Source: Nitrospirota bacterium (GTDB lineage: Bacteria > Nitrospirota > Thermodesulfovibrionia > Thermodesulfovibrionales > SM23-35). From it: a stretch of DNA of 64,000 nt. The translations under genes and the position numbers were made by a program. Shown here piece after piece: positions 1 through 64,000 of this stretch (position 1 is the first letter of the stretch; each line of letters begins with the position of its first letter). The stretch covers positions 15,949 through 79,948 of the forward strand of contig JBFLZS010000002.1 in NCBI GenBank assembly GCA_040756135.1. Direction: 5' to 3'. A model generated the notes under the pieces. That model was not told the origin of the DNA, made no database searches, and saw nothing but the letters and a program-made list of their open reading frames with translations.

Positions 1-310
1 CAGCCTGCTTGCTTCGAAGAACACTCGATAGCATGGCTACTCCTTGTTCTGTAAAGGCATATGGATTAGCACGACGGATACCACCCCAACTTGAAGTCAC
101 AAATTGTGACTTCAAGTTTATAAACTCTTGATTTGTAAGTTGAAACATGAAATCTTCTGGGAATCTTTCGATGTTTCTTTTAACCGCCTGTATTAAAACC
201 TTTGGCTCAACGCCATAAAGTTGAGCGATATCTGAACTCAGCATTACCTTCTCTCCACGAATCAAATAGATTTTCCTTTCAATCACTTCCACCGGTACAA
301 GAGTCTTCAT
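1..310 (-). CDS. ORF6N (KilA-N-related) domain protein, C-terminus cut by window edge
   Basis: Manual minus-strand translation from the ATG at 310 gives [94 protein letters not shown]. This is the typical ORF6N-domain signature of prophage/MGE proteins. It is absent from the ORF track because it runs off the window. Confidence 0.7.
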
Positions 311-350
311 ATATGACTCCGATCTGGAATTACAATTTGTGATGTCAAAC

Positions 351-521
351 TCATCTCAATAATCCTTTATCCTTAAAACTAAAATATCCGTTTTTGGTGA
401 TAATGATATGGTCTAAAACTTCAATTCCTAAAATTTTACCAGCTTCTATAAGCCTTTTCGTCATCGTTAAATCGTCTTCTGAAGGTTCTGAGTCTCCTGA
501 AGGGTGATTGTGAGCCAGTTT
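351..521 (-). pseudogene. radC: RadC/JAB-domain C-terminal remnant (N-terminal two thirds missing)
   Basis: Manual translation gives [56 protein letters not shown]. It aligns to the C-terminus of the full RadC at 41501-42160 ([38 protein letters not shown]). It has no start codon and begins 3 nt after the apgM stop. Confidence 0.7.
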
Positions 522-523
522 CT

Positions 524-1732
524 TTACGCTCCAAATTTTTTGAGTCTGCCGGCATTTGCAAGGGCTAAGGACATGAGATTGACTGTAGGGAAGATTCCCA
601 GTTCACCTTTCAAACATTCCCTTTCAGTAAATGCTTTACAGGTATCGCCGAACACATATGGGGAATTTAAAAGAACAGGCACAGGGTGCCAGCTATGGCT
701 TTTAAGAAGAGAAGGGGTTGAATGGTCTCCTGTTATTATAATCACATCAGGGTTTAAAGTAAGCATCTCCGGCAGTGTATTATCAAACTCTTCGATCTTC
801 GACACCTTGCCTTTAAAGTTTCCATCCTCACCATAAGAGTCTATTTTCTTTACATGCAAGAAGAAAAAGTCGTAGTCATTATAATTATTCTTAAGGAAAT
901 CAATTTCTTCAGTGATATCCCCTGTAAGGGCAGGGGCTTCCATTCCAATGAGCCGTGCAAGCCCACGGTACATTGGATAGACGGCGATACAGAGTGATTT
1001 CAGTCCGTATACTTCTTCAAAATGAGGGATATCGGGAACCTGCGAGAATCCCCGCATAAGGACGGAGTTGGCCATCGGCTCATTTTTTATTATCTCGCAG
1101 ATTCTTGAGATTAATTTTTCAACAGTTTTTGCTGTTTTCTTTGCCTGTTGTGTTTCAGGAGTAACAGGTACGACTTTCTTCCCTTCTTTCTGCGGATCTG
1201 TATCTTTTATCGATGCAGATCCTTTTGGGAGGGGTTCGGGAAATCTTAGCACAGCAGCAAATCTGTGTTCCATTCCGGGACCGAAGATTACATCGACATT
1301 ATCAATCTTTTTTATCTTTTCCTGAAGTCTCTCGGTAATCTTCCTGCTGGTATCCGTAGGGATCCTTCCTGCACGTCTGTCCTTTACAATGCCGTTCTCT
1401 ACAGTTGCATAATTCACACGTATGGCTATGTCGGTTTTTTTTATCTCTATGCCAAGTCCGAGAGCCTCGAGCACCCCTCTCCCTATCTGCCATTCAATGG
1501 GGTCATAACCAAAGAGCGATAGGTGTCCCGGTCCGCTGCCTGGTGTAATACCCATGCCAACAGGAATGTGGAGGCCGCATGCAGACTTTGCTGCAAGTGC
1601 ATCAAGATTCGGTTTATGTGCAGCATCAAGTTCTGTTTTCCCGTTCAAAGGAAGGCCTCCGAGCCCGTCAAGGACGATAAGGAGTATCTTAGTGTTGTTT
1701 TTTTGTATAATGTCCTTAATTAAATTTTGCAT
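524..1732 (-). CDS. apgM: 2,3-bisphosphoglycerate-independent phosphoglycerate mutase, archaeal-type (ApgM family)
   Basis: 402-aa ORF. The N-terminal [12 protein letters not shown] and the metalloenzyme-superfamily C-terminal ITGDHSTP motif are typical of ApgM. Confidence 0.85.
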
Positions 1733-1773
1733 GTGAAAATATTACTTCAAAAGTATTAAGGGTTTCAAGCAAC

Positions 1774-1954
1774 TATTAACGGTCTCATAAAAGAATTCAT
1801 ATTTTTCAGAAAATCTCCCCTCGCCCCTCTTTACCAAAGAGGGGTAATCCCCCTTATCAAAGGGGGATAAAGGGGGTTATTCCTCCCTTTGGCAAAGGGA
1901 GGTTAGGAGGGATTTTATGATAATCATGTGCATACTATTTCGAGAATGTTGATA
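1774..1954. mobile_element. MITE-like composite repeat, copy 1 (imperfect TIRs enclosing three G/C hairpin units)
   Basis: The left end is tattaacggtctca. Inside are hairpins 1824-1844 (cccctcttt acc aaagagggg), 1849-1866 and 1882-1902. The right end is degenerate (cgagaatgttgata). It is near-identical over most of its length to 55303-55452. Confidence 0.5.
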
Positions 1955-1973
1955 TCATTCTGAAAAACCTTCT

Positions 1974-2579
1974 TTATTTTTTAGTCCAGTTTCCATTGGC
2001 ATCTTGAATCCACCATCCCTTTTTGGCAGAATCTCGCCTTAATGCTGCAAATTGCTCCACTGCCTGGGGCATTACCCGTTTTAGATTTTCCTCATTTTCC
2101 GGCACCCTGTTTATCCTTATAATTGCCCTTGCCATTCCCTTCATAACAGTCTTTCTATTTTCATTCTCTTGGTCAACAAGCTTTTTATCATTGTCATTTA
2201 ATGTTCCTTCTCTGACGACAAGTAATCCGTCTTTTGCCTCTCCTACTATTCTGCTGTCTCTCAGCCTGTCTATATCAGCAATCCGGGCTCCCATTTCCTT
2301 GTACGCATTGACTACATCCGGCATCTTTTTTATGATTTCTGAAATCTTGTCTGCAAGTCCTGCTTCCTGAGCGTATGCAGATGAAATAAACTCGAATCTT
2401 ATTGAACTCTCCGGTTTGCCTTCAGGTTTTTCTTCGCCAGGTTTCATCAGCTCCTTTTCAAGATTTTTATATGCCTCTTTTACATCTTTTTCTGGAAAAT
2501 AGATATTCACAGTAATAACAGCACATGATACAACAACGAAAAGCAATGCTACAACAATAAGCTTAAACTTTTTTTTCAT
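1974..2579 (-). CDS. YnbE-like lipoprotein fused to a YdbL (DUF1318) domain
   Basis: It has a signal/lipobox (..VVVSC) followed by AVITVNIYFPEKDVKEAYKNLEKEL, which resembles the short lipoprotein YnbE. The C-terminal half (GEAKDGLLVV..LVDQENENRKTVMKGMARA) resembles YdbL/DUF1318. It lies directly downstream of a YdbH-like gene, as in the E. coli ydbH-ynbE-ydbL operon. Confidence 0.6.
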   Translation of the reverse strand: MKKKFKLIVVALLFVVVSCAVITVNIYFPEKDVKEAYKNLEKELMKPGEEKPEGKPESSIRFEFISSAYAQEAGLADKISEIIKKMPDVVNAYKEMGARIADIDRLRDSRIVGEAKDGLLVVREGTLNDNDKKLVDQENENRKTVMKGMARAIIRINRVPENEENLKRVMPQAVEQFAALRRDSAKKGWWIQDANGNWTKK

Positions 2580-2594
2580 CTCCTTACCCTCCCT

Positions 2595-4982
2595 TTATTT
2601 TTTTTCTTTTGCCCTCTGGGCGGCCTCTGTTAGTGTCCACATAAGGTGATCTATTGCAATCTTGTTGTTAAAAGGCGCAACCTTTACAGAAAGGTCTTTT
2701 ATGCCAATAAGGTTTCTATTCGATATCTCAAGTTCTTTAAAGATGACAAAACCATCCTGTAGATAAAGACTCATTATCCCTTTGTCAAAACTTCTGTCCC
2801 CCAGGTATGTTTTTAAAGAAGGGCCTCCAACCTTCTGTAAAAATTCTTTACTTATCTTTGTTTTTTCATCTTTAGTACTATATGTCCAGAAATCTGCCTT
2901 GCCAATAAGTTTGGAAATACCAACTCCGGTTCCCTTTATATTTGCAACACCGTCTACTTTACCCGAAATATATCCTTTAATAGGCTCAATTCCTTCGCAC
3001 AGTTTTGCGAGACTTAGTCCCTTCAAAAGAATACCGACCCTGTATTTAAGCCCATCGGAAATGTTGATGATGCCAGAGCCATTGAGTCTTCCTCCGAATA
3101 TGTTAGCACTAAAATGATTTATATTCAAAACACGGCCTTTCTGATTAAGCCAGATAACTATATTTTCTAAAAGCTCGAAACCATAACTGAAAGAACCGAT
3201 TGTTATCCTGCTGAATCCGCTATCTGAAGTCTTTTGCGAATAATATTTAGTCATGTTATCGAATTCAGAATGTTCGAAAGAAGGTATTTTAATTATTTCC
3301 TGCTTATAATCGGATTCAGCGTATGCAACAGGGATTATGCCGTTAACCGGTCCTGCAAAATACTCATTGTTTTCTCCGGAAAGACTAAAGTTTTTTAACC
3401 TTAGCTCCCCATTTACACTCAATTTACTGTTACTATAATCAATTGAAAAATCTGAGGATAAATAGCCATCAAGGCCTGCATAAAGGAGGCTGTCAGGGAA
3501 TATATTCCAGAAGGAATCTCTGATGTCAGTCGCTTTAACTTCCGGGAGCTTTGCGTTTAATTTTATAGACCTATCTTTATTCATAAATCCTTTCACTGTT
3601 CCTGAAATAATTGCGGATATGCTGCCGGCACCTGCGTCCGACTTAAGCTCAAGGACATCCCCTGCAAATTTAATTTCTGAATCTAAAAAAATATTCTTTA
3701 GGATATTCCTTTTACTTTTTATCTCCAAAACAGAAATACCTTTTGCTTTTAACAATGCCTTTCCATCCAGTGAGTTTAAAGAATTCAAAGTGCCATTAAA
3801 AGCAGCACTCTTAATATTTCCTGATATGCTGTAAGGGATTTCTGAAATTTTTGATGATAGAACATATAAATGACTTGCATCTATATTCTGTGCCGTTAGA
3901 CTGATTTTTACGGGAAAAGGCCCTTCCGAGGTTTTACCATCTAAATTGAGTTTTATTATGCCGCCAAAAACATCAGCCTGAGGTATCTCCGCATAAAAAT
4001 CTTTTCCGTTGAATTTCCCTTTTCCTGCTATTGATGCAGGACTGATGCCATGGAATTGAATCTTTCCTGTTGAAAAAGCAAAGTCGCCTGATAAAGATCC
4101 TATACCTTTATTTAAATCCATAAGGGTATTTATCGATAGATTGATCTCAACGGGCTTATCGAGAAGATATTTCTCAGTCTTCAGGATTTTTAAAACAGCT
4201 TCTGCCCTGACAGATATCTCCCCGCTGGATGGAAGTTTTATATTTACATTTGCTTTTTCAATCCCGGCGTTTATTTTGTGTTTGTTTAAAAGATATTTAA
4301 ATGCAGGAAAAGGGTAATCATCTGATGAAACAGAGATGTTCAGTTTTTTTGGTTCATCCTTCAGATATGCCCATCCATTAATCTTTATTTTGTTTTCACC
4401 TGCATATGAAGTATGACCATTAATTAAAGTTTTTGTCCCGGGCTCGGAAGAAAGGTTTTTCAGATGCAGATTGATATTATCATTTCCGTATCTTTTGTCT
4501 TTATTAAAATCAAAGATACCCGAGTCAATATCAAATTCATCTATCTGGTATTTGATTGTTGGTTTTCTTTTAAAAAGTTGCAAAAGTTTATCAGAAACAT
4601 TCAATCTGCCGTTTCTATCTTTTATCAAGATAAACTCGGGTGAAAAAACGGTTATGTTTCTAAAATAAAATCTTCCTTTGAAAAAATCACTGAACTTCAT
4701 TTTAAGGTAAAGCCTTTTTATACGAAGAAGCTGTCCTGAATCAAACCCTTGAGGGTTCATGATACAAATATCGTAAATGTTTATTCCTGCTGATGGACTG
4801 AATGACAAATCCCCGATATCAACCTTCTGTCCGATCATCAAAGTTGACTCAGCAGAGATCTTTGTAATCAATGTTTTTTTAAAATCAAGGTAACCAAAAT
4901 ATGCGAGAGAAATAAAAAAAAGAATAAAGATTATCAGTATTACAGAGGTTATTTTTAAGATTCTTTTGATATTTATTGGCAT
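2595..4982 (-). CDS. AsmA-like / YdbH-family intermembrane lipid-transport protein
   Basis: 795-aa ORF with an N-terminal TM anchor. The rest is long, beta-rich and repetitive. The C-terminal region is of the type seen in YdbH. Synteny with the YnbE/YdbL-like gene supports the call. Confidence 0.5.
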   Translation of the reverse strand: MPINIKRILKITSVILIIFILFFISLAYFGYLDFKKTLITKISAESTLMIGQKVDIGDLSFSPSAGINIYDICIMNPQGFDSGQLLRIKRLYLKMKFSDFFKGRFYFRNITVFSPEFILIKDRNGRLNVSDKLLQLFKRKPTIKYQIDEFDIDSGIFDFNKDKRYGNDNINLHLKNLSSEPGTKTLINGHTSYAGENKIKINGWAYLKDEPKKLNISVSSDDYPFPAFKYLLNKHKINAGIEKANVNIKLPSSGEISVRAEAVLKILKTEKYLLDKPVEINLSINTLMDLNKGIGSLSGDFAFSTGKIQFHGISPASIAGKGKFNGKDFYAEIPQADVFGGIIKLNLDGKTSEGPFPVKISLTAQNIDASHLYVLSSKISEIPYSISGNIKSAAFNGTLNSLNSLDGKALLKAKGISVLEIKSKRNILKNIFLDSEIKFAGDVLELKSDAGAGSISAIISGTVKGFMNKDRSIKLNAKLPEVKATDIRDSFWNIFPDSLLYAGLDGYLSSDFSIDYSNSKLSVNGELRLKNFSLSGENNEYFAGPVNGIIPVAYAESDYKQEIIKIPSFEHSEFDNMTKYYSQKTSDSGFSRITIGSFSYGFELLENIVIWLNQKGRVLNINHFSANIFGGRLNGSGIINISDGLKYRVGILLKGLSLAKLCEGIEPIKGYISGKVDGVANIKGTGVGISKLIGKADFWTYSTKDEKTKISKEFLQKVGGPSLKTYLGDRSFDKGIMSLYLQDGFVIFKELEISNRNLIGIKDLSVKVAPFNNKIAIDHLMWTLTEAAQRAKEKK

Positions 4983-5046
4983 AATTTATATTACCTGAAG
5001 TAATACGAGAGAGCCTAATCAAACAGAGCGGGAAAGACATAGTATT

Positions 5047-5376
5047 TTATTTTATATCATCAATACCAATAATATTTGCTTCAAGGAGATTTCCTAACAA
5101 CGTAAAACCACCGCACGGTAGTGATTTTTCTTTTTGCTGAATAAAATCACAATCACTTTTGTAAAAAGGACAGGAAATGCACATATTTTGTCTGAGTTTT
5201 TCTTCGGTCACAGGATTGAGCTTCTTCTCAGACGTATCAAAAGTGATTTTCTTTCCCCTTTCTATTAATGTTTCTACTACAAGAAAGCCCATACAGGCAA
5301 GTTCATCATTTTTTGCTGGTTTGTAGAAAGGGCAGAAATTTAGGCACAGCCTTTCATCTAAATTTATCTCATTCAT
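5047..5376 (-). CDS. Cys-rich hypothetical protein with internal duplication
   Basis: 109-aa ORF with two copies of a C-x2-3-CPFYK..C(M/G)GF..L(I/L)E module: CLNFCPFYKPAKNDELACMGF and CISCPFYKSDCDF..PCGGF. It is divergent from the rSAM/SPASM gene. Confidence 0.5.
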   Translation of the reverse strand: MNEINLDERLCLNFCPFYKPAKNDELACMGFLVVETLIERGKKITFDTSEKKLNPVTEEKLRQNMCISCPFYKSDCDFIQQKEKSLPCGGFTLLGNLLEANIIGIDDIK

Positions 5377-5514
5377 AAAAATACTCCCAACCTGTTATTC
5401 CGAACCCCTTCTCTTATTCTGAAGAGGCGTAATCCCTACAGAATCTTCAGGTAAAGATCAGAAAGGGTTCTCGTTATAATGATAACAAAAATCAGGTGTG
5501 TTGTATAATTAAAA

Positions 5515-6717
5515 ATGAGATATTTTCTTGATAGAGACGCTGTCCTTAAATTGATTGAGAAGCCTTCTGTTTATCATATTGCAAAGGATGACCTTTATGA
5601 ACTTGACAGCGATTCCTTTGAATTTCTTAATAATTGTGCATCTGAGAGCGGGTGTAACGTTAAAGAAAATGATTTTATTGATTATTGTCTGAAAGAAGGA
5701 ATATTAACTGTGGATAAGGTCTCGGTAAAACGCCCCCCTCTGATAAAGTCTCCTCATCCCTCCCTTAGGTATCTTGAGCTGCAAATAACGAACAAGTGCA
5801 ATCTGAAATGTAAACACTGTTATATTAATCCCCCCTCACCCCCCTTTAGTAAAGGGGGGAAGGGGGGATTTGAAAAGTTATCCTCCAAACAATCCTTTAG
5901 CGAGCTTTCAATAAACCAGATAAGAGATATTTTGAAAGAATTCGAGGAAATGCAGGGATTAAGAGTTCTTATCACAGGGGGTGAGCCGCTAATTCACAAA
6001 GGATTTAAAGAGATAAATAAAATGCTTCCCGAATTCTTTGTAAGGAAGGTCTTGTTTACAAACGGATTGTTATTAAATAAAAAGGTGCTTAAAAAACTTA
6101 ATGTTAACGAGATCCAGATTAGCGTAGACGGGCTTGAAAATGCACATGACTCACTGAGAGGCAAGGGAACCTTTAAGAGGGCAATAGAGGCTGTTAAACT
6201 TGCTATTGACTCTAATTTTGAGGTCTCTATCTCAACAATGGTTCATTCTAAAAATCTTGGGGAATTTGACGAGATGGAAAGATTATTTAAGGACATGGGA
6301 ATAAAGAACTGGACTGTTGACATCCCATGTATAACCGGGAGGCTACAAGAGAATCCTGAATTTCAGATAAGCCCTGAACAGGGAGGAAAATATCTCAGGT
6401 ATGGTTATGGTAACGGGCTTCATGCAGGCGCATCTGGTTATGCATGCGGGTTATATCTAATGGCTGTGATGGCTGATGGCAGGGTTTCAAAATGTACTTT
6501 TTATTCAGATAGCTCTGTTGGTAGGATTGAAGACGGACTTAGAGAATGCTGGCAGAGGATAAAACCTATAAGGCTTGACGAATTAAAATGTGATTGTAAA
6601 TATATCGAATCATGTAGAGGAGGCTGCAGATACAGGGCACAATTGCTTGGTGACCCTTTTGGCAAAGATCTTTACAAATGCAATTTTTATGGTATAATTA
6701 AAAATACGAATTATTGA
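5515..6717 (+). CDS. Radical SAM/SPASM-domain peptide-maturase-like enzyme with RRE/PqqD-like N-terminal domain
   Basis: It has the CNLKCKHCY (CxxxCxxC) motif, a C-terminal Cys-rich SPASM region (CDCKYIESCRGGCRYRA), and about 85 aa N-terminal with a ..DDLYELDSDSFEFLNNC pattern. It carries an in-frame repeat insertion at 5827-5871. Confidence 0.85.
   Translation: MRYFLDRDAVLKLIEKPSVYHIAKDDLYELDSDSFEFLNNCASESGCNVKENDFIDYCLKEGILTVDKVSVKRPPLIKSPHPSLRYLELQITNKCNLKCKHCYINPPSPPFSKGGKGGFEKLSSKQSFSELSINQIRDILKEFEEMQGLRVLITGGEPLIHKGFKEINKMLPEFFVRKVLFTNGLLLNKKVLKKLNVNEIQISVDGLENAHDSLRGKGTFKRAIEAVKLAIDSNFEVSISTMVHSKNLGEFDEMERLFKDMGIKNWTVDIPCITGRLQENPEFQISPEQGGKYLRYGYGNGLHAGASGYACGLYLMAVMADGRVSKCTFYSDSSVGRIEDGLRECWQRIKPIRLDELKCDCKYIESCRGGCRYRAQLLGDPFGKDLYKCNFYGIIKNTNY
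5827..5871. repeat. G/C palindromic 'KGG' repeat inserted in frame in the rSAM CDS
   Basis: The sequence aatcccccctcacccccctttagtaaaggggggaaggggggatt is a nested hairpin. It encodes NPPSPPFSKGGKGGF immediately after the CxxxCxxC motif. Confidence 0.8.
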
Positions 6718-6757
6718 GCACGAAGCTCAGATTCCTCTATGAAAGGGGGTAATAATA

Positions 6758-6820
6758 ATGATAATCAGAAAGGTGTCAAAGAGGCCCTCACTTACCTGTA
6801 AATGTAAAAGCTCCTGCTAA
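6758..6820 (+). CDS. Candidate 20-aa Cys-rich peptide (possible RiPP precursor), speculative
   Basis: A GGGGG Shine-Dalgarno at 6744-6749 lies 8 nt upstream of the ATG. The peptide is MIIRKVSKRPSLTCKCKSSC*. It starts 40 nt downstream of the rSAM/SPASM stop on the same strand. It is too short for the ORF track. Confidence 0.25.
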   Translation: MIIRKVSKRPSLTCKCKSSC

Positions 6821-6982
6821 TTAATATTCAACTATTTTGCATTCACAATAAGGGTTCTAAAAGCAATGTGAAGGCAAAGCAATCACCTATAAAGGGATTG
6901 CTTTGCCTTCAACTAATGTTACAAGTGGTGAAGATTCTTCAATAACCTTAGGTAATTCATGCCTGAATAACAGAAGACATTA

Positions 6983-7168
6983 TTACTCCAAGGTTATTGC
7001 CTGAGTCGGACATAACTCAATAGCTTCCTGAACGTTGCAGGTATCAAGTTTGTCAGGCCCAATAACATGTGCTTTTTCATCGTCTCCTACCTGGAATACC
7101 TCGGGGCAGGTCTCCTGACATGTGGCACATCCTTCACACAACTCTTCATTAACTACTGGCTTTGGCAT
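6983..7168 (-). CDS. Small single-cluster [4Fe-4S]/[3Fe-4S] ferredoxin
   Basis: MPKPVVNEELCEGCATCQETCPEVF...ELCPTQAI. A strong RBS (AAGGAGGTGAGGATT) precedes the ATG at 7168. The 86-aa track ORF is an upstream extension through a repeat. Confidence 0.75.
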   Translation of the reverse strand: MPKPVVNEELCEGCATCQETCPEVFQVGDDEKAHVIGPDKLDTCNVQEAIELCPTQAITLE

Positions 7169-7300
7169 AATCCTCACCTCCTTACAATTAATTTTATGAA
7201 ATATCTTCCCCAAATTCCCTTTAAAGGGAGGGGAGGAAGGCATAATTCAAAATGCGTTATATTATATAGAAAATCGCTGAAATTTGCTATTACTATTTTA

Positions 7301-7801
7301 TTATGCCCATGGAGTTCCTCCGTCAACAATGCTATGTTCTTCCCACATAAACCAGCTTCCGGTATCTGAAAGGAAAAAATATGTATTTGCAAAGATATCA
7401 TAATGCTGTTGCTCTTCCTTGATAAGTCGCTTAAATAGGGAAAGCTCCTTTTCCGTTTGTGCCTCTGATTCAGCCTTTTTATAAAATTCGACCCCTTCTT
7501 TTTCCATCTGCATTGCTATCTTAAATGCATCAAGCTCGTCTGAGGTTGCTTCAACCCTCTTCATCATATCATCCTTCATTGATTCAAAGATTGTCCTGAT
7601 ATTTTTCATCGGACTAAGTTCCTCAATCTGTATGTTAACATCTTTGAATATTTGAGAGAGCATCTCTAAGTGCCTTTTTTCATCTTCTGTTATACTCAGG
7701 AACATCTTTTTGCCAACAGGATGTTTTGTTTTCTCAGCTGCCTCTCTATAGAAATTTATTGCATCTGTTTCCATTCTGATGGCTAATTCTATAGCGTTCA
7801 T
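7301..7801 (-). CDS. Ferritin-like / rubrerythrin-family diiron protein (no rubredoxin domain)
   Basis: 166-aa ORF. It has two ExxH-type helices (EDEKRHLEM, EEQQHYDIF) and the A..ME.DAINFY pattern. Confidence 0.7.
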   Translation of the reverse strand: MNAIELAIRMETDAINFYREAAEKTKHPVGKKMFLSITEDEKRHLEMLSQIFKDVNIQIEELSPMKNIRTIFESMKDDMMKRVEATSDELDAFKIAMQMEKEGVEFYKKAESEAQTEKELSLFKRLIKEEQQHYDIFANTYFFLSDTGSWFMWEEHSIVDGGTPWA

Positions 7802-7941
7802 TTACTTCTCCTTCTTAGGAATTCTTTAACCGGGGTTTACTTATAGTGAATATAATAAAAACATGTTAAGAAATAATGTCAAGTTTAATTATAATAAGGT
7901 TATCTGTATTTTAGCAAATTTCATTTAAAATTCAGATAAAA

Positions 7942-8925
7942 ATGATGAATTATCCGTCTTATATACAGCTTTATCCTACCTTAAGATGTAATCAAGGGTG
8001 TAGCTTTTGTTTTAACCAGGGTATATCGAGCTCATTTTTAAACAAGGATATGAATCTTAAGGATACGTATTTGCTGAGAGATATGCTTGTAGAAAAGGGC
8101 ATTTCAGAGATAGATATACTTGGCGGAGAACCCTTGCTTGTCCCGTGGATGAAAGATTTTGTAATACATGCAACAGAAGATGGTATCTCTTTAAATATAA
8201 GCACAAATGGCAGTCTACCTGAAGTTGTAGGTCAGTTTGCAGAAGGCCACACAAATTCTATAAATTTCGGGTTTTCCTTTGAGGGCTTCTCAGAAACTCA
8301 TAATGCCTTGACTAAATCAAAAAATTTTTCTAAAGCTATCACAGGACTTAAGATGATGATTGCAGCAGAGAAAAATCCTATTGTGAAAAGTACATTGATG
8401 AAAGAGAATATTGACGAAATTTACGATCTCATTTCTTATTTCGCAGGACTTGGCGTAAAAAGGTATTACATTTTGCATGAGGATATTATAGGGAGGCAAA
8501 AAAACTCGACCTGTTTTTCTTTCCCGGAATTCTGGAAATTTTATTCAAAAATAAAGACAGAAATGGCAGAAGTGTTAGATGTAGGTTTTGTAGCGGCATC
8601 AGGCTTTTACTCATCTGGACTTCAGCTTCAAGGAAGATGTGATGCAGGTATAAAAAAGATTGCGGTATTTCCTGATGGTTCTGCCTTTCCATGCAACCTT
8701 TTTGCAGGCTTTGAGGAATTCCGTCTTGGCAATATACTTGAGGATGGAATGGAAAAGATATGGGGAAATCCATTATTGGAAAAATTCAGAAAATATGATG
8801 GCAACAATAGATGTAAAAGGGATGACTGTAACCATTATCTTAACTGTAGAGGTGGATGCCCGGCACATAGCTATTACTTTTATGGCACCCTTGATAGGGT
8901 GGATCCTCGATGTGGGATTAAATAA
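7942..8925 (+). CDS. Radical SAM/SPASM-domain protein
   Basis: It has CNQGCSFCF (CxxxCxxC) near the N-terminus and a C-terminal Cys cluster (CKRDDCNHYLNCRGGCPAHS). Confidence 0.85.
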   Translation: MMNYPSYIQLYPTLRCNQGCSFCFNQGISSSFLNKDMNLKDTYLLRDMLVEKGISEIDILGGEPLLVPWMKDFVIHATEDGISLNISTNGSLPEVVGQFAEGHTNSINFGFSFEGFSETHNALTKSKNFSKAITGLKMMIAAEKNPIVKSTLMKENIDEIYDLISYFAGLGVKRYYILHEDIIGRQKNSTCFSFPEFWKFYSKIKTEMAEVLDVGFVAASGFYSSGLQLQGRCDAGIKKIAVFPDGSAFPCNLFAGFEEFRLGNILEDGMEKIWGNPLLEKFRKYDGNNRCKRDDCNHYLNCRGGCPAHSYYFYGTLDRVDPRCGIK

Positions 8926-8987
8926 AGATGTATAATTATTCTTATAATGAAGAAAGGAAGTATTAATAGAAACACATTATATAAGAT

Positions 8988-9056
8988 GTCATGCTGAACT
9001 TGTTTCAGCATCCAAACCCAATGCATATGAGACCCTGAAACGAGTTCAAGGGTGAC
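8988..9056. repeat. Intergenic GTCATGCTGAAC..GGTGAC hairpin repeat
   Basis: It contains gtcatgctgaacttgtttcagcatcc (hairpin) ... gaccctgaaacgagttcaagggtgac. A related half-copy lies at 50252-50276. Confidence 0.5.
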
Positions 9057-9121
9057 AAAATGTAACAACAATAAATGCGTTTGTATTAGATAGTAGGTTT
9101 TGTAGCATAAAAACATGGGAA

Positions 9122-9784
9122 ATGGATAAATCAATAAAACAGCAGGTAAAGGATCTTCTGGAAAAGAGAGATTATGATCGCCTGCTCGATTTGTGTGATA
9201 AAGACAGGCACTTCTGGAAAGAACTTCGTTTTTGCCTTTACGATATCAATGAAAGTATACGCTGGCCGGCCATTGAAGCTGTGGCCAAGTTGATGCAACG
9301 CTGGTGGAAGTCAGGGCAAAAAGACAGGGTGCGAGAGTATATTAGAAATCTTTTCTGGTCAATAACCGACGAATCTGGCGGGATTGGCTGGAGTTCTCCC
9401 CAGACTATTGCCGAAATTATCGCGAAAATTCCCGAATTGCTTGATCCCTATAGAAGTGTGATGATTGCCCATGCCTTCGAGGAATTACCCTTAATAAGGT
9501 CTGGACTCTGGGGGATTGGGAGATTGGGCAAAGAAATAACCGATGCAGTGGATTTTTTCCAAGGCAAGGTATTGGCAGCCTTCCAGAGTGAAGATGCTGA
9601 AACCCTTGGCGTTGCAGCATGGGCAATGGGTGAGGTAGGATTTAGACCTGCCCTTCCTCTTCTAAAAAAATTGTTAGAACGTAATGAACATGTGCGGATT
9701 TATATTGAGGGCGTCTTCTGTGAGAAACCTTTAGGACAGTGGGTAAAGGAAGCTATTAATAAAATAAATCTAAACCATAAATAA
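9122..9784 (+). CDS. HEAT-repeat protein (recalls the 'DVU0298 family')
   Basis: 220-aa all-helical repeat sequence (..[12 protein letters not shown].., ..GLWGIGRLG.., ..AAWAMGEVG..). The family name is from memory, not a search. Confidence 0.45.
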
Positions 9785-9797
9785 GGAGGAAAATAGG

Positions 9798-10382
9798 ATG
9801 AAAGAAACAATCGAGAATCTAACAAAGGCATTTATTGGTGAGAGTCAGGCAAGAAACCGGTACACTTTTTATTCGAAGATTGCCCAGAAAGAAGGTTTTG
9901 AGCAGATTGCAGAGGTCTTTCTTATAACGGCAGATAATGAAAGGGAACATGCAAAGTGGCTGTTCAGGTTAATCAATGATTTGAAGAGCAAAGGCAGTGA
10001 AAATCTTGATGAAATAACTGTTGAAGCATTAGCGCCGACAACGCTCGGGGATACTGCTGAAAATCTAAGGGCAGCGATTGCAGGGGAGCACTATGAAAAT
10101 ACCAAGATGTATCCGGAATTTGCAGATGTTGCTGAAAATGAGGGGTTCCCGGAGATTGCCAGACGATTGAGGGCGATTGCCAAAGCAGAAGAACATCATG
10201 AAGAAAGATACAAGAAATTGTTAAAGGAGGTCGAAGTCAATACCGTATTCAGGAAAAGCAGAAAGATCCATTGGGTATGCAGAAAATGCGGATACATACA
10301 TGAAGATGAGGAACCACCAAAGAAATGTCCCTCGTGCGACCACGAATCAAACTATTTTGAGATTAAATGTGAAGAATTTTGA
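9798..10382 (+). CDS. rbr: Rubrerythrin
   Basis: It has an N-terminal diiron four-helix bundle ([28 protein letters not shown]) and a C-terminal rubredoxin-like CRKCG...CPSC. Confidence 0.9.
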
Positions 10383-10385
10383 GCA

Positions 10386-11060
10386 ATGACTATTGAAATA
10401 GTTCTTCTTATATTAGAATCCGTACTACTTGTTGCGACTATCATACTTCTCCTTTATAGTCTTAAAGAAGGAAGAGGCAGAAAGGATCTTTTGATGGAAG
10501 TAGGGAAGGCAACAAAAATACTTACACGCCAGGAGTATTTTCTGATAGTTAACGATTCTATGACAGATGCAAAAGCTGAAATTTTAGGGTTTATTACAGG
10601 CAGATTTCCAGCAGGAGATGATAATAGGAGGGTAAAGGATATTACAAATAATATCGAGAAAATAAATAAGAGCGGTGTAAAGGTAAAATATCTTATACCA
10701 AAGTTTCACGATAGACTACATATAGGGTATCTTTATACAAAGGCCGGGGCCGAGGTGCGATATAGCAGATGTGCTATTGCGAATAATATTCGCTTTATAA
10801 TAGTGGATGACAAATTAGTTGTCATGGGCATTCCTGAAAGCATTGGTGAAAAAGAGGCTACACGAAAAGGATACAGGATCCCTTCTGAAGGTCTTGCTTC
10901 AATACTTAAGGATTATTTTTATGAATGCTGGGAGGGAAGTACAATTTACGAAGAATACATAAGGGAGGTTGTCAAGCAAACCGGAGTAAAACCAAAATTA
11001 CTTGAGGAAGAGCTACAAATAGATGAAAAGGAACTGGAAAGGATTGCCAAGAATAAATGA
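10386..11060 (+). CDS. Membrane-anchored hypothetical protein
   Basis: 224-aa ORF with one N-terminal TM helix. It starts 4 nt after the rbr stop. No family is recognised with confidence. Confidence 0.45.
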   Translation: MTIEIVLLILESVLLVATIILLLYSLKEGRGRKDLLMEVGKATKILTRQEYFLIVNDSMTDAKAEILGFITGRFPAGDDNRRVKDITNNIEKINKSGVKVKYLIPKFHDRLHIGYLYTKAGAEVRYSRCAIANNIRFIIVDDKLVVMGIPESIGEKEATRKGYRIPSEGLASILKDYFYECWEGSTIYEEYIREVVKQTGVKPKLLEEELQIDEKELERIAKNK

Positions 11061-11085
11061 TCTCTAATCAAAAAAGGAGGGAAAT

Positions 11086-11580
11086 ATGTCAAAAACTGAA
11101 AAGAATCTTCAGGATGCATTTTCAGGCGAATCACAGGCAAATAGAAGGTACATTGCCTTTGCAAAAAAGGCTGAGTCAGAAGGATATAAACAGGTTGCAA
11201 AACTCTTCAGGGCCGCTGCAGAGGCTGAAACCGTTCATGCATTAAATCACTTGAAAGAGCTTGGTGGAATTAAGAGCACAAAAGAAAACCTCGAAGCAGC
11301 AATTAACGGAGAGACATACGAGTTCATGAAAATGTATCCTCAGATGATTGAAGATGCTAAGGCTGAAGGTAAAAAGGCTGCTTTAAAAAGTTTTTCCTTT
11401 GCTAATGAGGTAGAAAAGATTCACGCAGGCCTTTATAAGAAGGCCCTTGAAAATTTAGGTAAAAATCCCGAGGTAGATTATTATGTATGCCAGGTCTGTG
11501 GAAATACAGTAGAAGGAGAGCCACCAGATAAATGCCCCATATGTGGCGCTCTGAAAAAGATGTTCAAAAAGATTGGGTAA
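11086..11580 (+). CDS. rbr: Rubrerythrin (short form)
   Basis: It has ESQANRRY.., ETVHALNH.., GETYEF.. and a C-terminal CQVCG..CPICG. The RBS is AAGGAGGGAAATATG. Confidence 0.9.
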   Translation: MSKTEKNLQDAFSGESQANRRYIAFAKKAESEGYKQVAKLFRAAAEAETVHALNHLKELGGIKSTKENLEAAINGETYEFMKMYPQMIEDAKAEGKKAALKSFSFANEVEKIHAGLYKKALENLGKNPEVDYYVCQVCGNTVEGEPPDKCPICGALKKMFKKIG

Positions 11581-11581
11581 T

Positions 11582-12154
11582 ATGAAAATCATTGCGTTTC
11601 TTGGAAGCCCAAGAAAGGATGGGAACACAGAACTTCTTCTTAAGGAAACAATTAAATGCATTGAGGAGTCAGGATTAAACGTTCTCCTTTTTAATCTGAA
11701 TCTCATGAACATCTCGCCTTGCCAGAATTGCGGAGGTTGTGATGATACAGGTATATGTATAAATGAAGATGATATGACTCAAATATATGATGCAATAAGG
11801 ACTGCTGACAGGGTTATTCTTGCATCACCAATCTTTTTCTTTGGCATCAGTGCTCAGGCAAAAATAATGATAGACAGATGCCAGTGCTTCTGGTGTGAGA
11901 AATATTTATTAAAAAAACCGATATTAGAAGGCCATTACGGGAGAAAAGGGCTTTTATTAGTAGTTGGTGGACAAAAAAAGGAAATCGGGATTCAATGTGC
12001 AGAGGCAACAGCAAAGGCATTCTTCAGAACAATCAGCATCCCTGAACATAAGACATTGGGCTATCTGGGAATAGACGCAAAAGGTACAATTCTACAACAC
12101 CCAACAGCACTCAGAGAGGCATATGAGGCAGGGAAGGAATTGGTTAAGATATAA
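11582..12154 (+). CDS. Iron-sulfur flavoprotein / NADPH-dependent FMN reductase family
   Basis: It has MKIIAFLGSPRKDGNTE (flavodoxin-like) plus a compact Cys cluster, CQNCGGCDDTGIC. I prefer the ATG at 11582 over the TTG at 11573. Confidence 0.75.
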   Translation: MKIIAFLGSPRKDGNTELLLKETIKCIEESGLNVLLFNLNLMNISPCQNCGGCDDTGICINEDDMTQIYDAIRTADRVILASPIFFFGISAQAKIMIDRCQCFWCEKYLLKKPILEGHYGRKGLLLVVGGQKKEIGIQCAEATAKAFFRTISIPEHKTLGYLGIDAKGTILQHPTALREAYEAGKELVKI

Positions 12155-12159
12155 ATCGG

Positions 12160-13155
12160 TCAGACCCTCTTCCATCTTCTATGGATCCAGAGCCATTCAG
12201 AGGGATGGGCACGTATGTATTCTTCAATGAAATGTGAGAATTTTTTTGTATCCGCCAGTACAGCACTTTCTATATCGCCATTTTTTGATAATTCTACCTC
12301 TGGATAAATTTTTATCCTGTGGCCTCCATCAGTCCTGTGTATGAATACAGGCAGGACTGCGGCACCTGTCTTTCTTGCTATAAGGGCAGGCATTTTTGTT
12401 GTCCATGCACCCCTGCCTAAAAAATCTATCACATAGCCTTCATCAGGGATAACAGACTGGTCTATCAATATGCCTACAGAGCCATTATTCTTAAGTATTT
12501 GAATTATGGGTTTTAATGCCTTTTGCTTGTAAATTACTCTGTTACCATATTTCTGTCTTACATTTTCAATAAATTTATTAACATAAGGATTATTAATCGG
12601 TCTTGCAACAATAGCAGCATCTCCAAGCTTTACAGATGTAGCGATTGCCATTAACTCCCAGTTTCCACAGTGGCCTGTTAAGAATAAAATTCCTTTACCT
12701 TTAGATTTGGCCTGATCGAAGTTTTCAATGCCCTCGATATCAACGGAACTTATTATTTTTTCACCATACCCGTAATAGATTTTTATGATCTCTACAAGAG
12801 ACCTGCCAAGATTCTTAAAGGTTTCCCTTGCAATACCCTCCGCTGAATAATTAATCCCCCCATGCCCCCCTTTAAAATCCCCCTCTAATCCCCCTTTAAT
12901 AAAGGGGGACTGAGGGGGATTATCCCTTTTCCAAAGGGGGGTGTGGGGGGATTCAGGGGGATTTGACTCCTGACTCTTGAGTAATGACTCTTTGATATTC
13001 TCAATAGCAATCCTTCTCCTGCTTCCCCATAGATAAAAAACCAAAAGGCCGAGTAACTCCCCGGCCTTCATTGACCACTTAAATGGCAGGATTGCTAACG
13101 GTATGGACAGAATTATAAATAGACAAACCTCAAACAGCCATACCGCTTTTTTCAT
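12160..13155 (-). CDS. Lysophospholipid / lipid A (LpxL/HtrB-like) acyltransferase
   Basis: It has an N-terminal TM helix and the HX4(D/E) motif LTGHCGNWELM. The family C-terminus is HPSEWLWIHRRWK. It contains a 110-nt triple repeat insertion. Confidence 0.8.
   Translation of the reverse strand: MKKAVWLFEVCLFIILSIPLAILPFKWSMKAGELLGLLVFYLWGSRRRIAIENIKESLLKSQESNPPESPHTPLWKRDNPPQSPFIKGGLEGDFKGGHGGINYSAEGIARETFKNLGRSLVEIIKIYYGYGEKIISSVDIEGIENFDQAKSKGKGILFLTGHCGNWELMAIATSVKLGDAAIVARPINNPYVNKFIENVRQKYGNRVIYKQKALKPIIQILKNNGSVGILIDQSVIPDEGYVIDFLGRGAWTTKMPALIARKTGAAVLPVFIHRTDGGHRIKIYPEVELSKNGDIESAVLADTKKFSHFIEEYIRAHPSEWLWIHRRWKRV
12853..12963. repeat. Three tandem G/C palindromic 'KGG' units inside the acyltransferase CDS
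   Basis: It spans aatcccccccatgcccccctttaaaatccccctctaatccccctttaataaagggggactgagggggatt...ccaaaggggggtgtggggggattcagggggatt. It is translated in frame as NPPESPHTPLWKRDNPPQSPFIKGGLEGDFKGGHGGI. Confidence 0.8.
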
Positions 13156-15587
13156 TTATTCTTTTGTTTTTCCTCTTTTTCTTCCTCTTTTTCCTCTTCC
13201 TTTTCCTTCTTCTTTTCCAGCGCCTCTGATATTTCTGTAAGACGTTTTACTACAAGATAGTTAATAGTGCCTTCAGGATATGTTCCGTCATCCCTGAGTT
13301 CTCCCGTCTGCATCCCTGTAAAAATCTCTAAACCCTCTTCTACCCTCTCGATCGGATGGATAAAGAACTTTCCCTCCTTTACAGCATCTACCACATCCCT
13401 CTTTAGCATCAGGTTCTTAATATTTCTCGCAGGTATTATCACGCCATTAGTCCCGTCAAGACCTGTAAACCTGCAAAGGTCAAAAAAGCCTTCTATCTTT
13501 TCGTTTATTCCACCAACAGGTTGAACCTCGCCGTTCTGGTCCATCGAGCCTGTAACTGCTATACTCTGTTTTAATGGAACCCCTGAGATACTACTAATAA
13601 GTGCATAAAGTTCAGCACATGAAGCACTATCACCTTCGACCATTTCGTACAATTGCTCAAATGTAATAGATGCTGACAGACTCATTGGTTTTTTTGTTGC
13701 ATATCTGCTCCCAAGGTAGTTTGTGATTGTCAGGATGGCCTTTTCATGTATCCTGCCACTCATCTTCGTCTCTCTCTCTATATTCACAACACCTGCCTTG
13801 CCTGTATACGTCTTCGCTGTTATCCTCGAGGGTCTTCCAAAACTGTAGTCGCCTAAGTCAATCACAGCAAGACCATTAATCTGCCCTATCTTCTCTCCTG
13901 CTGTATCAACAATTATAGTCCCTTCTAAGATCATCTCCCTTAAGCGTTCCTCAATCCTGTTTGTTCTGAAGATTCTCTCATCTATAGCCTTCTGGACATG
14001 CTTATCGCTAACAATATTGCTATCAGCCCTTGATGCCCAGTAGCTTGCCTCTCTCAAGATGTCAGCAATATCGCTGAATCTCGAAGATAACTTGTTTTGA
14101 TGATCTGCAAGCCTCGAACTAAACTCGACAACCTTTGCTACGCCAGTCCTGTCAAAAGGAAGGAGTTTTTCTTCTCTACACATATTAGCAACAAAAGAAG
14201 CGTACCTATGAATATTCTCATCTGTCCTATCCATCCTGCTGTCAAAATCAGCCTTAACCTTAAAAAGCTCTCTGTACTCTTCATCGAGGTTGTAAAGCAG
14301 ATAGTAGAGATATGGGTTTCCTACGAGTATAACCTTGACATCGAGTGGGATAGCCTCAGGCTTAAGGGTCGTTGTTGATATCAGCCTGTATTGCTCCCAG
14401 ACGTCCTCTATCTTTACCTCCTTATTCCTGATAGCGCGTTTCAATGCATCATAGGCAAAGATATTCCTCAAAAGGTCAAGGGCGTTGATTACAATGTAAC
14501 CGCCGTTGGCCTTGTGCAAGGAGCCAGCCTTTATCATTGAAAAATCCGTTATTGCGATCCCAAATTGTATTTTATGCTCAATCCTTCCGAAGAGGTTATA
14601 ATAAGTTGGATTGCTTTCAAATATACACGGCGCCCCCTTGCAATCTTTGTTGTTAACGAGGACATTTGCGGTAAACCTCGTGAATGTAGGTTCTGTCTTG
14701 GGGAGCTTCATAAACGGCAATTGAGGTGGCTGTTCTTCCTGAGGTTTGAAATCGTCGAGGTGTTCAAGGACGTCTTCCTTTACATCCTCTAAATATGTTG
14801 TAATCTTCTCGTGACCCCTGTACTTGTTCTTTAGTTCATCAATGGGATGGCCTACAGAAGCAAGGGCTGCTTCCTTCTCGAGCCTTCCCATTGCTTCCTT
14901 GACCATCTTTTCACTTTCCCGCGCCAAGCGTACTACGTCATTAAGCTTCTCTTGAAGAGTCCTTCCTATCTCGTCTATCTTCTTCCTTGTCTTCTCATCA
15001 AGTAACTCGTACTCCTCCTCTGTTAGTGGTTCCCCTGTCTTTTTTACCGGTACTATTATCAGGCCGCTGACTGTTTTACGGACCGAAAAACCTTTTCCCT
15101 GAGCCTCTTCCTCGAGGCTGGAAAAAATCTCTTTCTGTTGTTTCTGAGACTCCTCTATTATCTTATTTTTCTGTTTCTCATACTCCTTTGATTCGAAGAC
15201 CTTCGGGATTTCTGCTCTTAATATTTTTATAAGTTCTTCCATATCTTTCTGAAATACTACAGCCTTCCCGGGTTCGAGGGAGATGGTTACAGGCACATCG
15301 GGGTCTTTGAAATTGTAAACATAGCACCAGTCCATGGGCACGGGTTCTTTCATAGCCTTTTGTGATAAAAATGATCTTACAGTGGTCATCTTGCCTGTGC
15401 CGTGCTCGCCTAAAAGAAATATATTAAACCCTGTGCTCTCAAGGCTCAGGCCAAAGTCGAGGGCATGCAGAGCCCTCTCCTGACCTATGGTCTCTTTAAG
15501 ATCTGGCAGATCATCGGTTGTATTGAAGGTAAAGATTTCAGGGTCACAAAATTTATAAAGCTTGTCAAAACTTAACCTATCTGGCAT
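13152..15587 (-). CDS. Lon-like ATP-dependent protease (AAA+ with insert, Lon_C protease domain)
   Basis: 811-aa ORF. The Walker A motif is GEHGTGK. The C-terminal Lon protease fold contains GDSASCAELYALISS and ..VTGSMDQNGEVQPVGG. Confidence 0.85.
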   Translation of the reverse strand: MPDRLSFDKLYKFCDPEIFTFNTTDDLPDLKETIGQERALHALDFGLSLESTGFNIFLLGEHGTGKMTTVRSFLSQKAMKEPVPMDWCYVYNFKDPDVPVTISLEPGKAVVFQKDMEELIKILRAEIPKVFESKEYEKQKNKIIEESQKQQKEIFSSLEEEAQGKGFSVRKTVSGLIIVPVKKTGEPLTEEEYELLDEKTRKKIDEIGRTLQEKLNDVVRLARESEKMVKEAMGRLEKEAALASVGHPIDELKNKYRGHEKITTYLEDVKEDVLEHLDDFKPQEEQPPQLPFMKLPKTEPTFTRFTANVLVNNKDCKGAPCIFESNPTYYNLFGRIEHKIQFGIAITDFSMIKAGSLHKANGGYIVINALDLLRNIFAYDALKRAIRNKEVKIEDVWEQYRLISTTTLKPEAIPLDVKVILVGNPYLYYLLYNLDEEYRELFKVKADFDSRMDRTDENIHRYASFVANMCREEKLLPFDRTGVAKVVEFSSRLADHQNKLSSRFSDIADILREASYWASRADSNIVSDKHVQKAIDERIFRTNRIEERLREMILEGTIIVDTAGEKIGQINGLAVIDLGDYSFGRPSRITAKTYTGKAGVVNIERETKMSGRIHEKAILTITNYLGSRYATKKPMSLSASITFEQLYEMVEGDSASCAELYALISSISGVPLKQSIAVTGSMDQNGEVQPVGGINEKIEGFFDLCRFTGLDGTNGVIIPARNIKNLMLKRDVVDAVKEGKFFIHPIERVEEGLEIFTGMQTGELRDDGTYPEGTINYLVVKRLTEISEALEKKKEKEEEKEEEKEEKQKNK

Positions 15588-15646
15588 TTGTTACCTCCAC
15601 AAGAGTTTATTTAGTGTCTGTCCATAAATTGCTATTCAAATAGTCC

Positions 15647-15825
15647 GTCATTCCCCGACTCGATGGGGGGAATCCATGGTTCGACATCCTTCGACAAACT
15701 CAGGATGACATTGTCACTCTGAGCCTGCCGAAGAGTCACCATGACAATGTCACCCTGAGCCTGTCGAAGGGTGGATTGTCCGGTCAAGCGTTCGACTGAG
15801 CTCACGCCGAAGGCCGGACAATGAC
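15647..15825. repeat. Intergenic composite repeat (GTCATTCC...ATGAC type with about 35-nt tandem units)
   Basis: It contains gtcattccccgactcgatggggggaat, then the tandem units gacattgtcactctgagcctgccgaagag and gacaatgtcaccctgagcctgtcgaaggg. The 66-aa track ORF here is repeat-derived. Confidence 0.6.
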
Positions 15826-15930
15826 AAAACATTACTTATAGAAAGACACTATTTAGTTTATAGGGTTTGCTCAGTCCACACAGTTTACACTGTTTTTTTG
15901 TTAGTTTCAACTCGGCCAAGCCCACTTGAA

Positions 15931-18239
15931 TCACGAAACAAAATCAATGGTAATCAGTTTAAGCAGTTCGGGGCTATAGGGCGGGAGTTTTTCTTTTTCC
16001 ATATGTAATTTACCTTCCAGAAATTCTGATATGTCCTTCAGAAGCCTTTTCCAGCTTTTATGATTATTCTTATAATTCCTCCAAACTTCCCTCAGCTTCT
16101 GAAGTCTCTTTTTTGTAAGGCTGACCGATAAGAGCCCTTCTTTTATCCCTTCCCATCTTTTCTCAACTTCTTTATCTTCCGGAAAGTCAAGAAGATACTC
16201 ATCCATCCGAAGATCCATCTCCCTGATAATGCTGGACACAAACTTTTTACTCTTATCACTGGTGAACTCTCCGAGTGTCGGGTCAACTGTTTCTCGTTGC
16301 TCCACTTCTTTATATGTTACCTCTATGTCACGGACTATTTCTGCATTTACTTCATAGACCTTTTCGAAGAAATCAGGTATAACTCCTGTCTCCTCAGGAA
16401 GGCATGCAATGTAATCGAGTATCTTTGTCTTGTTCCTGATCATTTCACCTGTTATAAGGTCATAAAGATACCAGAAGTGAAAATCGTCACCATATTTATA
16501 GTAGAAAAATATCCCCTTTATTCCTCTCTTGAGTCCGCTATGAATTCCGAGGGAATGGATTCCAGTTCTTTTGCGGTCTTTGCCCTTAGATAATCCATTA
16601 ATGGCTGGTAAAATCTTTCACCACCTCCGAAGACCTCCTTCTCTAACTCATCAAAGATTGTCTCGTCCCTTTCTCGAATTCTTCTTATAATTCCGAATAC
16701 CTTTGGATTTACTTCTTCTCCTAAAACAGAGGGTCTTCAGACACATTCTGAAAAATATAATCCAGCGTATCAGCATAGTATGTGAAGATAACAACCTGTC
16801 CTTTTTTACTCAATTCTATAAGTCTTTTCTTCAATTCTTTAAGTTTTGCATCAGCCTCCGGATCTATTGCATCAACCTTTGTGCCCATCTCATTAAAGAT
16901 TTCTATGTCTTTCTCAATATCACCGAGGAGTTCTTCTTTTTTGTAATCTTCGATATTTATATCTTCAAGCTCTTCAAAATACTCCTCGGCAGTTTCTTCA
17001 TCCAGATTAGAAACATATTTATAGTAGGTCTGTTTTGTGAGCAGTTTGCCTTTTTCAAGATAATCCTTTAATCTCTCAAGGAACCTCACATGGTTTGACA
17101 CGCTCTTTCTGAATGCCTCTACACTGCTCTCAAGTCTCTTTAGAAGAATGGTCCTGAAGATACCCTCCAAAGCTATCATCCGTCCCAGAGCCATCTCTTC
17201 AGCCTTGGAAAGTCTTTCTGCTTTCTTGTATTCAAGAATTCGATAATAGGCCATTGTTAACTTTTCACTTATTGTTCGGGAGATATTACTGTAAAGCCCC
17301 TGATATGCTTCATCGAGATGATAATTTATGTTTTCGAGAATCCTTTCCGGGAAGATAATCTTTTCACCGTTTATTTCTGCATCAGGATAATTCTGTTTGA
17401 TATAGTCTCTTGTTCTTCTTATAGATATCTCATTCATAAGATCATTCAAGAGGGTGGGGTCTCCTACCTTATCAATATCCTTAAAAAATCTTAAGATGTC
17501 AGAGATTCCTTCTTTAAGAAAGACCTTCTGGTCTGTACGAGTAAGGAGCATAACCTGCCAGTATAGATCCCATAAGGTATTGTTGATTGGCGTTGCAGTG
17601 AGGAATAGTATATATGGTCTCTCTTTTCCTTCAGTTACATGATCCATGATAAGGGTGAAAAAGTTTTCCCACCGATTGGAGAGAGGATTCCTGAAATTAT
17701 GGCTTTCATCAACAACAATTAAAGAGACCTCTTGAAGTCTTCCGCCAACAGCCTGTCTTGCTTTTTTGAGAAAGTCAGTCGAAGCAAGCTCTTCCTGTGA
17801 TAAAATGCTTTCAGCAAGAATCAGGTCTTTTACAGCATCTCTCCACATGCCTCTCAACTGGGCAGGACAGACCACGAGAAACCTCCTTCTCTTGTAAAAG
17901 CCGAATTCTTCTATTACTCTTTTAGCTATCCAGGTTTTGCCCAATCCCACAGAGTCTGCTACCTTTCTCCTTAGAAAGGTCAAATCCCTCAACCTCTTCC
18001 CTTATCATCTTCAGGAGAACACTTCCAAGTGTTGTTTCACTCCTTATCTCAGGAGCCCTTCCCAGCAGAAGCCGAAAACCTTTTACCCCCTGGATGCTAT
18101 CCTTTATTAAGGCATAGGCCTGGATTTTAAAGAAGGCCGTGGCTATATCAAACTGGGTATTGGGGATTTCCTGAAGAACGCTGTTGAGGAAAGCAGAGAG
18201 TTTTACATCACTGTTGTCTATGATTTTCTTTGGTATCAC
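15931..18239 (-). pseudogene. PLD-like/SNF2-family helicase, degraded (frameshifts plus internal deletions)
   Basis: Fragments lie in at least 4 frames. The first is a PLD-like N-terminus (17922-18239, ..FDIATAFFKIQAYALI..FRLLLG). The second is the SNF2 N-lobe (16721-17992, VADSVGLGKTW, VVDESHNFRN). The LRPYQ region is missing and there is no HELICc motif IV-VI. The tail is split between 16532-16738 (..FGIIRRIRERDETIF..) and 15931-16520 (GIFFYYKYGDDFHFWYLYDL..). Confidence 0.7.
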
Positions 18240-18368
18240 CTTATTAATTCACCTTCAAGTATTACTTTGATATCTTTGACATCTTGATTGCACTTGACAT
18301 CTTGATATCATTATGTCATATTATAAATAGCTAATCAGGCGGCGACTGAGTCATTCGGGCGCCGCTTT

Positions 18369-19121
18369 TCATTTTTGTTTATCCTTAGGAAGAATCACAA
18401 GACCAAATCCCATATAACGCCCCTTCGTATTTCTTCTAAACTTCTTTTCGATAACGTTCCAGTCCTGTTTTGGATTTTTACCAAGGATGCGGCGGCCTAT
18501 GGGAGACACAATGAGATCCGCGATCTGGAGTCCAGCCACATCTTTTCTCTTATTACGGACATGCAAGTCGGAAATATGCCTTCTAACATCAGAAGCTGAT
18601 ATGAAACCTGTACCACTTGTTCTTAGCTCCATCCAGGCAAGGCGAAGCTGGTTGTCAAGAGTCTCATCCCGTGTTTCAGCTATTATATGACCTTGAGAAC
18701 CACCTCCCCTTTGCTGAATCTCAAACACAAATCGTTCTATCAATACTCGTAGCGAAAGCATATAAGGGTCTAAGGCTGCCAGACCATATTGAGCCAAATG
18801 CTCATTTTTTTTAATAACACATGCAATAACCATATAATCAAGCTCGTCCATTAATTGATTTGTCTCAGTGTAAAAACGTTCTCTGAACGCTTTATCAGTC
18901 AGCTTCCGAAATACCCCTCTTCGTCTTACTATGTCAGCAGTATGCAAAATAAAATCGTCTCTGCCGAACAAATCCATTTTATATTTCCTTAGCCTCGGCG
19001 TCAAAATGTTTTCATGATAATCCATATCTATTATGCAGCCGCCGAGAACAAATAAAGGATACTGCGGGTCTATCACATCCAGGCTGTGGTCTCCAGATTC
19101 ATCCAAAAACATTGCAAGCAT
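18369..19121 (-). CDS. DUF3800-domain protein (intact)
   Basis: 250-aa ORF. It has MFLDESGDHSL.. N-terminal and ..IAETRDE.. / LQIADLI motifs, typical of DUF3800. Confidence 0.75.
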   Translation of the reverse strand: MLAMFLDESGDHSLDVIDPQYPLFVLGGCIIDMDYHENILTPRLRKYKMDLFGRDDFILHTADIVRRRGVFRKLTDKAFRERFYTETNQLMDELDYMVIACVIKKNEHLAQYGLAALDPYMLSLRVLIERFVFEIQQRGGGSQGHIIAETRDETLDNQLRLAWMELRTSGTGFISASDVRRHISDLHVRNKRKDVAGLQIADLIVSPIGRRILGKNPKQDWNVIEKKFRRNTKGRYMGFGLVILPKDKQK

Positions 19122-19196
19122 TTACACACTCCTGACCTTTTCAATGCTAAAGTTCAAACTCATATTTCCGCTTTCATCGAGGTATAGATAGAGCAT
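19122..19196 (-). pseudogene. 24-codon relic: DUF3800 5' end fused to an MTase-like 3' end
   Basis: It encodes MLYLYLDESGNMSLNFSIEKVRSV*. Positions 19168-19196 match 20332-20360 at 27 of 29 nt. The last 12 nt plus the stop match 21472-21483, the 3' end of the methyltransferase pseudogene. Confidence 0.5.
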
Positions 19197-19306
19197 TATT
19201 CTTTTTTTCTCTCGCAACTACAACCCTCTCACTGTAGATAAGTGCGGAGTTCATTCGCCGCCTACTACACTTTGTATGATGATTTAATTGCCTCCACTAT
19301 TCATAA

Positions 19307-20056
19307 TTACTGCGGATACATATTTGCAACCTCAACGATCTTCCATTTTCCTCTAATACGGACTATAGCACAACTGATGTCCCATCCTTCCTGGACAAGT
19401 GCAGTGGCCTCTTTTGGCACAGTTATGGGGCCAACAGTGCTCTTGCCGCTATCATTATAAACTTCAAGCCATAATTTCCCGGGCTCAACTTTCTCGATAG
19501 TGTAATGGTCAAAGTCATGGTAATCAGCATCGTCCAATTCATCCGGGTCAAAGTCCACGTGATCTGCAGACTCATAAAGAATATTCCCTGCCTTTTCAGC
19601 CTTGGGAAGGTCTCTGGCTGCAGACACCCCCTCTTCTTCACCCATCGCAGCATCTTCTTCTGAGATATATGCTTTTTCAGCAAGCCATTTTGAGAGCTTC
19701 TTGATTACACTGCCGGCAAGACGCTTGAAATCGCCGCCCGCCATGACTTTGCGTATAAGAAAGTGACTAAGAAACTCTTCGGTGTTTTCAGCAATTTTAT
19801 CCGGACCAAAAAGTTGGCAGAATTCTTTATGTTCTTGACCCTCTGCGTTATAATGCTTTTCAAAAAGGGCAGACTCTGCCTTCGACAGGCTTTGATAGGC
19901 ATAGCCGTTCATACAATCCTTAAACAATTGGATTACGTCTCTATAACCAGATACGGTCTTAGGCTTCAGCTTTAACATCTGCTCAGCCAGAAACTCCTCA
20001 AGCACCTGCTCAATAGTCGGATCGGCAATCTTAGGTAAGTTGATAATCTTTTTCAT
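19307..20056 (-). CDS. Hypothetical protein (intact, 249 aa)
   Basis: It is an uninterrupted ORF. The N-terminus (..EEFLAEQMLKLKPKTVSGYRDVIQLF) weakly recalls integrase SAM-like core-binding domains. It has an acidic linker and a C-terminal beta-rich domain. No confident family assignment. Confidence 0.45.
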   Translation of the reverse strand: MKKIINLPKIADPTIEQVLEEFLAEQMLKLKPKTVSGYRDVIQLFKDCMNGYAYQSLSKAESALFEKHYNAEGQEHKEFCQLFGPDKIAENTEEFLSHFLIRKVMAGGDFKRLAGSVIKKLSKWLAEKAYISEEDAAMGEEEGVSAARDLPKAEKAGNILYESADHVDFDPDELDDADYHDFDHYTIEKVEPGKLWLEVYNDSGKSTVGPITVPKEATALVQEGWDISCAIVRIRGKWKIVEVANMYPQ

Positions 20057-20360
20057 TTATATTTACCTCCGCTTTTCCACGTCTTTTATTGAGAGTAAGG
20101 GCATAAAGCTCGAATGGTACAGACTCAATGCGCCTGTAAAAATATCTTTTGATATCTATAGATTGTTTTGATCCTTTTAATTCAGTTCTTTTTTGTTTCG
20201 GGAATTTATATTGCAAAGTTCGTTTTACAGCCCTGGCTATTTTCTTTCTATTTTCCATGCCCTGCACCAGCATTACAGTAACAGTAAAATACCTCGATGG
20301 CTTCTTTGCAAAGAAATCGAACCCCAAATCTTCGCTTTCATCGAGGTAAAGATAAAGCAT
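20031..20360 (-). pseudogene. DUF3800 N-terminal fragment (109 aa)
   Basis: It begins MLYLYLDESEDLGFDF.. and contains YALTLNKRR. It then terminates, overlapping the next gene by 26 nt. The rest of the domain is absent. Confidence 0.5.
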
Positions 20361-20465
20361 TTATCTCCTATGTTTTATTTAGAATGCTTCTCATAAATAT
20401 CTCTCAAAAACTCATATCCCTTTGAGCCATAGATATTGCATATCCTGTTATTCCATAAAAAAAGA

Positions 20466-20588
20466 TTAAGGTTTTATCTTCCACGCTTTAACCGCTAATT
20501 GAGCATGCTCCTTCTGCCGATTTTCTATTGTTTCTTTTGTCCACTCAGTATGCTTAGATACACTTTGTGTTAACAAAAGATCGGATTT
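20466..20588 (-). pseudogene. C-terminal relic of a GmrSD-type (DUF262-DUF1524) protein
   Basis: Manual translation gives KSDLLLTQSVSKHTEWTKETIENRQKEHAQLAVKAWKIKP*. This is the usual C-terminal tail of DUF1524/GmrSD proteins. It is out of frame and separated from the DUF262 ORF upstream. No HNH/DUF1524 core is present. Confidence 0.5.
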
Positions 20589-20639
20589 TTTATAGTTCTT
20601 TTTCTCTAACTAACCCATGCTTAGAACTCCGGAAATGCC

Positions 20640-21434
20640 TTAGAAACACTGTAAAAGATTTTCGCCTCCATATGTACTTAAAGAAGCCATTGCCATAGTC
20701 CAAAGATTTAGCACTGTCTGAAGGTCTTCTCCTGCTCGACCCAGTAAATAATTTTTTAGAAGATCTGCGATTGAAAGGTCAAGGCCACGATCATTCATAG
20801 TTTCAAAAATAAGAAACGCATTCGCATCATCAGCAACAGTAAAGTAGATTATATAGACAGATTCACTTAAATATTTTGTGAATTCCGCAAGCCAGTTAAT
20901 TTGATCCTTTATTCCCTCCAATTTTTTAGATAGCCAGTTAGATATGGACTGTCGTGCATTCCAAAGGCGAAAGTGGGATTCAGGAGCTCCGCTCTCCGGT
21001 TTCTTTGCTTCTTCTGTCAAGATGGATCGGAAATAAGGATCATCGTTTTGGTTCAGCTTGAGTTGTGGCCGCTCTATACCCTCCGAGATGTCGAATATTG
21101 ATAGGTATTGACTACGTATGGCTTGAGCTCTTTTTCTGTCTGCAATATTGTCAAATTTATCTGCAATTCCTGCAAGCAATAACGAAACTACTGCAAGGCG
21201 TTGTTGGCCATCTAAGACTTTAGGCCGTACCCTATCGGATGCCGCAATTATTACCAGACTGCCTAAGAAGTAGTCCTCCTTATTCCTATTAAAAGCATCT
21301 CCAAGATCATCCAAGAGTTCTACGACCTCTTCAGTCCACTCGAACGGTCTTTGGTGTACAGGAACCTCTAATCTTGTGCTACTTAGAACTGATGCTATCC
21401 CCTTTATTTCAATTGACGTGTTGGGTTTTGGCAT
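20640..21434 (-). CDS. DUF262 (ParB-like nuclease, GmrSD N-terminal) domain protein, probably truncated
   Basis: It has the motifs VPVHQRPFEW and VLDGQQRL. I prefer the start at the ATG at 21434 (MPKPNTS). It ends without a DUF1524 domain. Confidence 0.7.
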   Translation of the reverse strand: MPKPNTSIEIKGIASVLSSTRLEVPVHQRPFEWTEEVVELLDDLGDAFNRNKEDYFLGSLVIIAASDRVRPKVLDGQQRLAVVSLLLAGIADKFDNIADRKRAQAIRSQYLSIFDISEGIERPQLKLNQNDDPYFRSILTEEAKKPESGAPESHFRLWNARQSISNWLSKKLEGIKDQINWLAEFTKYLSESVYIIYFTVADDANAFLIFETMNDRGLDLSIADLLKNYLLGRAGEDLQTVLNLWTMAMASLSTYGGENLLQCF

Positions 21435-22386
21435 ATGTAACCCCCCTTTTTGTAAATTGCATCCCTCATATTTACACACTCCTTGCCTTCTCAAGGCGGT
21501 TCTTGACGAGCTCGCAGACGGTCCAATAGACCTCGTTCCTTTCGTCTTCTGTCAGGCCGAGGATGTCGAAGACAATATCATGAGGGCCTTGCGGTCAGCG
21601 AGAGGATTAGGTTTCTGCTCACGGATTGGACGGGCGGGATTGATGCCACATTCCTCGAAAATAGATTTAAGGTCGCGTTTTTCTAAGAGCAAGTGATTGG
21701 TCTTTACTAAGGAAGGATCGAGCGTCAAAAGATTATTTACCTCATAAACCATTAAACTTTTCGCTCCCTCTCCTAAGCCCCCTCTTGATAATATTTCAGA
21801 TATAAGGCCAAACAATGTGGAATTTAACAGAGTTCTGTAATCTTACATCGCCATTTGCATAATATAGTCTGCAGTCACATAGCATATGATTATCAGACAA
21901 GAAGGTACCGAGCCTGTCGTTAGTTTCTTTTACCCAAAACATATTGCCCTTTAAATCAGGACAATCCCACCACCTTTGTCGTCCTATGCAGGTCGGTCTC
22001 TTATGAAATCCCTGTTTTTCTCCCCATTCAATATACCTCAGTGCATTTGTTCCTTTAATATCCTTCTTTTCGTCATGACACATAAAGATTTTGAATTTCA
22101 GATCTTTTGGTCTTATCCGAATCCCCTTACATTCTCTCGGGCTTTTTATTACAGGTTTTAGAAATTCATCTTCTATTTTCCATTCCTTGATACCTTTGTT
22201 ATCAAGGTAAAAAAAATTCATTTGCGCCTGAAGTAATACCACGCCTTACCTCTGCAATATCCCCAAGTCTGACGAGCTTGCCTTTTCCCTTCTCAAGGAT
22301 CGTAAAGAATATATCCGGCGCTCTAAGGTATTTCCCGCCCCACTTTTGAACATGACAAAGCGGGCTGAGTCTTGAAGGGCAGGCCA

Positions 22387-22422
22387 AATCCCCCCTTACC
22401 CCCTTTGCTAAAGGGGGGATTT
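22387..22422. repeat. 'KGG' palindromic repeat inside the methyltransferase pseudogene
   Basis: The sequence is aatccccccttaccccctttgctaaaggggggattt. It reads as IPPLAKGVRGDL. Confidence 0.75.
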
Positions 22423-23113
22423 TTGAGATATCTCCAAACATCTCAGTCTGTTCTTGCCTTTTTAGCGTTTCAAGAGACTGAATTTCTTTTTGAAGGGTTA
22501 CAATCCTGTCATCCAATATCTCGCCGAATATCCTGATCTCTTCCTGAAGAAGGGACTTGTCGCTTTTGAATTTGGCAGTAGGGTCATTGTTATAGTATTT
22601 CTCTTTCTCTGTCTTAAGGGCTAAAAGTTTTCTTTTAAGAGAAGGAGAAAGCCGACTATCTCTTATATGGAGACTCACTCCGCCAACCTCCTGTACGAGG
22701 GAATCACCTACACGTAACCTTAGGTTAAGGTTGGGAAGGAGGGGAAAGAGTTTTCTTTGTTCGTAAGGGATATCTTCTTCAATGATGAGCTGTAACCAGA
22801 GCCTTAACTCTGCCGAGTGTGTTGCCCAGGGCATGACATCCACACCATAAAGGGAATTTCCTATGATTTTTTTCTTTAGTTCGAACTCTGTCATTTCCCT
22901 CTGGATATGGCGATAGGTGAGCCTATAAAGTTCCACCAGCACACGAAGCATCCCCACAAGGAAAGCACCGCTACCACAAGCTGGATCCACCACTGTAAGG
23001 TTATCAAGAACCTCTTCCAGACGATACCAAAGGTTCTTTTTTGTAATGTAATCCTCAACGTCTTTTTTATCTTCATCAAATAGCAGTCTATATATCCATT
23101 CCTTTGAAAGCTC

Positions 23114-23208
23114 AAATCCCCCCTCGCCCCCCTTTGCTAAAGGGGGGATATCGGGAGGAGACTTTTCTAAAGGGGGAAACACACCCCTATCCCCTCTTGA
23201 TAGAGGGG
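23114..23208. repeat. Composite 'KGG' palindromic repeats inside the methyltransferase pseudogene
   Basis: It spans aaatcccccctcgcccccctttgctaaaggggggatatcggg...cccctatcccctcttgatagagggg. It reads as SPLSRGDRGVFPPLEKSPPDIPPLAKGGEGGFE. Confidence 0.75.
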
Positions 23209-24585
23209 AACTTAAATGGTTGCTGAGGTACTCCGCCAGAGACCTCCTGCACATAAAGTCAACCTCGATTGTCGGAGTATAGAAGATGCCGAGATCCTGC
23301 CTCTCGTATATCTCCTCTGCTACATTGGAGAGGGATTCATAAACATAACCTATCATCTGTGGGTCTACCGCAACCTCAACATCCAAAGGAAGGTCTTCAC
23401 GAATGGTAAAGTTATATTTCTCAAAGAAGTTAAGAACCTTTTCGAAGAGGCTATCGTTTATATGAAACGGTAGTTCGTCCAGTTCGTTTCTCTGAAACAG
23501 GCCGCCGTTAAGGTAGGGGGTTACGGCAAGGATCTTCTTAATATCCTGAGAGTGATAAGGAGGATGACTGTATTTATTATTGAACGCCTCAAGAAAGAGT
23601 ATTCTCAACCAATTTTCATAAAAGGTATTATCTTTGGCATCGCCCTTTCTTTTTTCTTCTTTATATCGTTCCCAGTACCACTTGATAAACTTCGGGGCAT
23701 CATTAAGCCATCTCTTCCTTGCAATAAAGTAAAGGAACATAAGCCTGTTAAGGAATTGCTGGGACAGTTCATGGGCATTCTTGACTGGGATCTTCTGTTT
23801 CTCAAAGGTTCTCCTTAGCTCAAAAAATGCATCTGTATAATCCTCAAAGAACTCATCTGTAACCTTCTCTACACTAAAGGCATCCTTCCACCTCTTCCAG
23901 ATGTCCCGCCAGTTCTCTTCATCTCCAGTAAGGGCAATGTTTGTGATAGTAAGAAGGTCTGTATGATAGGGATGTTCCCTGTCGAAGATAAGCTTTGTCA
24001 GCTTAAGTTTATGCTTGCCCTCTTCAACACGTTCGAATTCAGGGAAGACAAAGGTATATTCCTTGTAATCAGAGGTAAGGAGGAGAAGAAATCGGAGATA
24101 TTTGTCTGAGAAGCGCTTCGTGAGATAGCGGACAAAGGGGATTGAAAGGTTCTTGACTACTATGAGGAATATCTGTAGCTTACCGTCATAATTAAAGACT
24201 GTGTAGATATCTTTAACTTTCTCCTTTTCCTCTTTTGCAAACTCGAATTCTTCAATCTTTCTCTTATAGGACGGATCGAGGATCTTGTCTTTTTGATATC
24301 CAAGCCCACGAAAAAGCTCATAAATCTTTTCAGGAGAATCTGCCTCTGGGATGAAATTTTGAACATATTTTGTTATGTCCATGTCTTACCTTTATCATTT
24401 ATCCAAAAGAAGAAGAATATATCAATATATTTTGATTTAGAACAGATACATTTAAGCAATATTTTGCACGACGGAATTAGTTTACCATCTCAACTGCAGA
24501 ATATCAAAATGAAATAAGTTGAGCAACGCTGGAGGGGGCCCATTAAAATGCCCTTTGTATCAACTTAGTAAATTGTGTAAACTTT

Positions 24586-25470
24586 TTAAGCCCTTGGATG
24601 GTGTTTTGTATAAACCTTTTTTATCCTATCGGTTGTTACCTTTGTATAGATCTGGGTTGTTGAAATATCAGAGTGGCCGAGCATTTTCTGTAATGATCTG
24701 AGATCAGCCCCGCCCTCGAGTAGATGTGTTGCAAAGGAGTGTCTCATTATGTGTGGTGAAAGCTTTATCCCGAGCCTCCTGCTTATGGTCTTTGTCGTCT
24801 GCCAGAAACGCTGCCTTGTCATTGGCCTTCCTCTCCTTGTAACAAAAAGATAAGAAGAACGCCTATTTTTCAGGATCTCCGGCCTTTGCTGGTTTATATA
24901 TCTCTTTATTCTTTCCATCGCTCTCATATTGACAGGTACAACACGTTCCTTTGAACCCTTTCCTAAAACTCTTAAAAAGCCCGACTCTAAATTAATATCA
25001 TCAAGTTTAAGGGATACCATCTCACTGACACGGAGGCCTGAAGAATACAACAGTTCAAACATTACATGGTCTCTTACCATGGTGGGTGTATTCTGGTTAG
25101 AAGATAGGTTTGTTTCGAGTAAAGATCTAACCTCAGAAATGCTGAGTGATTTTGGAAGCCTTTCCCATCTCTTTGGTGCCTGCAGGTTTTCTGAAGGGTC
25201 CTCCTTTATAACATTCTCGACAATAAGATATTTGCATAACCCTTTGATCGAAGATATAAACCTGCATATACTGGATACAGAGTAACCTTCCTCCCTTAGC
25301 CTTTCAATAAAATCAATTATATCAGCCCTCGAGAATGAAACAAAATCCTTCTCCTTTGATAATAAAAAGTTTTGGAATTTATTGAGATCAAGAAAATATG
25401 AATCGACAGTATTCCTTGAGAGCCCCTTTTCTACAGACAGATATGTGAGAAAATCATTCAGTAGTTTCAA
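24586..25470 (-). CDS. xerD: Tyrosine site-specific recombinase, XerD-like
   Basis: 294-aa ORF. The N-terminal SAM-like domain has FLTYLSVEKGLSRNTVDSYFLDL. Catalytic residues include ..HIMRHSFATHLL.. and LGHSDISTTQIYT. Confidence 0.8.
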   Translation of the reverse strand: MKLLNDFLTYLSVEKGLSRNTVDSYFLDLNKFQNFLLSKEKDFVSFSRADIIDFIERLREEGYSVSSICRFISSIKGLCKYLIVENVIKEDPSENLQAPKRWERLPKSLSISEVRSLLETNLSSNQNTPTMVRDHVMFELLYSSGLRVSEMVSLKLDDINLESGFLRVLGKGSKERVVPVNMRAMERIKRYINQQRPEILKNRRSSYLFVTRRGRPMTRQRFWQTTKTISRRLGIKLSPHIMRHSFATHLLEGGADLRSLQKMLGHSDISTTQIYTKVTTDRIKKVYTKHHPRA

Positions 25471-25483
25471 TAAAACCTAAGAT

Positions 25484-25519
25484 AAAGGGAAGGGTTTATA
25501 TTATTAAACCCTTCCCTTT
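25484..25519. terminator. Hairpin downstream of the cytochrome gene (possible bidirectional terminator)
   Basis: The sequence aaagggaagggttt-atattatt-aaacccttcccttt has T-runs on both flanks. Confidence 0.4.
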
Positions 25520-25551
25520 TTTAATCATTACCTCAAGGTAATTTATTGTGT

Positions 25552-26076
25552 TTACTTCTTTTCGTCCATGCTATTGAATATCTTCATTTCCTTCAGTGCA
25601 CTGGGGTCTGCCTTTTTAGGATGACACATTGCACAGAAATTCTGCATCTTTGCACCCTTTGCCGTATCAACCCTAAGATATTTGTAATATAGATCTGATG
25701 GATGAGGGTCATGACAACCAACACACTCTAATTTTCCATCCCTTAAGAAGACTGCAGGTACATTGGCAACCTTTGGATTTGCAGTAACTCCATATGGATG
25801 GCTGTGAGAAGCTGAAATTGCAAGGATTCCGAGACCGCCTTTTTCTACGGTTTCATGGCAGCCAAGACAAAGGGCGGTTGTTCCTGTAAAAGGCTTTTTC
25901 GTCCATGGATTGATTGCCTTTGTGTTTGGTGCAATAGCAAATATTATCTCACCCTTTGCATTGTGAATACCGTGGCAACCAGTACAATTGAGGCCATCAT
26001 GCCCACCTGCTGCAAATGCGATTGTAGGCAGAGCAAGTAAAAGAACCAAGACACCTAAAACCCTAAAAGATACCAT
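25552..26076 (-). CDS. Tetrahaem c-type cytochrome (secreted)
   Basis: It has four CxxCH motifs (CTGCH, CLGCH, CVGCH, CAMCH) and a signal peptide, MVSFRVLGVLVLLLALPTIAFA. The RBS is GGAGGAGG, upstream of the ATG at 26076. Confidence 0.8.
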   Translation of the reverse strand: MVSFRVLGVLVLLLALPTIAFAAGGHDGLNCTGCHGIHNAKGEIIFAIAPNTKAINPWTKKPFTGTTALCLGCHETVEKGGLGILAISASHSHPYGVTANPKVANVPAVFLRDGKLECVGCHDPHPSDLYYKYLRVDTAKGAKMQNFCAMCHPKKADPSALKEMKIFNSMDEKK

Positions 26077-26180
26077 ACTACCTCCTCCTTTCGAAAAATT
26101 TTGTATATTATACACAAAAACTATCTTATAGTCTATAAAATATATAAATCAATTAATAAAAAACTTATATTGACCGTCGG

Positions 26181-26352
26181 ATACATAATACATGATTCAT
26201 GATACACGAAGTTTTTACCCCGTACCACAGAAAGCCACAGGTGTAAACCCATGGATGAATACGTATTTTCTCGCAGGGTAACGCCCCAAAGCCACGGCTA
26301 TAAAGCCGTGGTACGGGGTTTACATGTTATCCTGTATCTTGCATCGTGCATC
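26181..26352. repeat. Intergenic inverted-repeat element
   Basis: accccgtaccac (26217-26228) pairs with gtggtacggggt (26309-26320). There is an inner hairpin, ccacggctataaagccgtgg. The flanks are (c)atgat/gcatc-rich. Confidence 0.4.
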
Positions 26353-26370
26353 TTCATTTTATATTTCAGA

Positions 26371-27087
26371 TTATGGATTATAAATCTTCATCAACTCCTC
26401 TGTATAGCTGCCATTTTCTTTATATATATAAAGTGGCTTATCTACCTTCAATCCTTCTTTTCCCCCTTTAACGGCCTCCATCAAAATCATCTTTGCCTCC
26501 GATGATATAGTTGAATGAACAAATCTCAATCTTTTTGGTTCGAGATCTCTCTTTTTTAAGGTATTCATGAGATATGAAAGTCTACAAGGGTGATAAATCA
26601 TGCAAAACCTGCCTCTTGCCTTTAAAAGATATGATGTAGCATTGATGAGTTCATGAAGCCTTAGCTTTATCTCATGCCTTGCAATGGCCTTTTCCTCCTC
26701 TACATTCATAAGACCACTTTTAAGCCTCCTGAAAGGAGGGTTTGATACAGCGAGGTCAAAATTGTGAGGCGAAAGGCGTAAAGCGTGAAGCGTTTTTATA
26801 TCACATTTTATTACTTTTACTCTGTCTTCAAGACAATTCAATGTAATATTCTCACCTGCAAGTCTAATAAGATTCTCCTGAAGCTCAAAGAGGGTAATAT
26901 TTGCATCAGGATATTTCTTGGCAAGCAAGATTCCTACAATGCCTGATCCTGCACCGAGGTCAGCAATGCTGTTTACCCTTCTAAGGCTCACGAAGTCATA
27001 AAGCAGAAGAGAATCTACAGAAAAACGGTATCCTGTTCTTGACTGGTATAATCTTATGTCCCGGATACTGTCGAGCGTGGTATCCAT
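26371..27087 (-). CDS. tRNA1(Val) (adenine37-N6)-methyltransferase-like (TrmN6/YfiC family)
   Basis: The SAM-binding motif is DLGAGSGIVGILLA. The NPPF motif is VSNPPFRR. Confidence 0.7.
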   Translation of the reverse strand: MDTTLDSIRDIRLYQSRTGYRFSVDSLLLYDFVSLRRVNSIADLGAGSGIVGILLAKKYPDANITLFELQENLIRLAGENITLNCLEDRVKVIKCDIKTLHALRLSPHNFDLAVSNPPFRRLKSGLMNVEEEKAIARHEIKLRLHELINATSYLLKARGRFCMIYHPCRLSYLMNTLKKRDLEPKRLRFVHSTISSEAKMILMEAVKGGKEGLKVDKPLYIYKENGSYTEELMKIYNP

Positions 27088-27132
27088 AGTACATTTATTT
27101 GCTTAGTTTAAAGGAGATTTCAAAGACCTTCA

Positions 27133-28587
27133 TTACAGGATATTTTTCGTTTTAAGAATAGAGATAAATATCTCCACAAGACGGGGATCAAATTGTGTTC
27201 CGGCGCCTTCTTTTAGTTCTTTTACAGCCTGCTCTATGGTGAGTGCCTTTCTGTATGGCCTGTCAGTTGTCATTGCGCCGAATGCATCTGCCACAGCTAT
27301 TATCCTCGCACCGAGGGGGATCTCTTCGCCCCGAAGGCCATCGGGATAACCTGAACCATCAAACCACTCCTGGTGGTATTTTATTATCTTTCTTGCATGT
27401 TTGAGTGGTTCAACTGGCTCAATTATCTTGGCACCGTTTAGAGGATGTCTTTTAATAATATCCATTTCCTCTTTAGAAAGTTTGTCCGGCTTCATAAGGA
27501 TATAGTCAGGTACAGATATCTTTCCGAGATCATGCAGAAGGGCTGCTTTTCTGATGTTTTCGATATCACTATCAGGAAGTCCCAATTTGTTTGCAATTGC
27601 AACAGAATATTCTGCAATATCTTTCATATGCTTGTCAGTATACAAATCCCTTGCCTCGACTACAGACGATAAGGTGACCATTGTGGAGAGATAAGACGCT
27701 TCGAGCTTTTCATAGAGGTGTGCATTCTCTATCGCCGCAGCAGCCTGGCCGCTCAGGACTGAAACAAGTTCTACCTCTGACAGAGTAAATAGATGTCCAC
27801 TGCCTTTATTGCAGATGCTAAGAAGGCCAATAATATTACCCCTGATAGTGAGCGGCACATAAATACCGGAAGAAATACCCTCGTTCTCTAAAGCCTTCTT
27901 AATTTCAGGGGGTAGTTCAACCTGAGGGGCAATAAGAAAAGGCCTTTTATCTTTAAAAATAAGCTCTGCTATGTCCTCACTATATCTATCTTCAAAGTCT
28001 CTTACGAAATCAGGCGACAACCCATGGGATTCCTTCACTTTCAACTTGCCTGTTTCCTCGTCTATCAATGCAAGACATACTTCATCTGCCCGTGTCTCTT
28101 TGACTGCAATGTCTACTATTTGTTTAAGTAGTCTTTTAGTATCAACCTCGCTTAATATCTCTTTGCTGACCTCGAAAAGTGGCATCAAGGCTCGCATTCT
28201 TATATTTTCACTAAGTAATCTCGTTTTTTCTAATGCCTCGGCAACGGCATTCCTGAGCTCTGCCGGGGTAAAGGGCTTTAAGATAAACCCCTGAGCTCCT
28301 AACCTCAAGGAATCTATAGCGATATCAAGTGTACCATGTCCTGTGATAACAATAATTGGTATCTCTTTATTAGTCACCCTAACATGCCTGATAACATCCA
28401 GGCCGTTGATATTCGGCATCTTTATATCGGTTAATAGCAGGTCAAACGTGTCCTTTTCAAGGAGTTTTATGCCTTCTCTTCCGTCCGATGTTGTCTTTAC
28501 TTCATAGTGGCTTTTTGTCAGTATATCCTTGGAAAGCTGGAGTATGAAATTCTCATCATCGATTATAAGGACTTTCTCTTTTTGCAT
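27133..28587 (-). CDS. Response regulator with GAF and HD-GYP domains (putative c-di-GMP phosphodiesterase)
   Basis: It has a REC domain (..DLLLTDIKMP..), a central GAF domain, and HD-GYP signatures (LHDLGK.., HQEWFDGSGYPDGL). Confidence 0.85.
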   Translation of the reverse strand: MQKEKVLIIDDENFILQLSKDILTKSHYEVKTTSDGREGIKLLEKDTFDLLLTDIKMPNINGLDVIRHVRVTNKEIPIIVITGHGTLDIAIDSLRLGAQGFILKPFTPAELRNAVAEALEKTRLLSENIRMRALMPLFEVSKEILSEVDTKRLLKQIVDIAVKETRADEVCLALIDEETGKLKVKESHGLSPDFVRDFEDRYSEDIAELIFKDKRPFLIAPQVELPPEIKKALENEGISSGIYVPLTIRGNIIGLLSICNKGSGHLFTLSEVELVSVLSGQAAAAIENAHLYEKLEASYLSTMVTLSSVVEARDLYTDKHMKDIAEYSVAIANKLGLPDSDIENIRKAALLHDLGKISVPDYILMKPDKLSKEEMDIIKRHPLNGAKIIEPVEPLKHARKIIKYHQEWFDGSGYPDGLRGEEIPLGARIIAVADAFGAMTTDRPYRKALTIEQAVKELKEGAGTQFDPRLVEIFISILKTKNIL

Positions 28588-28684
28588 GTGTCTGGTTCCT
28601 CTTGATTAAGGATTAACCCTTTTATTAAATAATAAAAAATTAGCCTGATTAATGCAATCGAGATAATATCCCGATATATCGTGA

Positions 28685-28818
28685 GAGGCTCTTGCAAAAG
28701 TCATGAAAGCCCCTGTTTTTGTCATTTCGAGTGAAACGAGAAATCTTTTATAATCAACATGTTTCAAGATTCCTCACATTCGTTCGGAATGACGATTTGT
28801 AACTTTTGCAAGAGCCTC
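28685..28818. repeat. MITE-like intergenic element with 17-bp terminal inverted repeats
   Basis: gaggctcttgcaaaagt (28685-28701) is the exact reverse complement of acttttgcaagagcctc (28802-28818). It encloses a gtcatttcgag..ggaatgac unit at 28721-28793. Confidence 0.55.
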
Positions 28819-28872
28819 GGGATTATAAAAATTTATTTGATGATTCCATAGTGTATTCCTGTCCAACAAAGA

Positions 28873-28902
28873 AAGAGGCCATGCATCTTTGCATGGCCTC
28901 TT
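28873..28902. terminator. Rho-independent terminator after atpC
   Basis: The sequence aagaggccatgca-tctt-tgcatggcctctt is flanked by T-rich runs on both strands. It lies 25 nt past the atpC stop. Confidence 0.55.
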
Positions 28903-28927
28903 TTATAAACACCTTCAAACTTTAAAA

Positions 28928-29335
28928 TTATCCAGTTCTTTTTGCTGCTACCTGTGTTCTAAATGTTGCCCTTTCAAGGGACGATTCTGCCCTTGCAAAA
29001 TCTATATCTTCAGCCCTTTTAAGTCTTTCTTCAGCCCTTTTCATTGCAGCCTTTGCTCTTTCTACATCTATATCTTCAGATTTTTCTGCGCTGTCAGCAA
29101 GTATTAAAACTTTATCCGGCCCAGCCTCAGCATATCCCCAGTTTACAAAAACGTATTTTGCTGTAGTCCCTTTTTTATATGTGAGCATCCCTATCTTTAG
29201 GGTAGTAAAGAAAGGCACATGTCCTGGGAGTATACCAAACTCACCTTCACTTCCAGCACATACGACTTCATCAACCTCTTCACTTAATACAAGGCCATAA
29301 GGTGTAACGATATCGAGTTTTAGCTTATTCTCCAT
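28928..29335 (-). CDS. atpC: F1 ATP synthase epsilon subunit
   Basis: 135-aa ORF with LDIVTPYG.. and GILPGH. It is the last gene of the atp operon. Confidence 0.9.
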   Translation of the reverse strand: MENKLKLDIVTPYGLVLSEEVDEVVCAGSEGEFGILPGHVPFFTTLKIGMLTYKKGTTAKYVFVNWGYAEAGPDKVLILADSAEKSEDIDVERAKAAMKRAEERLKRAEDIDFARAESSLERATFRTQVAAKRTG

Positions 29336-29371
29336 TAAAAATTCTCCTGACTAAAATTTAACTTTCTTACC

Positions 29372-30805
<1,434 letters not shown>

Positions 30806-30837
30806 CTAAGCTGTATTGAAATTCTTATAAATCCTCA

Positions 30838-31716
30838 TTATTTTAATGCCTCAACTCCACCGACAATATCCATCAACTCTTTAGTGATGGAAGCCTGCCG
30901 TACCTTGTTAGCTATGAGTGTTACTTTATCTATAAGTTCTCCGCAGTTCTTTGTAGCATTCTCCATAGCTGTCATCCTCGCACCCTCTTCAGAAGTTGAG
31001 GTTTCGAGTAATGCCCTGTAAACCTGTATCTCGATATGTTTTGGTAATAGTTTCTGAAATATGCCCTCCATTGAAGGCTCATAAAGGAAATCACCACTAA
31101 AAGAGGAGATTTCTTTCTGTCCTTCTTCCGGTTCCAATAAACCTATAGGAAGGAGTTTCATAACAGTAGGCTTCTGGGCAATAAGTGACTTGAATTCACT
31201 ATATACAATATTGACCTCATCAATGGCCTCATTTGTATAGTTTTCTATCATGTCACTTGCAATTTCCTGAGCATTTGCATATGTTATTCTTCCGGAGAAT
31301 CCGATCCACGTTTTCCTCATTGCTATATTTCTTCGGCGGAAGTAGTCACGGGCTTTTCTGCCAACAACACTAACGTTAATTTCGACCCCTTCTTGTTTCA
31401 AAGTATTGATATAAGCAGCAGCAGTCTTGAGGATATTTGTATTAAAGCCCCCGCAAAGGCCCCTATCCGAGGTAAGAACAATAACCTCTACGGTTTTTTT
31501 AGGTCTTAAAGCAAGGAGCGGATGCATTTCTCTCTCTGAAACCTTAGCAAGATCAGACAGTGCCGTTTCCATTTTTGTAGCATAAGGTCTGAAGTTCATC
31601 ATCTTCTCCTGAACCTTCCTCAGCTTTGCAGCAGCCACCATCTTCATGGCAGCCGTAATTTTCTTGGTGCTCTGTATGGCCTTTATTTTTTTCCTTAAAT
31701 CTCTTAAGGTTGGCAT
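30838..31716 (-). CDS. atpG: F1 ATP synthase gamma subunit
   Basis: 292-aa ORF with the N-terminal LRDLRKKIKAIQSTKKITAAMKMVAAAKLRK and the C-terminal ITKELMDIVGG. Confidence 0.95.
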   Translation of the reverse strand: MPTLRDLRKKIKAIQSTKKITAAMKMVAAAKLRKVQEKMMNFRPYATKMETALSDLAKVSEREMHPLLALRPKKTVEVIVLTSDRGLCGGFNTNILKTAAAYINTLKQEGVEINVSVVGRKARDYFRRRNIAMRKTWIGFSGRITYANAQEIASDMIENYTNEAIDEVNIVYSEFKSLIAQKPTVMKLLPIGLLEPEEGQKEISSFSGDFLYEPSMEGIFQKLLPKHIEIQVYRALLETSTSEEGARMTAMENATKNCGELIDKVTLIANKVRQASITKELMDIVGGVEALK

Positions 31717-31740
31717 CTGTAATCTCCTATCTCAACTTTA

Positions 31741-33264
31741 TTATGCCTGAAAGGTCTTCTTAAATGATGTAATCGCTTCAGTAATCTTGGCTCTGAGGTC
31801 ATCATCTAATGCCTTTTTTTCCATTAATTCTTTCTTTAATGCCTGCTTTTCTGCCCTGATATATCTAAGGAACCCTTCTTCAAATGGTTTTAATGCCTCA
31901 AGTGGTTGATCATCAAGGAAGCCCTGAGTCCCTGCAAAAATAAGCATTATCTGTTCATCAGCAGGCATTGGAACAAATTGATCTTGCTTGAGGAGCTCAA
32001 CCATTCTCTTGCCTCTTTCTATCTGGGCAAGCGTTGCTTTATCGAGGTCAGAGGCGAATTGTGCAAATGCAGCAAGTTCTCTATACTGAGCAAGATCGAG
32101 CCTGAGCATTCCGGCAATCTGTTTCATAGCCTTTATCTGAGCTGCGCCTCCAACACGGCTAACAGAGAGGCCGGCATTAACTGCAGGTCTTATACCGCCG
32201 TAAAAGAGTTCAGGCTCAAGATATATCTGGCCATCGGTAATTGATATAACGTTTGTGGGTATATATCCGGAAACGTCACCGGCCTGTGTCTCAATTACCG
32301 GGATTGCAGTAAGCGAACCTCCGCCATGAGCTTCACTCACCTTCGCTGCCCTTTCAAGGAGTCTTGAATGGAGGTAAAAGACATCGCCGGGATATGCCTC
32401 ACGGGCCGGGGGGCGCCTTAATATGAGAGAAAGCTGCCTGTAGGCATGAGCCTGCTTTGTAAGGTCGTCATACCCGATAAAGGCATGTCTGCCGGTATCC
32501 CTGAAATATTCACCCATTGCACAACCTACATAAGGGGCGATATATTGCATTGGTGCAGGCTCACTTGCAGTAGCGGCAACAACTATGGTGTGTGCCATTG
32601 CACCCATCTCTTCGAGTTTTTTGACTGTATTAACAACAGCCGGTCTCCTCTGGCCGACTGCCACATAAATGCATATAACATCTCCACCTTTTTGATTTAT
32701 AATTGTATCAATCAGGATTGCGGTTTTCCCTATCTGGCGGTCACCAATGACAAGCTCCCTCTGACCTCTTCCAATAGGAATCATGGAGTCTATTGCCTTG
32801 ATGCCTGTCTGGAGAGGCTGATTAACAGGCTGCCTCCTGATGATACCCGGTGCTATAACCTCAACCTTCCTTGTCTCTTTTGTAGCTATAGGTCCTTTGC
32901 CATCTATTGGCTGTCCTATTGCATTCACTACTCTTCCGATCAATGCCTCACCAACTGGTGTTTCCATAACCCTGCCTGTGCGCTTTACGATGTCGCCTTC
33001 CTTAACAAGCTTATCCTCTCCAAAGAGAATAGCGCCAACCAAATCTTCTTCGAGATTGAGGGCCATGCCAAAAACACCATTTGGGAACTCAAGCATCTCC
33101 AGATTCATACAGTTATCAAGGCCGTAAACCTTCGCAACACCATCACCAATATAGGTGACGGATCCAATCTCGCTGACGTCAACCTTCTTCTCAAAATCTG
33201 TTATCTGCTTTTTTAAAAGTTCACTTATCTCTTCAGTCTTGATTTCTTCTACCTTAATTGCCAT
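31741..33264 (-). CDS. atpA: F1 ATP synthase alpha subunit
   Basis: Walker A is GDRQIGKT. 507 aa, with typical alpha-subunit sequence throughout. Confidence 0.95.
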
Positions 33265-33268
33265 AATA

Positions 33269-33811
33269 TCACCTCTTTATAAGCTCATTTTTTAAAAGCC
33301 CTAACTGGCCCTTTATGCTGGTATCATACATAGTGCTTCCAATCTTGACGAGGATACCACCAAGAAGGGAAGTGTCCATTATATACTCTATGTCAACATC
33401 CCTGCCTGTCACTTTCTTCAGGGATGACTTGAGGGTATTATCATAATCTTTACTTATTTCAATCGGGGTCATAACAATTGCTTTAGCTTTTTGTTTCTTT
33501 TCTAAGTATAGAAAAGTAGCCATTCTGATAATATCAGGGAGGGATAATATGACACGTAATTCTGAGAGGTGCGTAATAAATTTAATAATGTTCTCAGAGA
33601 GCTTTAACCTCTCAGCAATCTGTTTTATAACCTTTTCTCTTTCCTCTGATGTAAACTGTGGATTTATAAGTAAGTTCCTGAACTCTTTGCTTTTAGCCAT
33701 TAAATCATTGATTACATTGGCTTCAGCAATGGCTTGAGGCGCACTTTCAATGCCAACATTTCTTAATAATACATTTGCGTATCTTTTTGCTTCACTTATA
33801 TTTCTTTTCAC
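33269..33811 (-). CDS. atpH: F1 ATP synthase delta (OSCP) subunit
   Basis: 180-aa ORF in the position between b and alpha. It has a ..[21 protein letters not shown]-terminus. Confidence 0.85.
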
Positions 33812-34452
33812 CCCCTGCCTCCTATCTGCATAAGGGATTCTTCAAGAAGTCTTTCTTGCTCCTTCTTTGATACCTTCTCCTTAAGCTTCTTCTCAGCAAG
33901 CTCCATGGCAAGTTCAACAGCCTCTCCCTTAAGAGCCTCTTTTGCATGCTTAACTTCATACTCTATATTTACCTTTGCCTGCTCTAATATCTTTTCTTTG
34001 AGTTTATTGCCTTCTTCTGTAAGTCTTTCACGCTCCTCCTCACCAGAGCGTTTTGCTATGGATACTATCTTTTCTATCTCCTGATCTTTCACCTTGAGCT
34101 TCTCTTCCACCTCCTGCAACGCCTTTCGTGCAAGCTCTTTTGCCTCTTTTGCCTCGTTAAGTGTTTTTTCTATCAACTCGGTTCTTTGCTTCAGAAAATT
34201 CTGAAAGGGTTTCCTGGCGAATTTAAAAAGGATAATAACCAGAATGCCAAAATTAACGACCTTCCACAAATATTCTTTCCAGATCGGCTCGTGGGCTGCT
34301 TCTTCTCCACCGCCGCTACTACCGAAGACAACGCTTGCAAATACAAATATTAGTAAAAAGTGAAGAATAAAAAGTAAAGAGTAGAAAATTTGAGACTTCA
34401 GATTTTTGAATTTCTGACTTCTGACTTCTGACTTCTGATTTATTTTCTTCAT
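33808..34452 (-). CDS. atpF: Fo ATP synthase subunit b (N-terminally extended)
   Basis: It has a TM helix plus a long charged coiled coil. An ATGA overlap with the upstream b' gene supports the start. The 5' end contains a heptamer tandem repeat. Confidence 0.8.
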   Translation of the reverse strand: MKKINQKSEVRSQKFKNLKSQIFYSLLFILHFLLIFVFASVVFGSSGGGEEAAHEPIWKEYLWKVVNFGILVIILFKFARKPFQNFLKQRTELIEKTLNEAKEAKELARKALQEVEEKLKVKDQEIEKIVSIAKRSGEEERERLTEEGNKLKEKILEQAKVNIEYEVKHAKEALKGEAVELAMELAEKKLKEKVSKKEQERLLEESLMQIGGRG

Positions 34453-34871
34453 ATGCCTACCAACTTTCTTACGATTTCATCAGAGAACTTTTCTACGTCG
34501 GCCCTTAATGCCTTCCTTGCTTTTTCTGCCTCAGCCTTGACCTCTGCCCTGGCCTTCTCAAGCATTTTAGAAGCCTCAGCGTCGGCTGCTGAAAGCATCT
34601 CTTTCTGTTTGTTCAGACCTTCGGCCTTTAGCGCTTCGAATGTCTCCTTTGCTTTGTTTCTGCCCTCAGCAAGTTCCCGGTTCAGTCGGGCGATACTCTC
34701 TTCCTTTTTATTACTCATGTCCTTGGCACCATCGAGGGCGTCTTTTACGGTATCTTCTCTCTCCTTGAAAAGTTTAAGGAGGGGTTTATAAAGGATAATG
34801 TTTAAAAGGAAAAGCAATGCAAGAAAATTTAAAGTCAAGAGTAAAAACCACTTTGGTATTATGTCTAACAT
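34449..34871 (-). CDS. Fo ATP synthase subunit b'
   Basis: It begins MLDIIPKWFLLLTLNFLALLFLLN.. (TM), followed by a coiled coil. An RBS (GAGGGAAGG) precedes the ATG at 34871. The 158-aa track ORF is an upstream extension. Confidence 0.8.
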   Translation of the reverse strand: MLDIIPKWFLLLTLNFLALLFLLNIILYKPLLKLFKEREDTVKDALDGAKDMSNKKEESIARLNRELAEGRNKAKETFEALKAEGLNKQKEMLSAADAEASKMLEKARAEVKAEAEKARKALRADVEKFSDEIVRKLVGI

Positions 34872-35043
34872 GTCACACCTTCCCTCAAGTAGTTTGAAAA
34901 GCGAGAAAAGGATACCATAGGACAAAAAAAATTGTCAAGAGGTTTTTATATATTTAAAAAAATAAGGATTTTTAAATTTTTAAGTTTAGACATTCCAGCC
35001 TGACTTCTGACCACGTATCAGATAGATTTTGCGCTTGATCACT

Positions 35044-35817
35044 TCAACTGGAATCAGTTCTTTCATCTACCTCCTTTTTAAGGGCATTATTCCTTTTCGC
35101 CTTTCTAAATAAATCAACTACAACTTTCCCTGTTTCCTTAAATCCCTTCTGTCTAAGCATCCTCATCATTTTCCCTGATGCGATAGCCTTTAAAAATTCT
35201 CTCCTCTTTTTTTTATCATCTATTATTTTTGTCGCCTTTAACCGAATCTTTTTTAATAACTTCAAATAATTATTGAATTCAGGACCATAGAGTTTTTCGA
35301 GTTCCTTGCGAATTGACCTTGAAAGTGCAGGGCTGATACCGCTTGTTGATACAGCAATGTTTAACGGCCCACGATTCATAACCGATGGGACGATAAGATT
35401 ACATAAATCGGGGATATCTACAACATTCACAAGGGATGGTGCATCCTTAGAAACACGGTCATTAATAACCTGAGAATCAGTAGCAGCAATTACGAGAAAT
35501 GCATTTTTTAGGTCGCTCTTTCTATATTGCCGGGGTATATGTTTTATCCTCCCTTTCAGTTTTTCTTTCTCGATCCTCTTTGTAAGTTTAGGGCTTATAA
35601 CTTTTACACCTGAACCTGCCTTAAGTAAACTGAGGACCTTTCTTTCCGCAACCTTGCCACCGCCGATAACAACGGCTGTTTTACCTTTAAGGTTCAGGAA
35701 TGCGGGATAATAGAGGTGGGGGAGGGTTTGGGTGGGGGTGCCTCTTGTGTCTGCAGAGTTTTTACGCTTCGAGCTTAACGCCTTACGGCCTGATACGGGC
35801 AAGTTCTTTTTTAGCAT
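35044..35817 (-). CDS. Precorrin-2 dehydrogenase / sirohydrochlorin ferrochelatase (SirC / CysG N-terminal-like)
   Basis: It has the Rossmann motif PAFLNLKGKTAVVIGGGKVAERK and ..IAVSTSGISPALSR... The true start is uncertain because the annotated N-terminus overlaps bamD by 35 nt. Confidence 0.7.
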   Translation of the reverse strand: MLKKNLPVSGRKALSSKRKNSADTRGTPTQTLPHLYYPAFLNLKGKTAVVIGGGKVAERKVLSLLKAGSGVKVISPKLTKRIEKEKLKGRIKHIPRQYRKSDLKNAFLVIAATDSQVINDRVSKDAPSLVNVVDIPDLCNLIVPSVMNRGPLNIAVSTSGISPALSRSIRKELEKLYGPEFNNYLKLLKKIRLKATKIIDDKKKRREFLKAIASGKMMRMLRQKGFKETGKVVVDLFRKAKRNNALKKEVDERTDSS

Positions 35818-36538
35818 CCTTAACTAATTTATTTTCAGGATATTTCTCAATAAAGCGGGCTAAATATTCTGAAGCCCTATCCTTCTGGCCAAGTTTTTTA
35901 TAGGACATTCCTGTATAAAACAGGACATCAGCCCATCTATTGTAATCAGGATACTTTTTTAGCAATTGCTCAAATCTGGCAATTGCTGCATTATAGGAGC
36001 CCTTTTTATAATAGAATTCTCCAACAAGGAATTCGTATTCAGCTATTATATTCCTGCACTTCTGGATCCTGAGCTCAACAACATCTTTATACGGATTTCT
36101 CGGGAACATCCTTTTAAGTTTCTCGAATTCTTCAAGGGCCTTGGCTGCCCCGCCATATCCCCTCTCAGGATCTTCTATCTGGCTGAAGTAAACCATGGCG
36201 ATCTGATACTGGGCATGTGGGGCATATTGGTGGTCAGGATACGCCTCAAGAAATTTTTTATACTCGGCAACAGCAAGCTCAGGCTCTTCCTCTTTAACAT
36301 AAGAATCAGCAATCCTTAACTGTGCAAGAGGGGCAAATTTCTTAGACATGTCCCTGTTTTTAACCTCGAGAAAGGATGCCCTTGCCTTCTCATAATCTTT
36401 TTTCTCTAACTGTTCATTTGCCGCTGCAAATGCCTTTTCAGGATCAAATGTTTCTGAAGGCTTTATCTCTTTCTTGCCTGAACAGGAGATCATGAAAAGA
36501 ATCAGAATAAAGAGCGCTATATTAAATCTTCTTACCAT
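35783..36538 (-). CDS. bamD: Outer membrane protein assembly factor BamD (TPR lipoprotein)
   Basis: It has a lipoprotein signal (..LFMISCSG) and TPR repeats with the YfiO-like pattern (YPDHQYAPHAQYQIAMVYF.., EFYYKKGSYNAAIARF). Confidence 0.8.
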   Translation of the reverse strand: MVRRFNIALFILILFMISCSGKKEIKPSETFDPEKAFAAANEQLEKKDYEKARASFLEVKNRDMSKKFAPLAQLRIADSYVKEEEPELAVAEYKKFLEAYPDHQYAPHAQYQIAMVYFSQIEDPERGYGGAAKALEEFEKLKRMFPRNPYKDVVELRIQKCRNIIAEYEFLVGEFYYKKGSYNAAIARFEQLLKKYPDYNRWADVLFYTGMSYKKLGQKDRASEYLARFIEKYPENKLVKDAKKELARIRP

Positions 36539-36653
36539 CTCTATCGCAGTCTATTATAGCATGTAATAGACAAAACAAGCAGGACATACCATCTGATTGG
36601 TAAGGGCTTGCCATGCCTTGCCAAAGAAATATTCGAGATGGTATCCTTAGTCT

Positions 36654-39194
36654 GTGAATCTCTCACTTTTCCAGAAACCGAGCAGATATATAAACAAAGA
36701 GATAAATGCTATTTACAAGGACGCACCTGTAAAGGTTGCCCTCGCGTTTCCTGACATCTACGAAATCGGGATGTCTCATCTCGGGCTCAAAATCCTTTAC
36801 AAAATAATAAATGACCTTCCGTTTGCTTCCGCCGAGAGGGTATTTTCACCATGGCTTGACCTCGAGGCCGAGATGAAGGCAAAAAGAATATCTCTTTCAT
36901 CCCTCGAATCAAACCGTCCATTGAGAGACTTTGATATCGTAGGTTTTAGTCTCCAGTACGAACTTTCATATACTACAGTCCTTAATATGCTCTATCTCGG
37001 TGGAATCCCATTGAGGTCCGAAGAAAGAAATATTTCATCTTTTAATCGCCACTACCCGCTTGTTATTGCTGGTGGGCCTTGCACTGTTAATCCACTACCA
37101 ATGTCTCCTTTTATTGACGCATTCCTGATTGGTGACGGAGAAGAAGCTATTAAGGAGATACTGAATACATTTTACCTATGGAAGACAGGTGGAGATAGTA
37201 AAAGGGAATCCCTTCTTCAAGCCCTCTCAAAGATTGAAGGGATGTATGTGCCAAATAATCCCCCCTCCCCCCCTTTAGAAAAGGGGTGTAAGGGGGGATT
37301 TGAAAAAAGGGGGATTGGGGGAGTTAAGAGGCGATTTATAAAATCCCTCGATGACATACCTTATCCTGATAATCCCGTTGTTCCATACGCCTCGATCATC
37401 CATGACAGGGTAAACATTGAGGTTTCAAGGGGATGCTCGATGGGTTGCAGGTTCTGTCAGGCAGGTATGATTTACAGGCCGGTTCGTGAAAGAAGCCCTG
37501 AAAAAGCCTTAGAGATCGCAGAAAAATCCCTGAAAAACACAGGCTACGAGGAGGTTGCATTCACATCCCTGAGTGCCGGGGACTATAGCTGTCTTTTACA
37601 GGTTGTAAGGGAATTTAATAAAAGGTTTGGAAACAAGAAGATCGCCCTCTCACTTCCTTCCCTTAGAGTCGCATCTGTAAATCCCGAACTTTTGAGAGAG
37701 ATACGTGCTGTTAGGAAAACAGGCTTTACAATTGCACCCGAGGCAGGAACTGACAGGCTCAGAAGGGTAATCAATAAAGACTTTGAGGAAGAGGACTATG
37801 AAAGGGCTCTCAGGACACTGTTCGAAGAAGGCTGGCATAATCTCAAACTATATTTTATGATAGGGCTTCCAACAGAGACTGAAGAAGATATAGAGTCAAT
37901 CCATAAAATGGCTATGAAAGCACTTAAAATTTCAAAACAGTATACGAAAAGGTTTGTCAATATAAACATAGGTATTTCCCCCTTTGTTCCAAAACCACAC
38001 ACGCCTTTTCAATGGTATGGACAGATCTCTTCTGCGGAGCTTAAAAGAAAAAAGCACTATATTAAAGACGTTCTGACAAAAAAAGGGTTAAAGATTAAGG
38101 GGCATAATGTAGAGATGAGCCTTCTTGAGGCTGCTTTCGCCCGCGGAGATGAAAGACTTGCATCACTTATCGAAAGGGCCTGGTCTCTCGGGTGCAGGCT
38201 TGATGCATGGTCAGAAGCCTTTGATTTTAAAAAATGGGAAACCGCAATGAATCTTACAGGTACAGATGTAACAGACTTTTCAAAAAAGACTTTCGAAGAT
38301 TCGGATGTCCTACCCTGGGAGAAAATAGATATAGGGATAACAAAAGAATTTCTCTGGAAGGAATACCAGAGGGCATTATCAGGGAATATAACAACAGACT
38401 GCAGGAAAACCTGTCACAATTGTGGACTCTCTTGTAATAAAAACACAGAGAAGGTCAGAAGATCAGAAAATCAGAAGTTAAGCACTTCATCTCATCCTCT
38501 TAACTTCTCAACTTCTCAACCTCTTCGTTTTAAGCCTGTAAAGATAAGGGTTGAGTTCACCAAGACAGGCAGATTGAGATATCTTTCACACCTCGAACTT
38601 ATTACCGTGTTGCATAGGGCGATCAGGAGGGCAGGATTTCCTTTAGAATATTCAATGGGCTTTCATCCATTTCCAAGGATATCATTCGGCCCTCCACTTG
38701 GTGTAGGGATTGCAGGGCTTAGTGAATATTTTGATATGGAAATAATTCCGCCTTTTGATTTAGTCGTAAACAGAAAAAAGATAAATAATATACTGCCAGA
38801 AGGGATTTGTGTAAAGGACATGTCATCTGTATCAGAAAAGGCTGAATCTCTATGTAGCTTTATAACAAGGTATGAATATGAAATAAGAGGTGGGAATTCG
38901 TTTAACGTCTATAGGTTTTTATCAGAAAAAGAGATAAATTTTAAAAGGGAACAATATTTTATAAACCTCAGGGGTATGGTAGAAGAAGCTAAGCAAATTG
39001 AGGAGGATACAACAAAAATAATAGTAGTAGATCAAGGAGATACAAAGGTTAGGCTTGGTGAACTTCTTCCTGAGATATTTAATGTCCCTTTGGAAAGCCT
39101 TGACATAACAAGGGTAGCCCTTTATGGATGGAATGGTGGCTGGGTAAAACCCCTTAATAATTGCAAAATGCAGATTATAGATTGCAGACAGTAA
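36654..39194 (+). CDS. B12-binding-like radical SAM protein fused to a DUF2344 domain (TIGR03960 + TIGR03936 type)
   Basis: It has a GTG start and KPSRYINKEIN N-terminal. The rSAM motif is SRGCSMGCRFCQAG. The C-terminal module has RYLSHLELITVLHRAIRRAG. It lies upstream of rng, as is common. It contains repeat insertions. Confidence 0.8.
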   Translation: MNLSLFQKPSRYINKEINAIYKDAPVKVALAFPDIYEIGMSHLGLKILYKIINDLPFASAERVFSPWLDLEAEMKAKRISLSSLESNRPLRDFDIVGFSLQYELSYTTVLNMLYLGGIPLRSEERNISSFNRHYPLVIAGGPCTVNPLPMSPFIDAFLIGDGEEAIKEILNTFYLWKTGGDSKRESLLQALSKIEGMYVPNNPPSPPLEKGCKGGFEKRGIGGVKRRFIKSLDDIPYPDNPVVPYASIIHDRVNIEVSRGCSMGCRFCQAGMIYRPVRERSPEKALEIAEKSLKNTGYEEVAFTSLSAGDYSCLLQVVREFNKRFGNKKIALSLPSLRVASVNPELLREIRAVRKTGFTIAPEAGTDRLRRVINKDFEEEDYERALRTLFEEGWHNLKLYFMIGLPTETEEDIESIHKMAMKALKISKQYTKRFVNINIGISPFVPKPHTPFQWYGQISSAELKRKKHYIKDVLTKKGLKIKGHNVEMSLLEAAFARGDERLASLIERAWSLGCRLDAWSEAFDFKKWETAMNLTGTDVTDFSKKTFEDSDVLPWEKIDIGITKEFLWKEYQRALSGNITTDCRKTCHNCGLSCNKNTEKVRRSENQKLSTSSHPLNFSTSQPLRFKPVKIRVEFTKTGRLRYLSHLELITVLHRAIRRAGFPLEYSMGFHPFPRISFGPPLGVGIAGLSEYFDMEIIPPFDLVVNRKKINNILPEGICVKDMSSVSEKAESLCSFITRYEYEIRGGNSFNVYRFLSEKEINFKREQYFINLRGMVEEAKQIEEDTTKIIVVDQGDTKVRLGELLPEIFNVPLESLDITRVALYGWNGGWVKPLNNCKMQIIDCRQ
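37257..37322. repeat. 'KGG' palindromic repeat in frame in the rSAM CDS
   Basis: It spans aatccccccctccccccctttagaaaaggggtgtaaggggggatttgaaaaaagggggattggggg. It encodes NNPPSPPLEKGCKGGFEKRGIGG. Confidence 0.8.
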
Positions 39195-39225
39195 GAAGCA
39201 AGGTACTTTGAGAAAGTATAAAGGA

Positions 39226-40731
39226 ATGGAAAGCGAAATATTGATTAACGTAACACGCGATGAAATCAGGGTCGGCCTCCTCGAAGGAGGCCAGGTAGTT
39301 GAATTCTATGTTGAAAGGAAGCGTGATGCAAGCCTTGTCGGAAACATCTATAAAGGTAAGGTTGTAAAAATTCTCCCTGGTATGCAGTCTGCCTTCGTTG
39401 ATATAGGTCTTGAAAAGGCAGCTTTTCTGTATGTTACTGACATCCATGCCGGCATGGAAGAATTTGCACCTTTTCTCGAGGAAGAAGAAAAAAACAACTC
39501 TGTAGAAGTGATTTCAAAGAGGGGAAGACCAGATCTTACCATAGAGGAGCTAATCCAGGAAGGACAGGAAATCCTCGTACAGGTATCAAAAGACCCTATC
39601 GGAAGCAAGGGAGCAAGGGTCACCTCATATGTAACGATGCCTGGCAGATATCTCGTGCTTATGCCAAATGTGGAGCATATAGGTATATCGAGGAGGATAT
39701 CTGAGGAGTCTGAACGAACAAGACTCAGAACAATAGTCGAGTATATAAAACCAAAAGGTTATGGCCTGATTATAAGGACGGCAAGTGAGGGTTCTGCCGA
39801 GGAAGACCTTAAAAAAGACTTGGACTTTCTCCTTCTATTATGGGAAAACATCCAGAGGAAAAAGGATAGGGTATCCGCACCAACCCTGCTTTACAGTGAC
39901 TTCGATCTTGTCTTCAGGAGTGTAAGGGACCTTATGCTCCAGGATGTTAAAAGGCTTGTTATAGACTCTGAGGAAGAGTACGAACGGATAAAGGATTTTG
40001 TCAGGGCATACTTTGAAAAGCTTTTGGGAATGATAGAACTATATGAAGGTACGGAGTCGATATTCGATGCATTTGGAATTGAGCTTGACATATCGAGGGC
40101 ACTTGGAAGAAAGGTCTGGTTGAAATCCGGCGGTTACATAGTTATTGACCAGACAGAGGCGATGACGGTCATAGATGTAAATACCGGTAAGTTTGTTGGC
40201 AAAGAGGAACTCGAAGACACAATACTCAAGACTAATCTTGAGGCAGTAAAGGAAATAGCTTATCAGATAAGGCTCAGGAATCTCGGCGGGATTATAATAG
40301 TAGATTTCATAGATATGGAAAGACATGATAACAGGGAGAGAGTATTCAATGCATTTGTTGAGGCAATGAAAAGAGACAGGGCAAAAAATACGATATCCCA
40401 TATATCGGAGCTCGGGCTTATACAGATGACAAGGAAGCGTGTCAGGGAGAGCCTCGGCAGAACACTCTGCGAATCCTGTTCATACTGTGAAGGCAAGGGA
40501 TTTGTAAAGTCGCCCCGAACCCTGTGTTATGAGATATTCAGAAAGATAACGAGACTGGCAAAACATGGCGGGGAAAGGATTATTGTTACAGCCCATCCTT
40601 CTGTTGCAGAGCTTCTTACTGATGAAGAGCGCGCAGGTATTGAGGATATAGAAAATAGATATAATGTAAAAATCACCATAAAGGAAAGCCGCAGCCTTCA
40701 TCAGGAAAATTATGAAGTCACAGTTTTATAG
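39226..40731 (+). CDS. rng: Ribonuclease G/E family endoribonuclease
   Basis: It has an S1 domain (GNIYKGKVVKILPGMQSAFVDIG) and the catalytic region (..IDQTEAMTVIDVNTG..). Confidence 0.85.
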   Translation: MESEILINVTRDEIRVGLLEGGQVVEFYVERKRDASLVGNIYKGKVVKILPGMQSAFVDIGLEKAAFLYVTDIHAGMEEFAPFLEEEEKNNSVEVISKRGRPDLTIEELIQEGQEILVQVSKDPIGSKGARVTSYVTMPGRYLVLMPNVEHIGISRRISEESERTRLRTIVEYIKPKGYGLIIRTASEGSAEEDLKKDLDFLLLLWENIQRKKDRVSAPTLLYSDFDLVFRSVRDLMLQDVKRLVIDSEEEYERIKDFVRAYFEKLLGMIELYEGTESIFDAFGIELDISRALGRKVWLKSGGYIVIDQTEAMTVIDVNTGKFVGKEELEDTILKTNLEAVKEIAYQIRLRNLGGIIIVDFIDMERHDNRERVFNAFVEAMKRDRAKNTISHISELGLIQMTRKRVRESLGRTLCESCSYCEGKGFVKSPRTLCYEIFRKITRLAKHGGERIIVTAHPSVAELLTDEERAGIEDIENRYNVKITIKESRSLHQENYEVTVL

Positions 40732-40907
40732 AAGACCATTTGTTGTAAAATCTATTTTTACATCTAACACTTAAATTACTTCTTATTTACAACTAAAATC
40801 ATGAAAATAGCAATAATTAAATTGCTATTTTCCAATAAGTTATACTCGGTTTTTGCCAATTTATTGCTTTTCTTTTGCTATATTATTGCTTTGTGCCCCC
40901 CTCGTTA

Positions 40908-41225
40908 TCAAATCAAAACCCATTTGGATTTTCGTTTATGATAATCTCCTTTAAGTACATCATAGAAATTCTCTCGTTTGCCGATCATGATAATATAGAC
41001 AATCTTCCTCTCATCATCAACAGTATAGGCAATTCTATAATCAACCTTGTTCTCTCGAAAATGGTAGCAGAATATCCCTTCAAGATCACCGTAAAGACAT
41101 TCTCCAATAAAAGGATTCTCCAGCAAGATGTCCAGGTGAGTACTGTGGATTTCTTTTACTGCATGTTTATCCAGTTTTTTTAAATCTGCTTTGACCCTTG
41201 GATGATATGCATCCTTATAAGACAT
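40908..41225 (-). CDS. RelE/ParE-family type II toxin
   Basis: 105-aa ORF with ..RIAYTVDDERKIVYIIMIGKRENFY, the typical RelE/StbE C-terminus. It overlaps the upstream small gene by 11 nt. Confidence 0.7.
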   Translation of the reverse strand: MSYKDAYHPRVKADLKKLDKHAVKEIHSTHLDILLENPFIGECLYGDLEGIFCYHFRENKVDYRIAYTVDDERKIVYIIMIGKRENFYDVLKGDYHKRKSKWVLI

Positions 41226-41412
41226 CCCTGAATGTCTCCTCTCTCGTAAGAGGCTTAACTTTTTTTGTTTTAATATCTCGTGCCCGCTTCACAAGTTCCC
41301 GACCTTCACCCGACAATAAGAGAAGCAACATTTCCTTGTCAGCCTTTTTCAACTTTTTTATAGAATTAGCGATGTCTTCAACCTTCAATTCGACCATTAC
41401 CCCAACACTCAT
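41215..41412 (-). CDS. Putative antitoxin
   Basis: 65-aa ORF with a strong RBS (GAGGAGG) 8 nt upstream of the ATG at 41412. The call rests on its position immediately upstream of, and overlapping, the RelE-like gene. Confidence 0.5.
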   Translation of the reverse strand: MSVGVMVELKVEDIANSIKKLKKADKEMLLLLLSGEGRELVKRARDIKTKKVKPLTREETFRDVL

Positions 41413-41500
41413 TTCTTTTACCTCCTCATATATAATTATTTTTATTCTAATAATATTGTACAATCTCCCTCCTCACTATCCCGCCCCATGAGATATTTGA

Positions 41501-42160
41501 CTATAATTCCCCGTGTTCCAGCAAACTGTAATACCCCTTGTGGTTAAAAATGATGTGATCAAGAAGTTTTATCCCAAGAATTTCTCCTGCAGCTTTTAAC
41601 TGTTCTGTAATTTCGATATCATCTTTACTTGGTGTCAATCCGCCGGATGGATGATTATGCGCTACGATGACAGATGAAGCACGGTCGGTTATCGGGTCAG
41701 AGAAAACCTCTCTGGGATGTACCTGAGTTCTATTGACAAGTCCAACAGAAACAACACGGCTTTTTATTACTTCATTAGCACCATTAATTGAAATACATAT
41801 AAAATGTTCTTGCTTTCGGTCTGCATAATGCTGAATTAACGGAAGTATATCAGCAGGGAAGGAAATTTTAAGTCCCTCCGGTCTGATACGGCGTCGCGAA
41901 AATTCAAGTGCAGCAGCTATAAGAGTTGCTTTTGCAAAACCCACTCCTTCGATTTTTTTAAGTTCTTCAATATCAGGTTTTTCTTTACTATTATCCAATG
42001 CCTTTAATACACGTGCAGCAATGTTCATCACGTCATGGCCTTTAATGCCTCTGCCAAGAAGGATTGCAAGCAATTCAATATCGGATAGGGCTTCAGCGCC
42101 TTTTTGCTGGAGTTTCTCGCGGGGACGGTCGGATGCAGGAATGTCCTTAATCTTTTTCAT
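41501..42160 (-). CDS. radC: RadC-like JAB-domain protein
   Basis: It begins MKKIKDIPASDRPREKLQQKGAEALSDIELLAILLG (HhH N-terminus). The JAMM motif is HNHPSGGLTPSKDD. The ATG at 42160 forms an ATGA overlap with the upstream stop. Confidence 0.85.
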   Translation of the reverse strand: MKKIKDIPASDRPREKLQQKGAEALSDIELLAILLGRGIKGHDVMNIAARVLKALDNSKEKPDIEELKKIEGVGFAKATLIAAALEFSRRRIRPEGLKISFPADILPLIQHYADRKQEHFICISINGANEVIKSRVVSVGLVNRTQVHPREVFSDPITDRASSVIVAHNHPSGGLTPSKDDIEITEQLKAAGEILGIKLLDHIIFNHKGYYSLLEHGEL

Positions 42161-42549
42161 TTCAGATGGAGTTGTGCATTCTCTGCCAATTCCATCGCAA
42201 TCAATTTCTGTTCTGATTTCTCTCTTGGCCATCCAATGATATTCGCATGCCTTGGTGGGTTGTTGTCCGGAGCTATTTTTAATTTATTACTCAAAATATG
42301 GAACGCTGCAATATCTGCCCGTCCTAAAAGTGGCCGACTCCGCTTTTGAGCTACTTCACGGTCACCGATTCCCCATATTTCATTGTCAGATAAGTGTGAA
42401 ATACGAAATACCGATGTTTCGCCATTAGGTGCCGGCATGAAAACTACATATTTAACCCTTCTATATAAGCTGCTGAAATGATTTATATGAAGAATATAAC
42501 GAGTTAGAGTCTCTTCCGGACTTACTTGTTCTAAATTCAAGGCTGTCAT
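42157..42549 (-). CDS. Hypothetical protein (130 aa)
   Basis: It runs from the ATG at 42549, 1 nt after the upstream stop. It has conserved-looking segments ETSVFRISHLSDNEIWGIG and PPRHANIIGWPREKSEQ. No family recognised. Confidence 0.45.
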   Translation of the reverse strand: MTALNLEQVSPEETLTRYILHINHFSSLYRRVKYVVFMPAPNGETSVFRISHLSDNEIWGIGDREVAQKRSRPLLGRADIAAFHILSNKLKIAPDNNPPRHANIIGWPREKSEQKLIAMELAENAQLHLK

Positions 42550-42550
42550 C

Positions 42551-43009
42551 TTATGGATATAGACGGCGAAGATTCTCAATAATTTTTGTGGGGATTGAAT
42601 CACTAAAATATTCTGTACCGTGAGTCTTATTGCTACCAAATATGCCAGCATAAGCAATCATATTTTTCCCGCTGAAACTGATTGCAAAAGCCAATCGTTT
42701 ACCTTTATACCATTCCAACCCTATCTCGCCAGAAGGCTCAGCCAAAATTTGAGGAATAGGGAATGAAGAAGGAAGTAATTGAATAAAATCTAATGCCTCA
42801 GAAATAGAGTCGTTTGACACTGGATTCGCACCATAACCGTCCCAATTGGGCTTAGAACATTCTTTATAAAGTTCTAAGAGTGATTCAACCGCTTCTTCAA
42901 TGGGACGACCAATTGTTACAGTGGTTTTCCATATTTCTTTTTTGCTATATTCCATATTGCATGGAACGTAAAAACTGGGACAATCAATGCACTGGACTGC
43001 TACGCTCAT
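42551..43009 (-). CDS. Hypothetical protein (152 aa)
   Basis: It has an ATGA overlap with the upstream gene. It contains the NWDGYGANP and GEIGLEW segments. No family recognised. Confidence 0.45.
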   Translation of the reverse strand: MSVAVQCIDCPSFYVPCNMEYSKKEIWKTTVTIGRPIEEAVESLLELYKECSKPNWDGYGANPVSNDSISEALDFIQLLPSSFPIPQILAEPSGEIGLEWYKGKRLAFAISFSGKNMIAYAGIFGSNKTHGTEYFSDSIPTKIIENLRRLYP

Positions 43010-43746
43010 AAAAATAGCTCCTTTGCTTTTTCAGTAATACTTTTAAAAAATATTTCATTTTTGAAATGGCGTAATTTTTCAAGGATCTCCCATGTCTCTT
43101 TTTCGCTTATTCCCTCAGATTTTTGCTTGAATACATCTATATCCAATATTAAAGGCAAAATGTTAGGATTAACAATTTGTTCAAAAGCCTGTGTAATTAT
43201 AGCAGTGGCATCTATTTTAGGTTCATGTATAACAATGCGTGTCAAAAAACTACTAACCCCTTGCGGCAACCCATCTGGCACAGTCGGCGCCGCTGTCAAA
43301 TAATCACTGAAGTCCATAATAGGAAGAGGAATTTCCATTTTATTAATATATCTTAAAGCTACTCTTGTAATCTCAGGAGAGGTTACTTCTTTATATTTTC
43401 TCCATAATCCGTGTGCTTCATTGCGAAGATGTTCCCATGTTTCGTATGGCTTTAATCTACTGAATGTAAAACCATCTAATCTTGTCTGGAGTATCTGGCT
43501 CTTGTCAACAGACGTAAATATATAGCCATCAATTGTTTCAGTACTAGTTGAAATCGGGGTCTCACCTCTTTTAAATCCTAATTTGCCTTCCCATTTATGC
43601 CTTTCTTTTTTATCCGGATATTGTCCTGAAATAGAATCGTATATTGAATTGAACTGTTCAACTGATAAATCTTCTTTCACCTTAATCCGAATATCAATGA
43701 GAGCTTCTATAATAGGTGCTTTCGACAACACTGAATATTCAACCAT
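43006..43746 (-). CDS. Hypothetical protein, resembles the TIGR04255 family
   Basis: 246-aa ORF. The N-terminal ..APIIEALIDIRIKV.. and the overall length recall TIGR04255 (function unknown). The assignment is from memory and unverified. Confidence 0.45.
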   Translation of the reverse strand: MVEYSVLSKAPIIEALIDIRIKVKEDLSVEQFNSIYDSISGQYPDKKERHKWEGKLGFKRGETPISTSTETIDGYIFTSVDKSQILQTRLDGFTFSRLKPYETWEHLRNEAHGLWRKYKEVTSPEITRVALRYINKMEIPLPIMDFSDYLTAAPTVPDGLPQGVSSFLTRIVIHEPKIDATAIITQAFEQIVNPNILPLILDIDVFKQKSEGISEKETWEILEKLRHFKNEIFFKSITEKAKELFL

Positions 43747-43813
43747 TACGCCCCTCTAAATTAATATTTAGAAAAATATTGAATATTATATCAGAAAGAG
43801 GTGTTTCCATTTT

Positions 43814-45157
43814 TTATTTCTTGTTCCCCTTTTTCTTTATTACGTGTTTTGCCTTTTCAGCCCTGATGCGCTCCAGCAGAACCGAAGCCGGTTCGTCATT
43901 CGGATCCTGCGGTACAAGCTCGCCACGGAAGGCTTTAGCAAGTACGGACTGTGTGAGTCGATTTATGAAAGATTTTCCATCAACTAGACTGATTTGAGAT
44001 AAACGAATTCTACATATATTTATTTTATAAAAAAGTTTGTCCAATTTATTTACAATCCTATACTGTTCATTAAATGGAGCTATTATTATTGGAACCAGAC
44101 TTAGATTTTTTTGATTTATTGAAACTTGATTTACTGCATGACTTACTCTGCTACGAACCTCTTGTCGGAAAAATTCTGTTTGCATGAAATAGTGGGCATA
44201 TTTGGGCAATATATAGGAATGTCCAAAACGTAATCTCAGTAAATTCATACCATGAATAAATTGTTTTGGTTCGCCCTCATAGAGAGCAGTTTTACCAACA
44301 TGTTCATAACTGTTGATATGACTTAGGGCAATATCACCCATTTTGTATCTGTATGCCTCCAAAACATCTTTAGAAATATTATCTACATGCTGTACTCTAC
44401 TTAGATCAAATGTATATGATTGAATAGTCTCAATCCTTGAAACGGGTATTCCTCTTCCAGTTTTATTTTGGGTCATTGTAGTCCCATTTTTTATTTCGAA
44501 AAAACATTCACCGATTGTTGAAATTATCCAGCTACTTGGGAAATTATCTAAACTATTTTGATTATTTTCTTCAATTAATGCTATTAGCTCCCTTAAATCA
44601 TCAACCGTTGTTTCAAATATCGTTATAACCTCGCTTGCCAGATCCTGCGGCTCCGGGAGTCCGTCAACATCTTCAACTGATTCGTCTTTAAGCCAAGTTA
44701 TATCAAGCTTATAATCCCGCTCCTTGATGTCACTGATATGGAATTTTCTGAATCGCCCTTCTTCACCTGAATCAGTTCTCTTGCTCTGACCATTGGGGTC
44801 TTTGCCATAACACTTTTCAAACTCCTCAAAATGCTGTGGAGTAAGAGGCCTGTCTTTCTTTGTTATCCCGGGAACATTTGAGCGGGCATCAAATATCCAG
44901 ACATGTTCTGTGGGCAAACCTTTCTGAAAGAATATTACATTTGCCTTTACTCCCTGACTGTATGGTGTAAATGTTCCCCTTGGAAGACGTAGAATAGTGT
45001 GCAAATTACAATCCTTCATCAATATCTCAAAGACTTCCCCAGCTTTATCTTCAAAAAGGCAATTATCGGGTAAAACCATTGCTGCCTTTCCGCCGGGTTT
45101 AAGGATATTCATGACATGCTTCATAATCATGGTCGCCGCTTTCCTGAGCAAAGGCAC
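43814..45157 (-). pseudogene. hsdS: Type I R-M relic: HsdM C-terminal part fused in frame to a single-TRD HsdS
   Basis: KHVMNILKPGGKAAMVLPDNCLF..ILRLPRGTFTPYSQGVKANVIFFQKG is the HsdM C-terminal third. No SAM-binding or NPPF motifs are present. It is followed by one TRD and a conserved HsdS C-terminus (LAKAFRGELVPQDPNDEPASVLLERI). Confidence 0.7.
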
Positions 45158-46061
45158 TTTCCCATCCGAACAGATTGATAGTCATCCTCTGAATTGTGGA
45201 AACATACACAAAAGTATGCGTTTCTTGAGGTGATGTGAGATATACGTCAGGCAAGACTTTTGGATCAAAGGGTTTGTCATCTTCAATATCTTCACGCCTG
45301 AAACGTTGACTGTATACTTCGTATTCCTGGTCAAACTTATTACCTTTTGGAGTATTGAAAGAGGCAAACTCACGAACAGCCTGTGCTGCGAGTGCCCTTC
45401 TGTCAACAAGGAATAAAATTCTTCTTACGGCCTTAGCTTCGAGGAGACGATATATCTGTGCTACCGTTACAAAAGTTTTACCAGTGCCAGTCGCCATTGC
45501 AACAAGCATCTCCCTTTTGCCTTTGATGATTGCAGATTCAACAGCGTGAATTGCGTCTCTTTGATAGTAACGTAAACCTTCTATGTTAATGGGATTGCCT
45601 CTGAGCCATTCATAGTTGTCAGATGCACTTCTGTTAAAGATTTCCCATATTGCATCTGCTGTATGGAAATCGGTTATTTTTCTCGAAATGTTTTTCTCGC
45701 TGCGGATATCAATGTACCAGATTATCTCTCCATTCGTTGCATAGAGAAGTGGAACCCTATAGCCATTCCAATTGCCGGGCCCATTAAAAGAGCCTTTTGA
45801 ATAACGCTTTGCCTGTTCGAGAACATTTTGAGGGCTAATACCTACCTTTTTCGCCTCAATTATTCCCAACAGTTTGCCTTTTACAAACAGGGCGTAGTCA
45901 GCAGGACCATTTGCAGTAGGATATTCTTCCACAGCGTGGCAATAGAGTTTTGACATATCTAAATTATCTTTATATTTTATAATGATCCAGGATGGATTGA
46001 GAGCAGTGAGCTTTCTGTTAATTCTCTCTCTTCTTGTCTGCCATTCAAGTTCTTCGGTCAT
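45099..46061 (-). pseudogene. hsdR: Type I restriction enzyme HsdR, N-terminal third only
   Basis: It has a nuclease-like N-terminus (PADYALFVKGKLLGIIEAKK), LRYYQRDAI and Walker A MATGTGKT. It ends after STIQRM.. in out-of-frame sequence. The DEAH box and helicase C domain are absent. Confidence 0.75.
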
Positions 46062-46392
46062 CTTGACTCTCTTCTTGTTGATAGCGTGCTCTATTCAAAT
46101 CGATCTATTTCCAACCTCCGAGATTAAAATACTCCACAAAAATCAGCACGATCGGAACTTTAAATGTATCAACGAATACGGCCCTCGGCTCAGTAATCTC
46201 TCACGCGGCCTCTCATCCACCGGCCATGACACAATACCTTTCGACTTTCTTTTGTCTGAGATTTTCATTTCAGATCTATTCTATATTATATTCAATGTGT
46301 TACGATAATTTTACTTTTTCTCTTTCGTTGTTCAAACCCGCATGTTTATTTGACGTAATTCAGTCTTTAAAAGTAACATAAGGATATACAGA

Positions 46393-47193
46393 ATGACAGA
46401 AAAATTAACACATCTCATAAATATCCTCAAGGATATGCAAAGTGCTGTGCTTGCCTATTCTGGAGGTGTAGACAGCACATTTCTCCTGAAGGCAATGCAG
46501 CTTTCAAACATAAGGACCCTTGCTGTAACAGCAGTTTCAGAAATAGTGCCTTATCATGAAGTGCTTTTGGCAAAAAAGATGGCAGAGGAAATCGGTATTG
46601 AACACATGATTATCGAAACTCATGAACTTTCCAATGAAATGTTTGTCATTAACACTTCTGAAAGATGTTTTATTTGTAAAGACACCAGATTCAAAATACT
46701 TGAGGATATTGCAATATCAGAAGGATATAGATTTGTTCTTGACGGGAGTAACAGTGATGATTTGGATGATTATAGACCTGGCAAAAAAGCAGCAGAAAAA
46801 TACGGCGTGAGAAGCCCCCTGATAGAAGCAAATTTTTCAAAAAAAGAAATACGAGAACTCTCGCAGAAATTAGGCCTTTCAACATGGAACAAGCCATCTT
46901 CCCCCTGTCTTGCTACACGCATACCATATGGACAGAGAATAACAAAGAACTCATTAAAAAGGATCGAACGCGCCGAGAATTTTCTGAAGTCTCTCGGGTT
47001 CATTATAGTAAGGGTAAGAGATCATTATCCTGAAGCAAGAATAGAAGTCGGAAAAGAGGAAACAGCTTCACTGCTGGAGACCGAAAAGAGAATGATGATT
47101 TCTGAAAAACTAAAGTCCCTTGGTTTCTCCTTTATTACAATCGATCCCGAAGGGTATAAGAGCGGTGGTGTGAGTACTACAGCAATTTTTTAG
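46393..47193 (+). CDS. larE: ATP-dependent sacrificial sulfur transferase LarE / PP-loop ATPase (TIGR00268 type)
   Basis: The PP-loop is AYSGGVDSTFL. 266 aa, with ..CLATRIPYG.. in the C-terminal region. Confidence 0.75.
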   Translation: MTEKLTHLINILKDMQSAVLAYSGGVDSTFLLKAMQLSNIRTLAVTAVSEIVPYHEVLLAKKMAEEIGIEHMIIETHELSNEMFVINTSERCFICKDTRFKILEDIAISEGYRFVLDGSNSDDLDDYRPGKKAAEKYGVRSPLIEANFSKKEIRELSQKLGLSTWNKPSSPCLATRIPYGQRITKNSLKRIERAENFLKSLGFIIVRVRDHYPEARIEVGKEETASLLETEKRMMISEKLKSLGFSFITIDPEGYKSGGVSTTAIF

Positions 47194-47199
47194 GGTTTC

Positions 47200-47288
47200 A
47201 TTCCCCCTTAGCGAAGGGGGATTAAGGGGATTGTGCCTTTTTCAGCCTTTTTACAACCCTCTCGCCCCCTTTTTTAAGGGGGAATTTC
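47200..47288. repeat. Intergenic 'KGG'-type palindromic repeats
   Basis: It contains attcccccttagcgaagggggattaagggga ... ccctctcgcccccttttttaagggggaattt. Confidence 0.7.
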
Positions 47289-47328
47289 TTAGCTGTCATC
47301 AACTGATCCTATCGGGTTAAAATAGATC

Positions 47329-48504
47329 ATGGAAAATCTGCAATATTTAAAAGAGCTTGAGAAATGTGTACGCTGCGGAAGCTGCAAGGCATTCTGCCCA
47401 ACTTATGATGAAGACTCTATAGAGGGGATGGGTGCGAGGGGAAGACTTATGCTCCTGTGGGGACTCTCCTCAGAACAGCTTAAACCAACCCCAATCTTAA
47501 ATGAACGTATTTTTAGCTGCATTTTATGTGGCGCATGCTCAGGGTCGTGTCCGCTCGGAATTGATATCAAAGAGGTTATATTTCATGGCAGAAGTCTTCT
47601 AAGAAAAACAGACAAAAAAAGGAGGTATCTCCGACTCCTTACAAGGTTCTCTACAAAAAGGCCAAAATTGAGTTTCAGGCTTTTAAGTATGTCCCAGTAT
47701 ATTTTATTTCCCTACCTGTTTAAAAAAGGACTCCTTCCTTTTAAAATTGATCTGCCCGAACGCCACCTGAAAGAGAAACCTCATGTATACACAGTTTCTA
47801 AAAAGAAAGGCAGGGTAGCGGTTTTTACAGGATGTGCTGTTAACTTTCTTTATCCATATTTAAGGGAATCCCTTATTAATGTCCTCCATAGACTCGGTTA
47901 TGAAGTAATCCTCCCTACAGGTGAGATGTGCTGTGGTATGCCTTTAAGAGCCCTCGGTCTCGAGGAAGAGGCCATAAAACTTGCAAAAAAGAACCTTGAA
48001 ATATTCAGCAGACTAAATGTTGATGCGGTACTGAGTCTCTGCCCAACATGTACACTTGCTATTAAAGTAGAATACCCAAAGCTGATAGGAGAGGGTATAG
48101 ATAAGGCAAAGGACATATCAAGTTTTTTCCTTGAAGAATTAAACTCTTCTCAATACTCACTTCTGCCTCCTTTAAAGGGCGTCGTCTTTCATGACCCTTG
48201 TCACCTTAAATACGGACTGGGCATCGAGAGGGAACCGAGGGAGATCATAAGAAATATCGGTATAGACTTGATAAAGACTGAAGGAGACAGATGTTGCGGC
48301 TTCGGAGGTATTTTCAGCCTCTCTTACAAAGAGCTTTCACAGGGGCTTCTTGATAAATGCATCAGAGACTATATAAAGGCAGGGGCGGAGATGATTATCA
48401 CTTCATGCCCAGGCTGTATGATCCAGTTGACAAAAGGGGCTGAGAACAAGCCGGTTTTACATTTAATCGAGGTTATAGAGGAGGCATGTAGCCCTTCATC
48501 TTAA
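47329..48504 (+). CDS. (Fe-S)-binding oxidoreductase subunit, GlcF / HdrD-like (2x[4Fe-4S] + two CCG domains)
   Basis: It has CVRCGSCKAFCP and CILCGACSGSCP ferredoxin motifs. The CCG motifs are CCG(M)PL and CCGFGG. Confidence 0.8.
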   Translation: MENLQYLKELEKCVRCGSCKAFCPTYDEDSIEGMGARGRLMLLWGLSSEQLKPTPILNERIFSCILCGACSGSCPLGIDIKEVIFHGRSLLRKTDKKRRYLRLLTRFSTKRPKLSFRLLSMSQYILFPYLFKKGLLPFKIDLPERHLKEKPHVYTVSKKKGRVAVFTGCAVNFLYPYLRESLINVLHRLGYEVILPTGEMCCGMPLRALGLEEEAIKLAKKNLEIFSRLNVDAVLSLCPTCTLAIKVEYPKLIGEGIDKAKDISSFFLEELNSSQYSLLPPLKGVVFHDPCHLKYGLGIEREPREIIRNIGIDLIKTEGDRCCGFGGIFSLSYKELSQGLLDKCIRDYIKAGAEMIITSCPGCMIQLTKGAENKPVLHLIEVIEEACSPSS

Positions 48505-48508
48505 TTGT

Positions 48509-49558
48509 TTATGCAGGTCTATCCCCGTATCTTCGATAATTAATGATGCTTTCATGCACCACAACTTTTATAAAACCAGCAACCGGTACAGCCAGTAACA
48601 TCCCGATTATTCCGAACAATTTGCCGCCGATAAGTAACGAAAATAATACCAACAGCGGATGTATCTGAACGCTTTTTGCTAACGCTAAGGGCAGCACAAG
48701 GACATCGTCAATTAACCTGATTAAAGTAAACGCAACAATTATATAAAGCATTTTATCAAAAGCCCCTGTCTGGAGTATTGATACGATAATAGCGATTGTA
48801 GCCCCTGTAACCGGCCCAAGATAAGGGATAAGATTTGCCAGTCCGGCAACTATGCCGATAATAAAAAAATATTTAACACCAATTAACCATAATGCAAAAA
48901 TAGATAAAATGCCCACTATAGTTGCTTCAAGCATCTGACCTCGTAAATAATTTCCTATCTGAATATTCAATTTATGAATTAAATAAAGGGTAAACTCAAA
49001 GTACCGGTTCGGTATAATGCTTACAAATACCCTTTTAAACTTCCGTCCATCTTTCATGAAGAAAAATACTATAACAGGGATAAGAACCATACCCGTAATT
49101 ACAGAGGCTGCATCGAGAACGTGACTAAAAATCCAGTCTCCCACCCCGGCCATGGCATTCTGTATCCTGCTTAACAGGTTTAAATCCTTTATACCTAAAA
49201 AGGCGAGATTGGTGACGAGAAAGTCTTCAGTGCTTGAGACCATTAATCTCGCCTTTTCTAAAATAAAACCACTTTGAATCGCCTTTATCTCCCCATACAG
49301 GACAGGCAAAAAAATAATGGATGAAATGCCAGCAAGTGCACAAAAAAACAGAAAGATGGTGGCTGTTGCAGATGTCCGGCTCATTCCACGGGATTCAAGA
49401 AGGCTTGCTAAAGGGTCTAAGACATACGCTAACAATGCAGAGATTATCACTAATTTTACTACATCAGAGATGACAGCAAGAACTGCTGCGAGTATTATAA
49501 ACACAATTAAAAAAAATATTGACTTGGATAGGTTGCTGCTATTCCTGTAAACCTTCAT
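48509..49558 (-). CDS. AI-2E family transporter (PerM/UPF0118)
   Basis: 349-aa polytopic membrane protein with ..IPYLGP.. and the typical AI-2E topology. TAATG coupling with the upstream gene. Confidence 0.8.
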   Translation of the reverse strand: MKVYRNSSNLSKSIFFLIVFIILAAVLAVISDVVKLVIISALLAYVLDPLASLLESRGMSRTSATATIFLFFCALAGISSIIFLPVLYGEIKAIQSGFILEKARLMVSSTEDFLVTNLAFLGIKDLNLLSRIQNAMAGVGDWIFSHVLDAASVITGMVLIPVIVFFFMKDGRKFKRVFVSIIPNRYFEFTLYLIHKLNIQIGNYLRGQMLEATIVGILSIFALWLIGVKYFFIIGIVAGLANLIPYLGPVTGATIAIIVSILQTGAFDKMLYIIVAFTLIRLIDDVLVLPLALAKSVQIHPLLVLFSLLIGGKLFGIIGMLLAVPVAGFIKVVVHESIINYRRYGDRPA

Positions 49559-50088
49559 TAGCTATCCAACCGTTCCCGATGCCTCATATTGCTCAACTCG
49601 CTCACTTGTTCATTGGTGATTTTTAGACGTTCACCGATAGTCCATGCCAGTTTAAACAGAATTTTGCTCCCGAGTCCTGGATTACGGTTAATGATATCAA
49701 GAAGTTCAGGCTTAAAGAAACATAATATCTTACATGGTGTTTTACTAACAGCCGTTGCACTTCTTGGTGAATCATCAAGAAGGGCTAATTCCCCAAAAAA
49801 ATCCCCTTCACTTAGCTCTGCCAGCATATGTCTTTCAGGTCCACATACTATTTCTACGGTGCCTTTTACGATAATGTACATCCCGAGCCCGGCATCACCC
49901 TGATTGAAGATTATCTCATCTCTTTTATATTCCCTCTGGTATAAGATACGTTTAACTGTTCTTAGTTCACGATCTTTCAAATCCTGGAAGATAGGGATCT
50001 TTAAGAGAATATTATCTATTTCATCCGCTTCATTTTGGCGAGACTTAAAGATATTTTCCCAGAGTTTATTCACCTGAAATATCCTCAT
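49558..50088 (-). CDS. Cyclic-nucleotide-binding domain protein
   Basis: The cNMP-binding fold shows ..GDFFGELALLDDSPRSATAV... I prefer the start at the ATG at 50088 (MRIFQV). The longer track ORF begins inside a repeat. Confidence 0.7.
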   Translation of the reverse strand: MRIFQVNKLWENIFKSRQNEADEIDNILLKIPIFQDLKDRELRTVKRILYQREYKRDEIIFNQGDAGLGMYIIVKGTVEIVCGPERHMLAELSEGDFFGELALLDDSPRSATAVSKTPCKILCFFKPELLDIINRNPGLGSKILFKLAWTIGERLKITNEQVSELSNMRHRERLDS

Positions 50089-50090
50089 CA

Positions 50091-50136
50091 AATCCCCCTT
50101 CACCCCCCCTTTTCTAAAGGGGGGAGTGGGGGGATT
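50091..50136. repeat. 'KGG' palindromic repeat at the 5' end/leader of the cNMP-binding gene
   Basis: The sequence is aatcccccttcaccccccttttctaaaggggggagtggggggatt. Confidence 0.75.
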
Positions 50137-50394
50137 ACTATTTTCATGTCCCTTTGTGAGCAAGATTCATGAGGGTTCAGGTACATTTACAGATATATAA
50201 TCACATTTCGTTTGCTTCTTTCAATAATATTTCAAATTTGCCGAGAGTATTGTCATGCTGAATTTATTTCAGCATCTCGTATTTTCACTACGCTATGTCA
50301 ATAATAAGTTTCCAATATATCAGTCTAACTTTTTGTAGTATAATGAAACGCTCTTAAGAAATTTTATCAGTTAATTTTGAATAAAGGGGGGGGT

Positions 50395-51045
50395 ATGAAA
50401 TTTTTTATCGACACAGCAAATATTGACGAGATTAAGAAGGCATGGGAGCTTGGTGTTATAGATGGTGTAACAACAAACCCCTCCCTCATATCAAAGGAGG
50501 GAAGAGATCCGGTTACATTACTTAAAGAGATCTGCAGTATTGTCAATGGCCCGGTGAGTGCAGAAGCGGTGAGCATGACTGCAGATGAGATGGTCAGGGA
50601 AGCAGAATCCCTCTCCAGGATCCACGAAAATATTGTAATAAAAATTCCGATGATTGAGGAAGGACTAAGGGCAGTAAAAAGGCTTTCGGGCATGGGTATC
50701 AAAACAAATGTGACCTTGGTCTTTTCTCCAAGCCAGGCCCTGCTTGCTGCAAAGGCAGGCGCAACTTATGTGAGTCCCTTTGTCGGGAGGCTCGACGATA
50801 TAAGTCATACCGGGATGGGAATTGCCAGTGAGATAATAGAGATATACGAAAACTATATGTTTGATACAGAGGTGATAGTAGCGAGTGTGAGAAACCCACT
50901 TCATGTGGTAGAAGCTGCAAAGATGGGTGCTCATATTGCTACAATCCCTTATTCTGTTATAATACAGCTAATAAGGCATCCTCTTACAGACATAGGAATC
51001 GAGAGGTTCTTGAAGGACTGGGAGAAGGTACCCAAAAGACAATAA
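50395..51045 (+). CDS. tal: Transaldolase type 3B / fructose-6-phosphate aldolase family
   Basis: It begins [31 protein letters not shown] and contains ..VIKIP.. (Schiff-base Lys region). An RBS (GGGGGGGG) precedes the ATG at 50395. Confidence 0.9.
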
Positions 51046-51060
51046 AAAAGTTCTGTTTTT

Positions 51061-51142
51061 GTCATTCCTGCGAAAGCAGGAATCCAGTGTATTGTAGAAG
51101 ATAAATCTCAAGTTCTGGATTCCGGGTCAAGCCCGGAATGAC
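51061..51142. repeat. GTCATTCC...GGAATGAC intergenic repeat element
   Basis: The termini gtcattcc and ggaatgac are inverted. Inner hairpins are cctgcgaaagcagg and ccgggtcaagcccgg. Related elements lie at 15647-15825 and 28721-28793. Confidence 0.6.
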
Positions 51143-51191
51143 ATTTAAGAATAAGTCTTTTTACTAATTTCTTAGTAACAGGAGTAAATAA

Positions 51192-51401
51192 ATGCCGATT
51201 TTTGAATACAAATGTAAAAGCTGTGGTGAAGATTTCGAAAAGCTTGTCTTTGGAAATCAGGAGGTCAACTGCCCAAGATGTAGCTCTAAAGACATAAAAA
51301 AGAAGTTTTCTGTCTTTTGTGCGACAGGCACAGAAAAACCCCTTGCTGGAACATCAAGCTGCACATCCTGCACAAAGAGCACGTGCAGTTCATGCGGATA
51401 G
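51192..51401 (+). CDS. FmdB-family zinc-ribbon protein
   Basis: It begins MPIFEYKCKSCGEDFE...CPRCSS (the CxxC..CxxC signature). 69 aa. Confidence 0.7.
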   Translation: MPIFEYKCKSCGEDFEKLVFGNQEVNCPRCSSKDIKKKFSVFCATGTEKPLAGTSSCTSCTKSTCSSCG

Positions 51402-51420
51402 AAAACATTCAGAGGAATCA

Positions 51421-51496
51421 TGGTGGGCAGTCGCAGAATCGAACTGCGGACACGAGGCTTTTCAGGCCTCTGCTCTACCGACTGAGCTAACTGCCC
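51421..51496 (-). tRNA. tRNA-Phe (GAA)
   Basis: The reverse complement folds by eye as GGGCAGT TA GCTC AGTCGGTA GAGC A GAGGC CTGAAAA GCCTC GTGTC CGCAG TTCGATT CTGCG ACTGCCC A CCA. This gives a cloverleaf with anticodon GAA and an encoded CCA. Confidence 0.9.
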
Positions 51497-51736
51497 ACAA
51501 CTTTCAAGCTTTAAATTACACTTTTAACTTCCATACTGTCAAGGTATGCACTGGACTATAAAGATATCCGCACCTTTTAGGGCGCAAGAGGGTAGAATTG
51601 CAGCAAGTTGTTTTTCCAGAATTGATTATATGCAAATTGTTATGATATTCTTTTCAAAATCACTTCTTTTAATCCAGGCAGTAGGTCTTATAATGTACAA
51701 CCGACTGATGCCGGCCATTAAATAAGAGAGGTGCCG

Positions 51737-53083
51737 ATGTCGTATCGAGCTTGGTTTCAATGCATCAACCAGGAGTGCCGGGCGAGCTATCCGCTCAACT
51801 CAATCCTCTATCGCTGCACTACGTGCGGCTCGCTTCTGGAAGTGCAGCACGACCTCCACGCCCTCTCCCTTCGCGGTCACAAGGAGTGGATTAAGCTATT
51901 CGATGATCGCTACAAGTCTACTGAATGGCCATACGGCTCCGGCGTGTGGGGTAAGAAGGAATGGGTTCTGCCTCAGATTGATAACGAAAATATCGTCTCG
52001 CTTTACGAGGGCGGCACTAACCTGTTCTGGGCCGAGCGGTTCGGCAAAATGCTCGGTCTGCAGGATCTCTGGATCAAACTCTGCGGTAATTCCCACAGCG
52101 GTTCCTTTAAGGATCTCGGCATGACAGTCCTTGTGTCTCAGGTTAAGCAGATAATCAGCGAAGGCGCGCCGATCAAGGCAGTCGTCTGTGCGTCTACCGG
52201 CGATACCTCGGCCGCACTGGCGGTTTACTGTGCTGCTGCCGGCATCCAGTCCATTGTGTTGCTGCCGAAGGGCAAAATCTCGATCGCACAGCTCGTCCAG
52301 CCGATTGCTAACGGTGCTCTGGTATTGTCGCTGGATACCGACTTCGACGGTTGTATGCGTGTCGTCCAGGAAATCACAAAGGACGAGATGTTCTACCTGG
52401 CCAATTCGATGAACTCTTTGCGTATTGAGGGTCAGAAAACCGTCGGTATTGAGATCGTCCAGCAATTCGATTGGGAAACGCCTGACGTAATCATCATTCC
52501 CGGCGGTAACCTCGGGAATGTCTCCGCGCTTGGTAGCGGCTTGCTAATGATGCGCGACCTCGGCCTGATTGCCACGCTACCGCGCATTGTTCTTGCCCAG
52601 GCCGAACGCGCCAACCCGCTTTACCGATCATATCTGAAAAACTTTGAGACCTTCGAGCCGATCGAGGCCAGGAAGACATTGGCCAGTGCCATCCAGATTG
52701 GCGATCCGATTAGTGTCGAGAAGGCCATCCGCACGCTGAAGCAGTTCAACGGGATCGTTGAGCAAGCCACGGAGCAGGAACTGGCTGATGCCGCCGCTCT
52801 CGGTGACACCACCGGCATGTTAAACTGTCCGCACACCGGCGTCGCGCTCGCAGCTCTGCTCAAGCTGCTCAAAGCCGGCAAGATTAATAAATCCGAGCGC
52901 GTCGTGATCATTTCCACGGCTCATGGGCTGAAGTTTACCGACTTCAAGGTGCGCTACCATGAGGGAACGCTGGACTTTCCCTGCCGCTTCGCCAATAAAC
53001 CGATCGAGCTGCCACCCCGGGTGGACGCGGTCAAGGAGACCCTCAAGCAAGCTTTGCAGAAGAGGAGGAACACTGATGTCTAA
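51737..53083 (+). CDS. thrC: Threonine synthase (with N-terminal zinc-ribbon)
   Basis: The PLP-Lys motif is SFKDLG. It also has ..[10 protein letters not shown].. and an N-terminal C..C...C..C ribbon. Its G+C content is markedly higher than the flanks. Confidence 0.85.
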
Positions 53084-54284
53084 GAGGTCATCAAAAACCA
53101 AGAACTGGAAGTCATCCACCCTTGCTATCCATGGCCCGGGCCGAACTCCCAAAGCCCACTATGCTGTCTCCACGCCGATCGTTCAGACCTCCAACTACTA
53201 TTTCGACTCCACTGCTGAGGTGCTGGAGTTTATGAAAGCTAAGAGTGAGGGCCGCGTTGTGCGTGAGCACGAATACGGCCGCTACGGCAACCCGACCCAG
53301 CAGGAGTGTGAACGTAAGCTTGCTGCCATCGAGGGCGCCGAGCGGGCGTTGCTTTTCTCCACCGGCATGAGCGCAGTGATCATTACGTTGTTGGCCTATA
53401 TACGCCGCAATGGCCACATCATCTTCACCAATGACTGTTATCGTCAGACTCGCGATTTTGCCACAAACCTGCTGGCAGAGTTCGGGCTGGAAGTCTCGCT
53501 GGTGGATCCGACTGCCGAGGCCATTGCCAAAGAGATCCGGCCCAACACCAACATCATCTTTACCGAATCGCCGACCAATCCCTACCTGCGCGTGCTGGAC
53601 ATTCCGGCGGTGGTAAAAGTTGCCAAACAGCACAGAGTGATGACCATCATTGATGCCACGCTGGCCACACCGTACAACATCAAACCACTGGACATGGGCG
53701 TGGATATCGTCATCCACTCCGCTACAAAGTACCTCGGCGGTCACAACGACCTGCTGGCCGGTGCTGCCCTCGGCAAACACGATCTGCTGAATGACCTCAA
53801 CCGCATGCAGAGGATGATTGGTGCTACACCTGGCCCGCTGTCTTGTTTTCTGCTAGAACGCGGGCTGAAGACCTTTGCGCTCCGCATGGAGCACCACAAC
53901 CGCGCCGGGCTGGCTATCGCCCGTATACTGGAGTCGCATCCGAAAATCGAAAAAATCTGGTATCCGGGCTTAGAGTCGCACCCGGATCACCAAGTAGCGA
54001 TCCAGCAGATGCGCGGCTTTGGCAGCGTGATCACCTTTCTTCTTAAAGGCGGCGACAAGGAGACGTGCAAGTTCATTGATTCGCTGGAGCTATTCTTGAT
54101 AACGCCCAGTCTCGGTGGCAGCGAGAGCCTGGTGACGCAAATGGCAACGATGTCATTCTTTGATTACCCGGAGGATCACCGCCGCTCGATCGGCATGGTG
54201 GACAACCTGGTCCGCATCGCGCTCGGCCTGGAGGACGTGGAGGATCTTATCGCCGACCTTAAGCAGGCATTAGACAAGATATGA
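53076..54284 (+). CDS. Cys/Met-metabolism PLP enzyme (cystathionine gamma-synthase / beta-lyase family)
   Basis: It has MSKRS..TLAIHG.., YGRYGNPT and PLP-Lys [11 protein letters not shown]. An RBS (AGAGGAGGA) precedes the ATG at 53076. It overlaps thrC by 8 nt. High G+C. Confidence 0.85.
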
Positions 54285-54303
54285 ACCTCACAGGCGGAAC
54301 CAT

Positions 54304-54657
54304 TTAAACCTCAAATGCGTCCTTGATATGCTCGATCTCCTTCTCTCCATTATCCATGCAAAAGATGCTGAGGACATCAAATCTTATAGGAAATTCCTTC
54401 CCCTGATTTTTTAAGTAGAATAAGGCCAAATTTTTTAGTTTCTGTTTCTTCCTCTTGTTTACTGCTTCAAATGGATAGCCAAAAGAATCATCTGTTCTTG
54501 TCTTTACTTCAATGAATACTAAAGTATCACCGTCTTTTGCAATAATATCAATCTCACCAATAGGGGTCTTATAGTTTCGCGTAATTATCTTATAGCCTTT
54601 TTTATTTTTTAGGAACCTGACCGCAAGTTCTTCGCCCTCAGTACCAAGGGCTTTCAT
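54304..54657 (-). CDS. yraN: YraN-family (UPF0102) endonuclease-like protein
   Basis: It has GEELAVRFLKNKGYKI..RNYKTPIGEIDIIAKDGDTLVFIEVKTR. Confidence 0.85.
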   Translation of the reverse strand: MKALGTEGEELAVRFLKNKKGYKIITRNYKTPIGEIDIIAKDGDTLVFIEVKTRTDDSFGYPFEAVNKRKKQKLKNLALFYLKNQGKEFPIRFDVLSIFCMDNGEKEIEHIKDAFEV

Positions 54658-55072
54658 CTCCTTCGAGCCTCCTGATGAGTTTTGGTATCCCCTCTATATC
54701 ACTTATATCCTTCTGACAGAGCATCCTTAAAAGCACCCTGAACGAAGAGAATTCTTCCCATTGTCCTCTGAGATGCTTAGATATGGCCTTATTAAGACTC
54801 TCGCCCTTCTCATCCCAATCGAGCATAATGATAACCCTGTGAAATCTCTCTGTAATATCCGTGCAAAAGTCATATAGGCTTTTCCCATTATGAAGTGTAA
54901 TTATCTCGCCAACAAGTCCGAGCCTTCTTAAGGCGGCTGCATCCTTTCTGCCTTCTACAATAACAGGGATTTTTGTATTTATCTCGCACAAGGCTTCGAT
55001 AACCCCCTTCAAGCGTTCAGCCCTCTCGGTATCTTTTATCGAAGGGATTCCCCTCTGTCTACTAATTGACAT
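54638..55072 (-). CDS. Toprim-domain protein (small primase-like / RNase M5-like)
   Basis: It has IPVIVEGRKDAAALRRLG (Toprim Glu) and ..IIMLDWDEKG.. (the DxD-like acidic motif). It overlaps yraN by 20 nt. Confidence 0.5.
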   Translation of the reverse strand: MSISRQRGIPSIKDTERAERLKGVIEALCEINTKIPVIVEGRKDAAALRRLGLVGEIITLHNGKSLYDFCTDITERFHRVIIMLDWDEKGESLNKAISKHLRGQWEEFSSFRVLLRMLCQKDISDIEGIPKLIRRLEGDESPWY

Positions 55073-55302
55073 ACTAAACCTCTTTTAAATCTCTTAGATT
55101 ATCCTAACATATTTGCTGTATTTATAGTAAACGACAAAAAGAAGTTCACATGATGGAGTAAGTTTATTAATGTCAAAATAGATGCCTCCATTTTGTGATT
55201 TGTGTTACTACAATTCCTGTCTTTATAATATAAAATATAATGGTCATATTCTGTTCTGTAATACCATGACTAATATGAATACATTTTATATATGGTATGA
55301 GT

Positions 55303-55452
55303 TATTAACGGTCTCAAAATAGAATTCATATTATTCGGAAAATCTCCCCTCGCCCCTCTTTGCCAAAGAGGGGTATGATTCCTCCCTTTGGCAAAGGGAG
55401 GTTAGGAGGGATTTTATAAATCAATGTGCTTACTATTATGAGACTGTTAATA
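55303..55452. mobile_element. MITE-like composite repeat, copy 2
   Basis: The TIRs are tattaacggtctca (55303-55316) and tgagactgttaata (55439-55452), matching at 13 of 14 positions. Two inner G/C hairpins are present. It is near-identical to 1774-1954 apart from one missing hairpin unit. Confidence 0.55.
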
Positions 55453-55512
55453 ATAAGAGTATTAATGAATTGACATTCATTAAATTTTCATACTATGTTA
55501 GAATATGTTTAA

Positions 55513-57327
55513 ATGGCACCAAAATTAGGTCAACTCCTTATATCCTCTAACATTATCTCAGAGGATCAATTAAAGGAAGCCCTTAATCTCCAGAGGAGAG
55601 AGGGTGGAAGGCTGGGGACAAACCTTGTGAAATTAGGTTATATAACCGAGGAAAAACTTGTCACATTCCTCAGCAGACAATATGGTGTTCCTGCAGTAAA
55701 TTTATCTGACTACAAGATTGACCCATCAGTTTTAAAGCTCATACCTGTTGACATAGCAAAGAAGTATCTTATAATGCCAGTTGCAAGGGTTGGGGCTGTC
55801 TTGACAATTGCGATGGTTGATCCATCTAATGTATTTACAATAGACGATGTGAAGTTTATGACAGGATACAATGTTGAGGTTGTTGTAGCGAGCGAATCCT
55901 CGATCTTAAATGCAATATCCACATATTATGCGGGTCATGGTGACACCCTTATTGCGGCAAAGAAGGCTACCACAACACAGGTGCTTGAGGCAAAGGATTA
56001 TACACTTTCAGAGGAGGACTTCGTGGATGAAGGTATAACAACTTCAATTGACGAAGGCTTTATGGTCGATGTCGATGAATTTGATAAGGTAGTGGATAGG
56101 GCCCTCGACGATGTTGAAGTGATAGAGGAAAGAGAGGATGCAGAAACTGCAAAGGATGTAGCACAACCAATAGTAAAGCTTGTTAATGGCATACTTGTAA
56201 ATGCGATAAAGGCAAGGGCAAGCGATGTCCATATAGAACCATATGAGAACTCTCTGAGGGTAAGGCAGAGGGTTGACGGCGTGATGTATACAATCATGAA
56301 CCTGCCCGTAAAGATAAAGGCTGCTGTAACATCGAGGATAAAGATAATGGCAACCCTTGATATTGCAGAGAGGAGGCTTCCTCAGGATGGAAGGATTAAA
56401 CTGAGACTCGGCAAAAAAAGAGAGATAGATTTCCGTGTCTCGACTGTGCCATGCCTTTTTGGTGAGAGGACTGTTTTAAGGCTTCTTGATAAGTCAAACC
56501 TTCAGGTGGATCTCACAAGGCTTGGATTTGAGGAAGAAACATTGCAGCATTTTATGGATGCACTTGACAAGCCATATGGCATGATACTCGTTACAGGACC
56601 TACTGGATGTGGCAAAACAACCACCCTCTATTCTGCATTAAATTACCTCAATAAGATAGGTGTTAATATATCAACTGCTGAGGATCCTGTTGAATATAAT
56701 TTCTTAGGTATAAATCAGGTCCAGGTTAAGGAAGATATAGGCCTTACCTTTGCCTCAGCCTTAAGATCCTTTTTGAGGCAGGATCCTGATATCATAATGG
56801 TTGGAGAGATTCGCGATTTCGAGACAGCCGAGATCGCGGTTAAGGCAGCCCTTACAGGCCATCTTGTCCTCAGTACCCTTCACACAAATGATGCACCTGG
56901 AACTATAAGTAGATTATTGAATATGGGTGTCGAGCCCTTTCTTGTCGCAGCATCAGTCATCCTTATTGCTTCCCAGAGGCTTGTCAGAAAGGTATGCACT
57001 GATTGCAAGGAGGATGAAAAGATTCCTGTTCCTGCCCTTATAAGGCTGGGATTCTCAGAAGAAGAGGCAAATTCCATAAAATGTTACAAGGGTAAAGGTT
57101 GTCCTGTATGCAATGGTTCCGGGTATAAAGGAAGGATAGCCCTTTATGAGGTTATGCCGCTCAAAGACGAACTCAAGGAACTCATCCTTGAAGGTGCATC
57201 AGCAGATGAGTTAAAAAAGACTGCTATTAGGCTCGGTATGAAAACGCTAAGAGCGAGTGGCCTTGCCAAAATAAAGAGTGGTATAACCTCTGTAGAAGAG
57301 GTAGTCAGGGTCACATTTGGTGATTGA
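55513..57327 (+). CDS. pilB: Type IV pilus assembly ATPase PilB (GspE family), copy 1
   Basis: It has an N-terminal MshEN/T2SSE_N domain, Walker A GPTGCGKTT and a tetracysteine motif (CTDC..CPVC). 604 aa. Confidence 0.9.
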   Translation: MAPKLGQLLISSNIISEDQLKEALNLQRREGGRLGTNLVKLGYITEEKLVTFLSRQYGVPAVNLSDYKIDPSVLKLIPVDIAKKYLIMPVARVGAVLTIAMVDPSNVFTIDDVKFMTGYNVEVVVASESSILNAISTYYAGHGDTLIAAKKATTTQVLEAKDYTLSEEDFVDEGITTSIDEGFMVDVDEFDKVVDRALDDVEVIEEREDAETAKDVAQPIVKLVNGILVNAIKARASDVHIEPYENSLRVRQRVDGVMYTIMNLPVKIKAAVTSRIKIMATLDIAERRLPQDGRIKLRLGKKREIDFRVSTVPCLFGERTVLRLLDKSNLQVDLTRLGFEEETLQHFMDALDKPYGMILVTGPTGCGKTTTLYSALNYLNKIGVNISTAEDPVEYNFLGINQVQVKEDIGLTFASALRSFLRQDPDIIMVGEIRDFETAEIAVKAALTGHLVLSTLHTNDAPGTISRLLNMGVEPFLVAASVILIASQRLVRKVCTDCKEDEKIPVPALIRLGFSEEEANSIKCYKGKGCPVCNGSGYKGRIALYEVMPLKDELKELILEGASADELKKTAIRLGMKTLRASGLAKIKSGITSVEEVVRVTFGD

Positions 57328-57330
57328 ACT

Positions 57331-59139
57331 ATGGCAGCGAAATTAGGTCAACTCCTTATAGCCTCTAATATTATCTCGGAGGATCAGTTAAAGGATGCCC
57401 TTAATCTCCAGAAGAGAGAGGGTGGAAGGCTGGGGACGAACCTTATGAAATTAGGTTATATAACTGAGGAAAAACTTGTCACATTCCTCAGCAGACAGTA
57501 TGGTGTTCCAGCAGTAAATTTATCTGATTACAAGATTGACCCATCAGTTTTAAAGCTCATACCTGTTGACATAGTGAGAAAGTATTTTGTAATGCCTGTT
57601 GCGAGGGTTGGGGCTACCTTAACGGTTGCGATGGTTGATCCATCTAATGTGTTTGCAATAGACGATGTAAAGTTTATGACAGGGTATAATGTTGAGGTTG
57701 TTGTAGCCAGCGAATCCTCGATCTTAAATGCCATATCCACACATTATGCGGGGCACGGTGACACCCTTATTGCGGCAAAGAAGGCTACCACAACACAGAT
57801 GCTTCAGGCAAAGGATTATACACTTTCAGAGGAGGATCTAAGGGAGGAAGAAATAGTTTCGTTTGATGAGGGCCTAATGGTCGATGTCAATGAATTTGAT
57901 AAGGTTGTCGGAGATGCGCTGGATAGTATAGAGGCATTTACTGAAAAAGATGAAGCAGCAGTTACAGAGGTTGAAGAGCCAATAGTAAAGCTTGTTAATG
58001 GCGTACTTATAAATGCAATAAAGGGAGGTGCAAGTGATATCCATATAGAGCCGTACGAGAGCTCTCTGAGGGTTAGGTACAGGGTTGACGGCGTTTTGTT
58101 TAATGCGATGAATCTGCCATTAAAAATAAAGAATCCTATAACCTCAAGGCTCAAGATAATGTCAAAGCTTGATATTGCAGAAAGGAGGCTTCCTCAGGAT
58201 GGAAGGATTAAACTGAGACTTGGTAAAAAAAGAGAGATAGATTTCCGTGTTTCGGTTCTGCCATGTCTTTATGGCGAGAAGACGGTTCTAAGAATTCTCG
58301 ATAAGTCAAACCTTCAGGTAGACCTTACAAAACTTGGATTTGAGGAAGATGCATTAAAAATATTCATGGATGCACTTGACAAGCCATATGGCATGATACT
58401 TGTTACAGGACCTACTGGAAGTGGTAAGACAACTACCCTCTATTCTGCATTGAATTTCCTTAATAAGCCCGGTATTAACATAATGACTGCTGAGGACCCT
58501 GTTGAGTATAACTTTTCAGGGATGAATCAGGTACAGATAAAGGAAGATATAGGACTTACATTTGCTTCGGCCCTCAGATCTTTTTTACGGCAAAGTCCGG
58601 ATATCATCTTAGTGGGCGAGATTCGTGACTTCGAGACAGCCGAGATTGCGGTTAAGGCAGCCCTGACAGGCCATCTTGTCCTCAGCACCCTTCACACAAA
58701 TGATGCCCCGAGCAGCGTAAGCAGGTTATTGAATATGGGGATAGAACCCTTTCTTGTATCGGCATCTGTTATCCTTATCGCAGCCCAGAGGCTTGCCAGA
58801 AAGGTATGCACAGATTGCAAGGAGGAGGAAAAGATTCCTGTTCCTGCCCTTATAAGGCTGGGATTCTCAGAAGAAGAGGCAAATTCCATAAAATGTTACA
58901 AGGGTAAAGGTTGTCCTGTATGCAATGGTTCAGGGTATAAAGGAAGGATAGCCCTTTATGAAGTTATGCCTATTAGCACAGAGATAAAGGAGATGATTCT
59001 TGAAGGGGCATCGGCAGAAGAGTTAAAAAAGACTGCTGTGAGACTCGGCATGAAGACGTTAAGGATGAGCGGTCTTAATAAAGTGAAAGAAGGTATCACT
59101 TCGATAGAAGAAGTGATGAGAGTTACGTTTGGAGATTAA
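57331..59139 (+). CDS. pilB: Type IV pilus assembly ATPase PilB, copy 2 (tandem paralogue)
   Basis: 602 aa, collinear with copy 1. Walker A is GPTGSGKTT. It starts 3 nt after the copy 1 stop. Confidence 0.9.
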   Translation: MAAKLGQLLIASNIISEDQLKDALNLQKREGGRLGTNLMKLGYITEEKLVTFLSRQYGVPAVNLSDYKIDPSVLKLIPVDIVRKYFVMPVARVGATLTVAMVDPSNVFAIDDVKFMTGYNVEVVVASESSILNAISTHYAGHGDTLIAAKKATTTQMLQAKDYTLSEEDLREEEIVSFDEGLMVDVNEFDKVVGDALDSIEAFTEKDEAAVTEVEEPIVKLVNGVLINAIKGGASDIHIEPYESSLRVRYRVDGVLFNAMNLPLKIKNPITSRLKIMSKLDIAERRLPQDGRIKLRLGKKREIDFRVSVLPCLYGEKTVLRILDKSNLQVDLTKLGFEEDALKIFMDALDKPYGMILVTGPTGSGKTTTLYSALNFLNKPGINIMTAEDPVEYNFSGMNQVQIKEDIGLTFASALRSFLRQSPDIILVGEIRDFETAEIAVKAALTGHLVLSTLHTNDAPSSVSRLLNMGIEPFLVSASVILIAAQRLARKVCTDCKEEEKIPVPALIRLGFSEEEANSIKCYKGKGCPVCNGSGYKGRIALYEVMPISTEIKEMILEGASAEELKKTAVRLGMKTLRMSGLNKVKEGITSIEEVMRVTFGD

Positions 59140-59141
59140 AA

Positions 59142-60236
59142 ATGACTACGCTTTATGACTTATTGAAGTTGATGATAGAAAAGAATGCCTCGGATCTCCA
59201 TATAACAACAGGGAGTCCGCCAAGATTAAGGATAGATGGGAGACTTGTGCACGTTGATCACCCGCCCCTGACGCCGGCAGATACGAAGGCGCTGTGTTAC
59301 AGTATCCTTACCGATGCACAAAAACATAAATATGAGGAAAATAATGAGCTTGACCTTTCTTTTGGTATCAAGGGGTTGAGCAGGTTCAGGGCAAATATCT
59401 TCATGCAGAGAGGTGCTGTGGCTGGGGCATTCAGAACCATCCCATTCGAGATCAGGGGTTTTCATGAACTCGGATTACCGGAGATTGTTAATGATCTTGT
59501 AAAAAAACCGCGTGGGTTAATTCTTGTTACAGGGCCAACAGGATGTGGTAAATCTACAACACTTGCTGCCATGATTGACAGGATAAATTCGGAGAGATAT
59601 GACCATATAATAACTGTAGAGGACCCGATCGAATATCTTCACTCACACAAGAAATGTCTGGTGAACCAGAGAGAGGTGAATGCTGATACGGTATCATTTA
59701 AAGCGGCGCTGAAATATGTCTTAAGACAGGATCCTGATGTAGTTTTGATAGGTGAGATGCGTGACCTTGAGACGATTGAGGCAGCCCTGACGGTATCAGA
59801 AACAGGGCATTTGACACTTGCAACACTACACACAAATTCCGCGGTCCAGACAATAAACCGTATTATTGATGTATTCCCACCTCATCAACAAGAGCAGATA
59901 CGCGTCCAGTTATCTTTCGTCCTTGAGGGAATACTCGCTCAACAGCTTATTCCCAAGAAGTCAGGGAAAGGAAGAATACTTGCAGTTGAGTTGCTGGTTC
60001 CGAATCCAGCTATAAGAAACCTTATAAGGGAGGATAAGATACATCAGATTTATTCAATGATGCAGACAGGTCAGGCAAAGTTTGGTATGCAAACGATGAA
60101 TCAGTCATTGTTCGACCTTTATTTAAAGGGACATTTGTCATATGAAGATGCTATCGGAAGGTCACCTGTACCTGACGAGCTAATTGCGATGCTTCAGAAG
60201 AGCATGGCAGCAACCTCTGGCCGAGGGAGGGGATAA
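59142..60236 (+). CDS. pilT: Twitching-motility retraction ATPase PilT
   Basis: 364-aa ORF with ASDLHIT.., Walker A GPTGCGKST and AIRNLIRE. Confidence 0.9.
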   Translation: MTTLYDLLKLMIEKNASDLHITTGSPPRLRIDGRLVHVDHPPLTPADTKALCYSILTDAQKHKYEENNELDLSFGIKGLSRFRANIFMQRGAVAGAFRTIPFEIRGFHELGLPEIVNDLVKKPRGLILVTGPTGCGKSTTLAAMIDRINSERYDHIITVEDPIEYLHSHKKCLVNQREVNADTVSFKAALKYVLRQDPDVVLIGEMRDLETIEAALTVSETGHLTLATLHTNSAVQTINRIIDVFPPHQQEQIRVQLSFVLEGILAQQLIPKKSGKGRILAVELLVPNPAIRNLIREDKIHQIYSMMQTGQAKFGMQTMNQSLFDLYLKGHLSYEDAIGRSPVPDELIAMLQKSMAATSGRGRG

Positions 60237-60239
60237 AAA

Positions 60240-61448
60240 ATGGCTATTGTATTTCAATGGTCAGGTAAAACACCAAGGGGTATCGTCGAATCAGGAGAGA
60301 TAACGGCAGCAACAAAAGAAGATGTAATCGCACAACTGAGAAGAAGAAATATCACCCCAACTGTTATAACCGAGAAACCAAAGAAGGTAAGTAGATTTGG
60401 TCTCGGAGGAAGGGTAAAGGATAAGGATATTGTAGTCTTCACGAGACAGTTTGCTACAATGATAGACGCCGGGCTCCCGCTTGTGCAGGCACTTGATATA
60501 CTGTCTACCCAGGTTGAAAACAAGGCATTCGGCAAAACAATTGCACAGATCAAGGTTGATGTTGAATCAGGCGCAACTTATGCTGATGCACTCAGAAAGC
60601 ACCCTAAGGTATTTAGTGAATTATATGTAAACATGGTTGCAGCAGGTGAGGCTGGAGGTATCCTCGATACAATCCTCAACAGGTTAGCGGCATACATTGA
60701 AAAGTCGATGAAACTGAAGAAAAAGGTTAAAGGTGCGATGATTTATCCGGCAGTCGTCACATCAATTGCTGTTCTGGTAATTGCTGTCATAATGATCTTT
60801 GTTGTCCCGACATTTTCAAAGATGTTTGCCAGTCTTGGAGGAACCTTGCCACTGCCAACAAGGATAGTTATTAATACCAGTAACTTCATCGCAGGCGTGG
60901 GTGGCCTGATGGTCTTTGGAGCAATAGTTGCCATTGTAGTTTTTATTACCCAGTTTCGAAGAACGGAGAAGGGCAAAAAGATAATAGATTCGATATTACT
61001 GAAGCTTCCTATATTTGGTATGCTTCTTAATAAAGTTGCTGTAGCAAAATTTACGAGGACATTGGGGACTCTTGTGAGCAGTGGTGTTCCTATACTGGAT
61101 GGTCTCGAGATAACAGCAAAGACATCAGGCAATAAGGTCGTTGAATATGCGATTATGGAAGTTAGAAAAGGGGTTGTGGGAGGCAAGACCCTTGCCGAAC
61201 CTATTATGAAGGCAAAGGTTTTTCCACCTATGGTCACACATATGATAGCAGTCGGTGAATCAACTGGTGCGCTTGATGCAATGCTTGGTAAGATTGCTGA
61301 TTTTTACGATGATGAGGTGGATGCAGCCGTATCAAACCTTACTGCGATGATGGAGCCGATGCTTATGGTATTTCTCGGAACTACCGTTGGTTTTATAGTC
61401 ATCTCGATGTATCTTCCGATATTCAGGCTTATTACACTTATTAAGTAG
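60240..61448 (+). CDS. pilC: Type IV pilus platform protein PilC (GspF family)
   Basis: 402-aa ORF with two T2SSF repeats and 3 TM segments. Confidence 0.9.
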   Translation: MAIVFQWSGKTPRGIVESGEITAATKEDVIAQLRRRNITPTVITEKPKKVSRFGLGGRVKDKDIVVFTRQFATMIDAGLPLVQALDILSTQVENKAFGKTIAQIKVDVESGATYADALRKHPKVFSELYVNMVAAGEAGGILDTILNRLAAYIEKSMKLKKKVKGAMIYPAVVTSIAVLVIAVIMIFVVPTFSKMFASLGGTLPLPTRIVINTSNFIAGVGGLMVFGAIVAIVVFITQFRRTEKGKKIIDSILLKLPIFGMLLNKVAVAKFTRTLGTLVSSGVPILDGLEITAKTSGNKVVEYAIMEVRKGVVGGKTLAEPIMKAKVFPPMVTHMIAVGESTGALDAMLGKIADFYDDEVDAAVSNLTAMMEPMLMVFLGTTVGFIVISMYLPIFRLITLIK

Positions 61449-61453
61449 TAGAG

Positions 61454-63046
61454 ATGTCAGAAGATGCTTCCTTGAGAAAAAAAATAAAGGCCCTGATTGT
61501 ATTCAGGGTTGTATTTGTTACCTTTCTTCTCGGTTCATCTTTCCTCTTTAAGGCATATGAAAAATTACCCCATGTCCATGCGCTATCTTATCTGATTATC
61601 ACCCTGTATGTCCTTACCATCGTTTATTCTCTGCTACTCGGAAAGATTAAGAACCTTGTTGCATTTGCCTACGCACAGTTATTGCTTGACGTTATTTTTG
61701 CGACAATGCTCATATATATTACAGGAGGCATCGAGAGTTGGTTTTCTTTTACCCTCATACTTACCATTATATCCTCAGGCATAATTTTAAATAAAAGGGC
61801 AGGTTATATCACGGCAACGTGTAGCAGTATCCTTTATGGAGTACTTATAAACCTCCAGTTTTACATGCTATTGCCTATGATAAGCGAAGGTATAACGGAG
61901 GAGAAGGACTACCTCTATAATATATTCGTTCATATAATTTCCTTTTATCTTGTTGCTTATCTCAGTGGTTATCTCTCGTCACGGCTTGAAAAAACCGTGA
62001 AAAAACTTGAGGAGAAGGATATAGATCTGCGAGATCTTGAGTTTTTTAACAGGGAGGTGGTAGAGAGCCTGCCAAGCGGCCTCTTTACAACAGATACAGC
62101 AGGTAATGTATTAATCTTCAACCGCTCTGCTGAAAAAATAACAGGCATCAAAAAGAGCTCTGTCATAGGCCATAGGATGGATACAGTCGTGCCTTTTTTT
62201 AAGTTTCCCTTTACTGTGGGGCGCAGAGAGGATACAATAATGGTTAATGGTGCTATGAAAATGATCGGGGTTGGTATCTCTACGCTAAAGGGTATAGATG
62301 AAAACATCAGGGGGTATATAGGAATATTCCAGGACCTCACACAAATAAAGAAGCTTGAAGCAGAAATGAAACGGAAAGAGAAAATGGCAACTATAGGAGA
62401 ACTTTCTTCAAACATTGCCCATGAGATCAGAAACCCCCTTGCCTCTTTGAAGGGCTCTATAGAGATGCTAAAAGAAGATACGGTAGGCGAAGGCTATAAG
62501 AAGAAACTTATGGAAATCGCCTTAAAAGAGATGGAGCGTCTCAACCGAATCATAACTGACTTCCTCACATATTCACGACCTACACCCCCTGAGTTTAAAA
62601 GGTTTGAACTGCACAGCATGCTTGATGAGACTATAGAACTCCTTAAAAATGTGGAACAGAACAAAGGCGGTGTCTCTATAAGAAAAAACTACAGTGGCAC
62701 GCTTGAAGTGAATGCAGATCCTCAGAAGATGCGGCAGGTATTCTGGAACCTGGGAATTAATGCGATAGAGGCGATGCCCGAGGGAGGAGAACTTGTAATC
62801 TCTACAAGAAACACAGACAGGGTTGTGGAGATAACCTTTAAAGACTTTGGAGTTGGTATAGATGGAAAAGATACCGAAAGGATCTTCTATCCCTTTTTCA
62901 CTACAAAGGAACAAGGTACCGGCCTCGGGCTCTCAATAGCTTACAGGATAATCGAGGAACACAAAGGCAGTATAAATGTAAACAGCAGCCCGGGAGTTGG
63001 TACTATATTCGAAATTATACTACCAAAGACAGATGGAAAAGCTTAA
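61454..63046 (+). CDS. pilS: Sensor histidine kinase, PilS-like
   Basis: It has a polytopic N-terminus, a PAS domain, the HisKA H-box SSNIAHEIRNPL, and HATPase motifs (G-box GTGLGLS). Confidence 0.8.
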   Translation: MSEDASLRKKIKALIVFRVVFVTFLLGSSFLFKAYEKLPHVHALSYLIITLYVLTIVYSLLLGKIKNLVAFAYAQLLLDVIFATMLIYITGGIESWFSFTLILTIISSGIILNKRAGYITATCSSILYGVLINLQFYMLLPMISEGITEEKDYLYNIFVHIISFYLVAYLSGYLSSRLEKTVKKLEEKDIDLRDLEFFNREVVESLPSGLFTTDTAGNVLIFNRSAEKITGIKKSSVIGHRMDTVVPFFKFPFTVGRREDTIMVNGAMKMIGVGISTLKGIDENIRGYIGIFQDLTQIKKLEAEMKRKEKMATIGELSSNIAHEIRNPLASLKGSIEMLKEDTVGEGYKKKLMEIALKEMERLNRIITDFLTYSRPTPPEFKRFELHSMLDETIELLKNVEQNKGGVSIRKNYSGTLEVNADPQKMRQVFWNLGINAIEAMPEGGELVISTRNTDRVVEITFKDFGVGIDGKDTERIFYPFFTTKEQGTGLGLSIAYRIIEEHKGSINVNSSPGVGTIFEIILPKTDGKA

Positions 63047-64000
63047 GGGAAAGATACTCATAGTTGAAGATGAAAAAAGCATGCGGGAGGTGCTTAAGAT
63101 TCTTCTTGAAGGGGAGAACCACGAGGTAACGTCCGCATCGGATGGATTTGAGGGTCTATCATATATCAACAAAGACATCTTTGACCTTGTTATAACAGAC
63201 ATGAAGATGCCTAAAGTTGATGGTTTTGAGCTCCTGAGAAAGATAAAGGAGACATCCCCGGATACCATTGTAATCATGATAACAGCCTTCGGTACGACAG
63301 AGACGGCAATCGAGGCGATGAAGTTAGGGGCATATGACTACATCAATAAGCCATTCAAAATAGACGAGATTAGACTAATCGTAAAGAAGGCGATCGAGAA
63401 GAAGAGGCTGAGTGAAGAGCTTTCACTCTTAAGGGAAAAGGTAAAAACAACATATAGGCTCGAAAATATTATCGGTCAGAGCCCCAACATGCAGGAGTTA
63501 TTTAAACTGATTCCCAGGGTTGCACTGAGTAACTCGAATGTCCTGATAATAGGTGAAAGCGGCTCGGGTAAAGAATTAGTTGCAGTGTCTGTGCATAACC
63601 TCAGTCATAGGAAGGAGAAAAATTTTGTGACGATAAACTGTACAGCATTTCCTGAAGGGCTGCTTGAATCAGAGCTTTTTGGACATATGAAAGGCTCATT
63701 TACTGGCGCAATGTATAACAAACAGGGGCTATTTGAGATAGCAGACGGGGGAAGTGTCTTTCTCGACGAGATCTGCGACATGCCGATTAACCTTCAGGCA
63801 AAGTTACTCAGGGTCCTTGAGAATGGGATATTCAGACGTGTAGGTGGTACGACTGATATAAAGGTTGATGTAAGGGTTATATCGGCTACAAATAAGGATA
63901 TTAAAGAGGAAATAACATTAGGCAGATTCAGAGAGGACTTATATTACAGGCTGAATGTAGTTCCTATACATATACCTCCGCTAAGAGAGAGAAAGGTGGA
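63033..64000 (+). CDS. pilR: Sigma-54-dependent response regulator, PilR-like (3' end beyond window)
   Basis: Manual translation from the ATG at 63033 gives MEKLKGKILIVEDEKSMREVL..DLVITDMKMP (REC). This is followed by an AAA+ domain with GESGSGKE and ESELFGH. It overlaps the kinase stop and is open to the window end. Confidence 0.85.
   Translation, partial: MEKLKGKILIVEDEKSMREVLKILLEGENHEVTSASDGFEGLSYINKDIFDLVITDMKMPKVDGFELLRKIKETSPDTIVIMITAFGTTETAIEAMKLGAYDYINKPFKIDEIRLIVKKAIEKKRLSEELSLLREKVKTTYRLENIIGQSPNMQELFKLIPRVALSNSNVLIIGESGSGKELVAVSVHNLSHRKEKNFVTINCTAFPEGLLESELFGHMKGSFTGAMYNKQGLFEIADGGSVFLDEICDMPINLQAKLLRVLENGIFRRVGGTTDIKVDVRVISATNKDIKEEITLGRFREDLYYRLNVVPIHIPPLRERKV

Follow-up and report, generated by a model that had tools for sequence, protein, structure and literature searches.

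In DarTG, ParST and CmdTAC, a small enzyme with an ADP-ribosyltransferase (ART)-type fold is encoded beside its cognate partner, and these systems are compact, co-oriented, coupled, sporadic in their distribution and horizontally mobile. ARTs carry a catalytic triad of an arginine or histidine on strand 1, a serine or tyrosine on strand 2 and a glutamate, glutamine or aspartate on strand 5. AcrIF11 is an ADP-ribosylating anti-CRISPR. RadC proteins are found in two forms, a short JAB-only form typical of prophages and conjugative elements, and a full-length form which is the chromosomal type. CmdTAC has a three-component layout (PMC11618068), and the Tpt1 enzymes, also known as KptA, act on 2'-phosphates and 5'-phosphates of RNA (PMC6182162, PMC6333775). 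The PDC-M32 system, a phage-defence candidate in PADLOC, has been reported in Sinorhizobium prophages (PMC12429752); the literature searched mentions it only incidentally and it is uncharacterised. The locus compared with these systems here lies in a 64,000-nucleotide stretch of DNA from a Nitrospirota bacterium, referred to as the window.

Layout of the locus and its flanks

Four uninterrupted open reading frames lie head to tail on the minus strand (Table 1), and the lengths, coordinates and spacing given for them in a preliminary description were all reproduced. The stop codon of G1 and the start codon of G2 overlap in an ATGA at 43006-43009, the stop codon of G2 (42551-42553) is separated by a 1-nt gap from the ATG of G3 (42547-42549), and the stop codon of G3 overlaps the radC start in a second ATGA at 42157-42160. 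A GAGGGG ribosome-binding site is found 5 nt upstream of the G1 ATG, and a scan for promoters and terminators gave a result no better than that for shuffled sequence. Because each gene of the block has hundreds to thousands of homologues, and because dN/dS against relatives is 0.04-0.21 across all four, they are real genes rather than chance reading frames; these ratios indicate purifying selection, as the earlier suggestion of ongoing selection had anticipated.

Table 1. Positions in the window of the four-gene block and its flanking elements
Feature	Position	Strand	Description
ParE/RelE-type toxin-antitoxin pair	40908..41412	-	directly downstream of radC
RadC	41501..42160	-	219 aa, full-length, UPF0758_N and JAB domain
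G3	42157..42549	-	130 aa, basic, single-domain, putative effector
G2	42551..43009	-	152 aa, acidic, no described family
G1	43006..43746	-	246 aa, TIGR04255-family, first cassette gene
Type I restriction-modification relic (hsdM-hsdS)	43814..45157	-	C-terminal part of hsdM fused in frame to shortened hsdS
Type I restriction-modification relic (hsdR)	45099..46061	-	N-terminal 320 aa of hsdR, partial matches to PADLOC REase_I
Second, different radC	46180..46268	-	5' stump (~30 codons), upstream island edge

The block had been placed between a RelE-type toxin-antitoxin (TA) pair and a type I restriction-modification (R-M) relic, and both flanks match that description. The toxin of the downstream pair (40908-41225) is recognised by Pfam ParE-like_toxin (6.6e-20) and NCBIfam RelE_StbE (5e-8). 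Similarity to related loci ends at the radC stop codon (window 41501-41517), and the TA pair therefore lies outside the shared region. On the other side the restriction genes are indeed broken, with only partial hsdR, hsdM and a shortened hsdS left; the hsdM relic matches PADLOC MTase_I only at profile positions 288-483 of 487, and the hsdS relic matches Specificity_I in its C-terminal half only. In a blastn comparison, window 45118-44589 aligns with the 3' part of hsdM in the related locus L002, and 43958-43814 with the 3' end of hsdS. Window 45587-45120 corresponds to L002 171-638, while the next matching block begins at L002 3236; this jump points to a single deletion of ~2.6 kb which joins hsdR to hsdM and accounts for most of the R-M damage. 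The R-M gene set is complete in L001, L002 and L086, where hsdR is called as two ORFs. A radC stump was also sought upstream of the R-M genes in L085, but there unrelated sequence at the edge of the contig truncates hsdR.

In the closest subclade the island has the order type I R-M, trio (G1-G2-G3), radC. In this window the same island, with its R-M genes decayed, adjoins what is left of another, dissimilar radC, its 5' stump. The ORF containing the stump (46143-46268) opens with MKISDKRKSKGIVSWPVDERPRERLLSRGPYSL, the RadC N-terminal motif; compared by eye with the N-terminus of the intact RadC, it has no more than the RPRE[KR]L core at the centre in common. A promoter-like site lies near the stump, at 46335-46308. 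The full-length radC borne by the island appears to stand in for the disrupted resident radC, and the presence of an island with its own radC next to this stump makes radC a possible insertion or replacement point for such islands. Direct repeats bounding 41.5-46.3 kb, considered as island att sites, were without exception short and did not rise above chance.

A recurrent trio and its radC neighbour

Synteny was assessed in 89 related loci. G1 and G2 lie upstream of G3 in 56 of the 58 with enough flank, and G2 is the gene immediately before G3 in 70 of 72; the trio is also carried by three further sampled G3 relatives. Among the loci listed, the 4-nt overlap of G1 and G2 is kept in 11 of 12, and G2 and G3 overlap by up to 4 nt or are separated by at most 14 nt. 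Measured against L009, dS is ~0.5 for both G2 and G3 and 1.4 for both G1 and radC; the agreement between G2 and G3 argues that they share one history. The pair is thus adjacent, co-oriented, tightly spaced and co-inherited, which is the gene layout of a type II TA system. In three distant variants (L065, L083 and L084) an unrelated protein occupies the place of G1, so that G2-G3 forms the constant core; that these proteins are divergent members of TIGR04255 was ruled out (hhalign prob 0.2). What recurs is a trio that is compact, horizontally mobile and exchangeable in its first gene, found in variable genomic contexts across several phyla at 60-88% identity. No description of the cassette was found in the literature searched or in the Aravind survey of NAD+-ADPr systems, and the sources searched hold no record of a fixed partnership of G1 with G2-G3.

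The fourth gene had been singled out as a RadC-type JAB protein of the kind carried by mobile elements, and all four genes had been proposed to form one module. The first half of this identification holds, in that the protein carries the H-x-H-P-x-G metal motif as HNHPSG and matches Pfam RadC PF04002 (4.2e-40); however, it also matches UPF0758_N PF20582 (1.1e-22) and reaches equivalog level against NCBIfam PRK00024 (206.1 bits, cutoff 180), and is therefore a full-length, housekeeping-type RadC rather than a JAB-only mobile form. A four-gene module, in which the JAB/JAMM protein would, for example, process G2 or reverse a modification, is consistent with several features of the closest subclade. 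The ATGA overlap of G3 and radC recurs in L001 and L009, and an overlap or a gap of at most 15 nt is seen in L026 and L010; the four-gene order is kept in nine loci, from MAGs that carry the labels Nitrospirota, Planctomycetota and Bacteroidetes; RadC is 79-87% identical in L002, L010, L021 and L026; and its dN/dS of 0.04-0.09 indicates strong purifying selection. Yet radC adjoins G3 in only 9 of the 46 loci with enough flank, all of them in this subclade, and is missing beside the trio in the remaining 37. It has been deleted in L011, where its last 49 nt are left and the trio is intact, and in L070, where its last 161 nt are left and the trio or most of it is kept; L024 and L027 have no radC at all. 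Furthermore, dS of radC is 2-3 times that of G2-G3, which argues for a separate history. Synteny had been set beforehand as the check on this proposal and, because homologues of the upstream trio are usually not syntenic with radC, the four-gene unit is unsupported and such a module is highly improbable. RadC, an eye-catching protein in defence and anti-defence neighbourhoods, is a tempting lead; here it is not core but a lineage-specific, co-travelling neighbour.

The suggestion of a defence-island setting stands in part. Type I R-M genes adjoin the cassette in the closest subclade, but elsewhere the 148 ORFs neighbouring the trio are mostly housekeeping genes, chiefly ABC transporters and two-component and sigma-54 regulators, so that enrichment in defence islands is weak and strong embedding in them is unsupported. 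PADLOC matches to AriA and mad3 among these neighbours equal in member number the seven Pfam ABC_tran matches, and are most simply cross-matches of ABC-type ATPases. In L020, ORFs which resemble DarT and macro proteins, called by eye from their N-terminal sequences, adjoin the trio.

Three IMG/VR viral contigs carry the trio next to tail, baseplate and lysis genes, a moron-like position. This, together with the small, self-contained form of the insert, its variable contexts and the size of G3, which is that of small ART-type effectors, would suit an anti-defence or fitness cargo, whereby G3 modifies a host immune or housekeeping protein in the manner of AcrIF11, G1 and G2 are accessory, and the chromosomal copies are remnants of mobile elements. 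Most copies, however, sit on chromosomes amid housekeeping genes and have no phage genes close by, no G3 homologue turned up in the 50,697 records of cultured phages or the 72,556 plasmids searched, and the 50 best PDB fold matches listed for G3 do not include AcrIF11 by name. An obligatory acidic partner also suits self-protection better than an offensive effector, and the cargo explanation is considered rather unlikely.

Predicted fold of G3 and a proposed role for the cassette

The G3 family is large, with 3009 clusters at 50% identity, and has no Pfam, NCBIfam or PADLOC model. Its members are 90-190 aa long with one matched stretch each, and a Pfam scan of 141 of them gave zero matches, including to PF01885 or any ART family. 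The AF2 model of G3 forms one compact domain (pLDDT 94.6). In a Foldseek search of the PDB Tpt1/KptA structures take all five top places (prob as high as 0.98, TMq 0.54, E 0.075), with orthologues retrieved from Thermococcus, Pyrococcus, Runella and Aeropyrum; the ART-fold effector AvrPphF ranks lower, as do more Tpt1 entries. Tpt1 entries were again retrieved from BFVD; no structural match in either database reached E 0.001. G3 is thus predicted to resemble the Tpt1/KptA ADP-ribosyltransferase fold, at the fold level only.

The conserved residues of G3 are R17, P39, S46, W59, H101 and W107. R17, on strand 14-19, and S46, on strand 45-49, are at least 90% conserved across 141 sequences, and in the model this strand-1 arginine and strand-2 serine would correspond to the R and S of R-S-E ARTs. 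The slot expected for the catalytic acidic residue, mapped by order of secondary structure rather than by superposition, is taken by the conserved H101, and no acidic third catalytic residue could be placed.

Membership of G3 in Tpt1/KptA itself was ruled out by hhalign (prob 0.2, 5 aligned columns) against a nine-sequence KptA test alignment built from E. coli and plasmid homologues. The N-terminal half of the aligned KptA sequences contains both the R-H dyad and the catalytic arginine that follows it, and the R-H-R-R tetrad of Tpt1/KptA is not alignable in G3. It might nonetheless be argued from the best structural matches, all RNA 2'-phosphotransferases, that G3 is a Tpt1-like NAD+-dependent phosphotransferase which helps to repair RNA or process its ends, and that the cassette serves maintenance or repair instead of being a weapon. 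At 130 aa against about 180, however, G3 is too short to span both Tpt1 lobes and could not cover the N-terminal catalytic half; a search for a ligase, 2H phosphoesterase or kinase partner also found none, and the distribution is sporadic and horizontally transferred. This is the least probable of the explanations considered.

A more serious alternative is that the likeness to ARTs is coincidental and that G3 does not use NAD+, being instead part of, for example, a small regulatory or structural complex. The Foldseek E-value, the hhalign result against KptA and the lack of a Pfam ART match all count against the ART assignment; no profile links G3 to ART families, no third catalytic residue could be placed, and G1 and G2 have no informative homologues. 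Against coincidence, several independent Tpt1 orthologues and another ART-fold protein were retrieved at the scores given above, and the arginine and serine read from the secondary structure of the model fall where those of R-S-E ARTs would. Coincidence is on balance unlikely, though far from negligible.

G2, which has 194 homologues, is disordered at its N-terminus and ends in a conserved alpha/beta domain with the motifs NWDGYGA, GEIGLEW and HGTEYF. PADLOC PDC-M32A is matched by 49 of 63 family members (best E 3.8e-8), the match of G2 spanning profile positions 270-328 of 375. The AF2 model (pLDDT 82.5) is confident over residues 34-152. The fold search asked for at the outset, which linked G3 to Tpt1/KptA at the fold level, returned no significant PDB match for G2; a likeness to CdiI and TriTu immunity proteins (prob at most 0.51) was too weak to use. 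G2 has no recognisable DNA-binding domain. The two middle proteins had been left without a family, and so they remain in Pfam, NCBIfam and PHROGs scans and in the literature. Sequence and profile searches of the PDB with G1, G2 and G3 gave nothing below E 0.04.

G1 had been likened to TIGR04255, and is a full-length member of that family: it scores 131.6 bits (E 4.1e-38) against a curated cutoff of 30 bits, residues 7-245 aligning to profile positions 2-251 of 252. Its homologues on the viral contigs L081 and L082 likewise pass the cutoff. Pfam has no model of the family, sequence searches found no solved structure for it, and no papers were found under TIGR04255, IPR026349 or CHP04255. Neither G1 nor G3 matched a PADLOC model at E <=1.

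The earlier proposal of an undescribed conflict module survives as the best guess, but for the trio without radC. It is tentatively suggested, at somewhat short of an even chance, that the cassette is a TA-like or abortive-infection module with an NAD+-using G3, G2 as its inhibitor and G1 as sensor. In this module G3 would be a small basic ART-like enzyme, with conserved R17, S46 and H101, which draws on NAD+ to modify its target, whether nucleic acid or protein, or else depletes NAD+. Through its conserved C-terminal domain G2 would bind G3 and keep it silent, and the variable N-terminal part of G2 would contact the product of the first gene; G1, as an exchangeable sensor or regulator, would time the release of G3, for example upon phage infection. 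The TA-like role is consistent with the median pI of the two families, 4.9 for G2 and 8.7 for G3, and a conflict role is consistent with the PDC-M32A domain in G2, the viral contigs, the type I R-M neighbours, the DarT/macro-like ORFs of L020 and the varied contexts.

More specifically, though with greater doubt, the trio may represent a widespread undescribed immune or addiction system composed of a minimal R-S-H ART-like enzyme, an acidic inhibitor or adaptor, and an exchangeable sensor. Its active site would then be R-S-H in place of R-S-E or H-Y-E, and the system would be present in thousands of sequence clusters, in many phyla and some phages. If the TA-like or abortive-infection role is correct, the cassette would extend the known conflict systems based on NAD+/ADP-ribosylation by one enzyme family, provide a first role for the large orphan TIGR04255 family and give PDC-M32 a testable partner logic, in a three-gene system of ~1.6 kb which is easy to clone.

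Comparison with known systems

The C-terminal domain of G2 is homologous to part of PDC-M32A, over only ~60 of 375 positions; G1 and G3 match no PDC-M32 model, and the full M32A and M32B pairing is not seen. Gene 4 shares with RadC/UPF0758 proteins the JAB domain with HNHPSG and an N-terminal helix-hairpin-helix region and, unlike the short RadC-like JAB proteins of mobile elements, is full-length yet borne on an island. Although no structure matches the G3 model better than Tpt1/KptA, and both proteins are without an obvious catalytic glutamate, G3 is a single domain rather than a two-lobed protein with an N-terminal RNA-binding lobe, and is paired with G2, whereas E. coli kptA stands alone. 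The acidic G2 and basic G3 reproduce the charge pattern of classical type II TA pairs, with the difference that typical type II antitoxins have a recognisable DNA-binding domain.

From DarTG, ParST and CmdTAC the cassette differs in that G3 matches none of their families in Pfam or PADLOC and has no catalytic glutamate that could be found. Nor did scans of G1 and G2 find a macrodomain, which is the antitoxin of DarTG, a SecB-like chaperone, which accompanies CmdT and CmdA in CmdTAC, or any other antitoxin domain already known; no Pfam or PADLOC model of DarTG, where DarT is PF14487, or of CmdTAC is matched by G1, G2 or G3. No TIGR04255 first gene is known in any of the three systems. The cassette nevertheless shares their compact, co-oriented and coupled organisation and their sporadic, horizontally mobile distribution and, by the predicted fold of G3, would likewise set a small ART-type enzyme beside a cognate partner.

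The four genes of the block

The four minus-strand ORFs have the positions and lengths that a preliminary description of this DNA had given them (see the table below), and they are packed as it stated: ATGA stop/start overlaps join G1 to G2 and G3 to radC, with a single base between the stop codon of G2 and the start codon of G3. G1, which had been called TIGR04255-like, is a full-length member of that family (131.6 bits), and the identification of the fourth gene as RadC also holds. In addition to a JAB domain with HNHPSG, its product matches UPF0758_N and scores 206 bits against the NCBI equivalog model PRK00024 (cutoff 180); it is therefore of the full-length chromosomal RadC type. The two middle proteins, G2 and G3, had been left unplaced, and the family searches agree. 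The flanks are likewise as described, with a ParE/RelE toxin and its small upstream partner downstream and a type I R-M relic upstream. In comparisons with seven relatives, pairwise dN/dS is 0.04–0.21 in all four genes, so the earlier case for ongoing selection stands.

Features of the window (blank cells, no value given)
Feature	Position	Strand	Length	Remarks
G1	43006-43746	-	246 aa	TIGR04255
G2	42551-43009	-	152 aa	No match in Pfam, NCBIfam, PHROGs
G3	42157-42549	-	130 aa	No match in Pfam, NCBIfam, PHROGs
RadC	41501-42160	-	219 aa	UPF0758_N + RadC JAB domain
radC stump	46268-46180	-	~30 codons	Just upstream of hsdR relic
Promoter-like site	46335-46308			In front of radC stump
RadC C-terminal fragment	~354-520	-	~57 codons	Directly after stop of next ORF
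ORF	524-1732			Phosphoglycerate mutase-like by eye
Palindromic repeat copies	1812-1914, 5827-5871, 12853-12953, 22387-22406, 23115-23135, 37257-37325, 47213-47232, 50091-50136, 55341-55413
Second defence-related cluster	16721-25470
Helicase-like ORF	16721-17992			SNF2-like by eye
DUF3800	18369-19121
GmrSD_N/DUF262 domain protein	20640-21494
MmeI-like methyltransferase protein	22202-24382
XerD-type recombinase-like ORF	24586-25470			By eye
PilB-type ATPase-like ORF	55513-57327	+	604 aa	By eye from translation
PilB-type ATPase-like ORF	57331-59139	+	602 aa	By eye from translation

A recurring three-gene cassette

G2 and G3 each have about 200–250 homologues in a 90%-clustered database, all unnamed, and in several MAGs the two carry adjacent locus tags. 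Eighty-nine related loci were gathered from exact-protein look-ups and from one genome, one metagenome and one viral scan; they are partly non-independent, with non-identical G3 sequences in 69. Each was scored with an HMM of each gene. Of the 72 loci whose flank is 500 nt or longer, 70 have G2 immediately upstream of G3; of the 58 whose flank reaches 1300 nt, 56 have both G1 and G2. Among the listed loci the 4-nt G1/G2 overlap is found in 11 of 12, and G2–G3 spacing is at most 14 nt.

Of the 46 loci with 700 nt or more of downstream sequence, only 9 have RadC after G3, all of them in the subclade nearest the window (G3 at least 71% identical), and even there the trio G1–G3 is also kept without it. 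In locus L011 radC is reduced to its final 49 nt behind an intact trio, in L070 its final 161 nt remain, and in L024 and L027 similarity breaks off precisely where G3 ends; the trio is thus maintained even where RadC is missing. The four-gene unit of the preliminary description was not borne out, and a true module including RadC, which the nine linked loci would represent, is very unlikely. Three distant variants (L065, L083 and L084) have an unrelated first gene of 214–247 aa, with no TIGR04255 or Pfam match and an hhalign probability of 0.2, and their G2 has a longer N-terminal extension; thus the core that stays constant is G2–G3, and the gene in first position can be exchanged. The recurring unit is a three-gene cassette, which is under purifying selection, horizontally mobile and at times phage-borne.

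The trio occurs in many unrelated settings. In Rhodocaloribacter litoris it is flanked by sucA and the ATP synthase operon; elsewhere it adjoins a DEAD/MZB helicase in Smithellaceae, RhuM and hsdR in L016, and tail-fibre-like, lysis-like or baseplate genes on three viral contigs. In a Syntrophaceae MAG (L020) it adjoins a DarT-like and then a macrodomain-like ORF (1602-3323 of that locus, ~1.1 kb downstream of the G3 gene); judged by eye from N-terminal sequences, these would be a known ART toxin–antitoxin pair beside the cassette. The 148 non-redundant neighbouring ORFs pooled are mostly housekeeping, with 7 ABC transporters, 6 response regulators, 4 histidine kinases and 3 sigma-54 activators; defence families are few (type I R-M, DpdF, PIN and PemK). 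The proposed defence-island setting is weak outside the subclade nearest the window; like a TA module, the cassette acts as a compact mobile insert complete in itself, and not as an obligate defence-island resident. Cultured phage and plasmid collections yielded no G3 homologue; that the cassette is anti-defence cargo of mobile elements, as its viral copies might suggest, is improbable.

The island, its radC genes and other parts of the window

The similarity to relatives found by blastn spans the hsdS 3' end (window 43958) through the radC stop codon (41501–41517), with none beyond. In L001, L002 and L086 a complete type I R-M gene set, its hsdR called as two ORFs, lies directly upstream of G1. 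Relative to this set the window relic has one ~2.6 kb deletion, which joins the N-terminal part of hsdR to the C-terminal part of hsdM, and a shortened hsdS; the restriction genes are indeed broken, as previously noted. Loci that carry the labels Nitrospirota, Planctomycetota/Brocadiaceae and others share RadC proteins of 79–87% identity. This is far above what vertical descent between phyla would give, so the block of R-M, trio and radC moved horizontally, with the caveat that islands are unreliably binned in MAGs. Divergence from the window is mosaic: against L009, dS is ~0.5 for G2 and G3 and ~1.4 for G1 (1.37) and radC, and against L021 and L022 it is ~0.45 for the trio and 0.96–1.5 for radC. 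This points to recombination moving G2–G3 independently of radC, and the pattern across 41501-43746 indicates that such exchange was probably recent and confined to part of the cassette.

The radC stump, WPVDERPRERLLSRGP (MKISDKRKSKGIVSWPVDERPRERLLSRGPYSL...), which marks the island's upstream edge, differs from the intact radC; the simplest reading suggests that the island, with its own radC, displaced or replaced a resident one. No repeats bounding the island were found. The C-terminal fragment of another RadC (...FKDKGLLR) lies 45.6 kb from this 5' stump on the same strand; a radC 3' end alone was kept after deletions in L011 and L070 too. In a Nitrospirae relative (L085, 1-222) the hsdR 5' end is cut at the contig edge by unrelated sequence, possibly where a repeated or mobile element ends (frame-0 translation TLLQILSVTLFEKMPLQQIVQYSNYGFNITENQNQLNLFDS followed by a stop).

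Elsewhere in the window, a palindromic repeat made up of C and G runs (AATCCCCCCnnnnCCCCCCTTT..AAAGGGGGGnnnnGGGGGGATT) has 26 half-site matches where 0.1 would be expected. Long ORFs read through several of the copies in frame, giving peptides such as NPPSPPFSKGGKGGFEK, which recalls the Rickettsia palindromic elements inserted into genes. Several genes of the second defence-related cluster look truncated, with Pfam matches for part of them. The tandem PilB-like ORFs are highly similar and are followed by PilT-like and PilC-like ORFs, by eye from translations.

Candidate functions of the cassette proteins

The G1 subfamily has more than 5600 matches; no solved relative was found by sequence. 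G2 is acidic (median pI 4.9), and its model is a confident alpha/beta domain (overall pLDDT 82.5) after some 33 low-confidence residues that are likely disordered; the fold has no significant match in the PDB. The PADLOC profile PDC-M32A is matched by 49 of 63 G2 family members (best E 3.8e-8), though solely across profile positions ~270–328 of 375. PDC-M32 is an uncharacterised two-gene defence candidate, with a single mention in the literature searched.

G3 is basic (median pI 8.7) and very confidently modelled by AF2 (pLDDT 94.6). Its five best Foldseek matches in the PDB are Tpt1/KptA RNA 2'-phosphotransferases from Thermococcus and Pyrococcus (best values: prob 0.98, TMq 0.54, E 0.075), a likeness of fold only; Runella and Aeropyrum Tpt1 and the ART-fold effector AvrPphF come lower, and viral Tpt1 entries recur weakly in BFVD. 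An alignment of the KptA family made for this comparison did not resemble the G3 family at profile level (prob 0.2), and G3 is too short for both Tpt1 lobes, KptA having its R-H dyad and next catalytic Arg in the N-terminal half. On these grounds G3 does not belong to Tpt1/KptA, and Tpt1-like RNA repair, to which the fold matches would point, is highly improbable.

An exhaustive profile search (E ≤0.001) placed 3009 clusters at 50% identity in the G3 family; the 150 best matches listed are all small single-domain proteins. In 141 sequences (140 of these 150 and the window G3), which have no Pfam match, R17 (first strand), P39, S46 (second strand), W59, H101 (start of a later strand) and W107 are conserved. 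From strand order, R17 and S46 are predicted to occupy NAD+-binding positions of R-S-E ARTs; no acidic catalytic residue could be placed, and it is conceivable, if rather unlikely, that the ART resemblance is coincidental and the cassette does something else.

We tentatively favour, at slightly less than even confidence, a TA-like or abortive-infection module. G3 would be an NAD+-using ART-like effector and G2 its cognate neutraliser or adaptor, with the G2 C-terminal domain contacting G3 and its variable N-terminus the product of the first gene; G1 would act as sensor or regulator. Among the sources searched, neither family models nor defence-system models nor the literature cover G2, G3 or the trio, which may, at a somewhat lower but still substantial likelihood, represent a novel system founded on an ART-like family that is itself new. 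Such a module would follow the logic of DarTG, ParST and CmdTAC, in which an ART-type effector is combined with its cognate partner and with a third component, but differs from them in that their defining domains are absent from the trio.

Follow-up and report, generated by a model that had tools for sequence, protein, structure and literature searches.

An islet of high GC content in the window (the whole 64,000-nt stretch of Nitrospirota DNA analyzed here) is a real two-gene operon, which encodes a threonine synthase (TS) and a cystathionine gamma-synthase (CGS). We consider it probable, with modest confidence, that recombination with GC-richer Nitrospirota brought in this phylum-typical operon or replaced part of it, that the operon has been little ameliorated, and that its two enzymes compete for O-phosphohomoserine. 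The islet and its surroundings comprise the following features.

51421..51496, minus strand: tRNA-Phe (GAA), a host gene outside the operon (ARAGORN; Rfam, 69.5 bits)
51592..51736, plus strand: AT-rich leader or promoter region of the operon (homology to the sister contig L085)
51737..53083, plus strand: thrC, plant-type threonine synthase, 448 amino acids (TIGR00260, PF00291, PDB match)
52037..52100, strand not applicable: approximate recombination breakpoint zone in thrC, codons ~100-120 (dS, bootscan)
53076..53083, plus strand: 8-nt overlap of the thrC stop and the cgs start, CTGATGTCTAA (junction comparison, ORF list)
53076..54284, plus strand: cgs, cystathionine gamma-synthase-like PLP enzyme, 402 amino acids (PF01053, PDB match)
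54304..54657, minus strand: yraN (UPF0102), convergent host gene at the right border (NF009154, 129.6 bits)

Composition and content of the islet

The islet is sharply set off from its surroundings. GC content is 0.557 at 51737-54284, against 0.403 in the rest of the window and 0.409 in the window as a whole. Measured over intervals of 150 nt, it rises from 0.35 to 0.55 across 51.65-51.75 kb and falls from 0.56 to 0.36 across 54.2-54.35 kb. GC content at third codon positions (GC3) is 0.70 in thrC and 0.705 in cgs. The 57 other ORFs of the window have a GC3 of 0.381 ± 0.049 (maximum 0.481), which places thrC and cgs more than 6 SD away. The GC anomaly is mainly synonymous. An earlier note, made from the sequence alone, had described such a jump at the borders of exactly two genes, and its manual G+C counts proved correct, with 36 of 60 for 52201-52260 and 21 of 60 for 48901-48960. 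It had also remarked on a crowd of long antisense ORFs; those of 189, 98, 110, and 222 amino acids are indeed confined to the islet.

Codon usage in the operon follows another genomic style. CGN codons make up 87% of its arginine codons, whereas 78% of those in the host are AGA or AGG. Ile-ATA accounts for 8% of isoleucine codons in the operon and 43% in the host. Codons ending in G and codons ending in C are both commoner in the operon, and Arg CGC, Leu CTG, and Ile ATC are favored contrary to host usage. When 25 codon backgrounds were compared, the operon proved closest to the host genes of genomes with 0.55-0.60 GC. Its own host was the third furthest, exceeded only by two other low-GC genomes. 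Both genes are atypical of their host and typical of another background, which is the codon pattern of a horizontally transferred or recombined gene. The sliding-window GC and codon statistics that the earlier note had proposed as a check therefore mark the two genes as compositional aliens.

The GC richness of the islet is not tied to expression. GC3 is 0.40-0.42 in the window's genes for ATP synthase alpha, beta, and gamma and 0.28-0.39 in the ribosomal genes of one relative. Neither group shows an excess.

ThrC is a plant-type enzyme. The protein clears the TIGR00260 equivalog cut-off (212.1 versus 167.1 bits) and matches PF00291 at 198 bits, so the identity first assigned to it was correct. 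Its best PDB match is Arabidopsis TS1 (1e5x; 560 bits, 59% identity, residues 16-440), and bacterial TS structures score at most 194 bits. The N-terminal domain aligns with plant TS, while the bacterial and yeast structures align only from about residue 75 on. At the N-terminus lies a four-cysteine zinc ribbon (C9, C14, C27, and C30), and the PLP-lysine motif SFKD aligns with the plant TS motif. The zinc-ribbon cysteines and the PLP motif are invariant across 85 family sequences. No exact match to the ThrC of the window was found in the contig index. A search of a 50%-identity representative library gave relatives in a graded series (64, 53, 49, 48, 42% and below) and no isolated cluster.

Cgs belongs to the Cys/Met-metabolism PLP family (PF01053, 425 bits). 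Its best PDB match is tobacco CGS (1qgn/1i41; 362 bits, 45% identity, residues 15-402), which agrees with the earlier description of the gene as cystathionine-synthase-like. The runner-up, methionine gamma-lyase, scores 303 bits (~60 bits lower). The PLP-lysine motif SATKY aligns with tobacco HSATKFLGGHND. The protein falls under every NCBIfam equivalog cut-off among the 25 models listed, including metB, metZ, MGL, and CGL; its highest score is 363 bits against TIGR01328 (methionine gamma-lyase), which has a cut-off of 549.7.

The overlap of the two genes by 8 nt implies translational coupling. A single fused TS-CGS ORF of ~848 amino acids, with one base fewer at the junction, is present in 6 of 55 loci, among them L022 and L075. 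The cgs gene lies immediately 3' of thrC in 56 of 84 loci, and no other neighboring gene is conserved across the loci compared.

A Shine-Dalgarno-like AGAGAGG lies 5-11 nt 5' of the thrC ATG. No riboswitch or leader RNA was found 5' of thrC in an Rfam search, and neither sigma-70-like promoters nor terminators at the islet borders gave a signal above shuffle expectation. The distance from tRNA-Phe to the thrC ATG, put at about 200 nt in the earlier note, is 240 nt, and that from the cgs stop to the end of the convergent yraN, put at 20 nt, is 19 nt. Neighboring genes are tal, yraN, pilB, and those for a Toprim protein, an AI-2E transporter, and a cNMP-binding regulator. Profile searches found no integrase, transposase, or other mobility gene among these neighbors. 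A replication origin near the GC-skew minimum at ~55 kb was also considered and rejected (14 DnaA-box matches versus 17.8 expected).

Relatives of the operon and its internal mosaic

The operon is typical of the phylum of its host. In phylogenies, the two proteins fall within Nitrospirota, and the ThrCs of the window and of a sister MAG are nearest neighbors within a Nitrospirota clade. The operon is characteristic of Thermodesulfovibrionia and their relatives, and its family is very strongly conserved, with members also in Verrucomicrobiota and in other anaerobic phyla of soil and sediment. ThrC identity across these anaerobic phyla is 76-88%. Beyond Nitrospirota and Verrucomicrobiota, the family occurs on MAG contigs that include short ones labelled Nitrososphaerales and Betaproteobacteria, and Limnocylindrales, Acidiferrales, Sulfopaludibacter, and Verrucomicrobiia copies form a tight cluster. 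The sister MAG carries the GC-rich operon too (GC3 0.68), with the same leader, and dS between the operon and every sampled relative is at least 0.72. The earlier note had suggested recent import from a foreign lineage, and had itself named placement of both proteins with the host lineage as a result that would speak against it. That placement, the shared GC-rich operon, and the high dS all contradict a recent foreign origin.

The operon has different surroundings in its relatives. In the sister-type locus L090, tRNA-Phe is 100% identical and is followed by an inverted 13-kb host block, not by thrC. The order in the sister is thus tal, tRNA-Phe, inverted 13-kb host block, leader, and thrC, with the operon ~10-13 kb from the tRNA gene. 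Homology between the window's leader and that of the sister contig (L085) begins at 51592 despite different upstream genes. The sister is the leader's nearest neighbor, at 0.80-0.86 identity versus 0.60-0.74 for the others, and the two yraN genes share 94% nucleotide identity. The yraN-Toprim-pilB block is kept in relatives, with a different gene adjoining yraN in each. Independent acquisition at different sites in the window and sister genomes was considered and rejected, as L090 and the tRNA scans show a shared neighborhood with a host-block rearrangement. Such rearrangement is how we read the differing surroundings of the operon. In the search for an empty site, relatives with PilB at 88-92% had a different gene beside yraN each time. 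Relatives with tal at 92% had gyrB-dnaN-dnaA after tal, and no clean empty site was found among them.

thrC has an internal mosaic structure. Between window and sister, dS is 0.24 over codons 1-100 and 0.95 over codons 121-448. Host genes give 0.12-0.34; this baseline comprises six genes, because hyp270 has a dS of 1.31 and another pair was mis-paired. Over codons 121-448, dS between the window and unrelated lineages is 0.83-0.93. For this part of thrC and for cgs, the sister is no nearer than distant lineages are, and the sister's cgs fragment is 86% identical to the window's and 88-92% identical to others. In a bootscan, the nearest neighbor shifts at ~51.9-52.1 kb from the sister to L170/L002 (host GC 0.49) and stays there through the end of cgs. 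In a max-chi2 analysis based on total nucleotide differences, the strongest single split falls further 3' than this, at codon 180, and 15 of 2000 permutations reach the observed value. These three lines of evidence support the idea of xenologous replacement, which the earlier note had also raised, in the form of allelic replacement by recombination within the operon.

No close donor of the 3' segment was found. The closest match to this segment has a nucleotide identity of only 83-90%. Given the lack of a close donor at such values of dS, the replacement would be old or the donor unsampled. The 5' segment of thrC, which was not replaced, is equally GC-rich.

Origin of the GC contrast

Recombination with GC-richer relatives probably explains the islet as follows. 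The operon sequence would have been drawn from a GC-richer gene pool, and the host would have drifted to 0.40 GC. The common ancestor of the window genome and the sister MAG would already have held the operon, already in GC-rich form. After the split, thrC from about codon 120 through cgs would have been replaced in one of the two lineages. This would have occurred via homologous recombination with the allele of another, GC-richer Nitrospirota lineage, which is possible because the operon is highly conserved. Import or re-import from GC-richer relatives, with too little time for amelioration, would account for the sharp GC step at the gene borders, and tRNA-Phe would be a mere neighbor.

Polarized third-position changes were examined as a sign of amelioration and set aside. 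The ratio of GC-to-AT to AT-to-GC changes is 42:10 for the branch leading to the window and 47:12 for that leading to the sister. Because GC-richer controls show an equal excess (40:8 in L075, 43:4 in L002, and 46:11 in L013), the test does not discriminate, and the excess may be a parsimony artefact.

Vertical inheritance is an alternative that we regard as rather unlikely. Under this explanation, the high GC3 is kept up by selection at synonymous sites or by GC-biased gene conversion at an often-recombining locus, so that nothing need have come from a GC-richer genome, and the locus does show signs of recombination. The window and sister copies are nearest neighbors in a common neighborhood. 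Furthermore, thrC GC3 exceeds flank GC3 in nearly all hosts (slope 0.80, intercept +0.25), with a mean excess of +0.12 among 31 hosts with GC of at most 0.55, which may stem from a fixation bias inherent in the gene. In every lineage, the lineage-specific synonymous changes run mostly from GC to AT, and yet composition stays high, as expected of a fixation bias opposing AT-biased mutation, although this is the same excess that parsimony may have produced.

The size of the GC3 excess, however, argues against maintenance. At similar host GC, it ranges from 0.00 (L063) to 0.32 (window), and there is therefore no constant offset; the excess depends on history. Copies that are fully or largely ameliorated exist in other low-GC hosts: besides L063, which lacks any excess, L009 has a thrC GC3 of 0.33 at a flank GC of 0.31. 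The operon's preferred arginine, leucine, and isoleucine codons run contrary to host usage, and the ATP synthase and ribosomal genes show no comparable enrichment. In bacteria, GC-biased gene conversion is reported to account for a few percent of GC3, not for 30 points.

We consider an artefact of metagenome assembly or binning very unlikely. In such a case, contig ends of this organism would have been linked to reads from a GC-richer population with the same conserved operon. The window does lie on a MAG contig (104,909 bp), and the operon is 80-90% identical among co-occurring Nitrospirota, which could tangle assembly graphs. The sister scaffold has N-gaps exactly within cgs, the nearest neighbor switches within thrC, and the mosaic could arise from an assembler switching between co-occurring populations. 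Nevertheless, host DNA lies on both flanks, and the AT-rich leader runs without a break into the GC-rich start of thrC in both the window and L085, which are independent assemblies. The right junction is a spacer of 19 nt, with no room for a shared repeat, and identical runs shared by operon copies reach at most 26-45 nt. A chimera is an unlikely cause of the GC contrast, since this contrast recurs in the sister assembly, in a closed 3.59-Mb chromosome (L013; 0.555 versus 0.463), and in a 1.24-Mb contig (L001).

Recent integrase-mediated insertion of an island from a foreign lineage at tRNA-Phe, a strong version of the reading in the earlier note that has the sharp compositional borders 240 nt from a tRNA gene in its favor, is effectively refuted: mobility genes are absent from the neighborhood, flanking direct and inverted repeats are short and at chance level, the cassette lies toward the 5' end of tRNA-Phe, which is on the minus strand, and not on its 3' side, both genes fall in the host phylum with high dS to all relatives, and a 13-kb block separates operon and tRNA gene in the sister.

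This case is a caution for genome scanning. A GC islet beside a tRNA gene resembles a genomic island, yet this one is a phylum-typical operon. Both the foreign codon style and the internal mosaic suggest that it recombined with GC-richer relatives, not that an integrase inserted it.

A probable O-phosphohomoserine branch point and known systems

The two enzymes probably act at one metabolic branch point. A plant-type TS would convert O-phosphohomoserine to threonine, and a plant-type CGS would open a route from O-phosphohomoserine to homocysteine and methionine. The identities of thrC and cgs and their coupling are evident from the profile, structure, and junction comparisons above. From these we infer O-phosphohomoserine as the likely substrate; for Cgs, the argument comes from homology and from coupling or fusion to TS. 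The earlier note had offered the branch point as speculation. The idea has gained support, since the nearest structures are those of plant TS and CGS and the two genes show coupling in the window and fusion in six relatives.

This suggests that many uncultured anaerobes (Thermodesulfovibrionia, related Nitrospirota, and some Verrucomicrobiota) may partition O-phosphohomoserine in the plant style. The natural TS-CGS fusions are a tractable system for the flux split at the branch. If the function is confirmed, automated pathway tools would need a rule for bacterial O-phosphohomoserine transsulfuration, and the operon family would be a candidate relative of whichever lineage donated the plant enzymes.

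Two kinds of genomic event resemble the islet. Like tRNA-associated genomic islands, it has sharp compositional borders beside a tRNA gene; unlike them, it lacks an integrase and direct repeats and holds only two core-metabolism genes, which are typical of the host phylum. As in xenologous or allelic replacement, the gene is kept at its locus and an internal segment has another ancestry and a foreign composition. The islet differs in having no close donor and in the equal GC richness of its unreplaced 5' segment.

Other bacteria share O-phosphohomoserine between threonine and methionine, by the MetM/MetO thiocarboxylate pathway in Streptomyces and, as proposed, by DUF39/Dde_3007 in Desulfovibrio (GapMind 2026 preprint; PMC4045070). 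MetM, a homologue of threonine synthase, frequently carries a mistaken annotation as TS (GapMind 2026 preprint; PMC4045070). In contrast, the ThrC described here scores above the equivalog cut-off for TS and shares 59% identity with a genuine plant TS. It is paired with a PLP enzyme of the CGS family and not with DUF39 or a sulfur-carrier protein.

The closest likeness is to plants. Chloroplast TS (Arabidopsis TS1/MTO2; 1e5x, 2c2b, and 2c2g) uses O-phosphohomoserine as substrate, has the N-terminal domain in common with ThrC, and carries an identical PLP-lysine motif, SFKDLGMTV. The hallmark of plant TS is activation by S-adenosylmethionine (SAM). The bacterial protein lacks a transit peptide. 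Plant TS has no cysteine at the positions aligned with C27 and C30 of ThrC, and C9 and C14 lie upstream of the aligned region. Plant CGS (Nicotiana tabacum 1qgn/1i41; Arabidopsis MTO1) is the closest structure to Cgs, with the PLP-lysine motif in both. The bacterial Cgs lacks the N-terminal regulatory extension and reaches none of the NCBIfam equivalog cut-offs. Plant CGS and TS draw on O-phosphohomoserine in competition with each other, and in the bacterial operon their counterparts are encoded by coupled or fused genes.

For plant TS and CGS, a bacterial but non-cyanobacterial origin has been reported, with no donor named in the passages we cite (PMC3518814). As a tentative proposal, possible rather than probable, the operon might be the bacterial counterpart of the plant threonine/methionine branch point, and possibly near its source. 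The zinc-ribbon, plant-type TS would perhaps be SAM-responsive and the CGS O-phosphohomoserine-dependent. The pair would form one regulated unit, sometimes fused, that could have spread by transfer and recombination among Nitrospirota, Verrucomicrobiota, and other anaerobic phyla.

A GC-rich two-gene islet and its surroundings

The islet formed by thrC and a cystathionine gamma-synthase (CGS)-like gene, cgs, is genuine. Its features and neighbours are:

51421-51496, minus strand: tRNA-Phe(GAA), 240 nt from the thrC ATG
51737-53083: thrC, 448 aa; TIGR00260 threonine synthase (TS) equivalog, 212 bits against a cut-off of 167
53076-54284: cgs, 402 aa; PF01053 Cys/Met-metabolism PLP enzyme
yraN, convergent, ending 19 nt past cgs

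GC content is 55.7% across 51737-54284, compared with 40.9% for the window overall and 40.3% for its remainder. In 150-nt windows, GC rises from 0.35 to 0.55 over 51.65-51.75 kb and falls from 0.56 to 0.36 over 54.2-54.35 kb. The anomaly resides mostly at synonymous positions of both genes: thrC has a GC3 of 0.70 and cgs of 0.705, whereas the 57 other window ORFs stand at 0.381 +/- 0.049 (maximum 0.481). Long antisense ORFs in the window are confined to the islet. The earlier note's picture of a sharp GC-rich pair is thus borne out in every detail (GC profile, antisense ORFs, and tRNA and yraN spacing), and its manual G+C counts agree exactly with our recount.

The genomic context is that of ordinary host genes. 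The islet's neighbours are tal, yraN, a Toprim protein, tandem pilB, an AI-2E transporter and a cNMP-binding regulator, with no integrase among them. Repeats flanking the islet occur at chance level only, and the cassette lies on the 5' side of tRNA-Phe. The window's flanks are matched at none of 84 related thrC loci. In the sister MAG, Thermodesulfovibrio sp. RBG_19FT_COMBO_42_12 (loci L090 and L085), the order is AI-2E, cNMP, tal, Zn-ribbon ORF, tRNA-Phe, inverted block 48486-to-35101, radical-SAM/BATS gene, PilZ, leader and thrC; the same 13-kb block lies immediately upstream of AI-2E in the window. The operon thus occupies a shared neighbourhood in the two genomes, with host blocks rearranged around it. 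The unshared flanks and seemingly different site are therefore no evidence of independent acquisition. Operon homology between them starts at 51592, 145 nt 5' of the ATG, within the AT-rich leader.

We find no clean empty site among the relatives compared. The neighbour of yraN in more distant relatives is an AAA ATPase, a methyltransferase or rplQ, and in other relatives gyrB-dnaN-dnaA follows tal (tal at 92%). The region is a general synteny breakpoint, and the tal/tRNA-Phe/yraN area a rearrangement hotspot. The block of ~13 kb at 35101-48486 (RNase G, radical-SAM and CCG/Fer4 genes) is itself inverted and relocated relative to the sister. Part of it, 40731-46401, is missing at the corresponding place in both the sister and another relative (L099); it carries type I restriction-modification fragments, including a fused N6-methylase/specificity subunit (447 aa) and a truncated HsdR-like ORF (320 aa). 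Its GC of 0.35-0.41 is host-like, making it a variable island without compositional signal. Beyond the islet, tandem pilB paralogues (55513-57327 and 57331-59139) share ~83% nucleotide identity and are followed by pilT-like, pilC, pilS-like and pilR-like genes; this duplication is kept in two relatives (L087, L089).

No relative comes closer to the window thrC than a dS of 0.72, and for most the value is >1; dN/dS is 0.06-0.1, and most thrC copies are near synonymous saturation relative to each other. The ThrC family is therefore old, under strong purifying selection and not recently spread. The earlier note had suggested, among other origins, recent horizontal acquisition beside a tRNA gene; this divergence, the position in the sister, and the integrase, repeat and tRNA observations show that the islet is not a recent foreign island targeted to the tRNA.

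Probable mosaic history of the operon

Divergence from the sister is uneven along the operon. Between the two genomes, dS is 0.12-0.34 for six host genes and 1.31 for a seventh, hyp270, in a baseline in which one further pair was mis-paired. For whole thrC it is 0.72: codons 1-100 are at host level (0.24), while codons 121-448 reach 0.95, like unrelated lineages (L002, 0.93; L075, 0.83). Bootscanning finds the sister nearest in no more than the leader and the initial ~350 nt of thrC (0.80-0.92); from ~51.9 kb to the cgs end, the L170/L002 lineage (host GC 0.49) is nearest at 0.83-0.90, with the sister at 0.78-0.85. A max-chi2 breakpoint test reached the observed value in 15 of 2000 permutations, and the sister's remaining cgs fragment is 86% identical to the window and 88-92% to others. 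These results suggest that the common ancestor of window and sister already had the operon in GC-rich form, and that after the split most of it would have been replaced in one lineage by an allele of another Nitrospirota lineage. The protein closest to window ThrC (P0002, 91%) is located in an L002-type genome. In the neighbor-joining (NJ) tree, the nearest neighbour of window ThrC is the sister's; sister PilB is at 92%.

Alternatively, the mosaic could reflect an assembler switching between populations. The sister scaffold breaks into N runs exactly inside the CGS gene (L085:11335-11650), a sign that metagenomes with several Nitrospirota carriers may pose assembly problems at this conserved operon.

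Source of the high GC and breadth of the family

The operon's codon shift affects all codon classes, with G- and C-ending codons both raised. CGN supplies 87% of Arg codons in the operon, and AGA/AGG 78% in the host; Ile-ATA stands at 8% versus 43%, Leu-CTG at 43% versus 11%, and A at fourfold-degenerate sites at 8.5% versus 36%. Codon usage most resembles that of host genes in genomes of 0.55-0.60 GC, and its own host ranks near the bottom in similarity, with just two other low-GC genomes further away. Within the family, thrC GC3 follows host GC3 with a positive offset (regression slope 0.80, intercept 0.25). The excess averages +0.12 +/- 0.07 among 31 hosts of <=0.55 GC, flank GC3 estimates being unreliable for GC-richer hosts; the window (+0.32) and sister (+0.26) are extreme.

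A serious rival is that the gene's GC is kept high by a fixation bias of its own. Against a constant offset of this kind, the excess spans 0.00 (L063) to 0.32 at similar host GC, and thrC in one low-GC host (L009) is largely ameliorated (GC3 0.33). The excess thus varies with history, which favours import of the operon from a GC-richer pool and gradual amelioration thereafter. In an 85-locus thrC alignment, lineage-specific third-position changes run strongly from GC to AT in all lineages tested, even in GC-rich hosts that keep a GC-rich thrC. With the controls failing in this way, we do not take polarised substitutions as a sign of ongoing amelioration; the bias is either a parsimony artefact or AT-biased mutation opposed by GC-favouring fixation bias. 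High expression is rejected as the cause, since neither the window's ATP synthase alpha, beta and gamma genes (GC3 0.40-0.42) nor a close relative's ribosomal protein genes (0.28-0.39) have raised GC3. Chimeric assembly is unlikely to explain the GC contrast itself, which is repeated in the sister assembly, a closed 3.59-Mb chromosome (L013: 0.555 vs 0.463) and a 1.24-Mb contig. The best account of the history is that a phylum-typical operon was imported or recombined, within the phylum, from a GC-richer gene pool.

The window itself belongs to a Nitrospirota MAG (P0001 and P0121, 100% identical). ThrC relatives at 85-91% identity form >120 clusters, and the named ones are all Nitrospirota, Thermodesulfovibrionales or Dissulfurispiraceae. 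A scan of species-representative genomes found relatives in at least 588 genomes, of which the best 80 loci, retained here, show 76-88% identity to window ThrC. These include many Verrucomicrobiota, often with no CGS gene nearby; for comparison, the flanking PilB has 38% identity to verrucomicrobial homologues. A few are MAGs labelled Acidobacteriota, Limnocylindrales, Myxococcales, Gemmatimonadota or Omnitrophota, some of them perhaps through faulty binning. In NJ trees, Nitrospirota form a clade apart from the verrucomicrobial ones, and a few groups are mixed. In three verrucomicrobial loci (L016, L027, L037), CGS falls inside the Nitrospirota CGS clade and ThrC branches with Verrucomicrobiota, which suggests separate histories of the two genes in that lineage. 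Labels of unrelated phyla also occur at L009 (a 3.4-kb contig, 'Nitrososphaerales archaeon'), L012 ('Betaproteobacteria') and L042/L044/L049/L050. Their operon copies nest in Nitrospirota or in one tight cluster; these labels probably stem from mistakes in binning or taxonomy; otherwise they mark real cross-phylum transfers. The largely ameliorated thrC noted above is the copy at L009.

A plant-type pair of enzymes

Both proteins are nearest to plant enzymes, by wide margins, among all solved structures. The top match of ThrC is Arabidopsis chloroplast TS1 (560 bits, 59% identity, residues 16-440); bacterial TS structures do not exceed 194 bits, and their alignments begin only near residue 75. 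The second protein, under the cut-off for every NCBIfam equivalog, best matches tobacco cystathionine gamma-synthase (362 bits, 45% identity; runner-up 303 bits). ThrC carries an N-terminal four-cysteine zinc ribbon, and these cysteines and both PLP-lysine motifs are invariant across the family.

The genes are also coupled. A CGS gene lies immediately 3' of thrC in 56 of 84 related loci, and where both genes are complete, 6 of 55 loci (L005, L009, L010, L013, L022, L075; for example L022:9995-12547) fuse them into a single ORF of 847-849 aa. All six fall in the window's own subclade. The window and one other locus (L004) have one base more than the fused loci, giving the CTGATGTCTAA stop/start overlap at 53076-53083, so that cgs starts 8 nt before thrC ends. 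Coupling and fusion are strong evidence that TS and CGS work together. The searchable literature yielded no account of an operon or fusion of TS and CGS in bacteria, and no riboswitch was detected upstream of thrC.

In plants, it is established that CGS and TS contest O-phosphohomoserine (PMC4523565). The earlier note's speculation that the islet marks an O-phosphohomoserine branch point gains good support from the plant-type homology, gene coupling and fusions, although we infer the substrate itself. As a finding on composition or horizontal transfer, the islet is fairly ordinary. Of more interest are the plant-type TS-CGS module, the range of phyla that carry it, and the natural fusions, which join two enzymes presumably competing for one substrate. 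PMC3518814 reports a non-cyanobacterial bacterial origin for plant TS and CGS, and the present family may bear on who donated the plant enzymes.
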